Positions 1 through 64,000 of a DNA stretch of 64,000 bases are shown here, in pieces. A program made the position numbers and the translations under genes. This DNA is from Takakia lepidozioides (taxonomy: Eukaryota; Plantae; Bryophyta), in assembly GCA_030704615.1 (NCBI GenBank), contig CM060733.1, forward strand, positions 74,338,001-74,402,000, written 5' to 3'. Every line of letters starts with the position of its first letter. Positions within the stretch are counted from its first letter, which is position 1. Below the pieces are notes generated by a model. The model did no database searches and was not told the DNA's origin. It worked only from the letters and a program-made list of their open reading frames with translations.

Positions 1-419
1 TGACTGGTGGTAAAAGTTGTTTCAAAGAAGGGATAGAGAGAGATAGAATAGTCTAGCATCATTATGTATTAGTCATATAGTGCTTTCCCCAGCGAACGAA
101 CCTTAGAACTGATTAATCCTCTTTTAGGATTGATTTTAGATTTATCCTACTCTTATTCATAGTATGCTCATATGAGCATTGTTGGCGTCGCCAGTCATGT
201 AGAGGTCTGCTCATAGGAGCAAACATTTCCTTGCCATTACTTCCGACTGCAGGATGTGGGGAGTCTGTGCCGAATTCCCAGGCCCAGTGAGGGTGCTAAG
301 GAGTCTGTGCCTACTTATGTTGTTTCATTATGTATCATGTTGTACATCATGCTATATGCTGTTTCATTCTGTTTCACTTTGTATCATGGTAAACTTGTGT
401 GCTTGGGTAGTCTGTGCCG

Positions 420-1690
420 ATTACCTCTCCAACACCCCGGAGAATACAGAGATTGTGGATGCCGCACTGGATGCAAATCTGGCAGTATGCAAGACAAAAT
501 GGCACTCAAAGATTGCCAAGTATAGTTCAATATGTGATCCAACCCTTGGCGACGGGTTTCTTTTCGAGATAACAACATACTACAACAAGTTGCGCGCCCT
601 GGACAGAGCGGAGATGACTCTTGAGAAACCTCAGATGGTTGCCACTAGCCTCGTTTCTGCGGATGCGAAGATTGGGTGGTTGAAATTGTGGAATCTGCCG
701 CCAGCCAACAGGAATATCTTCCCGGTGTCACCAACGGCCAAGGAATTCAGTGATTGGGTGGACAAAGCCACTTAGTGGTGGCAAGCATTCTATTCTTCAC
801 CACATGAATATGCAGTTCTGGAAGTCGGCATAGACTTGCAATGGCTTTGCATCAAAATGTTAATAATCTGATTGTGTTGTGGATATTGGAGGGCCATGCT
901 GACAGTCCTTGTTGTTTGCAGCAAATGCAAGAGGTGGAGAGGGAACTGGGCTATCTTATCAGGGACAAGGTTTTGGCGGTGCGTCAGACGGACGACATGA
1001 AGGGATTGCTCAAGTGGATTGAGCATTTCATGGTCGAGTACTGGAACGAGCTTTTCCACTGCAAGATGGTGGAGGGCCCACGCAGGAGCTGGGGTGTCCT
1101 TGGCAGCCAGGGGGGATGCAGCCTACGCGTCGAGTGTCTATGTACAGGTATGACAATGCACACCCTGTGTTGTTTTTCTAGAGGTGGTAGTTGGGAAGTC
1201 TGCACAGATTTTCTGAGAGGATGCTGACTATGGCAAAAGTCTGTGCCAATTTCTGAATGTGCAATGCCTCACTTTTTTCAGGTACATCGACTTCTACCTT
1301 CCGCCCAACAAACACATTCAAGCTATTTCGGCAATGGTTTCTTAGTGGGCAGGTACACGGGCTGAATGCACCATGTACAATAGTAAGCAGATTACAGAGT
1401 ACGTGCAGTCCTCCCATTTGCAATGTTATTGGTGGTGGGACTGCCCACCCACCTTCATCCCTGTAGAGGAAGCAGAAGCATACAAGATGCTAGCTTCAGG
1501 TGAAGAAATACCACCCCCACCTGGACAACCCGCCAGCGAGACCACGAGGGCAGAAGCCCACAATGTCGCTGTCGCTCATCTTGAGCACACCACAGAGGCC
1601 CTTCTAGCAGAGGCGGCTTCCAAAAAGGGCCGCACCAGGAAGCAAAAGCCCAAGAAGGCACTTGAAGAGTCGGCGAGTAGTCATCTCTAG
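420..1690 (+). pseudogene. Decayed homolog of the central region of the MULE-borne ParB/MTase gene at 44546-49941
   Basis: SICDPTLGDGFL..EMTLEK..SLVSADAKIGWLKLWN..IFP..FSDWVDKAT*WWQ aligns by eye with RIADPGLGTEFL..EMTQEK..SMVDNATKIRWLEIWN..MFP..FDQWLQKATFWSQ (exon 4); SSHLQCYWWWDCP resembles RAHFRDCGWYLDLP (exon 6). Contains an in-frame stop. Confidence 0.7.
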
Positions 1691-1914
1691 CCAAACAGGC
1701 CAGAGCCCAGAGGGAGAAAAGCCAGGAGGGGGCGGATGAGACAGAGGACGTGCAGGTGGTGGAAGCCGAACAGGTTCAAGAGCATGGCAGAACGGGGATC
1801 ACCGAGCATTTGGATGGCATGGACCTAGCAAATGCACGGCGTGGCCCTAGCAGGAGTCTCGTTTTTCCTCAGGGGGTGGTCCTAGTTCGAGAGTACCCAA
1901 GTCAATGGGCAATA

Positions 1915-2780
1915 GATGCGATACTCTTTGTCGCAAGAAAATGCGCGCACATGCTCAGGTAGGATGGTAGAGAGAAGCACAACATCGAATGATTTTGCTT
2001 TGTATAAAACTTCTAGAGAACCTGGGATTAGGCGCATACTAAACTTCTTTGGTGGCATCCTCGATTCCTTGACGAATTCGAAAGGACAACAATATCATTG
2101 AAAAAATCCAAGAGCTTGAGAAAGCAGCTCAGAATCTAAAGGAGGAGAGAGATATACAAATGGGTTCTCCCTCCCCTCGAATGCCAACTCGCGCACATGC
2201 TCAAGTAGGATGGTAGAGATAAACACAACATTGGATGATTTCGCTTTGTGTAAAGCTTTGCCCTTATTTCAAGATCGTTGTTATTAGTTTTCAAGTTCGT
2301 TGTCTCCACTGTCCGGAGACAACGTTGATATCTAGATACATTAAATATCTTATAGAGAGCGTCGGATTAGGCATATACTAAACTTCTTTAGTGGCATGCT
2401 CGATTCCTTGACAAATTCGAATGGTTTTGTCACATAACGACGCAATTGCAATCCATGCAATACTCTTCGTCAAAGAAAAACGCGCGCACATGCTCAGGTA
2501 GATGGTACAGAGAAGCACAACATCGAATGATTTTGCTTTGTATAAAGCTTTGGCCTTAATTCAAAATGAACATCAAATCATCAAATCATCAATCATCTAT
2601 CATCAAATCATCAAACCATCAAATACAATAATGAAATAAAGTCAACTAATTATTTCTGGAGGAGCAAGATATTATTGCAAGACCATTGATCAAAGGTGCA
2701 ATACTCTTCGTCACAAATCAACTCAAGCACATGCTCAGGTATGATGGTAGAGAGAAGCACAACATCGGATGATTTTGCAA
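1915..2780. repeat. Four diverged local copies of a ~70-100 bp unit (GCACATGCTCAGGTAGGATGGTAGAGAGAAGCACAACATC..GATTTTGC)
   Basis: Copies near 1945, 2190, 2485 and 2728. Confidence 0.8.
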
Positions 2781-2871
2781 ACATCAAACATCAAACATCA
2801 AATGAACAGATCGTCAATTGATTAACGATTAACGATTAACGATCTAAAGGAATACTTCCATGATTTTAGAG

Positions 2872-3344
2872 TATTAGAGTATCCCATGTTAGAGATGCAA
2901 GAAAGACAAGAGAAGCGGCCTCACTCCAAGTTTTCAACACTCCGGATCAATGGATTCCCTAAGTGAAAAATGGATTGGAGCGAAAGAAGAACATTTTGTG
3001 AAATAACCGGTGGTTGCTGCGAAAGAAGAGCATTTTGTGAACGAGTTTGTTGCAGCGGAAGAACAGGTCGTCCCTGGACAAATAAATCACTACGGATAGA
3101 CACGAGCGAGCCAAGGGCCATAAATTACGCACATTTCAATATGTAAAGGTTGCTTGGTTACATTGCACTAATTTAAACGAGAATCGTCAAAAGGAGAGAA
3201 CAATGTTGGTTGAACAATGCTCACAACTGCAAACAGTTCCAAACTATCATTAGAGTATCCCATGTTAGAGATGCAAGAAAGACAAGAGAAGCGGCCTCAC
3301 TCCAAGTTTTCAACACTCCGGATCAATGGATTCCCTAAGTGAAA
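2872..3344. repeat. ~95-bp direct duplication (about 2872-2967 and 3249-3344)
   Basis: ATTAGAGTATCCCATGTTAGAGATG...TTCCCTAAGTGAAA occurs twice, identical by eye. Confidence 0.85.
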
Positions 3345-4109
3345 TTTGGCTTTATCCAAAGAAAGTCCTCTGAAATGCAATCATAAGAGCTTTACATTTT
3401 AGCAACATCCATCTGATGCTGGTCTTCAACTTCTCTTTTTTGTTCCTAAGCGATAACCGAGAACGTAATTGAGTGGATGCCTGATCCCTATGTGTCATTC
3501 CTGGATGTTTTTTTGGGGTTTGAAAATTCTTGACCACCTCAGGCCTGGGTGAAGTACAATCAAATGATGGCATTAACGACCGAAGCAATTAGTGATGTTC
3601 ATGTAGACCAATTGTAAATTGGCCTCTCTTGCATCATATTTAATTCACATTCTTTCCCTCCACAAAACCACGTAGATACATTATGCTGGTCATAAATATA
3701 AGCTAAAAATATTTACGTACATGTTTGTAATGAGAGCATTTAAGTAATTGTCGGCTCCCTTTACTTGCACATGATGGGTGTAATTTACTGGATATCCCAT
3801 TCATATTTCCACCTCCATGTGATTTACATAGCGCAGAGTCTTGGTGCCATTATGCATCACTTGCTCCAGTTGCACGGCGTTGCTTTTGTGAGAGTTGTTT
3901 GACATACTCACCTAAGTCATAGCAGGCATCCATTGTGAGGAGACAACGTTGACATCTAGATACATCAGAGAACTTCTACAGAACCTCGGTGAGTCCTATC
4001 TCGAATGACATGATCCCCACCTAGAAGTGGTGTGTGCGTTGAACTGACAATCCTTTCGAAGTTTGGAAGGATCTAGTAGACCTGTGGTTTCACATGATTC
4101 TTTTTTTTC

Positions 4110-5710
4110 CCATTCTCAAGCCATATGCTTAATGACGGCGTGTGCAATGTGCGTGCAAAATTTGGCAGTGAACAAAAGTCATCTGGACCCAAAACCATAT
4201 TTTCCTCTCCAAGGTTGAGTTTTCTTCAACTTCATGCAGGGCCTACGACGTCGGGGGTGAATATATCTTCTTGATGCTCGTCATTTGCAACTTTGCATAT
4301 GTGATCTGAACATACTTAAGCACATGTGGACCAAATATGAGCTTGAACCATGTTTAGTCAATGGGTCATTCGAGATTTCAACGAAACTACTTGTTGTGGA
4401 GACTAAATATTGCGTTTCGTCTGCACACAATTTTTTTTTAATTCCAGTTTCAAGCCATATGCTTAATGACAGCATATGCAATGTACATGCAAAATTTGGG
4501 AGTAAACAAAAGTCATTTGGACCCAAAACCGTATTTTCTTCCCTCATTTGTACTCCAAAGTTAACTTCTCTACAACTTCATGCACTCTTCATAAAGAGTC
4601 TAAAAAAGTAAGCAAAGATTTTTTTTGTTGTTGTTGTTGTTTTTTTTTTTTTTTTTTTTTGTCCAATATTTTGCACTAATGTAGTGGTGCAAGGGTTGAA
4701 TTCACAATTTTTTTTAGTAAAAACAAAAATCATTACGTACCAGAAATCCCCAATCCTAGACCACCAGGCTAGAGGGTACTGCGACGTTCCGGCGACGTGC
4801 GGGAGTCGCAACGTCACCATTTCCCCTTGGACGCCCAGCTCGACGGGGTATTGCGATGTCCAGTCGTCGCTAGCACGGCCTAGCGACACTCCAGCTTGCA
4901 GCGACGTGGGGAGTCGCAAGGATGCCATTTCCCCTTGGCCCACGCTACCTCGCGGGGGTTGCGACTACTAGAAGTCGCCCGTCAGCGGTAATGCGACGGG
5001 CCTGCGACGTCCAAGAGTCGCAGAGAGGCCCTGTTTAGTGTCTCTTTGCAAAGGTCATGGCAGAGGCCAAGGTCAATTGACCCCTTCTTCCAATCTTTAT
5101 AGTGCTCCTTCTCTCCTGCTATATAACAGGGCCAGAGTTCTTTCTACCACCATTGGTGCCGATCCCAACAAACTTGACGGCCGCCGCCACATCCTCCTCC
5201 TCATCCCCTCAGGTGGGATGATGATTTTTTGCACATGTACATGATTTTGCTTTATTGGGTTCCCAAGCCATATGCTTGATGACAACGTGTGCAATGCGTG
5301 TGCAAAACTTGGGAGTGAACAAAAATCATTTGGACTGAAAACCATATTTTCTTCCCTCATTTGCACTCCCCAAGTTGAGTTATTTTCAACTTCATGCACT
5401 CTCCATAGAGAGTTCCGCAATAGTGAGTGAAGGAAACTCTTTGTTTTTTTTTCATTTTTGTTTAGTCCAAATTTTTTCATGGATGTAGTGGTGTGGGGTT
5501 TTCATTCACAGAACAAAATAGAGCTAAAAAAAAAATCATTACCTAGGAAAATCCCGCAATCATAGATATTGTAAATGCAAGGGGTTGCGACCTCCAGGGG
5601 TCGCCTTGCGACGGCATTGCAATGCCCCAGCTTGCGACGGCGGAGAATCGCAATATCACATTTTTTGTGTCTTTGCAAAGGTCATGGCAGAGGCCAAGCT
5701 GAATGGATCC
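4110..5710. mobile_element. CACTA-like terminal/subterminal remnants and a dispersed repeat shared with 54400-54900
   Basis: GCGAC/GTCGC-rich subterminal repeats at 4770-5030 end in TAGTG at 5036-5040. The unit CAAGCCATATGCTTAATGA..CAACTTCATGCA recurs at ~4117, ~4451, ~5263 and ~54584. Confidence 0.5.
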
Positions 5711-7200
5711 ATTGTTGCAAATCTTTTTAGTCCTCCTTCTGTCCTACAATATAACATGTCTATCTTGCATGTGGGAGACCGTGATCAACCCGGGCGGCCT
5801 TATTGTTAAAGACAAAGGGCAGGGAGAGGGGGTGGGGGCACTAGGAAAGGAAAATAGAAGGGCCATGGGATTAGAGGGTTGAGGGTAGATTGTTTTGGCA
5901 ATGGCTTTGGCAACATTGTTGTCTTTCATACCAATTTCGAAGATTCTTTTTGTTGCATCGAGATCATGGTAACCAAATCGATTGAAGGGTCCCTGTGAGG
6001 GATCACCGGGTGCTTGTACACAGGTCAGGAAATGAAAACTGGGCAATCCTACCCATCTTTGCGTGTGCTGACTGGCCCGTCAATCCTAAGGAGGATAGCA
6101 GCTCATGAAATATCGAGTAAAGCTTCGGCAACATTTCTCAAATTAGAAGCTCAATGTCCTCAGGTACACAGCCAGGACATGAATGGCTATTCGGTTCCAT
6201 GGTCGCTTACATGCTTGTGAAACCAGGGGCCTAGCCCTAGCTCAGATAGGTCATACAAGGCAGTCTTCAGGGTCATCCTCTTCAGCCACTGCATCCAGTC
6301 CTTACCATCCCACTAGCTACCAGTCCAGGCCTCTCAACAAACTTTCAGTAGGAGGAGCGAGGTTTCCTAAAACAACGCAATCTATGTCCATGATCCTGCC
6401 ACCTTTTAATCCGCCACCAGAGGTCATCCTCAGAAACAATGCTACAAATTGGTGGGATCTCAGGATGATAGAATCAATAAACACGGGGACCTGAACAACA
6501 GCTCTCCACCAAACAGAGATCCATAACTCCCACTGCCTTCAATGCCAGTTGGATTTGAGGACCTGGGATCATTAAGGGTCAATGTTGTGGAGAACATTGA
6601 TGGGAGCCACTACTTTCCTTTATGTTCGTGCACGCTATATGTCATTTCAAGGCATGTTGCCACAATTTGACGCTCTTTCAACCACTAAGTCAAAAGGGAC
6701 CAGAATTTCTCTTCTGATTCCCTGCCTAATCCGAAATCTGGAGCAGATATGGCAACTTTTGATTCATTGCAATAGCACAAGCCTTCAGCTATGAGGACCT
6801 TACTTAGCAGCATAGCTGCATGTGGAACTCCATCTTCATACAACATATACCGGCAATCATTGAAGGAACATATGAATGCCACTGAGAGTAAGACCCTTGT
6901 AAGAAATGCTACAGGAGATGGTAGATGAATACATTCTCATTCATCGTACCATAATCTCAACCAGAGATAACACGAAATTCACTTGAGGTGCACCCTCTCA
7001 AGTCCCAGACAGTGTTTCCTTAAAATTTGAAATGATTGGTTGTCCGGGTAGGAGGAGTTTTTTATACAAATGCTTCCCCAGCAGTTGCAGCAGGGAAACT
7101 CTAGGAAACGCTCACCAGATATATGAGCCTTGTCACCAGATCCCCAAAACTTAACAGTCAGATTTGCTGACAAAAAACTCGTAGCAAGTGTGATAATTAC

Positions 7201-8041
7201 TTGGAATTCTCCATTCGGGTCATTCAGCAATGCTGGGAGCTGTGAAAGACAAATCTCTGCTGCCATGTCCCACGCGTGCCTGTACCAGCAACCATTCTAT
7301 GAAATAGATCATTGATCTCCTCTATATCTCTCAATTTTCTCTCACTCCCTCCAGAGGCAGTTTTAGTGACAATCACTTCCATCATCTCTAAACGTCTGGT
7401 GTTGAAGTCAACACTCCTCATACACACATCCATGGATGTCAAAAAACTTTTCTCCGAATAACCATCTTTTGGAATACTCATAATCATACATACTAACTCT
7501 GGCCATGACAGAGTAGTGCTGACCTGAAACCAGAGATAAATAGCAATAACATCAGATGCATGCAAGCAACAAATAGAAATCGGGGTAAAGCATAAAACCA
7601 AATCCATATGCAGCTAGCCAAGGATAGCAAACAGGAGAGTAGATTAGTGCATCCTCATCCTCCTCTAGGACACTAGGTGTAGCATCAATCTCGGGATATA
7701 AGTGAGACAACTTTCTCGAAGCTCACACACACAGTTGACATGTGACTATACATTGATTAGAGAAAACTGAAAGACAGAAGTCCCCAGGAGGAGAATACAT
7801 ACATGGGGAACATCACTAACATACCAACACATCCAATTATAATTATTATACCTGCAAAAGAAGAAGGGAAAGAAAGATAGGGCGCCAGACACATACCACA
7901 TGGGATGCTGATGTGTGGGGGGTAAGCGAGGATATGACTGCGGAGAGCAATTGGCGGATCTCATCATGCGCTCTGCCAACAAGAAGTTGCGAAACAAGCT
8001 GGCAACAAGTAGATCTTGCCGAAACAAGCGCTGAAACAACT
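7201..8041 (-). pseudogene. RAPTOR: RAPTOR (TORC1 subunit) gene fragment, two exons 8041-7897 and 7279-7201
   Basis: The GT-AG spliced product reads [74 protein letters not shown], the conserved plant RAPTOR segment. Neighbouring exons were not found in the window, so functional status is uncertain. Confidence 0.85.
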
Positions 8042-8929
8042 CTGCACCATCCACAATGCATCATTCCTACATGCTTTGAAAGCTAAGAGCCCAAACAGCT
8101 CTAATATGCAGGCACCAGATTTACAGAGTTACTGGAACATTTAAATTAGGTAGCCCCTACTATCCAGGGCCACATTTGACCTGAACTCTGTAGCTCCCCA
8201 AGCTCCCAATTCACCAGGACAAGTCCACCCGTTGTGAACTACAGGGTACCAGCCTTCTAATATGTGCACCCTTATTGATGTATTGTAGAGTTATGTCGCG
8301 CGGCTTTTACTCACCCATCCCTTCGCTATCCGAGGCGGAAACTCCAAGATAGAAGAGTTGGAAATCTCTAAGTACTCAGCCCGCTCAGAACAATCAGTCA
8401 TGACCTACAGCTAGTGTATCATGGGGGTGTTTCCTATTTGTTTTCCTTTCCGCATTCGTGTTAGCTACCTGGCTATTGATAATTAAGTATCAGTTTGCTT
8501 CATCAATCTATCGGATTCTATCAACTCATCCATTCATTCCACAGCTTCACTCAGATCTCTCTACACAGTGTGATTGTATTGTATAAGTATCAGATTATGA
8601 TTTATCAGGTATCAGGCCGAAGCCATTGTGTCTCTAATCTGCTCTACAATATCACTACAGCTTTGCATATAACAAGCATCTACTAATCATCTCTCCTCCT
8701 TCACCGTGCTCTCCATCTTTGCTTCCGTTCTTACTCTCCGCCCGATCCCCTCTCATGCATGACCAAGAAGTCCTCCCCGTGAAGTGCTTGCTCCCCGTTT
8801 TATCTTCCTACCCGTTGTTCTTAACCGCTTCCCTCACTAACCGTCGTCCGTGAACTAACATGTTCCCTTCGCAGGTGTTGTTCCCCACAGTCGTTCCCTG
8901 TCCTGCTATCCTTTCCCTATGGTCGTGAC

Positions 8930-9190
8930 AGCTGTGTCAAGCTGTGACTGGCTGTGTGAAACTGTGACCGGTTGTGACCGGTTGTGTCGGGCTGTGACTG
9001 GCTGTGCGACTGTGTTTGGCTGTGTCGGGCTGTTACTGGCTGTGTGGCTGTGACGGCTGTGACGGGCTGTGTTGGCTGTGATGGGTTGTGTTTGGCTGTG
9101 TCGGGCTGTTACTGGCTGTGTGGCTGTGACGGGCTGTGTTGGCTGTGATGGGCTGTGTCGGGCTGTGTGAAGCTGTGACGGGCTGTGTTA
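8930..9190. repeat. GGCTGTG-based short tandem repeat inside the LTR
   Basis: Visible run of roughly 10-bp GGCTGTGnnn units. Confidence 0.9.
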
Positions 9191-9962
9191 CCCCCTTCTA
9201 AAGTGCGCTGTTGTCACCCCTAAGGCTCCTGTTGGTCTCAGTCTGTGCAAAAATTAAGGGTACCCTACAGATCCCGTATAAGTGTCTAAGTCCCAGACAG
9301 TCCTCTAACATTACCCCTTCCCCTCTCAAAAAGCCGTGTCCTCACGGTTTACTGATTGCGATTAGCAAACCTTTGTGAGTGAGCACCTTTCTAACGTTGA
9401 GAGTTTCGTGGCGGACTGTGTGTACGAGCCCGAGGTCTGTCACTGGTTGACGGAGATGTTTGAACACTACCCGGATAAGTGAGGCCCTCTGGAGGCTGAT
9501 ATCGAGGTAACCTTTCAGGCATAGGAGACCCCCGTCGCTTCTTCTCTGCCATCTGAATTGCATAGTCTTTTCCCATGTCAAAAGAATCCGCTGAAGAAAC
9601 AGTTGTATCAGAATCCTCATCGCCTCTCAGGTGTTTTAATTGTCGAACTTTTTGTGGAATCCTCTGGGGCATACAACTATGTCTGGAAGTTTATATTTTA
9701 AAACTTGTTGTAAACGCTGAACAGCAAAATTGGTGAAGACACTGAGCTCCTTGTCTGTCCAGGTGAGTGGGGTACCAATTACTTGTGCACCGTGCAAGTA
9801 TTTCCATGCCACATGTCCCTAATAGAAAATATCATCAATGCCGAATTTCTGTGTCGACAAATTGTTCCAGGCCGCTTGAAACCATGAACGAATTTGAGAA
9901 TCCTTTTGCATCATAACTTTTGCCTCATATAGGTACATATGAGGTGGCACTGAAGGTAAGAC

Positions 9963-11876
9963 CTAATGATCCCCACTGGAATAACTCAGAAAGCGCGATT
10001 GCATCTTGTGCTGCTCAATGTGATAACGTACCAGAAAACAAGCAGCGTAGTATAACCCGCATCCCATGACAATACTTGCTACCTCCTTGGTCTTGGTATA
10101 AATGAATCCATGTACAACTTGAAAGGCAATTAATTCCTTCAACATTGTACTTGCCTCATGCCAGTATTGTGCAAAGTGATGATCCTCAATTGGTCGATTG
10201 TTCGGAAGAACTTTAGTCCTAGTTGCCACTGGCAGCCAAATGCGCATGATTTGGTAGTAATGTGCGAATGACTGCGGAGGACTAAATTCTTTCCAAGCCA
10301 AATCCAACATGATGGGAATTTGGTTGAAGGGCATAATCATAGCCCTACTGTACTCTCTTGCAGCTGGAGTTTTAGGTGGGTTAAAAGCAGCATTACCCCA
10401 TACCTCCGGCTGTGGTGGCTGTGGTGTGGTTGTAGTAACAACAGGTTCAGCTACTGGTACAGTGACTTGTTGTGGTGTTGGTGGTACTGGCTCTTGCATC
10501 ATTGGCATCTCCTGCACCTCCTGTGAAGAAGACTGAAAAGCCAAAGTTCTGGCTTGTAAATAAGAAGCCATTAACTGTTCCTCAGGTATATAGGCTCTTT
10601 TTTCGATATTTGAAGTGAGGTCTTCCACTTGAGTCTGCAGTCCGTCTACATCCTCCTGTAACTCCGCTATCCTACTATAGACATTGTCTATAGTAGTTGT
10701 GGCAATGTTCTGCACTTGCAGTCTGAGCTCATTCATCTCGCTTTGGGTGAGCTTTCGTGGTGCTTTGCCCTCCACTGGGCCTTGTGCTAACCAGACCTGC
10801 ATAAGGTGGTTATCCACCAAGTTGCTTGTGGTTCCTCTGAGAGTGTGCTCCTCTCTTAGTTTGTATACATCTAATTGCTGTTGTAAAGCCTCCATGCGCT
10901 TCGCATGAGGTTCAACCAAATTCGCATAGGCAGCAAGTAGATTATTGGCTTCCTTCCAAGCCTTGTTAGTGACCGAGATTTCATTTCTATTGGCCATGAT
11001 CGTTTGTTGCAACTCCAGGATGTGCTTCTCTTGATCAGCTTCAATCTGTCTGTATTGCTTGAAAGTATCCTCATTGCGACAGATTGTATTCTTCATATCG
11101 ACAATGAGTTTCATTTGCTCAACATTCTCTGCTTCTGCCTTCATACTTTTTTCTGCTTGACTGTTTATTTCTTTTGTAGTTTGGTCAAGTATAGTTGTGA
11201 GTGTAGCACATTGTATGGCCATCCTGTCATGCACTGTCTGCAACTCCGTATGTAGTGCATTCACTTCTTGTAACTTGCTTTCATGCTGCACCTGCATTTG
11301 GTATAGCTGTTGCTTATGTGCTTCGTGCAACTGGTCTTGCGCGAGGCCTGCCTCAATCAATTGTTCCTTGGCCAATTGCAAAGCCGCTTCTGTATTCTCC
11401 AAGTCTTGCTGCATCTTGAGAGTGACCTCCTCATCGACCTTGTTTGCACACTCAGTGGCTAGTCGAGCCTCAAACTCCTTCTTGAGTTCCTCTCTCAAGG
11501 CTGTCAATTGGATAGTTGGAACATGGGATTTGACATAAGTCCCCAACAAATTAAGTGTCCTGCCTATGGAACTCATCAGCATTGCCTGTTGAGGGTCATC
11601 ATGGTGAGGTTGCTGCTGTTCCTCCTGATCCTCAACCGTGTGATGTCTCACGAACCACTCAGGCCATTGTCCCACCGGATTTTCTTCCTGAACCACTTCA
11701 TCCATCACCGGTGCTGCAGTGTCTTGACATTCTACCTGTGGTACCTCCGACACAGGTGTGTGTATTATATGCACCTCAGGATTTCCCTTGGGCAATTGTT
11801 GCACCTCTGGAATCTCTGTCTCCTTGACCAGACCAGAATATTCATAGAGAAGGTCCCCCTTCTCAATTTCTGCCAC
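9963..11876 (-). CDS. Retrotransposon accessory ORF (637 aa, coiled-coil, Q/E-rich) between integrase and the 3' LTR
   Basis: Long open frame rich in E/Q/L/K, in the position of env-like/extra ORFs; no domain recognised. Confidence 0.55.
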   Translation of the reverse strand: MAEIEKGDLLYEYSGLVKETEIPEVQQLPKGNPEVHIIHTPVSEVPQVECQDTAAPVMDEVVQEENPVGQWPEWFVRHHTVEDQEEQQQPHHDDPQQAMLMSSIGRTLNLLGTYVKSHVPTIQLTALREELKKEFEARLATECANKVDEEVTLKMQQDLENTEAALQLAKEQLIEAGLAQDQLHEAHKQQLYQMQVQHESKLQEVNALHTELQTVHDRMAIQCATLTTILDQTTKEINSQAEKSMKAEAENVEQMKLIVDMKNTICRNEDTFKQYRQIEADQEKHILELQQTIMANRNEISVTNKAWKEANNLLAAYANLVEPHAKRMEALQQQLDVYKLREEHTLRGTTSNLVDNHLMQVWLAQGPVEGKAPRKLTQSEMNELRLQVQNIATTTIDNVYSRIAELQEDVDGLQTQVEDLTSNIEKRAYIPEEQLMASYLQARTLAFQSSSQEVQEMPMMQEPVPPTPQQVTVPVAEPVVTTTTPQPPQPEVWGNAAFNPPKTPAAREYSRAMIMPFNQIPIMLDLAWKEFSPPQSFAHYYQIMRIWLPVATRTKVLPNNRPIEDHHFAQYWHEASTMLKELIAFQVVHGFIYTKTKEVASIVMGCGLYYAACFLVRYHIEQHKMQSRFLSYSSGDH

Positions 11877-12152
11877 TATCTATTCTGTAGTTGGAATATC
11901 TAACCCTTCTTTTTCCAAATCAATTATTTCTGGTTGAGCTGCATGGACAACTTGTAACCTTGTGACAAGCCGATCATCTGGCTGTGATGGCTGTGATACT
12001 GAAGTGACTTCCTCTTCCCTCTCTGAAGGTCCTGCTTCTAGTAATAGCAGTTCTCTGTGCTGCTGTGCCCCTTCCTACACAAAAACTTGGGAAACATTAT
12101 CATGCGGATTCCGTGAAGCCAGTGGATCCGCCACTACAGTCTTTCCGCGCCT

Positions 12153-12776
12153 CTATCTCTTATTCTCGTGTTGTCCTGCCATTCCACCCTCACTGTGTGA
12201 AGAGCCTTGCTCTTCTATTGCAGTGGTTTCTGGCTCAAACACTCCCATCTCCTTTCTTTTTCGAGCATCAAGGATGCCAGAATCAAGAATTATTTGAGCA
12301 ATGATTGGGCCAGACACTATGATAGGAGACTTTGCGGCAGTACCATGTAATCTTTTCATCTCCTCTACCAGTGCGTTGTACATTATGTCCGCCCATTCTA
12401 CCTCTTCTCCTCTCAGGGCTTTGAGTATTTTCTCTGTGAAGGATCTGCTCAAATACTGTTGGTTCTGTTTCATGGCAAACAGAACGTTCAATACCTGGCC
12501 TACCTCCTTAAGCCCTGGGTACACGGCCTTGGTACAAGCATAACCCTGAGTTTTAAAGAAACTCCCTTCTTGGAATAAGTCCCCTATTTGCAGTCTTGCC
12601 CTGTGCTCCTCCACATGCACCTGGCCTGCTGGCAATCGAAACAATTGCTGTAGGTATAGGGGAGTAATTACTAATTCAACTCCCTTCACCGTTGTTGCTC
12701 CCGTCCTTGGCTCAAAGTTCTGTAAGAATTGTAACATGTACTGTCTATGGTGCAATGTCCAATCTTTGCTTTGCAA
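12153..12776 (-). CDS. Retrotransposon accessory ORF (207 aa), possibly the N-terminal part of the 9963-11876 protein
   Basis: FL.NFE....VKGVELVITP..LQQLFRLP resembles extra-ORF domains of plant gypsy elements; frame is broken downstream. Confidence 0.45.
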   Translation of the reverse strand: MQSKDWTLHHRQYMLQFLQNFEPRTGATTVKGVELVITPLYLQQLFRLPAGQVHVEEHRARLQIGDLFQEGSFFKTQGYACTKAVYPGLKEVGQVLNVLFAMKQNQQYLSRSFTEKILKALRGEEVEWADIMYNALVEEMKRLHGTAAKSPIIVSGPIIAQIILDSGILDARKRKEMGVFEPETTAIEEQGSSHSEGGMAGQHENKR

Positions 12777-13619
12777 TCTTTGCTTTGCAATCCTTGCAAT
12801 CTCAGCTCCTTCAGTATCTGCATCGCTTGTGGGGTAGCAATTGTTTGTTTCTGCAGAATTGTGGTGCTCTTCACCCTGATTTCCTCCATTCCTCTCACTC
12901 TCTTCATTCTAGACCCACAGAAATGTTTTGGCCGTAACAATTGAAGAAATGCCTGTAGTGCACAAAACGTAAACGTATGGTTGCCACAAAAAGCTATGGG
13001 TAATTTCTTGTAAGCCTGCGGGGCTTGCAAACATCGATCAAGAAAAAAGCTCCGCTCTGTTCTTTCGTGTCTATGCCACTGCGTAAGTAATATTGCAAGT
13101 GTATAGTCTATTAGTTCCTCCATAGCTTCAAAGCTATAGCATTGATGGTCTGTCCCGTCGAGACGCCCGTTACTTAGAACGACGCCGACTCTTGCGCTTA
13201 AATTCCCTCTAATTTCTTGATCTTTTTTTTGGTTTTCGATTGGCTGTAACCGCTGTGACTGGATTTTAAATTTAATTCTCTTTAGTGGGCTTTCCCTGCT
13301 GGATTGTCCACTAGGATCACACATGTGACAAGAATTTCGCTTTTCTGTACTTGTTGTTTGTTCCGTTCCCCTTTTTCCGTATTCATTAATGGGCCCGCCA
13401 TTCATCCGAATTGACGCGCTAAGTAGGTACTTTGACGGCCATCTTTGTCCTCTTTCTTGATGACACATGTTCTTGCACTTCCTTCTCAGCTGTGTGTCGC
13501 GCCCTGACTTCCACGTGTCTATTTTTAAACCGGTTTCCGTCCTTTCTTCTGTCGGCCATTTTCCTGAAGTTATTGGGCGTCCACCTGTCACTGATTCTAT
13601 GGATCGTGTAACCCTAGTA

Positions 13620-13830
13620 GGCTGTGTTGAGCTGTGACAGGCTGTGTCATACTGTGGTACGCTGTGATAGGCTGTGATGCACTGTGGTAAGCTGTGATAG
13701 GCTGTGACACGCGGTGGTAGGTTGTGATAGGCTGTGTTGCGCCGTGCTGGGCTGTGATAGGCTGTGTCACGTTGTGATGGACTGTAATAGGCTGTGTTTC
13801 GCCTTGATGGGCTGTGATAGGCTGTGTCAC
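13620..13830. repeat. ~7 x 30-bp tandem repeat (CTGTGATAGGCTGTG core) just after the integrase tail
   Basis: Reads as repeated TAYHS-type decapeptides in ORF 12686-14212. Confidence 0.9.
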
Positions 13831-15516
13831 GCTTGTTCTGCCCGCCCTGGTCATATATGCTTGGCCTAGCGACAAGTGCTCCATACTCCGTTGGTAACAC
13901 TGGCGCAGCCCGTGACTGCTCTTGCGTTTCAACATGCAAATCATGCTGCAATGGTTTGTCATGGATACCACTGTATCCCTTTAACTTATTGGCATTGACT
14001 CTTCCCAGCATTTCTTTGTTAATGGTTTGTAACATGGCGGTGTTGTTATCATACATCTTTTGTATGACATAAGGTCCTTTCCATGGTGATTTAAGCTTAG
14101 AAGCTTTAATTTTTCCCTTCTTCTGCAACCATAGAACCAAATCTCCCGTCTTAAAAGTTTTTAACTTGTTTTCGTCAAACTGTTCCTTCCTCTTCATCTG
14201 AATTCTTGTCATATTATCAGCTGTTAGTGCACTGAGTGCCAGCCAGATTATTCTGGGGTCAAATCCTGCAACTTGACGGGTATGGTATGCTCTTCTCCCC
14301 CTTCCCTGCCGTGTCCCATCAGAAAGCCTTCACGGCGAGGTTACTGTGAAACAGATTATTTTCTCCTCTCACTATCAAGGGGCCTGATTTGTGAGCTCCT
14401 GGGTGTTTTCCCCTCAGAAAATAAAATAAAAATTGTTACTTAGTGACTTAGCTTAGTTGGTTCAGTGTTACTTAGCTTAGGGGCTTGGATGTTTGTTTGT
14501 TCATGAGGGTTTAATTTAATTTTTTGTTACTTTAGTTAGTTTTGTTTGTTTGTTAGTTAGGGTTCAATTTTTTATTTTATTTTATTTTATTTATTTATTT
14601 TTTAATCTTAGCTAGTTTTGTTTGTTTGTTAATATGTTCTATGGTACCATCCCCCTTTTTTTTTTGGCTTCTTTTGAGGTCATGGGCATTTGTTTGCATT
14701 GTAGGCATGGACCGGGATGAGGACAAGACCCCTCGTCGCCCTTCTTCCGGGAAGAAGAAACGACGTGATAACCTGGATCTGGCCCCGCGCATTACTCGTT
14801 CAGCAAGGAACTCTCGATATCCCGGATGGCCCTAGCCCTAATTGCATATGAAGGCTGTCCTGGAACGTTCACGGGCAGCCGTGCTTGAGGCAAGAGAGAG
14901 GGAGAGGGTCGAGTGGACTTTGCGCCATGGGTTGGGGCTAGAGGTGGAGGAGGGTGGTGATGCCAGGGATAGTTCATCATGGCAACATGAGGCCGCCGCC
15001 GAGGCTGCGGCGGCAGCTATGTTATCTTTATCCCCCGGTGGTGCAGCGCCCTCTCCCTCACATGTTCATGGCAGCACCGGGGGTGTCTCCACCTTACCAG
15101 GCGTCGTTTGGTGGATGCCGGAAACCTCTTGCCAACTTGGAATGCCGCCTCTCCCACCGAGAAGGCGGCGCTCTTGGCGCAATTGGGCATTCCCATTGCG
15201 GCGACCGTTGCCTCTGACCACGGGGTTACACTATCCGTATTTGTTCTTAGTTTTTCTCATCTTTTTTGAACTTGTAAATTTTAGAAGATGAATAAATTAG
15301 GTGGTTGATTCTACTGGCATGTGTTTGATTTGCAGGGTGCGGCCTCCTTTGGCTCAATGTAGAGTTACACGATGGGGGCACGGCCCCTAGAGGTCCCACT
15401 TGTCATTGATGAGGGGGCTAGAGAGAGACGCAGGCAAAGAGAGAAAGAAAGTGAGGCTATTGTTGGGAAGGGAAAAGGCCTATCATTAGAACCCCCAAAG
15501 AAGAAAAAGAGGCCTC

Positions 15517-15680
15517 CACTATAAGAAAATTTGGTTTTTACGACTCTGTCTTATGATTGCAAATGCATTTATGAAAGCCATTTACGACTCCCTAACTCTG
15601 AAGAAGTAGAAGCCGAGTTAGTTGTGACATGGTAGTCGTGGCTGCCATGGAGTCGTAAGTGACAATCGCGAGGCTTTGTG
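15517..15680 (+). mobile_element. CACTA transposon left end (truncated)
   Basis: CACTATAAGAAAA terminus followed by CGAC/GTCG subterminal motifs. Confidence 0.55.
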
Positions 15681-16628
15681 TGATGTGGCGCCGGAGCTGC
15701 GCGTGGTCATAGTCATACACGCTGGCTTGGCTGAATGATTAAACGGTCATTGTCCGCCATGTCAACCGCTGAGTGGGAGAGACACGTGCTGAATAGGGGA
15801 CATGCCACATGTCAGGCTGCACAGGCATCCCTGATTGTGAGCTGTGACTGCGGAGGGGGGAATCAGACGTCAGCACGTGTCGCTTCGTGGTTCCAGCACG
15901 TGCTTCCCCATGTGGTTGACATGTGTCGCCTTGGGGGTGGGGATTCACAGTCATGGATATGTCTGTATAGGGGGGTATCAGGGAACGCCACGTCGCACGA
16001 GGACATGGTGAGACTGTGACTACCCACGTGCTGGACTCTCCTGAATATCCACATGCCCAAACTTTGCCAACATGGCCACTTGTAAATTCTTTGGGTTTTG
16101 ACGCCTATACCAATCATCAGCTTTACCTTTGAGGTTTAACCTTGCCACCTTGAATATGAGGTTTGCTATTTCATGAGCATGAGCGGCATGAGCGGCATGA
16201 GCGGCATGAGCAGAGTAGTAACACAATCGGTTTTCATGAGCAGAAGTACAAATTTCGAAAATAAAAAACAATAAAAAACAATAATTTAATGCAATGTGTC
16301 AGGAAAAACAAATATATTAATCGGCCCCTTGAAGGGAAAATTGCATTTTTGACAGTTGTGCTCATGATATTTCGTCTTCCGCTCATGCCAATTCCCAGCG
16401 ACATGTGCAAATATGGCGCCGAATTTCGCGGTAATAGGGTCCGTAACCTGAAAAACGGCGACGTATTTCGCGGTAATAGGTTTCTCTGGCGAAAAATGGG
16501 AACGAATTCCGCGGCTATAGGTCCCCTCATGACAGGTAATTCAGCGCCATTTTTCCAGTGCATGTTCGGACTTAGCCAGTTCGGACTTAGCCAGTTCGGA
16601 CTTAGCATGTTCAGACGTGCAACTCACC

Positions 16629-18729
16629 TCCCGCATATAGTCGCCGAACTGGAGGAAACGATAATGCCACCATGCTAGCCAACTGACCATTGCTCCCTCG
16701 TCTGATTTCCTTACAACACCTGACGATGTCCACCAAGCCCGTATGCATGCAAACTGTGTCTCTGCATCATCCAAGGTAGGAGCGCGCTTCCACGCAAGGC
16801 ACATGGAACGGTGCTCCTCTCTGAAATCTGGCGCCACGAGCCTGGTTGTGTACTGCGAAAGGCTTTGCAGAAAATGGAACCCACAAGATCTCTCCTTGCC
16901 TTCCATGGGAACATTGGGGTCTTGCCCGTACACCCTTCGGATGGCAGCCCAATTTGCTTGTGCGTTGTCTGCCATGAAACCACGGAAATTCGGAGGGGGC
17001 AATCCCGCCTTGGCCATCTGTTCGTTTATTCCCTGCCAAAGAAGCATCTCCGATTGTGTGTCCTCTCCTTTCATCTCACAAATAGCAATTGTCATTAGCA
17101 TCCTGCAGTGGGTGTCGTAGACATGTGCACCCATTGTCACCCACTGGTGATTTGTAATTCACTTGATATGGTCGAACATGACCAAACTGTTTGACAAGTT
17201 CCTACTCGTCATCCTGTCAACCAGTTCGACGCCGCTGCCAGGTCCACACGTGGACATTTTGAATACGAAACAACGATCTGCCTCAGTCCATTGTCCTGGA
17301 AACCTACTTCCATGAATGTAGTCATATCCACATCGTCGCTTCACCTCCAGAATGGAGTGCATATCCGAGCCACGCCCAATTTTCTGTTTGCATGAGACAA
17401 TGTGGTTTCGGACATTCGGTGAACATACGTGGGACACCGACTCCAGCAATGCCTCCATTTCCTTCTCGTCGAGAGGAACTCTATCGGAGCCGTCTTCCGA
17501 CATAATTCTGGCCAATGCCATCTTATGGGCGGCTTGGAGCTGTATCTGTTTGGGTTTGGCACCCGATCTCAACTTAACCTCCTCCTGAACGAGCTGCTCT
17601 GCTTCGTGGGCAGCCTCCCGCGAGTTCCCCCTCGCCAATTTGTGACAATGGGAACCAACGTGTATGCAAGCTGGTGTGAGGTCAGAGAAACGGTGCAACA
17701 CATAGAACTGCTTGGCATTACAAACAGACATGCAGTGTGGTGGTTCTTTGCAATGCGCACACTTAAATGTGGAGTTCGGAACCTTCTCCTGAGCTCGAAA
17801 TGGTTGATGAGCTGTGCCTGTCCAATCGGTCTCGTTCCTGTGACCTCTGGATTTAAAGTGGAAGCAAGTTGGGGAGAAACACCGCAACGCGCCCGCACAA
17901 ACAACGTAGCGCACCCGCACACCATCGAGCATCTTCATGCTGGTGGTTTTGGTAACGCACCAAGGATGACCGTCATGTTTTCTATCCATATCTGTCAACA
18001 TTCCGGACGCCCTCGAGTAGTCCGCCCGAGGAGGGAACTCAAAGAAGATATTACCGTCGACGTCGGCGGGAAGGCATGTAACCGATTTAATTGCGAACTT
18101 GCTGTAGTCCAGCCCGGCCAGCTCCGACCGGTGTCCCTCCAGGTGAAGCCCTCGCAGAATTTCAAAATAGATCGAACTGCGGTGCTCGTGCTGGGAATAT
18201 GACTCCCTCCTCCACTGACGTCCATTGAGGACTTGCCTGATCTCCAGGACGACCTCGGAACTTCCATGACCTCGTCTGAGTCGGACAGGTTGTGAACAAC
18301 CCGGTTCTGGCTCGTCTTCATGGATGGGTTCGGCTCTGGATTTACTTCGTTGCGGACTTCTCTCTTTGAGGTAGCCACTCTCTGATTCGCGGATTGTTTC
18401 GTGGAAGGCGCCAGGATAGAAGGTGCATTTGGCGGGCAAATGAAGTCCCCAACAGCCCTGTATATGACGCTGTCCAATGGTGGAACTCGCCATTCCCTGC
18501 CATCGCCGAAATCATCGTGGAGCACAACAATACTGTCGACAACAAGGCCGTTAGAGTCCTTCCTTTCCTCCTCCAAAAAAACCGACCCCGGTTTCAGGTG
18601 GTATCGAACGCACAGATATTTCTCCATCACCCGGCAGGTGTCCCCTCTGCACGGAAATGAAGCTCTATGCTCGTGAGGAGGGCAGTACACTGTAGCGCTC
18701 GGGTTTTCCGCCATGGGAGATGTGCACAC
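16629..18729 (-). pseudogene. MULE-1 transposase, frameshifted, with an internal stop and no C-terminus
   Basis: Cys/His N-terminal domain (DGHPW..C.G...C..C..C..H.H), MFDHIK*, FMADNAQAN and CGFHFLQS, paralogous to the MULE-2 transposase. Ends at a GTGAGT donor in the same position as the MULE-2 intron; the catalytic-E/SWIM exon is missing. Confidence 0.85.
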
Positions 18730-19009
18730 AAGACTCCCAGGATGGAGTGCGGGGAAGCTCCCTGGTAGAAGGGGGATGCAGCGATGGGAATGAATGCGAT
18801 GCCGATTTGTCCGAGCGACGAAGCCTGATCCAAATCCAGGGAGCCAACTATCTCAAAAATCCACAGTCAGAGTGTTAATGAATCTTGTCTCCGGAATGCG
18901 GCCCCTGGTCTTTGCGCAATAACTGCCAACGGTATGCAGTCAGAAAGTGGGGGGCCGTCCGGATGATGACGGCTGAAGGGGAGAAGCCGGCACCGTGCCG
19001 TCACATTAC

Positions 19010-22000
19010 TACCCCCGAATGGAAATTCGGCACCCAATATCCAACAGGGGAAGCCCGGATGAAGTCGCCTCGGGCGCAGAGGCCGGCGCGTGTGCGACAG
19101 AGAACATCCCCTGGATGGAGATTCGGCGCCGAATTTCCATCCAGCAGGTAAAGGAAGTCGTGTCGGGGGGTCAGGCCGAAAACTGGCCGGCATAAAAACA
19201 TCCCCAGATGGAAAAACGGCGCCGAATTTCCATCCGGGGCGGTTCGGATGCAGTCGGGGAGGGGGGAGAGGCCGGCACTTGGCCGTCACATTTCAACCCC
19301 CGGACGGAAATTCGGCACCGAATATCGAACAGGGGACGCCCGGATGAAGTCGCCTCGGGCGTAGAGGTCGGCACGTGTTCGACAGAGAGCATCCCTTGGA
19401 TGGAGATTCGGCGCCGAATTTCCATCCGGGCCCCCCCAAGGAAGTCTTGTCGGGGTGTCAGACTGAAAACTGGCCGACATAAAAACCTCCCCAGATGGGA
19501 AAACGGCGCCGAATTTCAATCCGGGGCCATTCCAATGCGGTTGGGGAGGGGGGAGAGGTCGGCACCTGGCCGTCATATTTCAACCGCCGGACGGAAATTC
19601 GGCACCGAATATCCAACAGAGCGGCGGAGAGGCCGGCACCTCTCCGACAGAGACCAGCCCCGGATGGAAATTCGGCGCCGAATTTCCACCCAGCAGGTAA
19701 GTGCAATCCCGGATGGACGGAAATCCGGCGCCGAATTTCCATCCAGCAGGTAAGTGAAATCCCGGATCGATCGAAATCCGGCGCCGCATATCCATCCTGC
19801 AGGTAATTCGAATCCCGGATGGATGGAAATCCGGCGCCGAATTTCCATCCAGCAGGTAAATTGAATCCCGGATGGATGGAAATCCGGCGCCGAATTTCCA
19901 TCCAGCAGGTAAGTGAAATCCCGGATCAATCGAAATCCGGCGCCGCATATCCATCCTGCAGGTAATTCGAATCCCGGATGGATGGAAATTCGGCGCCGAA
20001 TTTCCATCCAGCAGGTAAGTTGAATCCCGGATGGATAGAAATCCGGCACCGAATTTCCATCCAGCTGGTAAGTCGGATCGCTGGCGTATGGATATTCGGC
20101 GCCGAATTTCCATTAGGCAGGTATTTCATCGCTGAGAATTACCTTCCTGCAGGTAATTCTGATCGAGGAATTACCTTCCTGCAGGTAATTCTCAGCGATG
20201 AATTACCTTCCTGCAGGTAATTCTTATCGACGAAGGTAGGAAGGTAATTCCTCGCTCAGAATTACCTGCAGGAAGGTAATTCATTGATCAGAATTACCTG
20301 CAGGAAGGTAATTCTCAGCGATGAAATACCTGCAGGATGGAAATTCGGCGCCGGATTTCGATCCATCCGGGATTCCAGTAACCTGCTGGATGGAAATGCG
20401 GCGCCGAATTTCCATCCATCCGGGATTCGAATTACCTGCTGGACGGAAATCCGGCGCCGAATTTCCAATCATCCGGGATTCCACTTACCTGCTGGATGGA
20501 AATCCGGCGCCGAATTTCCATCCATCCGGGATTCGAATTACCTGCTGGATGGAAATCCGGCGCCGAATTTCCATCCATCCGGGATTCGAATTACCTGCTG
20601 GATGGAAATCCGGCGCCGAATTTCCATCCATCCGGGATTCGAATTACCTGCAGGATGGAAATTCGGCGCCGAATTTCCATCCATCCGGGATTCGAATTAC
20701 CTGCAGGATGGAAATTCGGCGCCGAATTTCCATCCATCCGGGATTCGAATTACCTGCAGGATGGAAATTCGGCGCCGAATTTCCATCCATCCGGGTTTCG
20801 AATTACCTGCAGGATGGAAATTCGGCGCCGGATTTCCATCCATCCGGGATTCCACTTACCTGCAAGATGGAAATCCGGTGCCGGATCTCCATCCATCCGC
20901 TCTCCGACCAACCTTGCGGATGGAAATCCGGTGCCGAATTTCCATCCATCCGCTCTTCGAATTACCTGCATGACGGAAATTTTGCGCGCCGACCTAGCTG
21001 GCGGATGGAAATTCGGCGCCGGATTTCCATCCATCCGCTCTTGGAATTACCTGCATGACTGGAAAAATGGCGCCGAATTTCCGATTTTGGTGCAAGTCAG
21101 ATCTGGGACTTAGCCATTTTCAGCCCCGAAATGGAAAAATGGCGCCAAAAAAAAAAAAAAAAAAAAAAAAAAAACAAAACGTCATTTTTCCATGTCGGGG
21201 CCAAAAACGGCTAAGTCCCAGATCTGACTGGCACCCAAAATCGGAAATTCGGCGCCATTTTTCCAGTCATGCAGGTAATTCCAAGAGCGGATGGATGGAA
21301 ATCCGGCGCCGAATTTCCATCCATCCGCTCTTCGAATTACCTGCACGACGGAAATTTTGCGCGCCGACTTACCTGGTGGATGGAAATCCGGCGCCGGATT
21401 TCCATCCATCCGCTCTTGGAATTACCTGCATGACTGGAAAAATGGCGCCGAATTTCCGATTTTGGTGCAAGTCAGATCTGGGACTTAGCAAATTTTCGGC
21501 CCCGAAATGGAAAAAGGCGCCAAAAAAAAAAAAAAAAAAAAAAAAAACGCCATTTTTCCATGTCGGGGCCGAAAACGGCTAAGTCCCAGATCTGACTGGC
21601 ACCCAAAATCGGAAATTCGGCGCCATTTTTCCAATCATGCAGGTAATTCGAAGAGCGGATGGATGGAAATCCGGCGCCGGATTTTCATCCATCCGCTCTT
21701 CGAATTACCTACACGACGGAAATTTTGCGCGCCGACTTACCTGGTGGATGGAAATCCGGCGCCGGATTTCCATCCATCCGCTCTTGGAATTACCTGCATG
21801 ACTGGAAAAATGGCGCCGAATTTCCGATTTTGGTGCAAGTCAGATCTGGGACTTAGCCATTTTCGGCCCCGACATGGAAAAATGGCGTTTTTTTTTTTTT
21901 TTTTTTGTTTTTTTGGCGCCATTTTTTCCATTTCGGGGCCGAAAATGGCTAAGTCCCAGATCTGACTTGCACCCAAATCGGAAATTCGGCGCCATTTTTC

Positions 22001-22260
22001 CAGTCATGCAGGTAATTCCAAGAGCGGATGGATGGAAATCCGGCGCCGGATTTCCATCCACCAGGTAAGTTGGCGCGCAAAATTTCCGTCGTGCAGGTAA
22101 TTCGAAGAGCGGATGGATGAAAATCCGGCGCCGGATTTCCATCCATCCGCTCTTCGAATTACCTGCATGATTGGAAAAATGGCGCCGAATTTCCGATTTT
22201 GGGTGCCAGTCAGATCTGGGACTTAGCCGTTTTCGGCAACGAAATGGAAAAAAGTCGCCG

Positions 22261-22292
<32 letters not shown>

Positions 22293-22633
22293 GCCATTTT
22301 TCTTGTTTGGGGCCGAAAACGGCTAAGTCCCAGATCTGACTGGCACCCAAAATCGGAAATTCGGCGCCATTTTTCCAGTCATGCAGGTAATTCCAAGAGC
22401 GGATGGATGGAAATCCGGCGCCAAATTTTCATCCATCCGCTCTTCGAATTACCTGCATGACGGAAATTTTGCTCGCCGACTTACCTGGTGGATGGAAATC
22501 CGGCGCCGGATTTCCATCCATCCGCTCTTGGAATTACCTGCATGACTGGAAAAATGGCGCCGAATTTCCGATTTTGGTGCAAGTCAGATCTGGGACTTAG
22601 CCATTTTCGGCAACGAAATGGAAAAAAAGTCGC

Positions 22634-22678
<45 letters not shown>

Positions 22679-23199
22679 GCCATTTTTCTTGTTTGGGGCC
22701 GAAAACGGCTAAGTCCCAGATCTGACTGGCACCCAAAATCGGAAATTCGGCGCCATTTTTCCAGTCATGCAGGTAATTCGAAGAGCGGATGGATGGAAAT
22801 CCGGCGCCGGATTTTCATCCATCCGCTCTTCGAATTACCTGCATGACGGAAATTTTGCGCGCCGACCTAGCTGGCGGATGGTAATCCGGCGCCGGATTTC
22901 CATCCATCTGCTCTTCGAATTACCTGCATGACTGGAAAAATGGCGCCGAATTTCCGATTTTGGTGCCAGTCAAATCTGGGACTTAGCCATTTTCGGCAAC
23001 GAAATGGAAAAATGGCGCCGAAAAAAAAAAAAAAAAAAAAAAAAAAAAACGCCTTTTTTCCAGTTCGGGGCCGAAAACGGCTAAGTCCCAGATCTGACTG
23101 GCACCCAAAATCGGAAATTCGGCGCCATTTTTCCATTTCTGGGCCCAGTCAGATCTGGGACTTAGCCATTTTCGGGCCCGAACTGGTTAAATCGCGCCG

Positions 23200-23235
<36 letters not shown>

Positions 23236-24017
23236 GATATTTTGCAGTTCTGGGCTGAAAACGGCTAAGTCCCAGATCTGACTGGCACCCAAAATCGGAA
23301 ATTCGGCGCCATTTTTCCAGTTCTGGGCCCAGTCAGATCTGGGACTTAGCCATTTTCGGCCCCGAACAGGAAAAATGGAAGTTGAAGACTCCCACAAGCT
23401 GAAACCATACTCCACACATGCACCACTTGCTTCCTTAACATCCGAGCTCTTCTTGAACTCCTCAAACCCTGCAACACTTGCAGAACAAGAGCTTCTTCAC
23501 AAGCTCTCAAACTTTCAATGATGCTCTTCTTGAAGACCTCCTCTTGTACATAAACACCACAAGACTTTCTTCTTGCAAACCCTGCAACAGCTTGTAACTT
23601 AAGAGCTATCTATCAAGCTCTTTTCCACACACAAGTGTTAACTATGCTAACACCTTGCACTTATAGATGTAAGCAGATCTTCTTCTAGTGATACGGAAAT
23701 GGTGAAAAGAGGAGAAACCATTCTATCACGTTATATAAGTCAAGCCAATGGCACCTTTGCTAAAAGACTCCACCATACAGACCTCACCCACTCTCCATCT
23801 CAAGTACTAGAGCGACTTCAATTGGCTCAACTTTTGTTTGACCACATGTTTTTTGAAAGCAGAGGCATAGCCAGTGGGTACTTTCAGGGCCGAAAATGGC
23901 TAAGTCCCTAGAATGGCTGGCACCAAAATCGGAAATTCGGCGCCATTTTTCCAGTTCCGGGCCCAGTCAGATCTGGGACTTAGCCATTTTAGGCCCCGAA
24001 CAAGTAAAATGGCACCG

Positions 24018-24061
<44 letters not shown>

Positions 24062-24190
24062 GCCATTGTTCTAGTTCGGGGCCTAAAATGGCTAAGTCCC
24101 AGATCTGACTGGCACCAAAATCGGAAATTCGGCGCCATTTTTCCAGTTCCGGGCCTAGTCAGATCTGGGACTTAGCCATTTTCGGCAAGT
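19010..24190. repeat. Palindrome array built on GGATGGAAATTCGGCGCCGAATTTCCATCC (30-bp perfect palindrome)
   Basis: 53-bp units (30-bp palindrome plus 23-bp linker) over 19660-20860, inverted around ~20240. Larger units with poly(A) loops flanked by CAGATCTGGGACTTAGCC inverted repeats over 21050-24190. Confidence 0.95.
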
Positions 24191-24409
24191 AAATGCAATA
24201 AAATGTTGCATTTCAAGTCCACTGGTGCCACATTCCAACTTCACATGACCCTATTTCCGTGCCTCCTAACCCTATTTCCGTGGACTTACAATGGTCTGCT
24301 CATGCTTTTTTTTTTTCCGCTCATGCTCATGCCGCTCATGAAATAGCAGCCCCCCTTGAATATCTTGTCATCTGATAAATCTCTTACATCTCCCGCCATT
24401 TGCAATTTT

Positions 24410-26300
24410 TCAAAAGAAGGATGGTAGTAAGAGGTTTTGTGGTGACTACAGGCAGCTCAATCTCCATACTTTGAAAGATGCCTACCCTATGCCCTTGATA
24501 CAAGATGTGTTACAACAACTCGGAAAATCACAATGGTTTTCTGCATTAGACCTGCAATCAGGGTTTTGGCAAATCAAAATGAGAGATGATGACATCAAAA
24601 AAACAGCCGTCATTACCAAAAGGGGACTATTCGAATGGTTGGTATTGCCCTTTGGCTTGAAGAATGCAACAGGAACCTTTCAAAGGGCCATGAATATCAT
24701 ACTACATGATGAACTCAAAAACTTTGCAAAGGTTTTTGTAGACGACATCAATGTACACAGTGCAACTTGGGACCTGAGCATCTACAATATCTTGACATTG
24801 TGCTGAAGAAGTTGAGAAAGCACAAGTTAAAGCTCAATCCAAACAAATGTGAAATGGGCAGACAAGAGTTGTGTTCCTAGGCCACGTGGTTTCCAAGGAA
24901 GGTGTAAGGCCTGATCCAAGCAAGGTGGTGGCCATACAACTGGTGTTTTCCAGTACCCACAAATCCAATAGCGGTAAAGAGCTTCATTGGACGTGTTACG
25001 AACTACTACAGGGATTACATCAGAGGCTATGCAAGCACATGTGTGCCATTATTCGCATTGACAAAGAAGGAGCCAGAATTTGCTTGGAATGCTGAAGCAC
25101 GGAATGCCTTTGAGGCATTGATCCTCAAATTGTAGCAAGCACCTATCCTGGTAAGGCCCGACTTCACAAAACCGTTTATACTAGATGTGGATTGGAGCAC
25201 TAAGGGTGTAAGGGCTATACTTTCACAAAAGGAACATCGTAAAGAACATGTCATAGCATATGCAAGTAAGGCATTGATAGATGTTCAGAAAAGATATCAT
25301 CCCATGGAGGGCGAGTGCTATGCACTAGTGTGGGGCATCCTGCACTTCCGACAGTATCTCTATGGAACACCATTCACGATAAGAACCGACCACAAACCAC
25401 TGCCAAAGAGTACGCGCCAGCTGTGCGAGAAGAAACAATACCCAACATATTCAACAATGAACAGGTACTTAAGCCAATTGGTACCCTACAATCTCAAAAA
25501 AAGGAGTTAAGAGGTGAGCATGCATCCTACCTGTTCCACAAGGCTATATTCGACATCACTGAGCCATTGCGTGAAACAAAATGAGGAAACAAATATGTCA
25601 TGATGGCAGTAGACCCCAACAGTGAGCAAGTAGAGGCATGCCCAGTCACTGTCCATACAGCAAAGTTGGCTGCACGATTTCTGGAAGAACAAGTTGTAGA
25701 CAGGTATGGAACACCCAAGATAGTGCTCACAGATCAAGGCACTAAGTGGGGCAAAGAATTTGAAGAGGTATGTGCAAAGTTTGGCATACAACATGATCAC
25801 TCAGCACCATATTGGCCGCAAAGCAATGGGATGGTGGAACGCATCATCAAATCGCTCAAACACAGCTACGGGTACTGAGCATACAGGGAGAACATGAATG
25901 GGATCGTGATTTATACAAAGCCCTATTTGGTTATAGAGTACAGACCTCAACTCGATTCTCTCCGTTCAAAGTACCGACAAGCAAAGACATAAGGATAGAT
26001 GTTGATAACAGATGGGGGAAAATCACAGAGCTTGTGGACTTACACGATGATGAGGAGGCCATCAACAATATGATGATGGAGAAGATAGACCTCCTGACAA
26101 ATATGGACATCACCCTTCATGAGAATGTACACCGAGCGTAAAAGGAACAACAAGAGAGTTACGCAGCTCGCAGAACAAGCAACTCCACATTGAACACACT
26201 TGAAGAAGTTTAGCTTGTAATGATGCTCAGACCAGGCAAGCACAAGGGAATCGAGCCAACTTGGGAGGGGCCACACACATTCCAGGGGTACAAAGACAAG
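24410..26300 (+). pseudogene. Degenerate Ty3/gypsy pol (RT, RNase H, integrase)
   Basis: KKDGSKRFCGDYRQLN, FSALDLQSGFWQI, PFGLKNA, FVDD; DWST..VIAYAS..EGECYA..TDHKPL; TDQG, PQSNGMVER. Many frameshifts and deletions. Confidence 0.9.
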
Positions 26301-26847
26301 TCTCAAACATAAAATATGGAGGAGTCAGACCGAATAGATCTGCATATTGGAAGATGCAGCGAAAAAGCGCTAGACGAGATCCCGCAGAGATATCAAGCTC
26401 GTCCATCAGTAAGAGGGACAAAACTATTAGGTGAAACGGGAGTTTCACTAAAATAAAAATGGAGTACTTTACAGCTGTAAGGGGAAAACATGTGATGAGA
26501 AACACACTTGGATTTCGCAAGTAGAGTATAGAATGTGCGGGGAAGGAGACAACAAGGAAAGAGGCGAGACAAGCTGGATGAACAGTGGAAGGGAATGAAC
26601 GCAAGTAAAGAAGGATGAACGTGGATGAGTGAGGAGAAGGTTGAAGGTCTTGGTTCATTTCGTGGATCAGGATGGATGTAGTATGAACAGTCAACATAGA
26701 GGAGATCCATTCATCAAGCGAGACGTTGCTTGAGCGCCATGGCAAGATGGATGAAGCCACTGGATGAACAACGGACGAGCAGGGTGGATTGGCAGCATGC
26801 AAACCAATGATCTAATATTGATCAACGGACGAGGGGACGCCGTCTTG

Positions 26848-27818
26848 TGACACTAAGGCGCATGACTATGCGAAACCATGTAATTAAGTTTTGGGCTCAT
26901 AAGATTTTATCGAGACGTGGATCAGGGCCACATGTCCATAACTTAGTGCTTAGTCAGTAGGCACGACCAGGGAAGGCTTAGCTGATTAGTAGATGTTGGG
27001 GCGGTGACTAGAAAGTAGGGACTTGGGGAAAGAAGCGATTTCCAACCTTGACTGCTGCAGGGTGCAAGGTAGCAGAGGGAGATCATTCGAAAAGAGACGA
27101 TTCACTTTGAAGTTAGTTTTACTTTCAAGTTTGAGAGAGGCGATGGAGAAAGAGCAGAAGAAACATGGGTTAGATTGAGTAGGTTTAGTAAAATGATTAG
27201 TGAGATGCGTGTACAATGTACAGATCGTGTTGATACCAAGCGGCCTTCATAGTAAGCCGTGTGATATAAATGAGATAGACTGGATTTACGAGGAAGAGCA
27301 TGTACAGTTGAAACCAACTATTAAGAGAGTAACACTAGAAAACGTTTGAGCTGCAACAAGTATAGAGAGAACGATCATTATGAGAGATGATGCCAGGACA
27401 CCATGAAGTTGTCACGAGATAGTCACAGATAGAGAGAAGGTGCACATAAGAGAGACAAGATGAGGGTAGCTGGGCTGGATCGCAAGTAGAACTGATCCGG
27501 ACAGGCCCTGTAAACGCCAGATCGAGATGAAAGGTGGAGATATAAAGCCGGGTGGTATGTATTGAGGGATAGATCGCACAAGTAAGCAAAGTAGCCAAGG
27601 ATCACTGCCATGAAGGATGAACGGAATGCACATGAGTTAAGTGACTACCCGTGCACATGGTGAACCATGCAAACGAGATAACGGAGTGCGGGTGCTGCAG
27701 GCAGACGCCCTAGGAGGGGTCAAGATATCTTTTCTGAGCATTTGCCATACCAAAGACGGGATGGTGACATGATGTCAAACAAACGAATGAGTAGCATAAC
27801 AGTCTGGTCTAGGTGTCA
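26848..27818 (+). mobile_element. Probable 3' LTR of the preceding gypsy element
   Basis: Purine-rich GGACGAGGGGA shortly upstream; inverted ends TGACAC...GTGTCA. No second copy in the window to confirm. Confidence 0.45.
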
Positions 27819-28199
27819 TGATGTTTTTCTGCTTCCGCTGCGGCTCATGTAGCATCGAAACTGGACTGACGGGTTATCTGATCAAGAGGGAACAGATAGA
27901 TTTACCCCGGGTGGTGAAACAAGGCCCCCATTTTTACTTTACAGAAGTTTAGGTGCTGAGGACCCAACGACGCTACCACGTGAGCCTGGCGCGTGAGCGT
28001 GTGAGCGTACGCTCACACAATGATGACGTGGCGTGAGCCTGGTCCAGGTCATGCCACGTCACCACAAAGAAGGTGGGCCTATAACCGTGGAGCCCCCAAC
28101 TGCTGATGTCACCACATGAAGGTGAAACGGATGAAGGGTTTTGGGCTTCTGGAGTTCAACCTTCTGTTAACAGGAGCTTCATTTCGTAGAACTGAAATG

Positions 28200-28391
28200 A
28201 ACCTCGTGTCGACACAAGGGGGATTTGGAAAACTTCAACAAAACCTCGTGTTAACACAAGGTTGTTTTCCTGGAACAAAAATGAACTTCGTGTTGACACG
28301 ATGTTGTTTTCTGAGAACTAAAATCATCCTTGTGTCAACACAAGGAGGATTTGGAGAACTTCAAGTAAACCTCGTGTTGAGACGAGGTTGA
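28200..28391. repeat. 5 x 42-bp subterminal array of palindromes (AACCTCGTGTYRACACAAGGTT-like)
   Basis: Units start near 28200, 28242, 28284, 28326 and 28368. Confidence 0.85.
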
Positions 28392-31302
28392 TTTGATCAT
28401 CTGTCTATCTAAAGGTAGTTTCTTGTGTTTGCTAATGAAAAGAGATTGACAAACCAATGCGACAAATGCATTGACCCACGCATAGCAAAGATGTTAGACG
28501 TCATACATTGAGAGTCACTGGACTTGAACAGTCATTCCATTACAAGTTGTAGTCAAGGAAAACACGATTTTTATGGGCTTGTATCCCGCTGTAGAAGTGT
28601 GTTGACTTCGTTGAAACTCAAAGTGGCTTGGTGAATGAAGAAGTCGCGCTTTGGATCACAAACCATCCTTCTCAAGAAGACGAAGTAAAGGTGTTTGCAC
28701 GGTATGAACTTCCCTCTCTTTCCCAAACTACTTGAAAGCATACCAACAAAATCTGGACATGTACAATTGGGAAAATTGGAAACAGTGATTTCGTACGTCC
28801 TGTCTTGCAGCGCAGATGCGGATGAGATCATGGTGAAGACCCGACCATACCCTGGATCAGGCACTTCCATGGTTCCCGCAACACGAGTGTGAAGCATTCT
28901 GGCGGACTCAATTTTGCCGTAGTGTTCTGCGGTTGGAGGGAATCGTTGAACAAGCTTCCCATTCCGTCTGGTTGGCCACAAGTGAGCGTCAGGCGGAGGT
29001 ACCCGTGAACCGCTTCCACTTGAAGCACCTTCACGTGCAATGGAATGTCTGGCTAGGGAGAAACTCGCCTCTTCCAGCATTGCAATCTCTCGGTGAGTGA
29101 GACCTGTGCCCATCTTCACAGGCCACACGGTTGGTGGAGTAGGCTTCCTTACCACGGAAGGCCTCACTGTACCATACACACATCTCCCACAATCGTCAGC
29201 GCAGAACCAAAACTTGTGGTTCTTTGCCTCGCCTTGTCCGTAAGGGAGAAACAAACCCGTGAATGTAGGAGCTGCAGTGCGTTCTTTCGCTCTGGAGATT
29301 AATGATGTACATTTTTCATGATTGGTGGCCCTGATCGCCGCGCATTTCACACGAGATCCAACACTTGTGCGTTCTATATGCCAAACCTCGTCCAAGCCCA
29401 CGGACTCGATTATATGCGGCACCACGTTCTGGTCTTCAACCATTGCAGTGACAATGCTTGATGCAGGGGTCCGGTCTGGGCCAGAGTAGCCCTCACCTGT
29501 GGATGTTCCGCAATTCCATCTCTGATCCAAGGGAACACGTGGCATCGAGAAGTTCACCCTGTCCGGCCTATGGGAATCTGCATCCGATCCCGGAGGGGTG
29601 TCCAATTTCCGTTTGCAAGACCCGAATCTCTCTTCGTCTTCCAGATGGGGAACTCTTCCCACGAGAGGGGTGCCATCTGCACATATGCTCACTGCCCGCG
29701 CTATTTTGCTGGGATCCCCTGATCTTCCAGCTGCCCGCAACATCAACTCGCTCCTGTCCGGACCTTTGCCACCAAGGCCACCCCTCAAGAATGACCTATA
29801 TCTGGTTTGCTGCTGCAGAGCACGAATGAGGTCATCGGCCGTCGCCGCATACAAATCTCTCCCTTTTTTGCCGGATTGCTGCAACCAGGCATTGTGCACT
29901 GTCTCTGCAAGATTGCAAGAAGGCATGTCCGCCATCTCCTCAATGGACATATGCTGCAAGGCAAAAAAACAGAAAGCCGATATTAGGATTGGACCCTGAA
30001 AGATATATCCGAAGCACCCAAACGAAGGTGAATACAAACCACTCACCGTTGTCATGGCCGCTCCCCACTGTCGGTAACGGAAGTGCCAAAATGCAAACCA
30101 GTCTTGCAGTGCCCTCATGTTGTCCTCCGATGCCGCTCCAGATGAGTACCACCAGGCACGAATTGTCTGGAACAATGTATTCGCTTCCCCCATAGTTTTG
30201 GCGTCCTTGTACTGGTTGCACAGTTGGTGATGCATAGTCTGCATATCTGGCTTGATGTATGTCTTTGTGTGTTTGTCCAGGGATTGTGTCCAATGGAAAA
30301 GACATGTACGTTCTCTTCCAGGCATTGGCACTTTTGGGTCTCCCGTCCCGAACACAATGCAGACAGCGTTGAAGTTAGCTTGAGCACTATCGGCCATGAA
30401 ACCAACGAAATTGGGAGATGGGAGACCATTGGAGGCCATAACTCAAATGAGAGCTTCCCACATGAGCTGTTGTGAATCTGTGTCCTCTGACTGCATGTCA
30501 CACACTGCAATTGTCATGACTCGCTGGTACACAGGGTCGTAAACATGACATGCCATTGTGGTCCAGTTTTTAACCCTCTTGACATGATCGAACATAAGGA
30601 AGCAGTTGCCAAGATCACCACCCTTCTGCATACGTTTAACCAGGCTGACCCCGCTGCCCTCACCTTTTGTGGACATTTTGAACAAGAACACTTTCCTGGC
30701 TCCTTGTCCCGGGAAAACGCTGTCTTGGATGTAGTCATACATGCTCCTTTTCTTCAAATCCATAATATTGTCCATATAACCTCGGCTCCCAGAGCCCATT
30801 CTTAAAGCGTTCACCTGATTCCTAATGTTTGGAGAAGTCAAAGTTGAGAAATGGTCCATAACAGTGTCCAAAGCCGATCCCTCCAGTATTCCTCCAACCG
30901 AATTTGATGCACACAGAATACGGCTTTCCAGAAAGGACTTGCTCGCCAATTGCAGATGTGGTTCCAGTTGGATTGGTATCCAACTCTTGCCTTATCAGAT
31001 GCGAGACTGTGTCAACGCTCTCCCTATAATCCCCCTTGGACACAGGGTGGTTGTGAAAACCGAAATGGACACAGGCTCTAGTCAGGGTTTTGAATCGATG
31101 CACCACATAATACATTCTGGCGCGCCACACAAAGCAAGGCAGCAAGGTGGTACCCTACAGAACTTGCACACAAAAGTGTTACTGTATGGTGGTGTCACCC
31201 CAGGCTTGAATGGATTCTCACTGACACCATCCCATTCGCTTTGGTTTTGCACACCTGACAATGCGAAGTATCTGCATTTCATGTTCTCGCATTTCAGGTG
31301 CC

Positions 31303-31387
31303 TGTCGTGCGCATACATATCGCTACACAACTACATCGCTGTCCAAACCACACCACACATATATGCACAATAAAGTAGTCTGCCACA
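31303..31387 (-). repeat. Repeat A, terminal copy (85 bp); second copy at 31751-31835
   Basis: Two mismatches between copies; both bounded by TG..CA. Confidence 0.92.
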
Positions 31388-31388
31388 A

Positions 31389-31748
31389 TGATAAGAAAGC
31401 TAACAAATGACACTGCTCTCCACACAAGAAACAATGTGAAATCCAAAACCATCACTCTTTAAAACAGTAGTCGAGCCAGGGGCACCCCAAGCTATGGGGA
31501 CTCCACCCCACAACAACCTACACTCCCATCATGAGTAAACTCAGATCTAAACGCACACAGGAGCTCGGTCGCGCAGGCTCAACTCGAGAAAGATGAGCCG
31601 CGCGACTGCCGCTCTCGTGAAGATAAGACGGACCAGGTGTCAAACTAAACTTGACACCTGATTTAACACTTGACCTAAATCCAAGTGTTAACTACAAATA
31701 ACTAGTTTTATTCTAGCTGTTTTCACACTGTGCTTATTTAACTTGACA
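31389..31748 (-). repeat. Repeat B (360 bp), 3' copy
   Basis: Identical by eye to 42753-43112. Confidence 0.95.
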
Positions 31749-31835
31749 GCTGTCGTGCGCATACATATCGCTACACAACTACATTGTTGTCCAAACCACA
31801 CCACACATATATGCACAATAAAGTAGTCTGCCACA

Positions 31836-31850
31836 ATCGCCCCCCTAGCT
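31836..31850 (-). promoter_or_regulatory. Polypurine tract preceding the internal copy of repeat A
   Basis: The minus strand reads CTAGGGGGGCGAT|TGTGGC; the same motif is in the second family member at 60844-60856. Confidence 0.75.
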
Positions 31851-32095
31851 GGTGGATAGGTCCCTCTACCTCCAGATAGCTACAAGATGTAATAGCCACA
31901 GCCGTACTAAGTCCTCTATCACTGTCCCTATTGTACTCAAACTCTATAGACCAAGAGGCCGGGTACAAGAGTAGCCCCATCGTTAGTCGCCATCTTGCAA
32001 TCTGTGAACTTGAGCCAGGACCTCGTGTGTTCAAGGTCTCCTAGTAGCTGGGCCTTGCGTTTCTTGTTAGCCTTCCATGGTTGTATCCACTCCCA

Positions 32096-33732
32096 CTATC
32101 CAATGCAATGTGGACATAACCAATCCCCATCCGGAACCATCTCAAGAGGTGGAGTCAAGCATCCCATATGCCAACCTCTAGAGCATTGATCGCACACCAG
32201 CATGGTGGCTGCCCCTTTAGCAGACCCACACAACATGCACCTCAAACCTGCAGATACCACTGCCAGGTTTGGGTCAATCCTGCCATCGACATTCGGAAGG
32301 TGACATGGCGCACAATTACGCACATGGTCCTTCCAAGTTATGCCATCCCGACCCTCCAAGACCAAGACGCCTGAGGGCAAGACCTCTCGAACCCTCAAAA
32401 TAACACGTCCTGCAGTCACATCCAGGGTCGTAGGAGCAGTCTGCTGCAGATAGACATAGTCACCAGGGTTGAATCTCCGAACCCCAGGACGATAGCCCCC
32501 ACCACGTATGGTAGCATACCTCAACGTATCACGGTGTTGTGCAATGGCAAGGTTCTCGAAAGCCATGGGCATGACTCTCTTGAACAACTCTGCACGCTGC
32601 TCACATGCACGTGCCCACACGTCCGGATCGTCAAGGTTAAGAACTGTAGCAGCTTCTCTGCGAATGGATGTAGGCAAATCCGGCTCTCGGCCAAAGAGAA
32701 GAAAGTATGGTGAGAAGGAGGCAAGTGATGCTTGCTTGCTGAACCTGTAGCCCATGGCTAACCAGGATAATTGAAGGTCCCAATCCCTAGGTGTCCCTTC
32801 TGCAAGCCATACTTGCGCAAACCCCTCTTTACTGTCTGAACAACTCTCTCTGCCAAGCCATCGGCTTCAGGATGATCCCGGGAAGTGGTGCGGTGGTCTA
32901 TCAAGGCCTTGTCACACAAAGCCTGAAACTCCCCCAAGAACTCTCTCCCTTGGTCCGTGAGTACCTCAGCTGGAGCACCGAATCGGCTAAGCACACAATC
33001 CAGGAATGCATACGCAGCTCCCTCACTAGCCTTATCAGGCAATGGAACCAATTCAATCCACTTGGAGAAGTGCTCCACCATCACCAACACGTACTTGTTG
33101 TGGCGCATGGTCAGTGGCAACGGCCCTGCGAAGTCAAGACTCCACCTGTAGCCCAATCCCATGATCGGAAGAGGGTGCAATTGTGGAGTAGGGGCGTTGA
33201 ATGAAGCACGCACCCTGTCACACACCATGCACCTAGCCACAAATTGTTGCACCTCTGTGTGCATACCACGCCACCAATACTGCCCCTGCAGTAGACTATG
33301 AGTGCGTCGCACCCCAAAATGCCCCAACTCCTCATGGGCATGCCGCACTAACCGTGCCCGCTGTGTTGGGTGAGGCACAATCCTCACTCGACCATCCTCC
33401 CACACTCGAAGCAGGTGTGTCCCCTCCCACCTGAACCTCTTGGCTCGTTGTAGGATCCGATCCCTCTCCTTGGCAGTCATAGTGGCTGTCGTGTCTCCAC
33501 TGCGGAGGTAGTCCAACACAACTGAATCCTCATGTATATCTTTGGCGCCACCCTGCTCATTGCTGGCCTCAGGGTCCTCAGACACTTGATCTACAGTCAT
33601 CCCTGTTGTAGGTCCAACCTGGCCTTCCGCTGCCAAGATACACAGAAATGCAGATGCATGCCATCCGGGCACCATCTCCTCGTCTGTCTCACCATGCCAC
33701 CGAGCTCCAGTGTCATCTGCTGGCTCGTGCAT
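32096..33732 (-). CDS. Gypsy integrase (HHCC, DDE) with C-terminal PHD finger; frameshift near 32780
   Basis: HEELGHFG..CMVC, WSLDF, TDQG, GLAER; PHD CMLC..CDQC..WHMGC..WLCPHC (C4HC3). Confidence 0.92.
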
Positions 33733-35227
33733 GGATTGCGACTCAACCCATCTGCATTTCGATTGACCAAACCCGGTCGATGCACCACCTGAAAGTCATA
33801 CTCTTGAAGGATGAGTGCCCACCGTGCAAGCTTCCCCGTAAGCTTGTCTGACTCCATCAACCACTTGAGTGGTTGGTGATCCGTGACAAGGGTGAAGAGA
33901 TTGCCGTATAGATAGCACCTGAAGTGTGCCACGGCCCACACTGCAGCTAAGCATTCTCCCTCATATGAGCTATACTTAGACTCTGCAGCATTGTTCGAGC
34001 GGCTAGCATAAGCCACTACGAACTCTCTTCCCTCATCATCCACCTGTGTGAGCACCGCTCCAAGCCCCAGCATGCTCCAATCTGTATGCAGCTGAAAAGG
34101 ACGCCCCCTGATAGGTCGTCTCAAGATGGGCGCCGAGGTCAACCTCGCCTTGAGCTCTTGAAAAGCTTGTTCTTGCTCATCTTCCCACTGCCACTCCTGG
34201 TCCACCTTGGTCAGCTTGGTTAGAGCCTTTGCAATGGCACTAAATCCCTTAACAAACCGTCTGTAATAGTTTGCTAACCCCATGAAAGCTCGAACTCGGC
34301 TCACATCCGTGGGGCGTGGAACCTGTGCAATGGACTCTACCTTAGTCTGTTGTACCCCCAATCCTCCAGGATATATCATGTGACCCAGATACTCAATCTG
34401 GTTGTGGAAAAACTTGCACTTGCCCGGATGTAACTTCAATCCTGCGTCCTCAAGCGCTCAAATACCCCCTGAAGGTGTCTCTCATGCTCCTCCACCGTAG
34501 CACTAAAGATGATGATGTCATCTATGTAGCACCGAGCAAACTCCACCCCTGCTAGAATCCTGTCCATGACTCTTTGAAACTCAGCGGGAGCGTTTTTAAG
34601 CCCAAATGGTAAGAACCGCCACTGGTATAGGCAATCCTTCCCGTGCTCATTGATCCCCCAGAATGCCGTCTTTTGCTTATCCGCCTCCTTGATCGGCAAC
34701 TGGTGATATCCGGATCGTAAATCCAACGTGCTAAAGACCTTGGAATGCCCAATGGCATCAAAGATCTCCTCTGGTGTTGGCATGGCATACCTATCGGACT
34801 TGGTCTGACGATTTACAGGCCGGTAATCACCGCACATACGTCTCTCCGTCCAATTGCCATAGACATCCTTCTTAGCTGGCATCACTGTGGCTGAAGCATA
34901 CTCTCCACCAGAGAGCTCCACCAAACCTGCCTCCCAGAGATCTTGAGTCCTCATCTGAATCAAAGACCTCTCCATGTCACTGTATCTATAGGGTCTCCGA
35001 AAGATTGGCGTGTCAGTGGCCAACTCAATACGGATCTCTTGACCCTTCAGTGCTCCCAAGTCCTTCAAACTGAAGGCAAAGCAATTCCTATAAGCCCTCA
35101 GGAACCGCCGTATACGTCGTCTCTCTCCTCCGGTGACAATGGGTCCAATATCAGGCTCCCAATTGTCCTCCGTAACTGCAACCTTAAGTCCAGTGGGCTT
35201 AGAGGTAGAGGACGCGTCCCGTGGTTG
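33597..35227 (-). CDS. Gypsy reverse transcriptase and RNase H, with frameshifts
   Basis: RMCGDYRPVN, LDLRSGYHQ, PFGLKNAP, YIDD; TDWS, VAYASR, TDHQPL, NADGLSR. Confidence 0.95.
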
Positions 35228-38200
35228 CTATGCTGCAACCTCTTGAGCAGTACCCCCTTCCTGCTCAGTCAATGACAAGGCCTCATCCTGCCCCATCATC
35301 TCATCATTGAGGACCTCCTCATCCCGAGAAGAATCCCCAACCTCATCCATCACAGCTGCCTTCGCTGCCAACTCCCTCTGAACCTCGAGCACCTCCCACA
35401 TGTGCCATGGATGTCTACACCTCGTGGTCCTCACCGGCTCGCCCCCACTCGCTGCCTGTACCGTCTCGGTAGGCAGAGAGACCGTCAAGGGAAGTGCACT
35501 CCGCACTCTACGTTGCTCAGCCATAGCCAAGCTGACAATCCAGGTCAAGCAATTGAGATCCATTGCTTGCCCCAACACCTGACGACGTGATGCCTCAGAA
35601 AGAGAAGGCACCGCCGTGGTCCCAGTGGAAAACCCCATAGCCCGCTCTCGCTCGTCGGCATTAGGCTCCACTAACTGCTGCAACTGAGCATCCCACAGGA
35701 GGCCAGGTCCACCATCCCGAAAAGCATGGGATCCTGGGAAGCTGAGCAGTGTAGGTAATGCTGCTCGTGGTTGACCCACCCTGTTGACCACTGCCAAAGG
35801 CGAACGGTCATCGTGTCTCACACGTTGAGACTGCCTTCCTGTGTCCAAAATGCCATCCACGGTGAGGTGTGCTGGCCGCTGCACCCCATCAAATGCACGC
35901 TTGAGCAGTGCGGGTGGCATCAAGTTAGTCCACCATAGTCGTGGACGATGAGCCCGTGACCCCACTGCAGCTGCATCCAGCAACACTGCTGACCCAAGCC
36001 ACGACCGGACTTGATGCACACTGGCCATCACCCTGGCCCGAGAATCACCCATCAGTGGCACATTCTCCAAGATGTATGCCGGAGATACAGCCTGATGAAG
36101 CTGCAAGTGGCGCAAAATCCGCACCATCTCCCAAAACAGACCCGTCCTCGAGTCTCGCAATCCATTGCCATGCCCGGCTGATGAATGCCCTTGGCAGGGC
36201 CAACCTGCCACTACCAGATCAATGGAGCCAACCCGCTCCAAATCTTGCGCCCCCAGCAACGCAATGTCTGCTGGCAAGGCCTGCTGATATCCACGAACTG
36301 CAGACACCGGCAACAACTCAGGGTGCTGCTGCACCATCTGAGCAACATGGCGCAGTGAGACGCGTCGTGCAGTCTCATCCCTCTCCACATACAGGTAACG
36401 TCGAACTCGTACACCTGCCTGCAGCACTGCAGCCAATCCAGTGCTGATCCCGCCAAATAAGTCCAGAAGGCATATGCCTTCATCCGGTCGCTGCCACACA
36501 AGAGGTGTGGTGTCCAATGGCGACAACTGAGGTGGCCCTGGTACAATCACCGCACTCTCCTCCTCTCCTGACGGTACAAAAGCTTCTACCCAAGCTTGTT
36601 GCACCCGTCCATCAGCAGCGTGCTGCAAATCCTTGCTCGTACCCCACAACGGAGTGTGAGCAACCATGGCAGGCAACTCCGCCGTACCATGCATGTCATC
36701 CTGCTCTGCTGGAGGTGGCACATCCTCTGCATGGGCATTGCCTTCCAGCAACTCTCCAGGCCAACTGACTGCAGCTGTGAAGGCGGCTAGTGTTGGCATC
36801 TTGCCCCGCTGAGCAGCTGCAATACCCCCAATGAATGTCACAGGGAGCTGTGCACGGCGACCATCCCCTGACTGCCATCCAGGCCTGTAGGATGCTGACT
36901 CCTCCCAGAAATCCAGGGTGAAGCCCATGGGGTATAACACTGCCCCACCAACGAGGACATCGTAAGAGACCGCGTCTGTCACAATGGCCTTGGCTCGCAT
37001 CACTGAGCCATCTACAGGATGATCCGGCTGCAGTCTAATAGCCAACTGATGCCGTGTCATGCCGCGAGCCTGCTCTGATCCTCCCAGAGATGTCTGTATC
37101 TGGAAAGGACAAGGCTCCATATCCGCCTCCATGAGGCCCAAACCTGCAATAGCAGCTCTGCCCAACATCAGTGGCTGAGCTCCTGAGTCCAACAAGACCC
37201 GCAGTGGCCGGTACTTCTTGCCTGCCGGTCCACTCAAAGTGAAAATGCCTCCCTGGTTGTCTAACAAGACAACTCCAGGTGTCACCATGGCGCGCTCAAA
37301 GGCTGGCCTAGCTGGCAGCTCCGTCAATCTGGCAGCTGCAGCTTGCCAGGGCGCTGCCGTGGCAGTCTTGACCCTCAAATCCGAGGATCCCTCTGCCACT
37401 ACACCTTCCACTAACTCCGCAGAAGATGAAGTGACCTCTCCACTCTCGCAGAGTGTTGCTGCTAGTCTGAACACTGCAGCTGGTCTCACTCCCGGCGTCG
37501 CAATCATGGTCGCCGAGAACAGTGGGGCTTGACACACAGAGGTGGCTGCTCCCAATAACACACCGGCTGCACTAGCCTTGGTAGCAGGTGTCAGTGCTGC
37601 ACGGGTAGCTCTTCCCAATGGCATAGTAACCTCCGCCTCGGTAACAGTCGGGCGAGAACTAGGTGCCATGGATGGCGTTGACACTGTCTCCGCCAAGGTG
37701 AATGACTGAGGCAGCCTTGCCTGACGGCTTGCCTCCCCACGTTGTGGATCCAACTCCACCTCTGCACCTCGTGGCTCAGGAACTCGTGTTGCTCCTCGAG
37801 TCACGGCTGCAGCAGACTCCACCTGCTCTAATGGTAGTGCTGCTCCGCACATGAATCCCATTCCGCCCATATCTCCTCCCTCAGGAGCAGGAGGTGGGCC
37901 ATCCCGCCTGGGAGCCGGTACCGCCTGAGCTATAGCCATGGCAGCGAGCCTCTGCTCTAGCTGCTGAAGCCGATTGGCCATGCCTTGGTCAACACCCTGA
38001 CCTCCGCGTCCTTGGCCATGTGGAGGTTGCCCTTGGCCTGCACCTCGTGCCCGACCACCTCGTCCTCTTTGGGCTGGTCCACCTCGCCCCCGGCCACCAT
38101 TGTTCCCTTGGAACTGGCCTGGGCGCAACTCAGGATGCAAGTCATAACACTGGGCATCTCCATGCCCATACTTGCCACAATGCCCACACTGCAACTGTGC

Positions 38201-39424
38201 AGGCTGTGCTTGTGCCGGCCTTCTGCCACTCTCTGGGCAATCTCTCTTGACATGGGGTCCTCCACATGTCCAACATATCACCCCTGGTTGCTGTTGGCCT
38301 GCAAAAGATGCCACGGGCCTCTGCACCTGAGGTCCCCTGTAAGCTCCATGGAACTTGGGCTGGGCAACCTTGCCCCCCTGACCACGCTGTTGGGCAGTCC
38401 CTTGTGCTTGTGGGCTGACAGCTGTGCCCCGTACAGGCATGTCCTTACCAAATCCAATTGTAACAACTCGCTCCTCCACCATGTTGAGCTCAATCCGCTC
38501 AGCCAGCAGAAACACATCTGCTAATGTGGGTTGGGCTGCTTGTAACAGGGTTGCATCTCGCACCCTTCTCTTGAGCTCCTTGTCCAGAATTCCATACCAA
38601 AACTGGATTGCCTGAGCTTCAGTAACCCCTTGGGTCACACTTATCAAGCGCCTCATACGAGTGTACGCCTCTCGCAGGCTCTCACTGGGTTTGCGCTGGA
38701 AGTCTTGCAAACTTCGCAGCTTCTCTGTCCGTACACCTTGGTAGTTCCTCCGCAACTCCTGGAAGAACTCCACCACCGGGTTGAATCTAGGCAAATGTGT
38801 TGTAGTCGTGGCAGGAGAAGCACCTTTTGAACTGGTACCACCTTCAGAAGTACCAGCACTACTTGCTCCACTACTAGTGCTGGCAGTGGGAGCTATTGGT
38901 ACTGATGCAGCTACTGGTCGCGTCGTGCCTCGAGTAATGGAGACGTAGTCAGGTGACCAATACATCCTCCACTCCTCAATCTCTGCTTCATGTCCTCGCC
39001 TGAACTCGTGGTAATCGTCCATAGGCGGGCCTTCCAAATGCTGGAACAGTCCCTTCCACGCCATGAATGGGGTGAATAGCTGTGGATTGCGCATCTGCTG
39101 CAAATCACACCAGCTGTCGAACTCCTGGATAAAGTCATCCAACTCGATTGTGCCCACAGCTCCAGAGTACCTACGAGGCCCCTTGGTAGCTCCATACATC
39201 TCCTCCATGTCGTCCCACAACAATGGCGAATGAAAGTGCACACCTGTTGATGAAGCCTCCGAGTCTGTGTCTGACTCTACAGTAGTTGAGGGTGGCGGTG
39301 AAGGTGGTCTGAACCGAATACCTCGTCTTGTGACCCCACTCTCACTGTCACTGCTTGTAGCCGTACTCCCCTCAAAACCCTTGGGTAACTCCGTAATGAC
39401 ACTCACAATGTGCACCTCCTCCAC
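35228..39424 (-). CDS. Gag - zinc knuckles - aspartic protease - C5 cytosine methyltransferase (DNMT3-like) polyprotein, 1398 aa
   Basis: Knuckles CWTCGGPHVKRDC and CGHCGKYGHGDAQC; protease LLDSGA. MTase at ~36485-35540 has motif I LDLFGGISTG, IV GWPCQ, VI ENV, VIII AHRPRLWWTNL, IX ERAMGF and X RQVLGQAM. Confidence 0.93.
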   Translation of the reverse strand: MEEVHIVSVITELPKGFEGSTATSSDSESGVTRRGIRFRPPSPPPSTTVESDTDSEASSTGVHFHSPLLWDDMEEMYGATKGPRRYSGAVGTIELDDFIQEFDSWCDLQQMRNPQLFTPFMAWKGLFQHLEGPPMDDYHEFRRGHEAEIEEWRMYWSPDYVSITRGTTRPVAASVPIAPTASTSSGASSAGTSEGGTSSKGASPATTTTHLPRFNPVVEFFQELRRNYQGVRTEKLRSLQDFQRKPSESLREAYTRMRRLISVTQGVTEAQAIQFWYGILDKELKRRVRDATLLQAAQPTLADVFLLAERIELNMVEERVVTIGFGKDMPVRGTAVSPQAQGTAQQRGQGGKVAQPKFHGAYRGPQVQRPVASFAGQQQPGVICWTCGGPHVKRDCPESGRRPAQAQPAQLQCGHCGKYGHGDAQCYDLHPELRPGQFQGNNGGRGRGGPAQRGRGGRARGAGQGQPPHGQGRGGQGVDQGMANRLQQLEQRLAAMAIAQAVPAPRRDGPPPAPEGGDMGGMGFMCGAALPLEQVESAAAVTRGATRVPEPRGAEVELDPQRGEASRQARLPQSFTLAETVSTPSMAPSSRPTVTEAEVTMPLGRATRAALTPATKASAAGVLLGAATSVCQAPLFSATMIATPGVRPAAVFRLAATLCESGEVTSSSAELVEGVVAEGSSDLRVKTATAAPWQAAAARLTELPARPAFERAMVTPGVVLLDNQGGIFTLSGPAGKKYRPLRVLLDSGAQPLMLGRAAIAGLGLMEADMEPCPFQIQTSLGGSEQARGMTRHQLAIRLQPDHPVDGSVMRAKAIVTDAVSYDVLVGGAVLYPMGFTLDFWEESASYRPGWQSGDGRRAQLPVTFIGGIAAAQRGKMPTLAAFTAAVSWPGELLEGNAHAEDVPPPAEQDDMHGTAELPAMVAHTPLWGTSKDLQHAADGRVQQAWVEAFVPSGEEESAVIVPGPPQLSPLDTTPLVWQRPDEGICLLDLFGGISTGLAAVLQAGVRVRRYLYVERDETARRVSLRHVAQMVQQHPELLPVSAVRGYQQALPADIALLGAQDLERVGSIDLVVAGWPCQGHSSAGHGNGLRDSRTGLFWEMVRILRHLQLHQAVSPAYILENVPLMGDSRARVMASVHQVRSWLGSAVLLDAAAVGSRAHRPRLWWTNLMPPALLKRAFDGVQRPAHLTVDGILDTGRQSQRVRHDDRSPLAVVNRVGQPRAALPTLLSFPGSHAFRDGGPGLLWDAQLQQLVEPNADERERAMGFSTGTTAVPSLSEASRRQVLGQAMDLNCLTWIVSLAMAEQRRVRSALPLTVSLPTETVQAASGGEPVRTTRCRHPWHMWEVLEVQRELAAKAAVMDEVGDSSRDEEVLNDEMMGQDEALSLTEQEGGTAQEVAA

Positions 39425-42400
39425 GTGACACTATAAGGCTCTAGTACTAATCTAATAGTGACACGGGTGGGCACCTGTTGCAGTCTAAGGGTCATATCCC
39501 AATGGCTCAGGGCACCTGCACCTGCATCCACCGCAAGAACTCCTATGGTTGGCTGGTCATCAACCCAGCCTCACCATAGAAGAAACACTGGTGGTCTTGC
39601 TGGTCATCACTCCAGCCTCACCACCGACAGCATACTCTAGGATTGACCGGTGATCAAATCCGGCCTAATCCCTATGAAAGCAAGCGCCCACACAAAACCA
39701 ACATGGCGCACAGTCAAGCATGCAGGTGTTGGGGGGGATCCAAACACAAGAAATCAAAACATCAACACCCCCACACCAAAATCCAGCAGCAACGCTGATC
39801 CTGCAGAATATCCCAGCCCAAAACCCCGGACTGACTGGCCTCCACCAAGAGAGGCTTTGGCAACTACAAGTACAAGGTAATGAAAATAGTACAGAGATGG
39901 AGGGGAAGAATAGAAGCCCGACCAAGCAAGATCTAATCCTGATCTATGCTATCAACTGCCAGACTTCTCTCAAAGTGCCTCGCTCTGCATGATGGTAAGG
40001 TGTAGGAGGTATATCTATGTCCAGAAACCTGCCACTAACCTTGTCCCAAGCTACAGTAGCTCGCTCTAACCAACCCTCCTCCTCTTTCTGCCAGGTAGAG
40101 ACAAAGCAATACTCTCCTATCTCCCGCTCACTGAACACTAAAGAAAACAAAGGTAGGGTTGATAGTCTCTCAACTCGAAAGCTTTGAGACGGTTGCGGGT
40201 GTCCTCATTGCGAATGACTGCATCTCCTTCACGCACAACAAACATGTCATTGCTGATGAACCCCCGCTCGTGGTTGCCCTGTGCAGAGCGTATCCGGCTG
40301 CAATCATGTCTGATTGCACAAACTTGTGTAGCTCCTGCTCCTCTGCTCCAGTACACCACGGCCTTGTGACTGAACACCTTGGTCCCCGGGGCTGTCTTTG
40401 GCTGTGTTCCAAGCCTAGCTTTCACCCACTTTGGTATTTCACCTACAGCTGCAGAACTGCTGGCTCCAACAGAGTTCTGACTGTCCAAGGCGATATTGAG
40501 GCCCTCAATGCCAACTACAGCAGTCTGTTGTCTACTGCTAATGCCTGACTCCCAGTATGCAATCAACTCGTCCAACTGTTCTCCACTCAAATCAGTCTGA
40601 GTTCCTTGGGAAACATAAATCCTGTCCCCTTGTGTGCACAGACTAAGAGAAGAGACCTGCCCTTCAATTACGTCCTCATTTCCCCCAGCCATGCAAGGAG
40701 TACATCCACCAATTTGTCTCTCATATAGACCAGCACAGGTTCTAGAGACAGGATTGTGGATCTTTCATGGCACACTCACACTCTAAAAATTCCATAGATT
40801 TTTAGCAGAGTCCCAAAAACAGAAACCAGGTCTAGATAGGTAGATTTCCCCTTTCTGCAGATATCCCCTCAAAAACTGAGTCAAACGGAGCTCATTTGAC
40901 AAAGATATGACCAACCAGGCTCTTTAAACATTTAAATTAGATCAAAAAAAAAAGTTTTTTTTTTTTTTAACACCAAAACGCTTTTGCCATTACAACCTGT
41001 TCCCAGGTTATCTACGAGTTCCCGAGGTCGTTCCCCTCCAGGATTCTCCAGGCACCAAGAGCTCGTTAATTCCAACACTCGACCTCAGTTGGGTGGGGTA
41101 TCACGATTTGCTTTCTCTGCACGTGGGCCTGCCTCCTCGAGACCTAGAGACTACAAACCAGGAATTGGGGCGATTTCAAGAGCAGATGCACTGCGCAGCA
41201 CCTTCATGGCTTATGGACAGGCGGCCTGCTGTGATGTGGCCGTCTTTGCATGGAATCCAAAGCCAAGACCAGCTTGAAGTTCCATCAACTTGGTCTAATT
41301 CGCATCTCTCGCCAACGATTATTGTTGGCTTAGAATGGTTTCCGCCTTCCTGTTACTGCTCGTGTTTGCTTTTGTGTGCATTCTACAGGTCAGGGATCGG
41401 CGACAACAGGCACCAGATTGCCCCGTCACCACCCCCACAAGGCACAGACGACTTCACTGCCAGGAAAAAGAAAGTGAACCATGCTCAGCATGTAGACCCA
41501 AGGCCTGGGTCCATCTGCATCAGCTCCAGTATAAGAGAGACAATCATATAGTTATCAAGTCTCTACAGGAATTTGCGATTGCCTCAGTAAAGTGGAACTC
41601 AATCTGCAGCCTCCTTCCGCCGCCTCTCCATCAACCCTTGGAAGCTCTCGTCCGCTGGCCTCATCCGTCAGCATTGCTTCTCCTGCTACGAGTCTTCGCA
41701 TTTCCTCCCCTGCTCGCCTGTGCAGAAGTAAGTACCCTTGACGCCGAAATGACAGTAGAGGCAAGTGATCAGTTGGAAGTGTTCAATGATGAGACAAATA
41801 GAGCTGGAGCTCCCTTGACCTGTATCGCCACAATCTTGGACTCGGGCAGTGTGCTGAGTTGAAAGCTGGGTTGTGAACCACCATTCGACTTTCCACCAGT
41901 TTCCACATCAAAATGGTGGACCCAAGGTGCAAGGCAGCAACAGCTACTTGGCTTTGTACAAACCTGAAGCACTTAAAAAACGAAAACGACTTTGCACCTT
42001 GCACTCTCCGAAATCAACAATGCCCCCAACAACCCTTTTTGTCAGAAAGTTGGTTGCTTATGCAGATAATCGACCAGGTGAAAGCAGCTTTCCCAGCCAC
42101 AATCACAAGTAGCATGAAGATTTGTGAGACTCCTGGTTTTGCAGTGTTGATGATATGCCAGCAATGGGCTCCCCGTTCTCCATCGCTTTGTGCTAGGCTT
42201 TCTCTCTCGGGCCCTGCACCTTCAACCAGCTCGCTGCGCCATGCTCTACCTGCCGGCGCTGCATTTACTGGAGGGAGCAGATTTACAGCTCCTCCTTCAA
42301 CTGGCTCCGCTACACCAGCTCCACCTGCTCTTCCGCTGCCTTTCCTGACCGCTTCTGGTCTGTCCTGGTTCTAATTTAACACTGGTCTGTGCACATCGAA

Positions 42401-42738
42401 CTAAGGCGAGCAGCCCGGCCATCTCCAGGCACGGGAGTTCTACCCATCTGCTCGATCACAGGCTCCTCCTTTAAGTCTCGCACTTGGTCAGTTTCCCAAT
42501 GGCCAATCGCTGCTACTCCATGATGTCTCCTCACCGACCAAAACAAAGGCTGCTTCCATGCAGTGTAGCTCCATCATGCCCGGCGGCCTCATGCCAGAAC
42601 CAACGCTGATCGAAACCTGCATATTTTGTTTTGTTTTTTTTTTTTTCTTCTAAGCTTCTAAAACTAAGCACTACTTACACACAGGTAATCGTACAAGTGC
42701 TAACCCTCAACTCCTACCTTGCACTCACAGGTAAGAGG

Positions 42739-42752
42739 TCATCTTTCTCGAG
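42739..42752 (-). promoter_or_regulatory. Putative self-priming PBS
   Basis: The 14 nt immediately after the 5' repeat B are the exact reverse complement of 42947-42960 inside B; there is no TGG tRNA-type PBS. Confidence 0.7.
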
Positions 42753-43112
42753 TGATAAGAAAGCTAACAAATGACACTGCTCTCCACACAAGAAACAATG
42801 TGAAATCCAAAACCATCACTCTTTAAAACAGTAGTCGAGCCAGGGGCACCCCAAGCTATGGGGACTCCACCCCACAACAACCTACACTCCCATCATGAGT
42901 AAACTCAGATCTAAACGCACACAGGAGCTCGGTCGCGCAGGCTCAACTCGAGAAAGATGAGCCGCGCGACTGCCGCTCTCGTGAAGATAAGACGGACCAG
43001 GTGTCAAACTAAACTTGACACCTGATTTAACACTTGACCTAAATCCAAGTGTTAACTACAAATAACTAGTTTTATTCTAGCTGTTTTCACACTGTGCTTA
43101 TTTAACTTGACA
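42753..43112 (-). repeat. Repeat B (360 bp), 5' copy
   Basis: TG..CA bounded and matches 31389-31748; contains 10-bp-stem hairpins at ~42998-43024 and ~43027-43055. Confidence 0.95.
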
Positions 43113-44545
43113 TGCCCATTACAGACTGTTCGCCTGAATATGAGGTTGTCGTTGTTGTGAATATTGGAGGTTTTTGTGCGGCACCAAGGGTGCCCATCGT
43201 GCTTTTTGTCCATTCCTTCCAGGAGACTAGAAATGCCCCCCAAGCGACCAGGAGGAGGCAGCTCGAAAACAATATTACCATCAAAAGATTCCGGCAAGAA
43301 TGCCACCCTCTGAATATTGAAAGTGCTCCAGTCTATCCCCCTCAACTCACTCTTGAATCCTGCCATCCCTCCCATGGCTTTCAGTTTAGGAATGACACTG
43401 GTGATCTCCTCCACATCTGCTTCTACAGGTGGACATGGCTGATCCACGGGCGGTATTGCACATGTGTCATCGGAGGATGAGTCTGAAAGCTCAACTACAT
43501 GGTTAACGGTACTCGTCTCCTTCTTGACAACCACGGGTGTTTTCTCCTGGGCCACTGATGTTGCCGTGCCAGGAGTAACGAAAGATCCTGCAGACTCTCT
43601 CAGAGGGGCACTGAGCACCCTGTATCTGCCTGGAGGCACTCTCCATTGTGTGGCTGGTGCAGTATGCGAAGGTTTCTGGAACATGTACTTGAGCAGTTTT
43701 CCATTTGCATCGTACACTTCCCTTTGAAGGAATAGAGTTCCATTTTCCAACCGAAACTGCGTTGCGAGGACGTGTTCATGCACCAGCGCAAAACCATCAT
43801 CTTCCACCTCGTAAGAAAATGGCACAGGGTGGTCCTCACTGAAGAAGTCTGCGTCAAGGGAGCCCATGGCCTGGGAGGCCATATGTCGATGTTGCTTCAG
43901 AAAGTAGAGTTCACAGTCCGACGGTGCTTGTGAATGCAAATTGTGTGGGAGCGGAGTTTTTGGCGTCCTCACAGAGAATTGCAGGTATCGCTCCGGCTTG
44001 CAGATCTCCTAACGCGGGTTTCCACTTCTGTGAAATGTCTCCCCATGCAAACCAAGCGCATGGTCACAGAGTGCCCAAATACGGAGTCCATAATGTCAGC
44101 CCTAATCCTAGAATCCAACTGTTTTTTCACAAGTGCCCCACCAGTGCAATCGTTGACAGATTGACCGACAGAGCCGCCGTTTGGTTGTCATGTCAGAGAG
44201 CCCAGAAGAGATGCCCATTTCCATTTAATTTTAACGGCACCTGCACCGCTGTACAACTGTACATACTTGACATTCCTCTGGAACATGCCAGAATAACGAA
44301 CTTTTTCAGATGGGAGGTGATTAGACCCCAACGATTTTTGAATGGATGAGGATCCAATGATCTCCGCCCATATTTCATAACGATTAGATGGACACGTGTT
44401 CGCCATGCATGTGGAATGAGTCAGTGGCGCACTGAACGTTGCGAGCGAACATCTTGGCGTTGAAGGCCTTGCGATGAACCTCCCATAGTCCTCTTTTTCC
44501 CCTCTTCTCGTTATTGTCTTTGCAACCCTGGATTCTGCAGAGACG

Positions 44546-47500
44546 ATGACCCCATTCCGAGGGAGAAGCAAGCGTCAAAGAACACTTTATTTCACATCAA
44601 AGAAGCAAAGGGCACGCGCTAAGGAGAGGATGAGGAAGGCAAGACGGGAACTTAGAATGGGAGAAGAAACATCCGGCGTAGAGGAAGACAAAGGGCAAAA
44701 CAGGATTCTGCAACCGCAGTGTGGAGAGGAAGGTCTTGAAGTGATCCCGGAGGCGACCGATGAGCAACCTCCAATAGAAGGCGGGGAGGACGAGGAAGTG
44801 AGCTGGACTCGGGAGGAAGCACTGCGAGTACAGAAACAGATCTTCAAAGAGCAGGGAGAACAAACGGACGCGGAAACGATGCCGTCTGCCCTTGTTTCGC
44901 ACCATCGGGACCTCCTTGGAAGCATGCTACCTCCAGACGAAATGGAAAGATTGAATGCGTCAGGAGCATCATCAAGTGCAAAGAAGAAACCGGAGGTGGC
45001 TATGAACTCTCTTTCTCTCTCTCTGATTCTGTCTGGTTCTTGCTAAGCATTGAGGTCGACATCAACCTTGCGTCAACGCAAGGTTGAAGTCGACCTCCCA
45101 AGTGTATATATTGGGCATCAAAACAGTGCAGATGCTGCACTACAATCAAGCTAGACAGACATGGATGCTTGCGACGCATCATCAAGTTCGAAGAAGAAGA
45201 AGAGACAGCAATCTCCTTTTCCTGTAGCTTTTGTGTTTGTTCAACACCGATCCGAGAGCACGCAATCAACCTTGCGTCAACGCAAGGTTGATGCCTACCT
45301 CCATGGTGTATGTTAGAACTTCTAGTGAAACGAACAGATGCCGCACATGAATCAACATTGCGTTGACGCAAGGCTGGTTTTGATGATTTTTTTGTTCAAT
45401 GGAGGCGTCCGATCTCTCATATCATGAAATGTAAGGTAGGGAAAGTTGATTAGTTGAAGCTCCCAAAAGAACCCTGCGTCAACTCAAAGCATTTTTTGCT
45501 TGAAAAGTCTTTCCTGTATGCTTTTCAGTCTAAACTACATCCCCATCAATCAACCTTGCGTCAAAGCAATGTTGATCCATGGGTGCTCAATCTGTCACTC
45601 ACAGATAATTCATTCTGTGCAGAGGAAAAGAAAAAGGAAATCCGAGGGGGAAGATTTGGCAGCGTCAGAAGGTGAAGGTGAGGAAGACGCATTGGAGGGA
45701 AACTATGAAGACAAGGCCGAGGAGATAATTGGTGGGCAAAAAGTGAACTCGTCGAAGGTGATTCTGTCGATGGAGGTTCCGGGCAGAAACCTGGTCATTC
45801 CGCTGTGCAGGATGATCTCCATGCCCGCTGTTCGACCGGCATTGAGGAATGATATAACGAAGTTGAAGAACGACTTTGTTCACGGCTATGTCAAGGGATC
45901 AGCAGTGTTCTACGTATCCACTATGAACACGAAAGGAGAGGAGTGTCTTGTAACAGAGGACATTGAGCAAGGTTGGGATGCATGCTGGCGGGATGTAAAC
46001 AGGGAGTTCGAGTTTAAGCTGTCCAAAAAGGCCTCCACAAAAGCATTCATGGGAAAGATGTTTTTTGTCTGGGATGGGAACCACAGACTGCTTGCCTGGC
46101 TGGATTACATTTCAAGCTTGCACTCGGACGACATCGAATGGCACTGGAGCATGGTTTCCATGGTTCTCGATCACAAAGGACGTGTCACGCAGCTCTTGAC
46201 AGCCATGCACGACATAAACAAGTAAGTTTCCAACTTTGTGTCTGTTACTTGTTTCGACAATTTGAAATCATCTTATGAGTTGAAGGTTTTTCCAGGTCCA
46301 ATGAAACATCACATGTGACGACCAATCTGTGCCACACTCTATTCCGCATCCAGAAGGTAGGGCTGATGCCACTGGAGTCATTCACGAACGTGCTCAGTCC
46401 TCAGCAGATGAAGAGGTGTGCTGAGAAGAAGACAAGCACATGGTACAGCTTGACAAGGGAGGCTTTTCTTGAGTACATGTACACTGTAAGCTTTTTGACA
46501 CCTTTTTGCCTGTTAATACTGCAAATTTTGTGAAGAAATTCCAGTGTTTGATTCTTTTTACCTGTTATGTATGCAGCAAGAAATAGCAGAAACTGGATTG
46601 AAGGCGAAAGCAGAGTACTATGATTCCCACACAGAAGAGCAGCGGTCTGTAACTGGGCTTGAGGACATGATGAAGTTCGAGATGAAAAATCAAAGGAAGA
46701 ACCTCATGAGTCCATTCGACAAACAGATCCGGATAGCAGACCCAGGTCTTGGTACGGAATTTCTGGAACAGGTGAAAGCACACTATGACAAGTATGGCTC
46801 CAAGCCAGAAATGACTCAAGAGAAACTACATCGCCTTTCCATTTCAATGGTGGACAATGCAACCAAAATCAGGTGGTTGGAGATATGGAATTCGGATCCT
46901 CTTGTGAGAGACACGAACATGTTCCCAACTCCAGAGAGGGACCCGAAGACACAAGCAATAAGAGTTGTTAGCGACCACACATTCGACCAGTGGCTACAAA
47001 AAGCCACATTCTGGAGCCAGGTAATGTTTGAACCAAACCATTTTCAGACATTTGTGATGCTCCGTAACCTCTCGCAAATTCTTACGAGCTTTCTTGTTGC
47101 AGTTAGAAAAACGTGCAGTGGCTGCACTTGCTGAGTCGATGGCAGACTACAAAATCCAGATGGCTTGCCCCGGATCACACTGGAGGCCTATATCAGGAGA
47201 TGGAAGCTCGCTGTCTGGAACAACTGCTTCTTCAGGGAGTTTGAGAAAGAGAAAGGAATCTCCAGGTCTTACGAATTCAAAAAACCAGTACAACAGCGAG
47301 CAAGCAATGAAGTGAGTGTTGTACAGGTGTGACCTCCTTGAATCAAAATTGGTGCTTGAAGGGCATGTTTTTGCAATCTTGTGTCGTTCTTTCCAAAAGG
47401 AATTGCGAATTTGCAGTGCTTTGCGAGATCTCTGAGGGCTCTGCATGTGCAGTCGAGCAACATTGCGTTAACGCAATGTTGTTTCCCATTGTCCTGGTTT

Positions 47501-49941
47501 CACTTACCTATACCTGGGTATCCCATAATGCCGTTTTTTCTGAATGTGAAAGGGATAAACTGACTGGAAAATCAGCCTTGCGTCAACGCAAGGTTGATGA
47601 AGTGTGAGGCTATGTAGCTTTTCCTGTGGTTTTGGGCAGTTCAAATCCAGTTCCAATGCTGCCAAGATGAACATAAGTCTGTTTTGAGTCGGTTTGAAAT
47701 GCTATTTACAACTTTAACTGTACCACCAAACAGACTTGCGTTGACGCAAGGTTGTTTGGCGGTATGGATTGCTGGAAATTTTCCGCAGCCATCCCCCGAT
47801 TTCAATACAATTGTAGGAAACTTATGATTATCAGATACCATTGACATGTGTTTCAACAGAGGATTTCAACATTGCTTCAACGCAATGTTGAATATCCGCA
47901 CCAGTACATAGTCTGATGGTAGTTTTCATGCAGTGTTTTCCATTTCCTCTCAACCCTAAAACAACCTTGCGTTGAAGCAATGTTGAATTGCGCTTCTCAG
48001 TCGTTGTCTCTATCAATACAACATTATCATTTGGTGTTCCCCATTTCTGCTAGAATGAACATTGCGTCAACGCAAGGTTAATTCGGGATTTCAAAAGTAG
48101 AATTCTCAGTGTTGCATTCCTGCATTTCAATATCTTTTTCCGGATGTGTGTTCTTTTTCGTTTTCTGATCGAATGACTGTCTGGGTTTCTTGTATGTGAT
48201 TCAGGTATATGTATCATATCCTCATACCGGGAAAGTACCTTAGCGATGACCCAGACTTCATCTATTCATGGGCTGACCCCTCCAATGACAAGACAATGTA
48301 CACGGCTGGTATTGCCAAAGACTGGAGCAGGGCGCACTTCCGAGACTGTGGGTGGTACCTCGACCTGCCAAAACAGGACACCCCATTCGATGAAGTTGTT
48401 TTGAGAAACCTGAACGACAATGTCGCAGCGATTGCCCCATTGGCTGAGAAAGACATCCAGGACAGAATCATTTCGGCTCTGGCTGCAAAAGAGCCCGAGA
48501 AAACTGCTACTCCAAAACGAAAGGGGAAGGTTGTCGGGGATCCGAAGGGGAAGGGGAAAAGTGCAGCTCCGCAAGGACAGGGACCATCAGAGGTTCCTGA
48601 AAGACAGCCTTCTCCCGCAAGGAGGGATAGGAGAACTTCAAAGTCCAGGGAGCAAGTTTTCGAGGCGAGAGAACATCCCTCCAGGGTTTTGGGCCAGTTC
48701 AATCGTAAGGTGCTGAATGAAAGTTTTCTTTCAATGATGGAGTCGAGGAAGTCCACATTCAAAGGGGTGCCCTCGAAATCATGGGACATTTTTGTTTTGT
48801 TCCTCACTCAGGTGAAAACTTATGTCTAAACTGTTGTATGAATAATTGTGTTTGGCAGCTTGTTGTGGCTTGTCCAGGGGATTGATCTCCTGTTAGATTT
48901 GGATTGGGCTTCTTACACTGTCTCATGTTTTTGGCTGTAGGTCGCAAAAAGTCCGGAATGGGTGAATGGAGTTCAACAGGCTTACGCGACTGACCTTGTG
49001 GTGCTGGACATTCCTGACGGTTTTCCTGTCCCTGATGTGTTTCCTTCCAATTCGACCCCGACTTGGAACAAATCGGATTCTCGTTACTGGCAGTGGGCTT
49101 TCTCGTTCAGCAACAAGTTCCTTTCGGACTCGGGGGCTCTTCTTCTCATGCAGTCAAAGGACATGTCGGCTCGAAGAACTCTTTTCAGCTACATGAGAGC
49201 TTCCGGGTTTCGTGTCATCAAAACTTGGACATGCATCAATACTCTACCTCTTACGAAGGGCGAGTTCCCGGGGCAGAAAGTGAGTTGGTTCCTTTCAATT
49301 GATGTTTCGTGGTTTTCCGGTAAATCAAAATGGTGGGTTATGTCTTCTGTCTCATTCTCTCTTCGTGATTAATGACAGACACGAGTGTTCGAAGCTTTGT
49401 GCCTGGTGAGGCGGACTGACACTCTTCCTGTTGGTGTTGCTGAGTTTCAGTTGAGGGACCTTGCAGCTCACATTGACCCCACCTGCGAGTCTGTGGAGGA
49501 TGATGTTATCTTCAATTACGTCGACTCGGGTCGGACTATGAAAAGGTCGAATGGTGTCCCTTGGAGAGGTGCACGGGAGAAATCTCCAGCTTTCATGCAG
49601 ACTTTGGTGGAGACATGCAGCCGTCATGGTGGACGAGTGGTTGACTTGTCTATGGGCACAGGTGGGGCCCTTCACATTGTGTTTGACATATGGGCAGTGA
49701 CCTTAGGGAAACCCTATTTTTATTTCTCGTTCTTCTTGGATTTGCAGGAGCATGTTTTCATGCTTGCAAGAGCGCCGGAAGGCACTTCTTTGGCATGGAA
49801 GCTGATACGGAGCTCTTCTCAAGCGAGCTTCGTCAGCTTGAGTCGGGCACTACTTCTGCCCCATCCACAGAGGGACTTCTGGAGGAGCCCGAAGCGCCTG
49901 ACGAGGATCTGGACGTGGACTCCGATTTTGAGTGTGAGTAA
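44546..49941 (+). CDS. Transposon-borne 9-exon gene: ParB/Srx-like domain plus C-terminal beta-class amino-methyltransferase-like domain (~1104 aa)
   Basis: Manual GT-AG model: 44546-44995, 45623-46221, 46296-46485, 46577-47020, 47103-47311, 48205-48811, 48941-49279, 49379-49661, 49748-49941 = 3315 nt, phase-consistent with no stops. Motifs FFVWDGNHRL, DLVVLDIPDG and EKSPAFMQTLVETCSRHGGRVVDLSMGTG/ACFHACKSAGRHFFGME. Confidence 0.8.
44996..45622. repeat. Intron 1 with about 5 copies of palindrome CAACCTTGCGTYRACGCAAGGTTG
   Basis: Copies near 45063, 45267, 45354, 45470 and 45551. Confidence 0.85.
47312..48204. repeat. Intron 5 with about 6 copies of the same palindrome
   Basis: Copies near 47458, 47573, 47731, 47867, 47962 and 48057. 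Confidence 0.85.
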
Positions 49942-51799
49942 GTTCTTGTGTAGTCGTGCAAAATATGTTGCATTTGCTTGTGTCGTTCCCATTCGAGAAA
50001 TAGTGGCTTTCGTTGTCTAGATCTGGATGTTAACATCTACCACCATTCCTCTTCTTGCTTTGCAGAGTTCAGCACCAGTCATCGAATCAGCAGACACCTT
50101 TCGGTTTCCAAGGATACTACATGTCCCCGAGCCCCCCTAGATCCAACCGCTTGCCAGTTTACGCGGAAGCTTGCGCACGGGTGTTATCCAAACAAACACT
50201 GTACTCGCATCTCCATGAAGGTCGAGGAAAAAAAAAACGTCATGGATGTGCTGCTGTATTCATAGATGATATTGCTGTACACTCTGGAAGTGGTTCCTCT
50301 GAAACCTCCAATATTTCTTTAGGTTCAAGTACCGAGGCTCAATAAATTGTATTTTGGTTTTGCTTCCATCTCCAAACTGTTTTTCAAGTTCTTTGCGCGT
50401 TCCCGTAAGTACAGTTGGGGATTGCCTAAAATAGGTCTTCGGATTGCGGAATTGAAAAATGATTGTGTGTTGGAATGAATGTACTGCTTTGCCCAAAAAA
50501 AATGTTTGCTTTTAATATTCAGTTCTCTAGTGGACGATCTCCTCATTCCAAAGTCATGACCTCAATCATAATTCATCCGCAAACCTGCCATTGTTCTCGG
50601 CCACAAAGAATATTCATGTGGGGGCCATGAAGAGGGATAAAAAATTAGGACATAGGCGACAGCTGATCCGCGGTAATAGGGGGGGGTAAGCATGGAATTA
50701 CGGCCTGAACACGTGGATGCTTGCTGACGTGGCATGAGCCTAGCCAGGCTCACAGGCTCACAGGCTCACGCGGCCAGGCTCACGCGGCCAGGCTCACGCG
50801 CAAGCATTCCCCGCTGAGGACTTGCACATAAAAGAAATGCATCAGCAAACAAAGGTTGGACTGTAGTCATGAAAAGATGACACTGAGGCAAGGGAAGTTC
50901 AGATTGCGTGTCAAGATGCACATGACAAAGAGAGGAAGCAAGCAAGTAGGGTCCTAGAAAGTCATGACAATCTGAAAACAGTGAGCAGAGCAAGCATAGG
51001 GGCAACATCTATGATAAACCAGCATGGGCACAAGATTCTTGAAAGAGGAGCAGGGCCATCAAGGCAGGGCATCAGGACAGGAGGTGGCTGTTGGGACTGT
51101 ACTAATACAACAAAATATACCAAGGCACAACATGTAGAAATGATCAAGAAAGAACTGATGGTTATGCATGGAAGGAAGGAGCGCGTGACGAGATTGGTGA
51201 GCAGCAACAAAAGGTGGAAACAAGGAACAAGTAGGGCTGCACGGAGACAAGATGAGATGTACCAAGAAACAATTAAGGAAAGAACATGGCTCCAATGGAT
51301 CAGCCTGCAGCTCAGGAAATTGAAGCAAGGTTGCAAGAAGACAACAGACCTTGAACGGCAGCAAACATGGGCAGCAAAAGGACCTGCACGCAAGCCAAAA
51401 CACCATGCAAAAAGGAAGGTGATTGTATGGCGGTGGCAATTTCTTAGTCAACCATGGAGACTATCGAGACATATGGGCTGCATATAGATGGAAAAATGGT
51501 CACATGAAGCAGTAAGTGATGAGAAGGAAACAGGCCATACCAAGGATTGATATGGTGGAGACTTGGTCAAGTAGGGCTGCAGAGGTGATGACCACCAGAA
51601 AGGCAACATTGTGGGAAGGTGAACACTCAAATGAACAAGGGAATCCTGATTCACTAGGGCGAATAGCGATTGGCAGTATGATCATGTCAAAGTCACTCCA
51701 AACTAGATTCACTCAACCAGCTAACTTGCAGAATTCAACATGGCAATTTAGGGCCGATTCTGATAAGAGGGGAAAACAGGGTCTCATGTGTTGAAGAAG

Positions 51800-52446
51800 G
51801 TGCCTTCATTAGCAGTGCCTGATTTTATCAATTGTGCTGCCGCTGCTGCGGCTTCCAGTTGACCATCTACCCATGCAAGTTTCTTGTAGCTATCCTTCCA
51901 CAGGGAATCATAGGTAATCTGGAGCTTGAAATCCGGCCCTCTTGGATGAATCTACACCCACACTCTATCCCTGCTCCTTTAGCTATCCATGCCCACGAGG
52001 GTATTGTTCATAATCACATCTGGTACAATTCCAGCTTTGGTGATGCAACCATGCACCTCTTTGCATGTGCTTTCCAGGGCTGCCAGGCTTGCACACGCAC
52101 ACAAACATGATGTGGTCGAGCTTCACCCCTTCCCCCATCATTTGCTTTCAGGTCTCCAAAGCCCCATCCCGCGCTCCTGCTCTGCACACCCTGCATGCAA
52201 GCATCGCGTTCCACAACACCACATCTCGTTCAGCTATAGTGTTGAACACTCCCTTGGCATCCTCAATGCACCCACATTTGGCATACATGTCCACCAGGGC
52301 AGGGTTCAGAATGACATGTGGTACAAATTCAGCTTTGACAATGTCACCATGGACCTCTTTTCCCCTTTTCCAGAGCTCCCAGCCTTGCACACGCATTGCA
52401 AACACAAACAAACTTGATGTGGTTGGGCTTCACCCTTCACGCAGCA
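51800..52446 (-). pseudogene. PLS-class PPR gene fragment, frameshifted
   Basis: GKEVHGDIVK..NPALVDMYAKCGCIEDAKGVFN..RDVVLWNAML. Confidence 0.85.
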
Positions 52447-53130
52447 ACCGACCTATGTAGGCATCCGCCGCAAATCCACCAATAAAAGGAGTCAGATATA
52501 ATGCACCCACAAAATTGGACACCATGTTGGCTGATTTTGGGTTGCTGATATGCATCTTAGTGGTTAAATATGTGACCAGGTTACGCTGCAGCCCCAATGA
52601 GGCCATCCTTTCACATAATACAGTTCCTGCACAAAACCGTACAGATCTTCAAGGATTGACTCAATTTTTCCGAAGGTGAAGATATTATTGCCTCCAACAG
52701 CAGTCAAATTTGAACAGGGAATGGACAAGAGCTCCTCTTAACCTTATAATCAAATACCACGTTAGTGACTACACTTCTCATACAACTGATCAGTCTTGGT
52801 GGTCTTGGAGTGACCTTGAATCAAAGCTTATTTTGAACTGCCAATACATGTGTTTGGCGAGTCACACAGATGGCCTCATCCTCTCCTCCGCAAATAGTCA
52901 CCCCTACACATGCTTCAACATAAAGCTTAAGCTCTGCTCTAACCACTGCAGATGAGTATTAGAAGCTACAAAAATATCACAGATGATCTGTACAAGCGTA
53001 CCAAAAATAAGGGGGGCTGCCCTCCAGCCACCTATCTTCTGCTTGTCAGCAGTGCGGCCATGCTTGTCCACTGATCCATCCCCAGTCAACGAGTCTCCCT
53101 GGACATCCTCTTCACTCTCTTGGACCAATG
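52447..53130 (-). pseudogene. NPF: NRT1/PTR (NPF) transporter 5' fragment: exon ~53128-53002 and exon 52626-~52447
   Basis: TGDGSVDKHG..KIGGWRAAPLIFG/TVLCERMASLGLQRNLVTYLT..SANMVSNFVG..LTPFIGGFAADAYIGR, then runs directly into PPR sequence. The start codon appears disrupted (ATTG). Confidence 0.88.
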
Positions 53131-55339
53131 TTGAGCCCTATAAATCACAACAGAGTTCAAACTTTCAATGATGGAGTTTCTGAGATATTTAGCACAGTTT
53201 CAGAGTGATGTCTTGTTCTTTGACCACAAATCACTTGACAAAACATGTGCATGGCTCAGCCACCCACCAAATCCATGTGTTAATTATAATGCGATGGTGA
53301 GGAAACATCAACCCGTCTCCCTCGAGGATGGGGAGGTAGTACCACATATCGATTGTGGCCTAGAGCGACCGTTTTTCGTGGCGAGGAGCCACCCATTGCA
53401 CCTGATCCAATAGAGGCTGTCGGGCACAATCGTAGAAGGGACCGGGGCCAAATTTCAGGTGATGCGGAGGATGTTGACACTCTGGGATTGAGGCGGGCGC
53501 GCCGCGGGTTTCCCCTTGTGGGCCACCCCGTCCAACCACGTCCACCTTTGACCCCCCCCCCCGACAGGATTGAGTGTTGGTGCACTAAGTGTCGGGAACG
53601 GATACCGCCGTGCGGCACTGGACCACCGAGGCGGTGACCGCATGTTGTCGAAAAACATTACAAGAAGAACAAGATTGCGGATGCGGCAAAGGTGAGTGTT
53701 TTTCCCCCCCCTCTCATTAACATTCATTTAAGATACATTTAGGTTTATCTAATAATATAGTATGATTGGTAAGCATACATGAATCAAATTACGACATAAG
53801 TATTGATGCGTCGTTCACTACGCACATTGTAGCCACGACTTGATGCCCAAGCTCGCAATCACATTGCACAGAAGGCATTTCGCGCCGATCTACTTGCAGA
53901 ATTTGTGCCAGAGCATGTGCCCGATGTGACCAGTTGGTTCCCCCAGCAGCACGTAGATGAGATGCGTAGGGTCGAGGGGTATCGTAGGTGTCGTAGGCGT
54001 TATGGCCGGCGACGAGCAGCCCCCGACCCCCCCCCCCCCCCCCCCCCCCCTCCCCCCCTCCAGTCTCCTCAGGCGGTCCCCCTGATTGTGCCCCCCCCCC
54101 CCCCGTCTGTTTCTTTGCCTGATCCGGACGTTGTACCCCCGGCTGCACCTCCGACATTACATCCTCAACCACCTCCACTTTCATCTCCTCCACCAGCAGT
54201 ACCACCTCCACCTCCACCTCCACGTGCATGTGCCCCCCGAACCTCTAGGAGTATTGGGACCTCCGATTACATCGTGAGTGGGATGTGTATGATAGAAATA
54301 GGGTTCCTTTGAGACAGGGATCGCAGAGAAAGGCATTGTAGATATTCTCATGATGTACTTTGTATACATCCGATTAATCGATTGATGTAAAAAAAATTCT
54401 TGTTGCTCGTGTGGGTTGCAACTTTGCATATGTGATCTAAACATATCTATGCACATGTGGACCGAATATGAGCTTGAACCAAGTTGATTCAATGGGTCAT
54501 TCTAGTGTTGAACGCAGCTATGTGTCATAGAGACAAAAATTTGCGTTTTGCCTATAGATGATTTTTATTTTTTTTTCTATTTTCAAGCCATATGCTTAAT
54601 GATAGCAGATGCAATGTGCGTGCAAATTTTGGGAGTGAACAAAAGTCATTTGGACCCATAACTAGATTTTGTTCTCTCATTTGCACTCCAAAGTTGAGTT
54701 ATCTTCAACTTCATGCACTCTTCATAGAGAGTTCTGCAAAAGTGACCCTAGAAACACACTTATTTTTTTCCATTTTGTTTTTGTCCAATTTTTTGCATGG
54801 ATGTAGTGGTGCAAATCCGGATGTCACAGAACAAAATAGAGCTAAAAATAAAATCATTACGCCCCTCAAAACCGCAATCATATATTTTCTAAATGCAAAT
54901 ATTTATTTTAAATTCATTTAAATTCGATTTAATTCAAAATTGGTGCAAGGGTGAGTGCGTCGTTGGGGAGGCAAATGTTTTTTTTTTTTTTTCTGCTGGA
55001 TCTTTGTACAGGTGTTGCACACATATTTAAGCACATGTAGGAAAAAATGAAGCTTGAGCCACATCCGTTTGTTGGGTGCAATGGCATGAGAGGATTTTCT
55101 TTCACATTAATAAACAAAAATTGGTTGATAGGGTGAATGCGTCATTAGGGGGGCAAATGATTTTGTTTGGGTTTGAAACTTTGTATGCGTGTACGTTGCG
55201 CACATACATGTAATTATTGAATGACATATTTGATGCACGCACACATTGAAGGTTGTTGTTGTTTGCATTTCGCTTATAATGAAGTGTGTGATTGCAAGGA
55301 CACATTATAATACATGTCCCTATGTTCATTTGTTCGTAT

Positions 55340-58180
55340 CAGGACTTTGTCCATCCCTTCCCGGTCCTTTCTCTTGGCACCCCATCCAAAAACAACCCAA
55401 GTACATCAGGCGGGAGCCATGGGCGAGACGCCGCCCCCACGGTACCGGACGATGATGACGATGACAGTGACAGTGACAGTGACAACAACAATGAGCATGA
55501 AATTAACCAGGAGGATGTGCAAGCCATGGAGGATCTCTTAATGCATCATGTGGGCGCTGATGCATCCCATGAAGATGGAACCCGGCCAATCGATGATCCT
55601 GAAATGGCCCCCTCAAATGACATGGAGAGGGAGGCGAGAACTCCCTTGTACGAAGGGGCGAAAGTGAGCTGACTTTCAACAATCTTACTTTTGCTCAATC
55701 TTCAAATTCGATTTGGCATAAGTAATGTTGGGATGTTTGCCATAATGCGAACTATTGCAGACTGTATCCTTGCTCCACACTTGAAACCCAAGATGCCACG
55801 GTCGCGGAAAGAGGCGCGCGAAGTCTTGGACTCTGTGGGGATGGGCTATAAGATTTTTCATGCATGTCCATGTGATAAAACCCTATACTACGGAGAGGAT
55901 TCGCGTCTCACCAAGTGCCCAAAGTGCAAGAAAGACCGATATCGAGATGATGTCCAAGGGAAAAAAGTACCACGCAAGGTATAAGCGCCATTCCCCCTCG
56001 CATGGAGATTACTTTCTGTAATCTTCTCAATGTATGTAAAGTGTATTCCACAAAGTTTAGGGTTTAGAGAGTAGTATTCATGCAAGATCTGATGGTTTTG
56101 GAAGGAGTGAGTGAGGAGTGGAAGGAGCGACGTTTGGTTTTGACCATTCACACCCAAATGAGGGAGAGGCTGCATAAAGGGAAAGGCATAAGGGTGTTGT
56201 ATTATGTGTGCTAATGGGATGATTACATGTGGGGGGCGTGGGGTATTTCATCCTAGAAAATGCATTACTTTCCGATCATCCCGCGATTGAGGGCACAGTA
56301 CCGAAGCCCCGAATTGGCCAGACTCATGAGATGACACGCCTCGCATCGGAGCCCCCCGAGAAAGGTGTGCGGGTCACAAGATTCACAAGCATGGAGGCAT
56401 ATTGAAGAGATGTGGCCTTTTCTCTTGGAGGACCCACGACATGTCCACCTCGGCTTCTCCTCGGATGGGGTCAACCCATTCTCTGTCTAGTCATATAGTC
56501 ATTCCACTTGGCCGGTGACCATGGTGAATTACAACATCCCTTCGTATCTTTCAATTAAAAAAGACCATATCATGTTGGCTGCCATTATGCCAGGTGAGTG
56601 TACTCATTTCATGTTTATTATTGCCTTAGACTTTACATTAAACTTCTGATCTTTGACGTAATTCGGATGCAAGATTGATGAGTGACATAATCATGGAGTA
56701 AGACGTGTAATTCATTTTGTAGTATAATTTGCATATTGGTGGAGCATTGAAACAATGATGTGAATGTCTCATAGGGAAAAAACAAGTGGCAAATATGGAC
56801 ACGTACTTGCGACCTCTTGTTGATGAACTTAAGGAGCTATGGAGGGGGGTCCCGACATTGGATGCTTCACTTGACCTTATGGCCGGACAATCTTTTCATA
56901 TGAGAGGCATCTTGATTTGGACAATGCATGATTATCCAGGTATATTATGTTCCCCATGAACAACCCGCATACATTCACTTGTCAATGCCGGATAATATCG
57001 ATGAGGATTGGGATTGATTGAAGTAGCGGCGACAGTCTTGTGCACCGTAGTGGGGTAGATGACATTATGGGCCATGCACATGACAACTTTTTGTTTTTGC
57101 TAATGTGGCGGGATGTGTAGTACAAAACTAACTGTTTGCTCGGGGCTAAGCACCAAAGGGTACCATGCATGCTTGCATTGTGGCGATGATCTTGATGCAC
57201 ATAGCTCCCGCCATCTTCACAAGATGGTGTATCCCAACTACCGCAAATTTCTTCCTATGAGCCATCGATGGAGAAGAAGAGAGAAACACTTGTTTGATGA
57301 CAAAGAGGAAGTACGTCCCCCCCCTATGATACCATCCGAGCAGTTTTGGGAGGACCGATGGAAGGAGGCCCATGCGGGCACGGACGGTGAAGTGGACGTG
57401 CCCGACATGAAACGACTTTCAATCTTCTACGAGTTGTCATATTGGGCGGTACATATTCCACAAAAACACCATCAATATCCATATACATGCATGTGATATT
57501 GCACATTTGGTATGTGTTGCATTGTCACTTTCACATAATTTTTTTTGTGTAAGTCTTTGTGGGTGGGGATATACGTAGGACTTGAAGATTCGCCATCTTC
57601 TAGATCCCATGCATATTGAGAAGAATGTCTGCTCGTCTTTTTTTCGGGTTCTTCATGGCACGCCGACAAAGAAGGGAGTGGCTGCAAAAGGAGATTCTCT
57701 CGGTGTTAGAAAGGAGCTTGAGGAGCAAGGTCGCATGCGCCATCTATGGGCCGAACAAAATGGTGTGGACCCAAAGGGTGTTGTACGGTGGAAGTATAGG
57801 CGCGCACCTTGGCAATGGACAAAGGAGGAATACAAGAAAGCGATAGCCACCATAAGTGTTGTCCGAACACCAACTCATTATGGGTCATCCCTCCGTACGA
57901 AGTTCAGCGAAGAAGACGGGGTCCATGGTTTGAAGTCTCATAACTACCACAATCTATTGCAAGACATCTTGCCTATTGCAGTACGTGGGACATTGACTCC
58001 CGAGGTTCGTGAGACAATCTATGATTGGGAGGCTTGTTTTGGTGGATTTGCTCCAAAGAGTTGGAAGAAGCGGATTTTCCACGCATGAAGAAGGAGGCGG
58101 TGGAGGTAATGTGTATGTTGGAGATGCACCTTCCTCCCTCGTTCTTTGACATCCAAGTGCACTTGCCATCGCAAATTATC
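55340..58180 (+). pseudogene. CACTA/En-Spm (TnpD/Tnp2-type) transposase pseudogene, multi-exon
   Basis: ARTPLYEG, HACPCD..CPKC..RY, DGVNPF..STWPV..YNIP, YLRPLVDELKELW, WTMHDYPG, KGYHACLHC, LDPMHIEKNV, GLKSHNYH, PPSFFDIQVHL; several stops. Confidence 0.9.
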
Positions 58181-58669
58181 CTCTGCATGTACCTCCATCT
58201 CCTCACCTTCCCCATCAATGTCCATGTGCTCATCTTCATCCTCATCGTCGTCGTCGTCAGAATCCGCAGTGGAGTCCCCTGCTGAAGGGCCTTAGTATGA
58301 GCAGGTAATTCAAATGTGTGAGATCGCATATTGTTAATTAATAAATATGGCGGGAATGAGATTTGAGCCCTGAATCACCACTGTAACATGCAGGCATCTC
58401 GTTTATGGCATGCACAAGAAGTTGAACTCGAGACCTAAAGAGAACGAAACTGATCATGCAGAGGATGTCATCAATTATAAATATAGACAAAAGATTCTTC
58501 TGGCACGTCCCACGATGATATTGGAAGTGCAAACGGCTAAAAACAAAAAAAAATGAAAAAGTATCGGCCAGGTGGAAAGTGGATGGTGGAATGGTAGCTA
58601 CAACGGGATTAAAAAACTTATTTTGAAACAACCGAAAGCTCTAAAATAATATAGGATATGTTGTTCGAC

Positions 58670-59241
58670 ACCTACCAGATTATTCTTGTAGTCTGCACCG
58701 ACTACAAGCACATTGCTCTCTGCCACTTCCTCTTTCAACAGAAGGGCTGTTGTTCAACACCTACTTCCTTTTGTCAAAGACAACAACTCTTTCGACTGGC
58801 TGTCACTTGTAGTCTGCAACGACTACAAGCACACTGTTTGGGGTCACTTTCTATTCCAATCAGTTGTGTTTTAGGATAGTCCGTTCTTAGATAAGATGGA
58901 CGCTTCCATTAATTTTTATATAATTTTTTTTATAGTGTACCTATTCCCGCGGACTTTCTACCGTGCCCCTATTCTCGCGGGTATTTGCCCCCAGACCTCT
59001 CGGCCCAGTGTCTGTAATCGGCAACGACTACATAGGTTCGGCAACTACCGAACCTAATTTTGAGTAATCGAACCTACGGAATGTTGCAGTTACTGATGGT
59101 AAACCTGCCCTTTTTCAACTTCAAATGTTGTCGGAATTGCGGTTGAAAATCCAAATATGGAGGAATTTCCCTGGATATTCGGCTGCTCATGCCTAATTCT
59201 GCTCATGCCCATGCTCACCGCTCATGCAAAGTACACACCCC
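58670..59241. mobile_element. Right end of another MULE-like element abutting the gypsy integrase copy
   Basis: GCTCATG repeats ending ..CTCATGCAAAGTACACACCCC; TTGTAGTC-n6-GACTACAA palindromes at ~58686 and ~58807. Confidence 0.6.
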
Positions 59242-60941
59242 TACAACGAGGCAAGAGGTTCAAGTGAGAGGGGACTCATCTACTCCGAGTATGGGAGGAT
59301 GGACGAGTGAGGATTGTGCCTCATCCAACACAACGAGCGCGATTGGTACGCCATGCCCATGAGGAGTTGGGACATTTTGGGGTGCGGCGCACTCATAGTT
59401 TTCTGCAAGGGCAGTATTGGTGGCGGGGCATGCACACGGATGTGCAACAGTTAGTGGCAAGGTGCATGGTGTGTGATAGAGTGCGGGCTTCTTTCAACGC
59501 CCCTACTTCACAATTGCATCCTTTACCCATTATGGGTTTGGGCTATCGTTAGAGTTTTGACTTCGTAGGCCTATTGCCATTGACGATTCGCCATAACAAG
59601 TATGTGCTGGTGATGGTGGAACACTTCTCCAAATGGATTGAACTGGTGGCATTGCCTGACAAGGCAAGTGAGGGGGCTGTGTATGCATTCTTAGATCGAG
59701 TGCTTAGCCATTTTGGTGCTCCAGCCGAGATACTCACGGACCAGGGGAGAGAGTTCTTGGGGGAGTTTCAGGCTTTGTGTGAGCAAGCCTTGATAGATCA
59801 CCGCACTACTTCTCTCGGATCATCCCGAGGCTGATGGCTTGGCGGAGAGAGTTGTTCAGATAGTCAAGAGAGGTTTGCGCAAGTACGGTTTGCAGAAGGG
59901 ACACCTAGGAGATTGGGACCTTCAATTGTCTTGGCTAGCTATGGGCTATAGGTTCAGCAAACAAGCTTCACTTTCCTCCTTCTCACCTTACTTTCTTCTC
60001 TTCGGCCGAGAGCCGGATTTGCCTACATCTATTCGCAGGGAGGCTGCAGTAGTTCTCAACCTTGATGATCCGGATGTGTGGACACAAACATGTGCCCAGC
60101 GGGCAGAGTTGTTCAAGAGAGTCATGCCTATGGCTTTTGAGAACCTTGCTATTGCCCAACACCGAGACACATTGAGGTACGCCACTATACGTGGAGGGGG
60201 ATATTGGCCAAGTGTTCGGCGTTTCCACCCTGGGAACTATGTGTATTTGCAGCAGACATCGCCTACGACCTTGGATGTCGCAGCAGGACGTGTGATTCTA
60301 AGGGTCAGGGAGGTGTTGCCTTCAGGAGTGTTGATTCTGGAGGGTCGAGACGGCATGGTATGGAAGGACTATGTGCGCAATTATGCACCATGTCACCTTC
60401 CACATGTGGATGGGAGGATAGATCCCAACCTTGCAGTGGTACCTGCAGGGTTACGTTGCATGCTATGTGGGCATGCTAGTGGCACCGCAACCATGTTGGT
60501 GTGTGACAAATGCCAAGGGACACGGGATGCTTGACACCGCCACTTGAGGAGGTTCCTATCGGAGAATGGTTGTGTCCACGATGCCTTGGACAGAGGTAGT
60601 GGGCATGACAATGGTGAGGCGAACAAGTGATCCAAGGTCTAGCTAGTGGGGCTTCAATGCCATGGATACTCAACTGAAGATCATGGATTGCATGAAGGCG
60701 ACTAACGATGGGGCTACATTTGCACCCGGCCTCTTGATCTATCGACTTCAGGTGTTGGGACTTGTGCGATTGAAGACCAAGCGATGATCTTATTGGGGTG
60801 GATACTTGCAAGCTATCCCGTGTTAGAGGGACCTAATCACCAGCTAGGGGGGCGATTGTGGCGTGGCTTTCTAGGACTATATGCTAGGAAATGTGGTTGG
60901 ACAGCGATGTATGTTGTGGCACGATGCTTAGGTGCACGACA
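59242..60941 (+). mobile_element. Degenerate 3' part of a second DNMT-gypsy family member (integrase, PHD, PPT, 85-bp repeat A)
   Basis: Protein is nearly identical to 32096-33450, with stops and frameshifts. Ends with TGTGGC..GCACGACA at 60857-60941. Confidence 0.92.
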
Positions 60942-61085
60942 AATAATAGGGCGAGGCGAACCCAATGAGGGTTTCAGAGCCAACAGTGGTGGAGTGCAGC
61001 TACACCAACACGTCAAAACTAAGCATGTGGAGCTCATCGAGAATAGTTTCCAGCTGCGTGAATGAAAACCAGGGATACACGACTC

Positions 61086-64000
61086 GGGGATTGAAAATGC
61101 ATGAGCGGTGAGCATGAGCGGAGTACCTTGCCCGAACCTACACTGAACCAGAATTATAGAACCGAAAACGCAGGTCCTGACATCCCCGCGCACCGACTTT
61201 CCCCATACAACACAGGGACAATTTGGGATTTTGTAAAAGCGCATGGAAATTGGGGTTTCAACGCCTATAGCCGCGCCCCAAGTTTCGCCGTTACAGTCGG
61301 CACCGACTACAACACAGCAGACCAATGTGGGGTAAAACGCCCCGTGCGAAGCTTGCGGGTGTTGTAGTCACCAACGACTACAAAAAGCATATGAAATTAG
61401 GAGGGTAATCGTCGTCGAATTAATTCAAATACAATGTGGCAAATAAAACTTGGTTACTGTTATAGACGGCACCGAGTAGGTGACACGCGTTGGGTGAACG
61501 AATTGAAGAAGCATATGAGGAACGTAGATGAGCAAAGGTATTGCGTTGCAGGCTCAAAGTATAGTCGGTGCCGACTTCATGCACTTAAGTTAAATGAGGC
61601 AACTGAGTGGAGTCTCTGTTTAAAACTCCATACAATGCATTGTCTACCCATGGCTGTTGGTTTTGGAGGAGATCAGAAAGCACTCAAAGAAGGAGTTTGG
61701 GTTGCCTTGGCCATTGCACCATCATGTCAAGATCATGGAAGCTGTTGAAGCATCGTAGAAGAGAAATTGTAATCCGCAATATTGAAATCCGGGCACATTT
61801 GGGTCTATAGTCGTCCCCGCTGGATGGAAATTCGGCACCATGTTTCCATATGGGGGGTCGGATGAAAGCATCGTGAGAGAGGAGAAAGCCATGCGGTAGC
61901 CGAACGTCATCCCCCAAGATGGAAATTCGGCGCCGTATTTGATTCTTGGGGGGTCGGATGAAAGCAGTGCGAGGGGGAAGAAAGCCAGGTGGTAGCCGAA
62001 CATCATCCCCCAAAATGGAAATACGGCGCCGAATTTCTATCCCGCAGGGGGACTTGAAGGAAATATATATATATATATATATTTGTGTCTATAGTCCTCC
62101 CCGCTGGATGGAAACTCGGCGCCGTATTTCCATCCTGGGGGGTCGGATGAAAGCATCGTGAGGGGGGGAAAAAGCCAGGTGGTAGCCGAACGTCATCCCC
62201 CAAGATGGAAATATGGCGCCGAATTGCCATCCTGCAGGGAGGACTCGAAGGTGCCAAAAAAAAAAAAACATAAACAATATATATATATTTTTGGGGTCTC
62301 TAGTCCTCCCCGCTGGATGGAAATACAGCGCCGAATTTCCATCCTGGGGGGTCGGATGAAAACATCGCGAGGGGGGAAAAGTCAGGTGGTAGCCGAACAT
62401 CATCCCCCAAGATGGAAATACGGCGCCGAATTCCCATCTTGGCGATTGGATGAAAGCCTCTCTAGGGGATCGAAAGCCAGATGGCAGCCCAACTTCATCC
62501 CTCCCCCGGATGGAAATTCGGTGCCGAATTTCCATCCAGCAAGGTCGAATGGGACAATCCCGGGCAGAGTAAAAGCTAGGTTGCAGATCAATTTCTCTGA
62601 TTTTCATCCATTTTCATCATTTTCTTCCCAATTTCATCCATTTGCAGACTTTATCATCCATTTTGATCCATTTGGCCTCCCTTTATCATCCCTACGATGG
62701 AAATGCGGTGCCGAATTTCCATCCTGGGGGGTTGGATGAAAGCTTCCCAGGGGAGGGAAAGAGCCAGCTGGCAGTCCAACTCCATCCCCGAGCATGGAAA
62801 TTCGGCGCTGAATCTCCATCCTAGGGGTTGGATTAAAAGTTCTCAGGGGGAGAGAAAGCCAGCTCAACTCCATCCTGCAGCATGGAAATTCAGCGATGAA
62901 TTTCCATCCTAGGCGGTAGGATGAAAAGTTCTCGGGGGGGGGGGGGGGGGGGGGAGAAAGCCAGTAGGCCGCCCAACTTCATTCCCTCGGATGGAAATTA
63001 GGCGCCGAATTTCCATCCTAGGTGGTTGGATGAAAAGTTATCGGGGGGAAACAACCAACATGAAAGCCCAGTGGTAAGGGCATATACCCTCTTACGAGTG
63101 GTTGTGGGTTCAAACCACCATGTTGGTTGTTACAAAGGTGTCCACCTTCCTACCGGAAGGCAGTAGCCCTTTTGGGTCAAGTGACACCATAAGTTACGCT
63201 TGCTTCGGCAACGCGTCCACCTTTATCGGGGAGAGAGAGCCAGCTGGCGGCTCAACTCCATCCCCCAGCATGGAAATTCGGCGCCGAATTTCCATCCTAG
63301 GCGGTGGGATGAAAAATACAGAGCCAGCTCGCGGCTCAAATTCATCCCCCAAATAGAAATTTGGCGCCGAATTTCCATCCGGGCGGGTGGATGAAAGCTT
63401 GTCGGGGGGAGAGAAAGCCAGCAGGCAGCCCAACTTCATTCCCTCGGATGGAAATTCGGCGCCGAATTTCAGCCAGCTGGCAGCTCAACTTCATCCCCCA
63501 GCATGGAAATTCGGCGCCGAATTTCCCTCCTAGAGGTTGGATGAAAAGTTATCGAGGGGAGAGAGAACCAGGTGGTAGCTCAACTTCATCCCCCAAATGG
63601 AAATTCGGCACCGAATTTCCATCCTAGGTGGTTACATGAAAAGTTTTCAGGTGGAGAGAGAGCCAGCTGGCAACTCAACTTCATCCCCCGGATGGAAATT
63701 CGGTGCCGAATTTCCACCTGGAGCAGTGGATGAAAGCTTCCCGGGGGGAGAGAAAGCCAACAGGCAGCCCAACTTCATTCCCTCGGATGGAAATTCGGCG
63801 CCGAATTTCCATCCTGCTTTTGAAGTCATAATGCAGGTCTGGGGAAGGCGTATATGCGACTGCATGGCTCCGGACTCTGCGGAACACATGTCAAACATGT
63901 TTGACCACGAATATTGGCATGGCAGATATGACTACCAGTCACGGTCATGGCTACACTAGAATGACGTGTAATATTGCTAGAAAGACATATGACTTCATGA
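61086..64000. mobile_element. Left end of a MULE-like element with a GGAAATTCGGCGCCGAATTTCC palindrome array (61820-63815); probably extends beyond the window
   Basis: GGGGATTGAAAATGCATGAGCGGTGAGCATGAGCGG terminus; AGTC-n6-GACTACAA motifs at ~61294 and ~61362; same core palindrome as MULE-1. Confidence 0.6.
63047..63222 (+). mobile_element. 176-bp tRNA-derived (SINE-like) insertion with a structured 3' domain
   Basis: D-arm GCCC-AGTGGTAA-GGGC, B-box GGTTCAAACC, long stem ACAACCAACATG/CATGTTGGTTGT. Flanked by TTATCGGGG at 63038-63046 and 63223-63231. Confidence 0.65.

Follow-up and report, generated by a model that had tools for sequence, protein, structure and literature searches.

The window, by which we mean the whole stretch of 64,000 nucleotides of Takakia lepidozioides DNA analysed here, carries on its minus strand a retrotransposon that encodes a cytosine methyltransferase (DNMT) domain (Table 1). 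The order of the remaining enzymatic domains (protease, reverse transcriptase, RNase H and integrase) is that of Gypsy elements, and the DNMT domain is intronless. The stop-free frame that contains this domain extends over 1400 codons (35228-39430) and, upstream of the DNMT, codes for gag, a pair of CCHC knuckles and a DSG protease motif; the Pfam match to Retrotrans_gag was weak (E 0.006, below the cut-off). An additional open reading frame upstream of gag, ORF0, belongs to no known family: it has a single homologue (P0065), it has no match in Pfam, and the ESM Atlas returned either unconvincing bacterial matches (0.91) or none. Comparisons of the leader insert with Pfam, with the window and with the related loci gave no match.

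Table 1. Features of the Gypsy-DNMT3 element, in the order of its minus-strand reading (positions of the window).
Feature	Position	Strand	Remarks
Whole element, A1-ORFs-B1-A2-B2	31303..43112	-	11,810 bp; ends TGTC...GACA
Target-site duplication, left copy GGCA	43113..43116	-	4 bp; outside A1
Repeat A1	42753..43112	-	360 bp, TG...CA; predicted RNA start inside, near 42960 (from the self-priming complement)
Predicted self-priming primer-binding site	42739..42752	-	14 nt; exact complement of A offsets 153-166 (42947-42960)
Leader stretch, possible copy-specific insert	41184..42500	.	most family copies lack it; depth in run X1 about 1000-fold below element body
ORF0, extra ORF upstream of gag	39959..40692	-	one frame break near 40160
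ORF1, Gag-(2x CCHC)-protease-DNMT	35228..39208	-	1326 codons from first ATG (39208), intact
DNMT3-like C5 cytosine methyltransferase domain	35540..36490	-	motifs I-X intact, unpermuted; Pfam DNA_methylase E=2e-12
TAG CAA CCA, before the reverse transcriptase	35222..35230	-	stop in type I (UAG-CARYYA) readthrough context
Reverse transcriptase and RNase H	33600..35227	-	frame breaks near 34440 and 33716
Integrase (HHCC, rve) with C-terminal PHD finger	32096..33795	-	D 33135, D 32955, E 32850; frame break near 32785
Polypurine tract AGGGGGG	31840..31846	-	directly before B1, 88 nt before A2, not before A2 itself
Repeat B1	31751..31836	-	86 bp
Palindromic B1/A2 junction GACA-GC-TGTC	31745..31754	.	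right end + 2 nt + left end; predicted integrase cut site
Repeat A2, internal	31389..31748	-	360 bp, identical to A1
Repeat B2, true right end	31303..31388	-	86 bp
Target-site duplication, right copy GGCA	31299..31302	-	4 bp; outside B2

The first-pass annotation of this DNA had described a complete, non-permuted and DNMT3-like set of C5-methyltransferase motifs, and this description is borne out. Between 36460 and 35558, the motifs follow one another as I (LFGG, 36460), YVE (36391), IV (GWPCQG, 36205), VI (ENV, 36067), VIII (AHRPR, 35953), IX (ERERAMGF, 35653) and X (LGQAMD, 35575), whereas in plant DRM enzymes they are circularly permuted. The best sequence matches in the PDB were DNMT3A (E 6e-11) and DNMT3B (5e-8), ahead of DRM2 (2e-4, covering query residues 4-129 only) and M.HhaI (5e-4). 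An AlphaFold model of the domain, built from a 28-row alignment (pLDDT 81.7, pTM 0.84), had DNMT3A as its top Foldseek match (E 5e-17, TM 0.63-0.68), and all 35 of the 35 matches listed were DNMT3A, B or C. In a 193-row alignment of DNMT domains, the motif IV cysteine is present in 188 rows (the other five have gaps), the motif VI glutamate in all 193 and the motif VIII arginine in 190, and the proline of motif IV is often replaced by glutamate in the relatives (ECQ in 75 of 193). Judged from these residues and this fold, the domain is probably a catalytically active DNA methylase.

The same annotation had placed the DNMT in frame between the protease and the reverse transcriptase. The frame shared with gag and the protease stands, but an in-frame TAG (35228-35230) precedes the reverse transcriptase, so that the DNMT and the reverse transcriptase lie in one frame with TAG CAA CCA between them. 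Plant viruses use UAG-CARYYA as their type I readthrough signal (PMC5382211, in part). The window and 59 fetched loci together supplied 39 junctions at which a DNMT end is followed by a reverse transcriptase start (in three more loci, the DNMT comes after the reverse transcriptase), and an in-frame TAG or TAA followed by CARYY was found at 29 of these 39 junctions, with the full CARYYA in seven; the chance of this context per stop is 0.006. The motif occurs in five sequence families spanning 51-100% DNMT identity (the window; L004/L033/L034; the L005 group, which contributes most of the 29 rows; L020/L021; and L043). The ten junctions without it comprise five apparently mutated versions (L026, L029, L030, L031 and L032), three that are decayed or misregistered (L044, L049 and L050) and two distant ones without a stop (L054 and L055); the Klebsormidium P0051 and Closterium P0139 gene models likewise run from DNMT to reverse transcriptase without a stop. 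Because the stop is conserved across junctions, we regard it as a family trait, and we rejected the possibility that it is a mutation private to the window copy. From its context, we consider it likely that the stop is occasionally read through to make Pol. Pol might instead be made by reinitiation or splicing; an ATG two codons past the stop, which would suit reinitiation, is found in the L005 group, the commonest family, only.

Downstream of the DNMT, the reverse transcriptase, RNase H, HHCC/rve integrase and PHD finger are spread over four frames. The best PDB match of the reverse transcriptase was that of Ty3 (E 4e-32), and the integrase matched Pfam rve with E 2e-14. The D-E spacing of the integrase is 34 residues, as in 116 of 117 proteins of the lineage, against 35 in all three outgroup proteins (120 fetched proteins matched by pattern). 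The 11 stop-free stretches of at least 150 codons contain no tyrosine recombinase (12 of the 27 stretches of at least 100 codons were scanned); with an rve integrase present, we rejected the identification of the element as a tyrosine-recombinase (YR) retrotransposon. The best PDB matches of the PHD finger include those of CHD4, KDM5A/B (PHD1), PHF21A and UHRF1, which we take to be readers of unmethylated H3K4. In animal DNMT3, this reading is the job of the ADD domain.

The element does not end where an LTR retrotransposon would. The 360-bp repeats are identical, as had been claimed (360 of 360 positions), but the view that they form the ends of an ordinary LTR element did not hold: A2 is internal, copies of B lie on both sides of it (84 of 86 positions identical), and the target-site duplication is found outside B2. 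In canonical LTR elements as delimited by REXdb, terminal LTRs lie inside the target-site duplication and the polypurine tract lies beside the 3' LTR, whereas here the duplication flanks B2 and the tract precedes B1. An empty-site joint connecting 31298 to 43113, with four shared letters, was found in contigs of runs X2 (n=3) and X5 (n=1). The two flanks of the element, read as one frame, show 42% identity over 146 amino acids to a second transposase-like frame in the window; the host sequence being repetitive, these empty sites may represent paralogues.

The same arrangement recurs among the relatives. Locus L038 has the full A-B-A-B layout with a 4-bp duplication (CATA) outside B2, the 3' ends of L016 and L052 read B-A-B, and L011 and L021 read B-A as far as the contig end or collapse. 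Shorter forms also occur: A-internal-B in L010 and L039, each flanked by a perfect 4-bp duplication (TACA and ATTA), and forms that terminate with B in L017, L032 and the second copy in the window; L026 has a duplication with one mismatch. Internal sequence runs straight into the exact start of B, with no purine tract, in L019 and in L026/L029 (the latter a single event), which would be expected if B begins at a free cDNA end. None of the relatives compared showed the mirror product, A-B-A-internal-B.

Two further signals bear on replication. The complement between the primer-binding site and A is 14 nt long, against a longest complement of 11 nt in 10,000 shuffles of A. Of ten cases tested, three have a strong complement, each of a different sequence (that of the window measures 14 nt, that of L021 15 nt and that of L011 16 nt, the last with one mismatch), six have one of 9-11 nt and one has none; the signature was looked for in L042 and L054 and was not found there. 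Six copies of the extended junction palindrome CGACA-NN-TGTCA are present in 420,867 bases, where 0.4 would be expected, and all six lie just downstream of the PHD finger, including that of the very distant L042, in which the DNMT follows RNase H.

How might the A-internal-B-A-B form have arisen? We propose that the RNA would start inside A1 and prime itself at the site after A, and that the plus strand would begin at the purine tract before B, giving a cDNA of the form BA-internal-BA. Standard reverse transcription, primed after A and before B, gives this very product. The two cDNA ends would then be joined into an A/B junction, and a staggered cut after CA on both strands of the GACA-GC-TGTC of the left repeat would leave 2-nt 5' overhangs. 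Such ends would have the form used by the integrase, like processed retroviral ends, and their insertion would yield A-internal-B-A-B; a one-repeat circle would yield the A-internal-B copies, and truncated cDNAs, once joined, could give the L019 and L026 forms. The integrated form would thus be a circular permutation of the end-joined BA-internal-BA, opened at the B/A palindrome. HIV integrase has been reported to linearise and integrate 2-LTR circles (PMC4372172, in part). On the pattern of repeats and signals, we favour integration by cutting of an end-joined cDNA at the internal CA-NN-TG palindrome, with some reserve: B1 and B2 differ at two of 86 positions even though A1 and A2 are identical, whereas the model predicts B1 = B2 at insertion, the mirror product is missing from the relatives compared, and A-internal-B copies can also be obtained by recombination between B1 and B2.

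Two other readings of the repeats were weighed. If the element were an ordinary LTR retrotransposon with A as its LTR, B would be a local duplication or an assembly artefact; the TG...CA ends of A, the primer site after A and the small indels present in the assembly are in keeping with this. However, no duplication flanks A1/A2, and the 4-bp duplication and the empty-site joint set the end at B2. These two observations, with the recurrence of the layout in L038, L016 and L052, led us to reject B as an artefact, and the ordinary-LTR reading as a whole appears extremely improbable. A more serious competitor is an end rebuilding like that of PAT and Ngaro elements, in which the RNA would run from A1 into B2, the internal B1-A2 would template both ends, and B2 would descend from the B2 of the parent and not from the joining of BA-internal-BA ends. 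PAT and Ngaro share the A1-B1-A2-B2 layout (PMC4157794, in part), and the two B1/B2 differences beside identical A repeats speak for this route. Against it, the two priming signals, a conserved self-priming site after A and a purine tract before B, are placed as in standard LTR priming, the joins at the start of B are precise, and the stretches of at least 150 codons hold no tyrosine recombinase; we therefore consider this route unlikely.

The insertion looks young, as the first-pass annotation had supposed, with two differences in 446 repeat positions, a count from which polishing of a high-copy repeat could have hidden further differences. Because of the three breaks in Pol and the one in ORF0, the window copy as assembled is not coding-competent. 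In contigs of four runs, family copies differ by a one-letter indel at each of the four break sites, and the breaks may be either real or assembly errors. The family is abundant in the source organism, with 91,908 (X1) and 96,061 (X2) contig pieces. Coverage of the DNMT bins is about as deep as that of the reverse transcriptase and integrase bins; summed contig depth, which is not a copy number, was used for this comparison only. As a side observation that we did not count as evidence, run X7 (guessed to be RNA; one study, contigs only) has contigs on the coding region and the 3' portion of A, but its contigs leave the 5' portion of A and the flanks bare; one of them stops at 31757.

The domain is far from confined to this copy; confinement to it had been named beforehand as an outcome that would count against the first-pass interpretation. 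In a protein search, the DNMT domain matched 64 entries, the foremost from Calypogeia (76%), Marchantia (62-76%), Sphagnum and Klebsormidium. Further searches gave 58 metagenome loci and 253 clusters (50% identity) at E<=1e-30; among viral contigs, there was one weak locus (L001). Relatives are found in Marchantia, Calypogeia, Sphagnum, Closterium and Scenedesmus, and those annotated in Marchantia polymorpha include Mp4g09160, Mp8g17980 and Mp6g11220. Among the best 150 of the 253 clusters, the DNMT lies after RNase H in 60, directly before the integrase in 18 and before the reverse transcriptase in 16, and 56 are fragments; the placement after RNase H includes a Scenedesmus cluster (ten clusters were looked up). 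In the 193-row DNMT tree, the placements before the reverse transcriptase and after RNase H are unmixed, and the window belongs with Calypogeia, Sphagnum and Marchantia (FastTree 0.97). The reverse transcriptase-RNase H tree (43 rows, a subset of 103) likewise unites the window with Calypogeia and Marchantia (100/97), with the Coleochaete transcript protein P0071 just outside, and splits every DNMT-bearing row, Klebsormidium included, from five other Gypsy rows (100/98); these five are the only outgroup rows, and the inner branches linking the window clade to Klebsormidium P0051 are weak. The assignment to a land-plant lineage thus agrees with the nearest named relatives, all bryophytes, and the suggested kinship with the Klebsormidium element is in keeping with an identity of 46% over 257 amino acids to KFL_009030040 (P0051).

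The dN/dS comparison that had been recommended also pointed away from neutral evolution. Values for the DNMT were 0.07-0.09 in five pairs involving the window (dS 2.2-2.9, rough), 0.15-0.17 in three L004 pairs and 0.11 in L020/L021, the last unsaturated (dS 0.27) and equal to the protease value; dS was near saturation in most cross-family pairs and dN/dS was undefined for four of 18 pairs. Among decayed copies of one family, the ratio was 0.35-0.72, like that of the reverse transcriptase, and internal stops are present in 23 of 31 full-length DNMT matches. The DNMT domain is under purifying selection, at 0.07-0.17 between families.

Taken together, these observations suggest a Gypsy-DNMT3 copy in which a leaky stop supplies DNMT at the level of Gag, this DNMT methylates the cDNA, and integration proceeds by end-joining and a palindrome cut; we give this joint reading a probability of about 55%. 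Particles would carry DNMT in capsid (Gag) amounts, whereas the reverse transcriptase, RNase H and PHD-tipped integrase would be added by occasional readthrough, and the packaged DNMT would methylate the new cDNA. With a leaky stop, each Gag would bear a DNMT, an arrangement suited to cDNA methylation within the particle, and we lean slightly towards the element's own cDNA as the main target. Gag-level supply is evidently not needed throughout the lineage, because many relatives have the DNMT after RNase H, at the level of Pol.

What else might the enzyme do? Guided by the PHD finger, it might act mainly on chromatin at or after insertion, silencing the element itself or marking its neighbourhood, and not on particle cDNA. 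The similarity of the PHD finger to presumed readers of unmethylated H3K4 speaks for this, and self-restraint that benefits the host is listed as a possibility by de Mendoza et al. (PMC5890265, in part). Nevertheless, the DNMT lies in the Gag frame, the stop and probable protease sites separate it from the PHD finger, and Gag-level supply would better suit a substrate confined to the particle, so that we think a chromatin target rather unlikely. Less likely again, in our view, is that the domain has been kept for a role such as RNA methylation or nucleic-acid binding, its activity on DNA being slight or absent. The Klebsormidium enzyme showed no activity in a yeast test that its authors called inconclusive (PMC5890265, in part), and many relatives have the motif IV glutamate described above; yet the catalytic Cys, Glu and Arg are nearly invariant, the closest fold is that of DNMT3A, and the analogous SymbioDIRS-Dnmt3 of dinoflagellates methylates CG de novo in yeast (PMC5890265, in part).

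Returning to methylation of the element's own cDNA, a broader proposal, which we advance only tentatively and hold at somewhat less than even odds, is that a Gypsy lineage extending from green algae to bryophytes no longer integrates from its ends but by an obligatory join-then-cut route, its D-34-E integrase opening the CA-NN-TG palindrome within the repeat and its DNMT3 methylating that intermediate, and that land-plant members shifted the DNMT to the Gag level through the leaky stop. If this were true, each new copy would arrive pre-methylated. The question of retrotransposon-borne DNMTs shifts from an alga, whose enzyme showed no activity in yeast, to land plants, including Marchantia polymorpha, and two questions become testable: whether the element pre-methylates its cDNA, and whether a joined junction is a normal substrate of a DDE integrase. 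Methylation mutants of Marchantia release transposons (10.1101/363937); the available parts of that work do not mention Gypsy-DNMT3 elements. LTR-finding tools would misplace the ends of such elements, and their DNMT domains can inflate counts of host methyltransferases. A literature search, which lacked most subscription journals and Repbase, yielded no paper on land-plant members, the stop or the junction-cut route. The Klebsormidium kind of element appears as 'streptophyte Gypsy-DNMT3' in one work (bioRxiv 10.64898/2026.05.21.726589), and the word streptophyte is also used in the accessible part of PMC12344493; the label may already include land-plant sequences in the figures or tables of those works.

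The closest known system is KnitGypsy-Dnmt3 of Klebsormidium nitens, which combines DIRS-like repeats with Gypsy domains and is under purifying selection (de Mendoza et al. 2018, PMC5890265, in part); self-methylation of cDNA was first proposed for DIRS elements in the same work. The two share an unpermuted, intronless Dnmt3-like domain with its catalytic residues kept, within a Gypsy element, the order protease-DNMT-reverse transcriptase (as in KFL_009030040), purifying selection (Ka/Ks < 0.2) and DIRS-type repeats (A1-B1-A2-B2 in the window; for K. nitens, from the legend of Fig. 4c only). They differ in that the K. nitens DNMT lies within the Pol ORF, whereas that of the window ends at a conserved stop before the reverse transcriptase, and in that the nearest relatives of the window element are in land plants. 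The main text of PMC5890265 contains neither 'Marchantia' nor 'PHD' (0 times), and its available parts do not mention self-priming, the palindromic junction, the 4-bp duplication or the D-34-E spacing. We class the window element with the published Klebsormidium kind, as a land-plant variant that is probably of bryophytes; we call it a variant rather than a plain member because of the conserved stop, across which DNMT and reverse transcriptase would be continuous only on the predicted readthrough. SymbioDIRS-Dnmt3 also is a retrotransposon carrying Dnmt3, but it is a DIRS element that acquired the domain independently (PMC5890265, in part).

Individual features of the window element recur in more distant systems. 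PAT, TOC and Ngaro elements have the same split direct repeats (defined in PMC4157794, in part) and an internal copy of the end-to-end junction; unlike them, the window element has a DDE (rve) integrase, a protease and a target-site duplication in place of a tyrosine recombinase, and a Ty3-like reverse transcriptase. With the Tcn1/Tf1-sushi chromoviruses it shares a predicted self-priming, here a sequence signature, in place of a tRNA primer, as REXdb reports for Tcn1 elements (PMC6317226, in part); those elements carry a chromodomain at the integrase C-terminus, where the window element has a PHD finger, and the split repeats and DNMT are further differences. The predicted cut has parallels among other DDE enzymes, which act on palindromic end-to-end junctions and integrate the product, as at the circle junctions of IS3/IS911. 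The integrases of HIV and foamy virus cleave 2-LTR circle junctions (PMC4372172, in part; see also PMC1180852 and PMC1905944). In retroviruses, this is a side route that uses the LTR-LTR junction, whereas the window element is predicted to rely on it chiefly and to use a site within the repeat.

A large sister group, represented by the relatives' loci L037, L040, L042 and L048 and by protein P0202 from Scenedesmus, carries the DNMT3-like methyltransferase domain (DNMT) between RNase H and integrase. Because L042 retains the same CGACA-GC-TGTCA junction as the main element, a Gypsy-DNMT3 retrotransposon, despite having its DNMT after RNase H, sequence comparison indicates that the domain shifted position inside one lineage. 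In the DNMT alignment, motif IV reads ECQ rather than PCQ in 75 of the 193 relatives, with the Cys retained.

The second copy of this family in the window is ~80% identical; it stops at the exact end of B, without A2-B2, the second A and last B of the main element. We read the SWIM-finger transposase region at the insertion site as Mutator-like.

Features in the window, with positions and strand
Feature	Position	Strand	Content or basis
Second Gypsy-DNMT3 copy, 5′-truncated	59240-60941	+	Integrase, PHD (finger ending integrase), purine tract, B
SWIM-finger transposase region hosting the main-element insertion	43052-44008 and 28571-31298	-	
Related copy of the transposase region	16541-18852	-	
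Leader stretch of main element	41184-42500		Contig depth
ORF0, extra ORF upstream of gag	39959-40692	-	Homologue P0065
Degenerate Gypsy-like element, unrelated to main element	24426-25923	+	RT, RNase H, integrase remnants (listed jointly for both)
Degenerate Gypsy-like element, unrelated to main element	9963-14329	-	As above
Fragment resembling CACTA/En-Spm transposase	57579-58088	+	Resemblance judged by eye

Over the leader, DNA contigs are far shallower than over the remaining element, and deeper contigs from sequencing run X7, which we guess to be RNA, match part of it; the leader is possibly a host fragment captured by this copy. ORF0 has one homologue, P0065, and a search for a family or fold found neither. 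Since the longest contigs for P0065 and the DNMT protein P0027 are equal in length (7357), we suggest that both derive from the same element.

Repeat arrays at 18950-24200 and 61790-63810 comprise 53-bp and about 190/375-bp units with a common core, GGAAATTCGGCGCC, in both orientations and large inverted blocks; they are either satellite-like or transposon subterminal repeats.

RT branches are very short between some metagenome loci (L005, L052) and the Marchantia elements P0005/P0015, and the Sphagnum DNMTs (P0017/P0039) group beside those of Marchantia. Horizontal transfer from bryophyte to bryophyte is possible.
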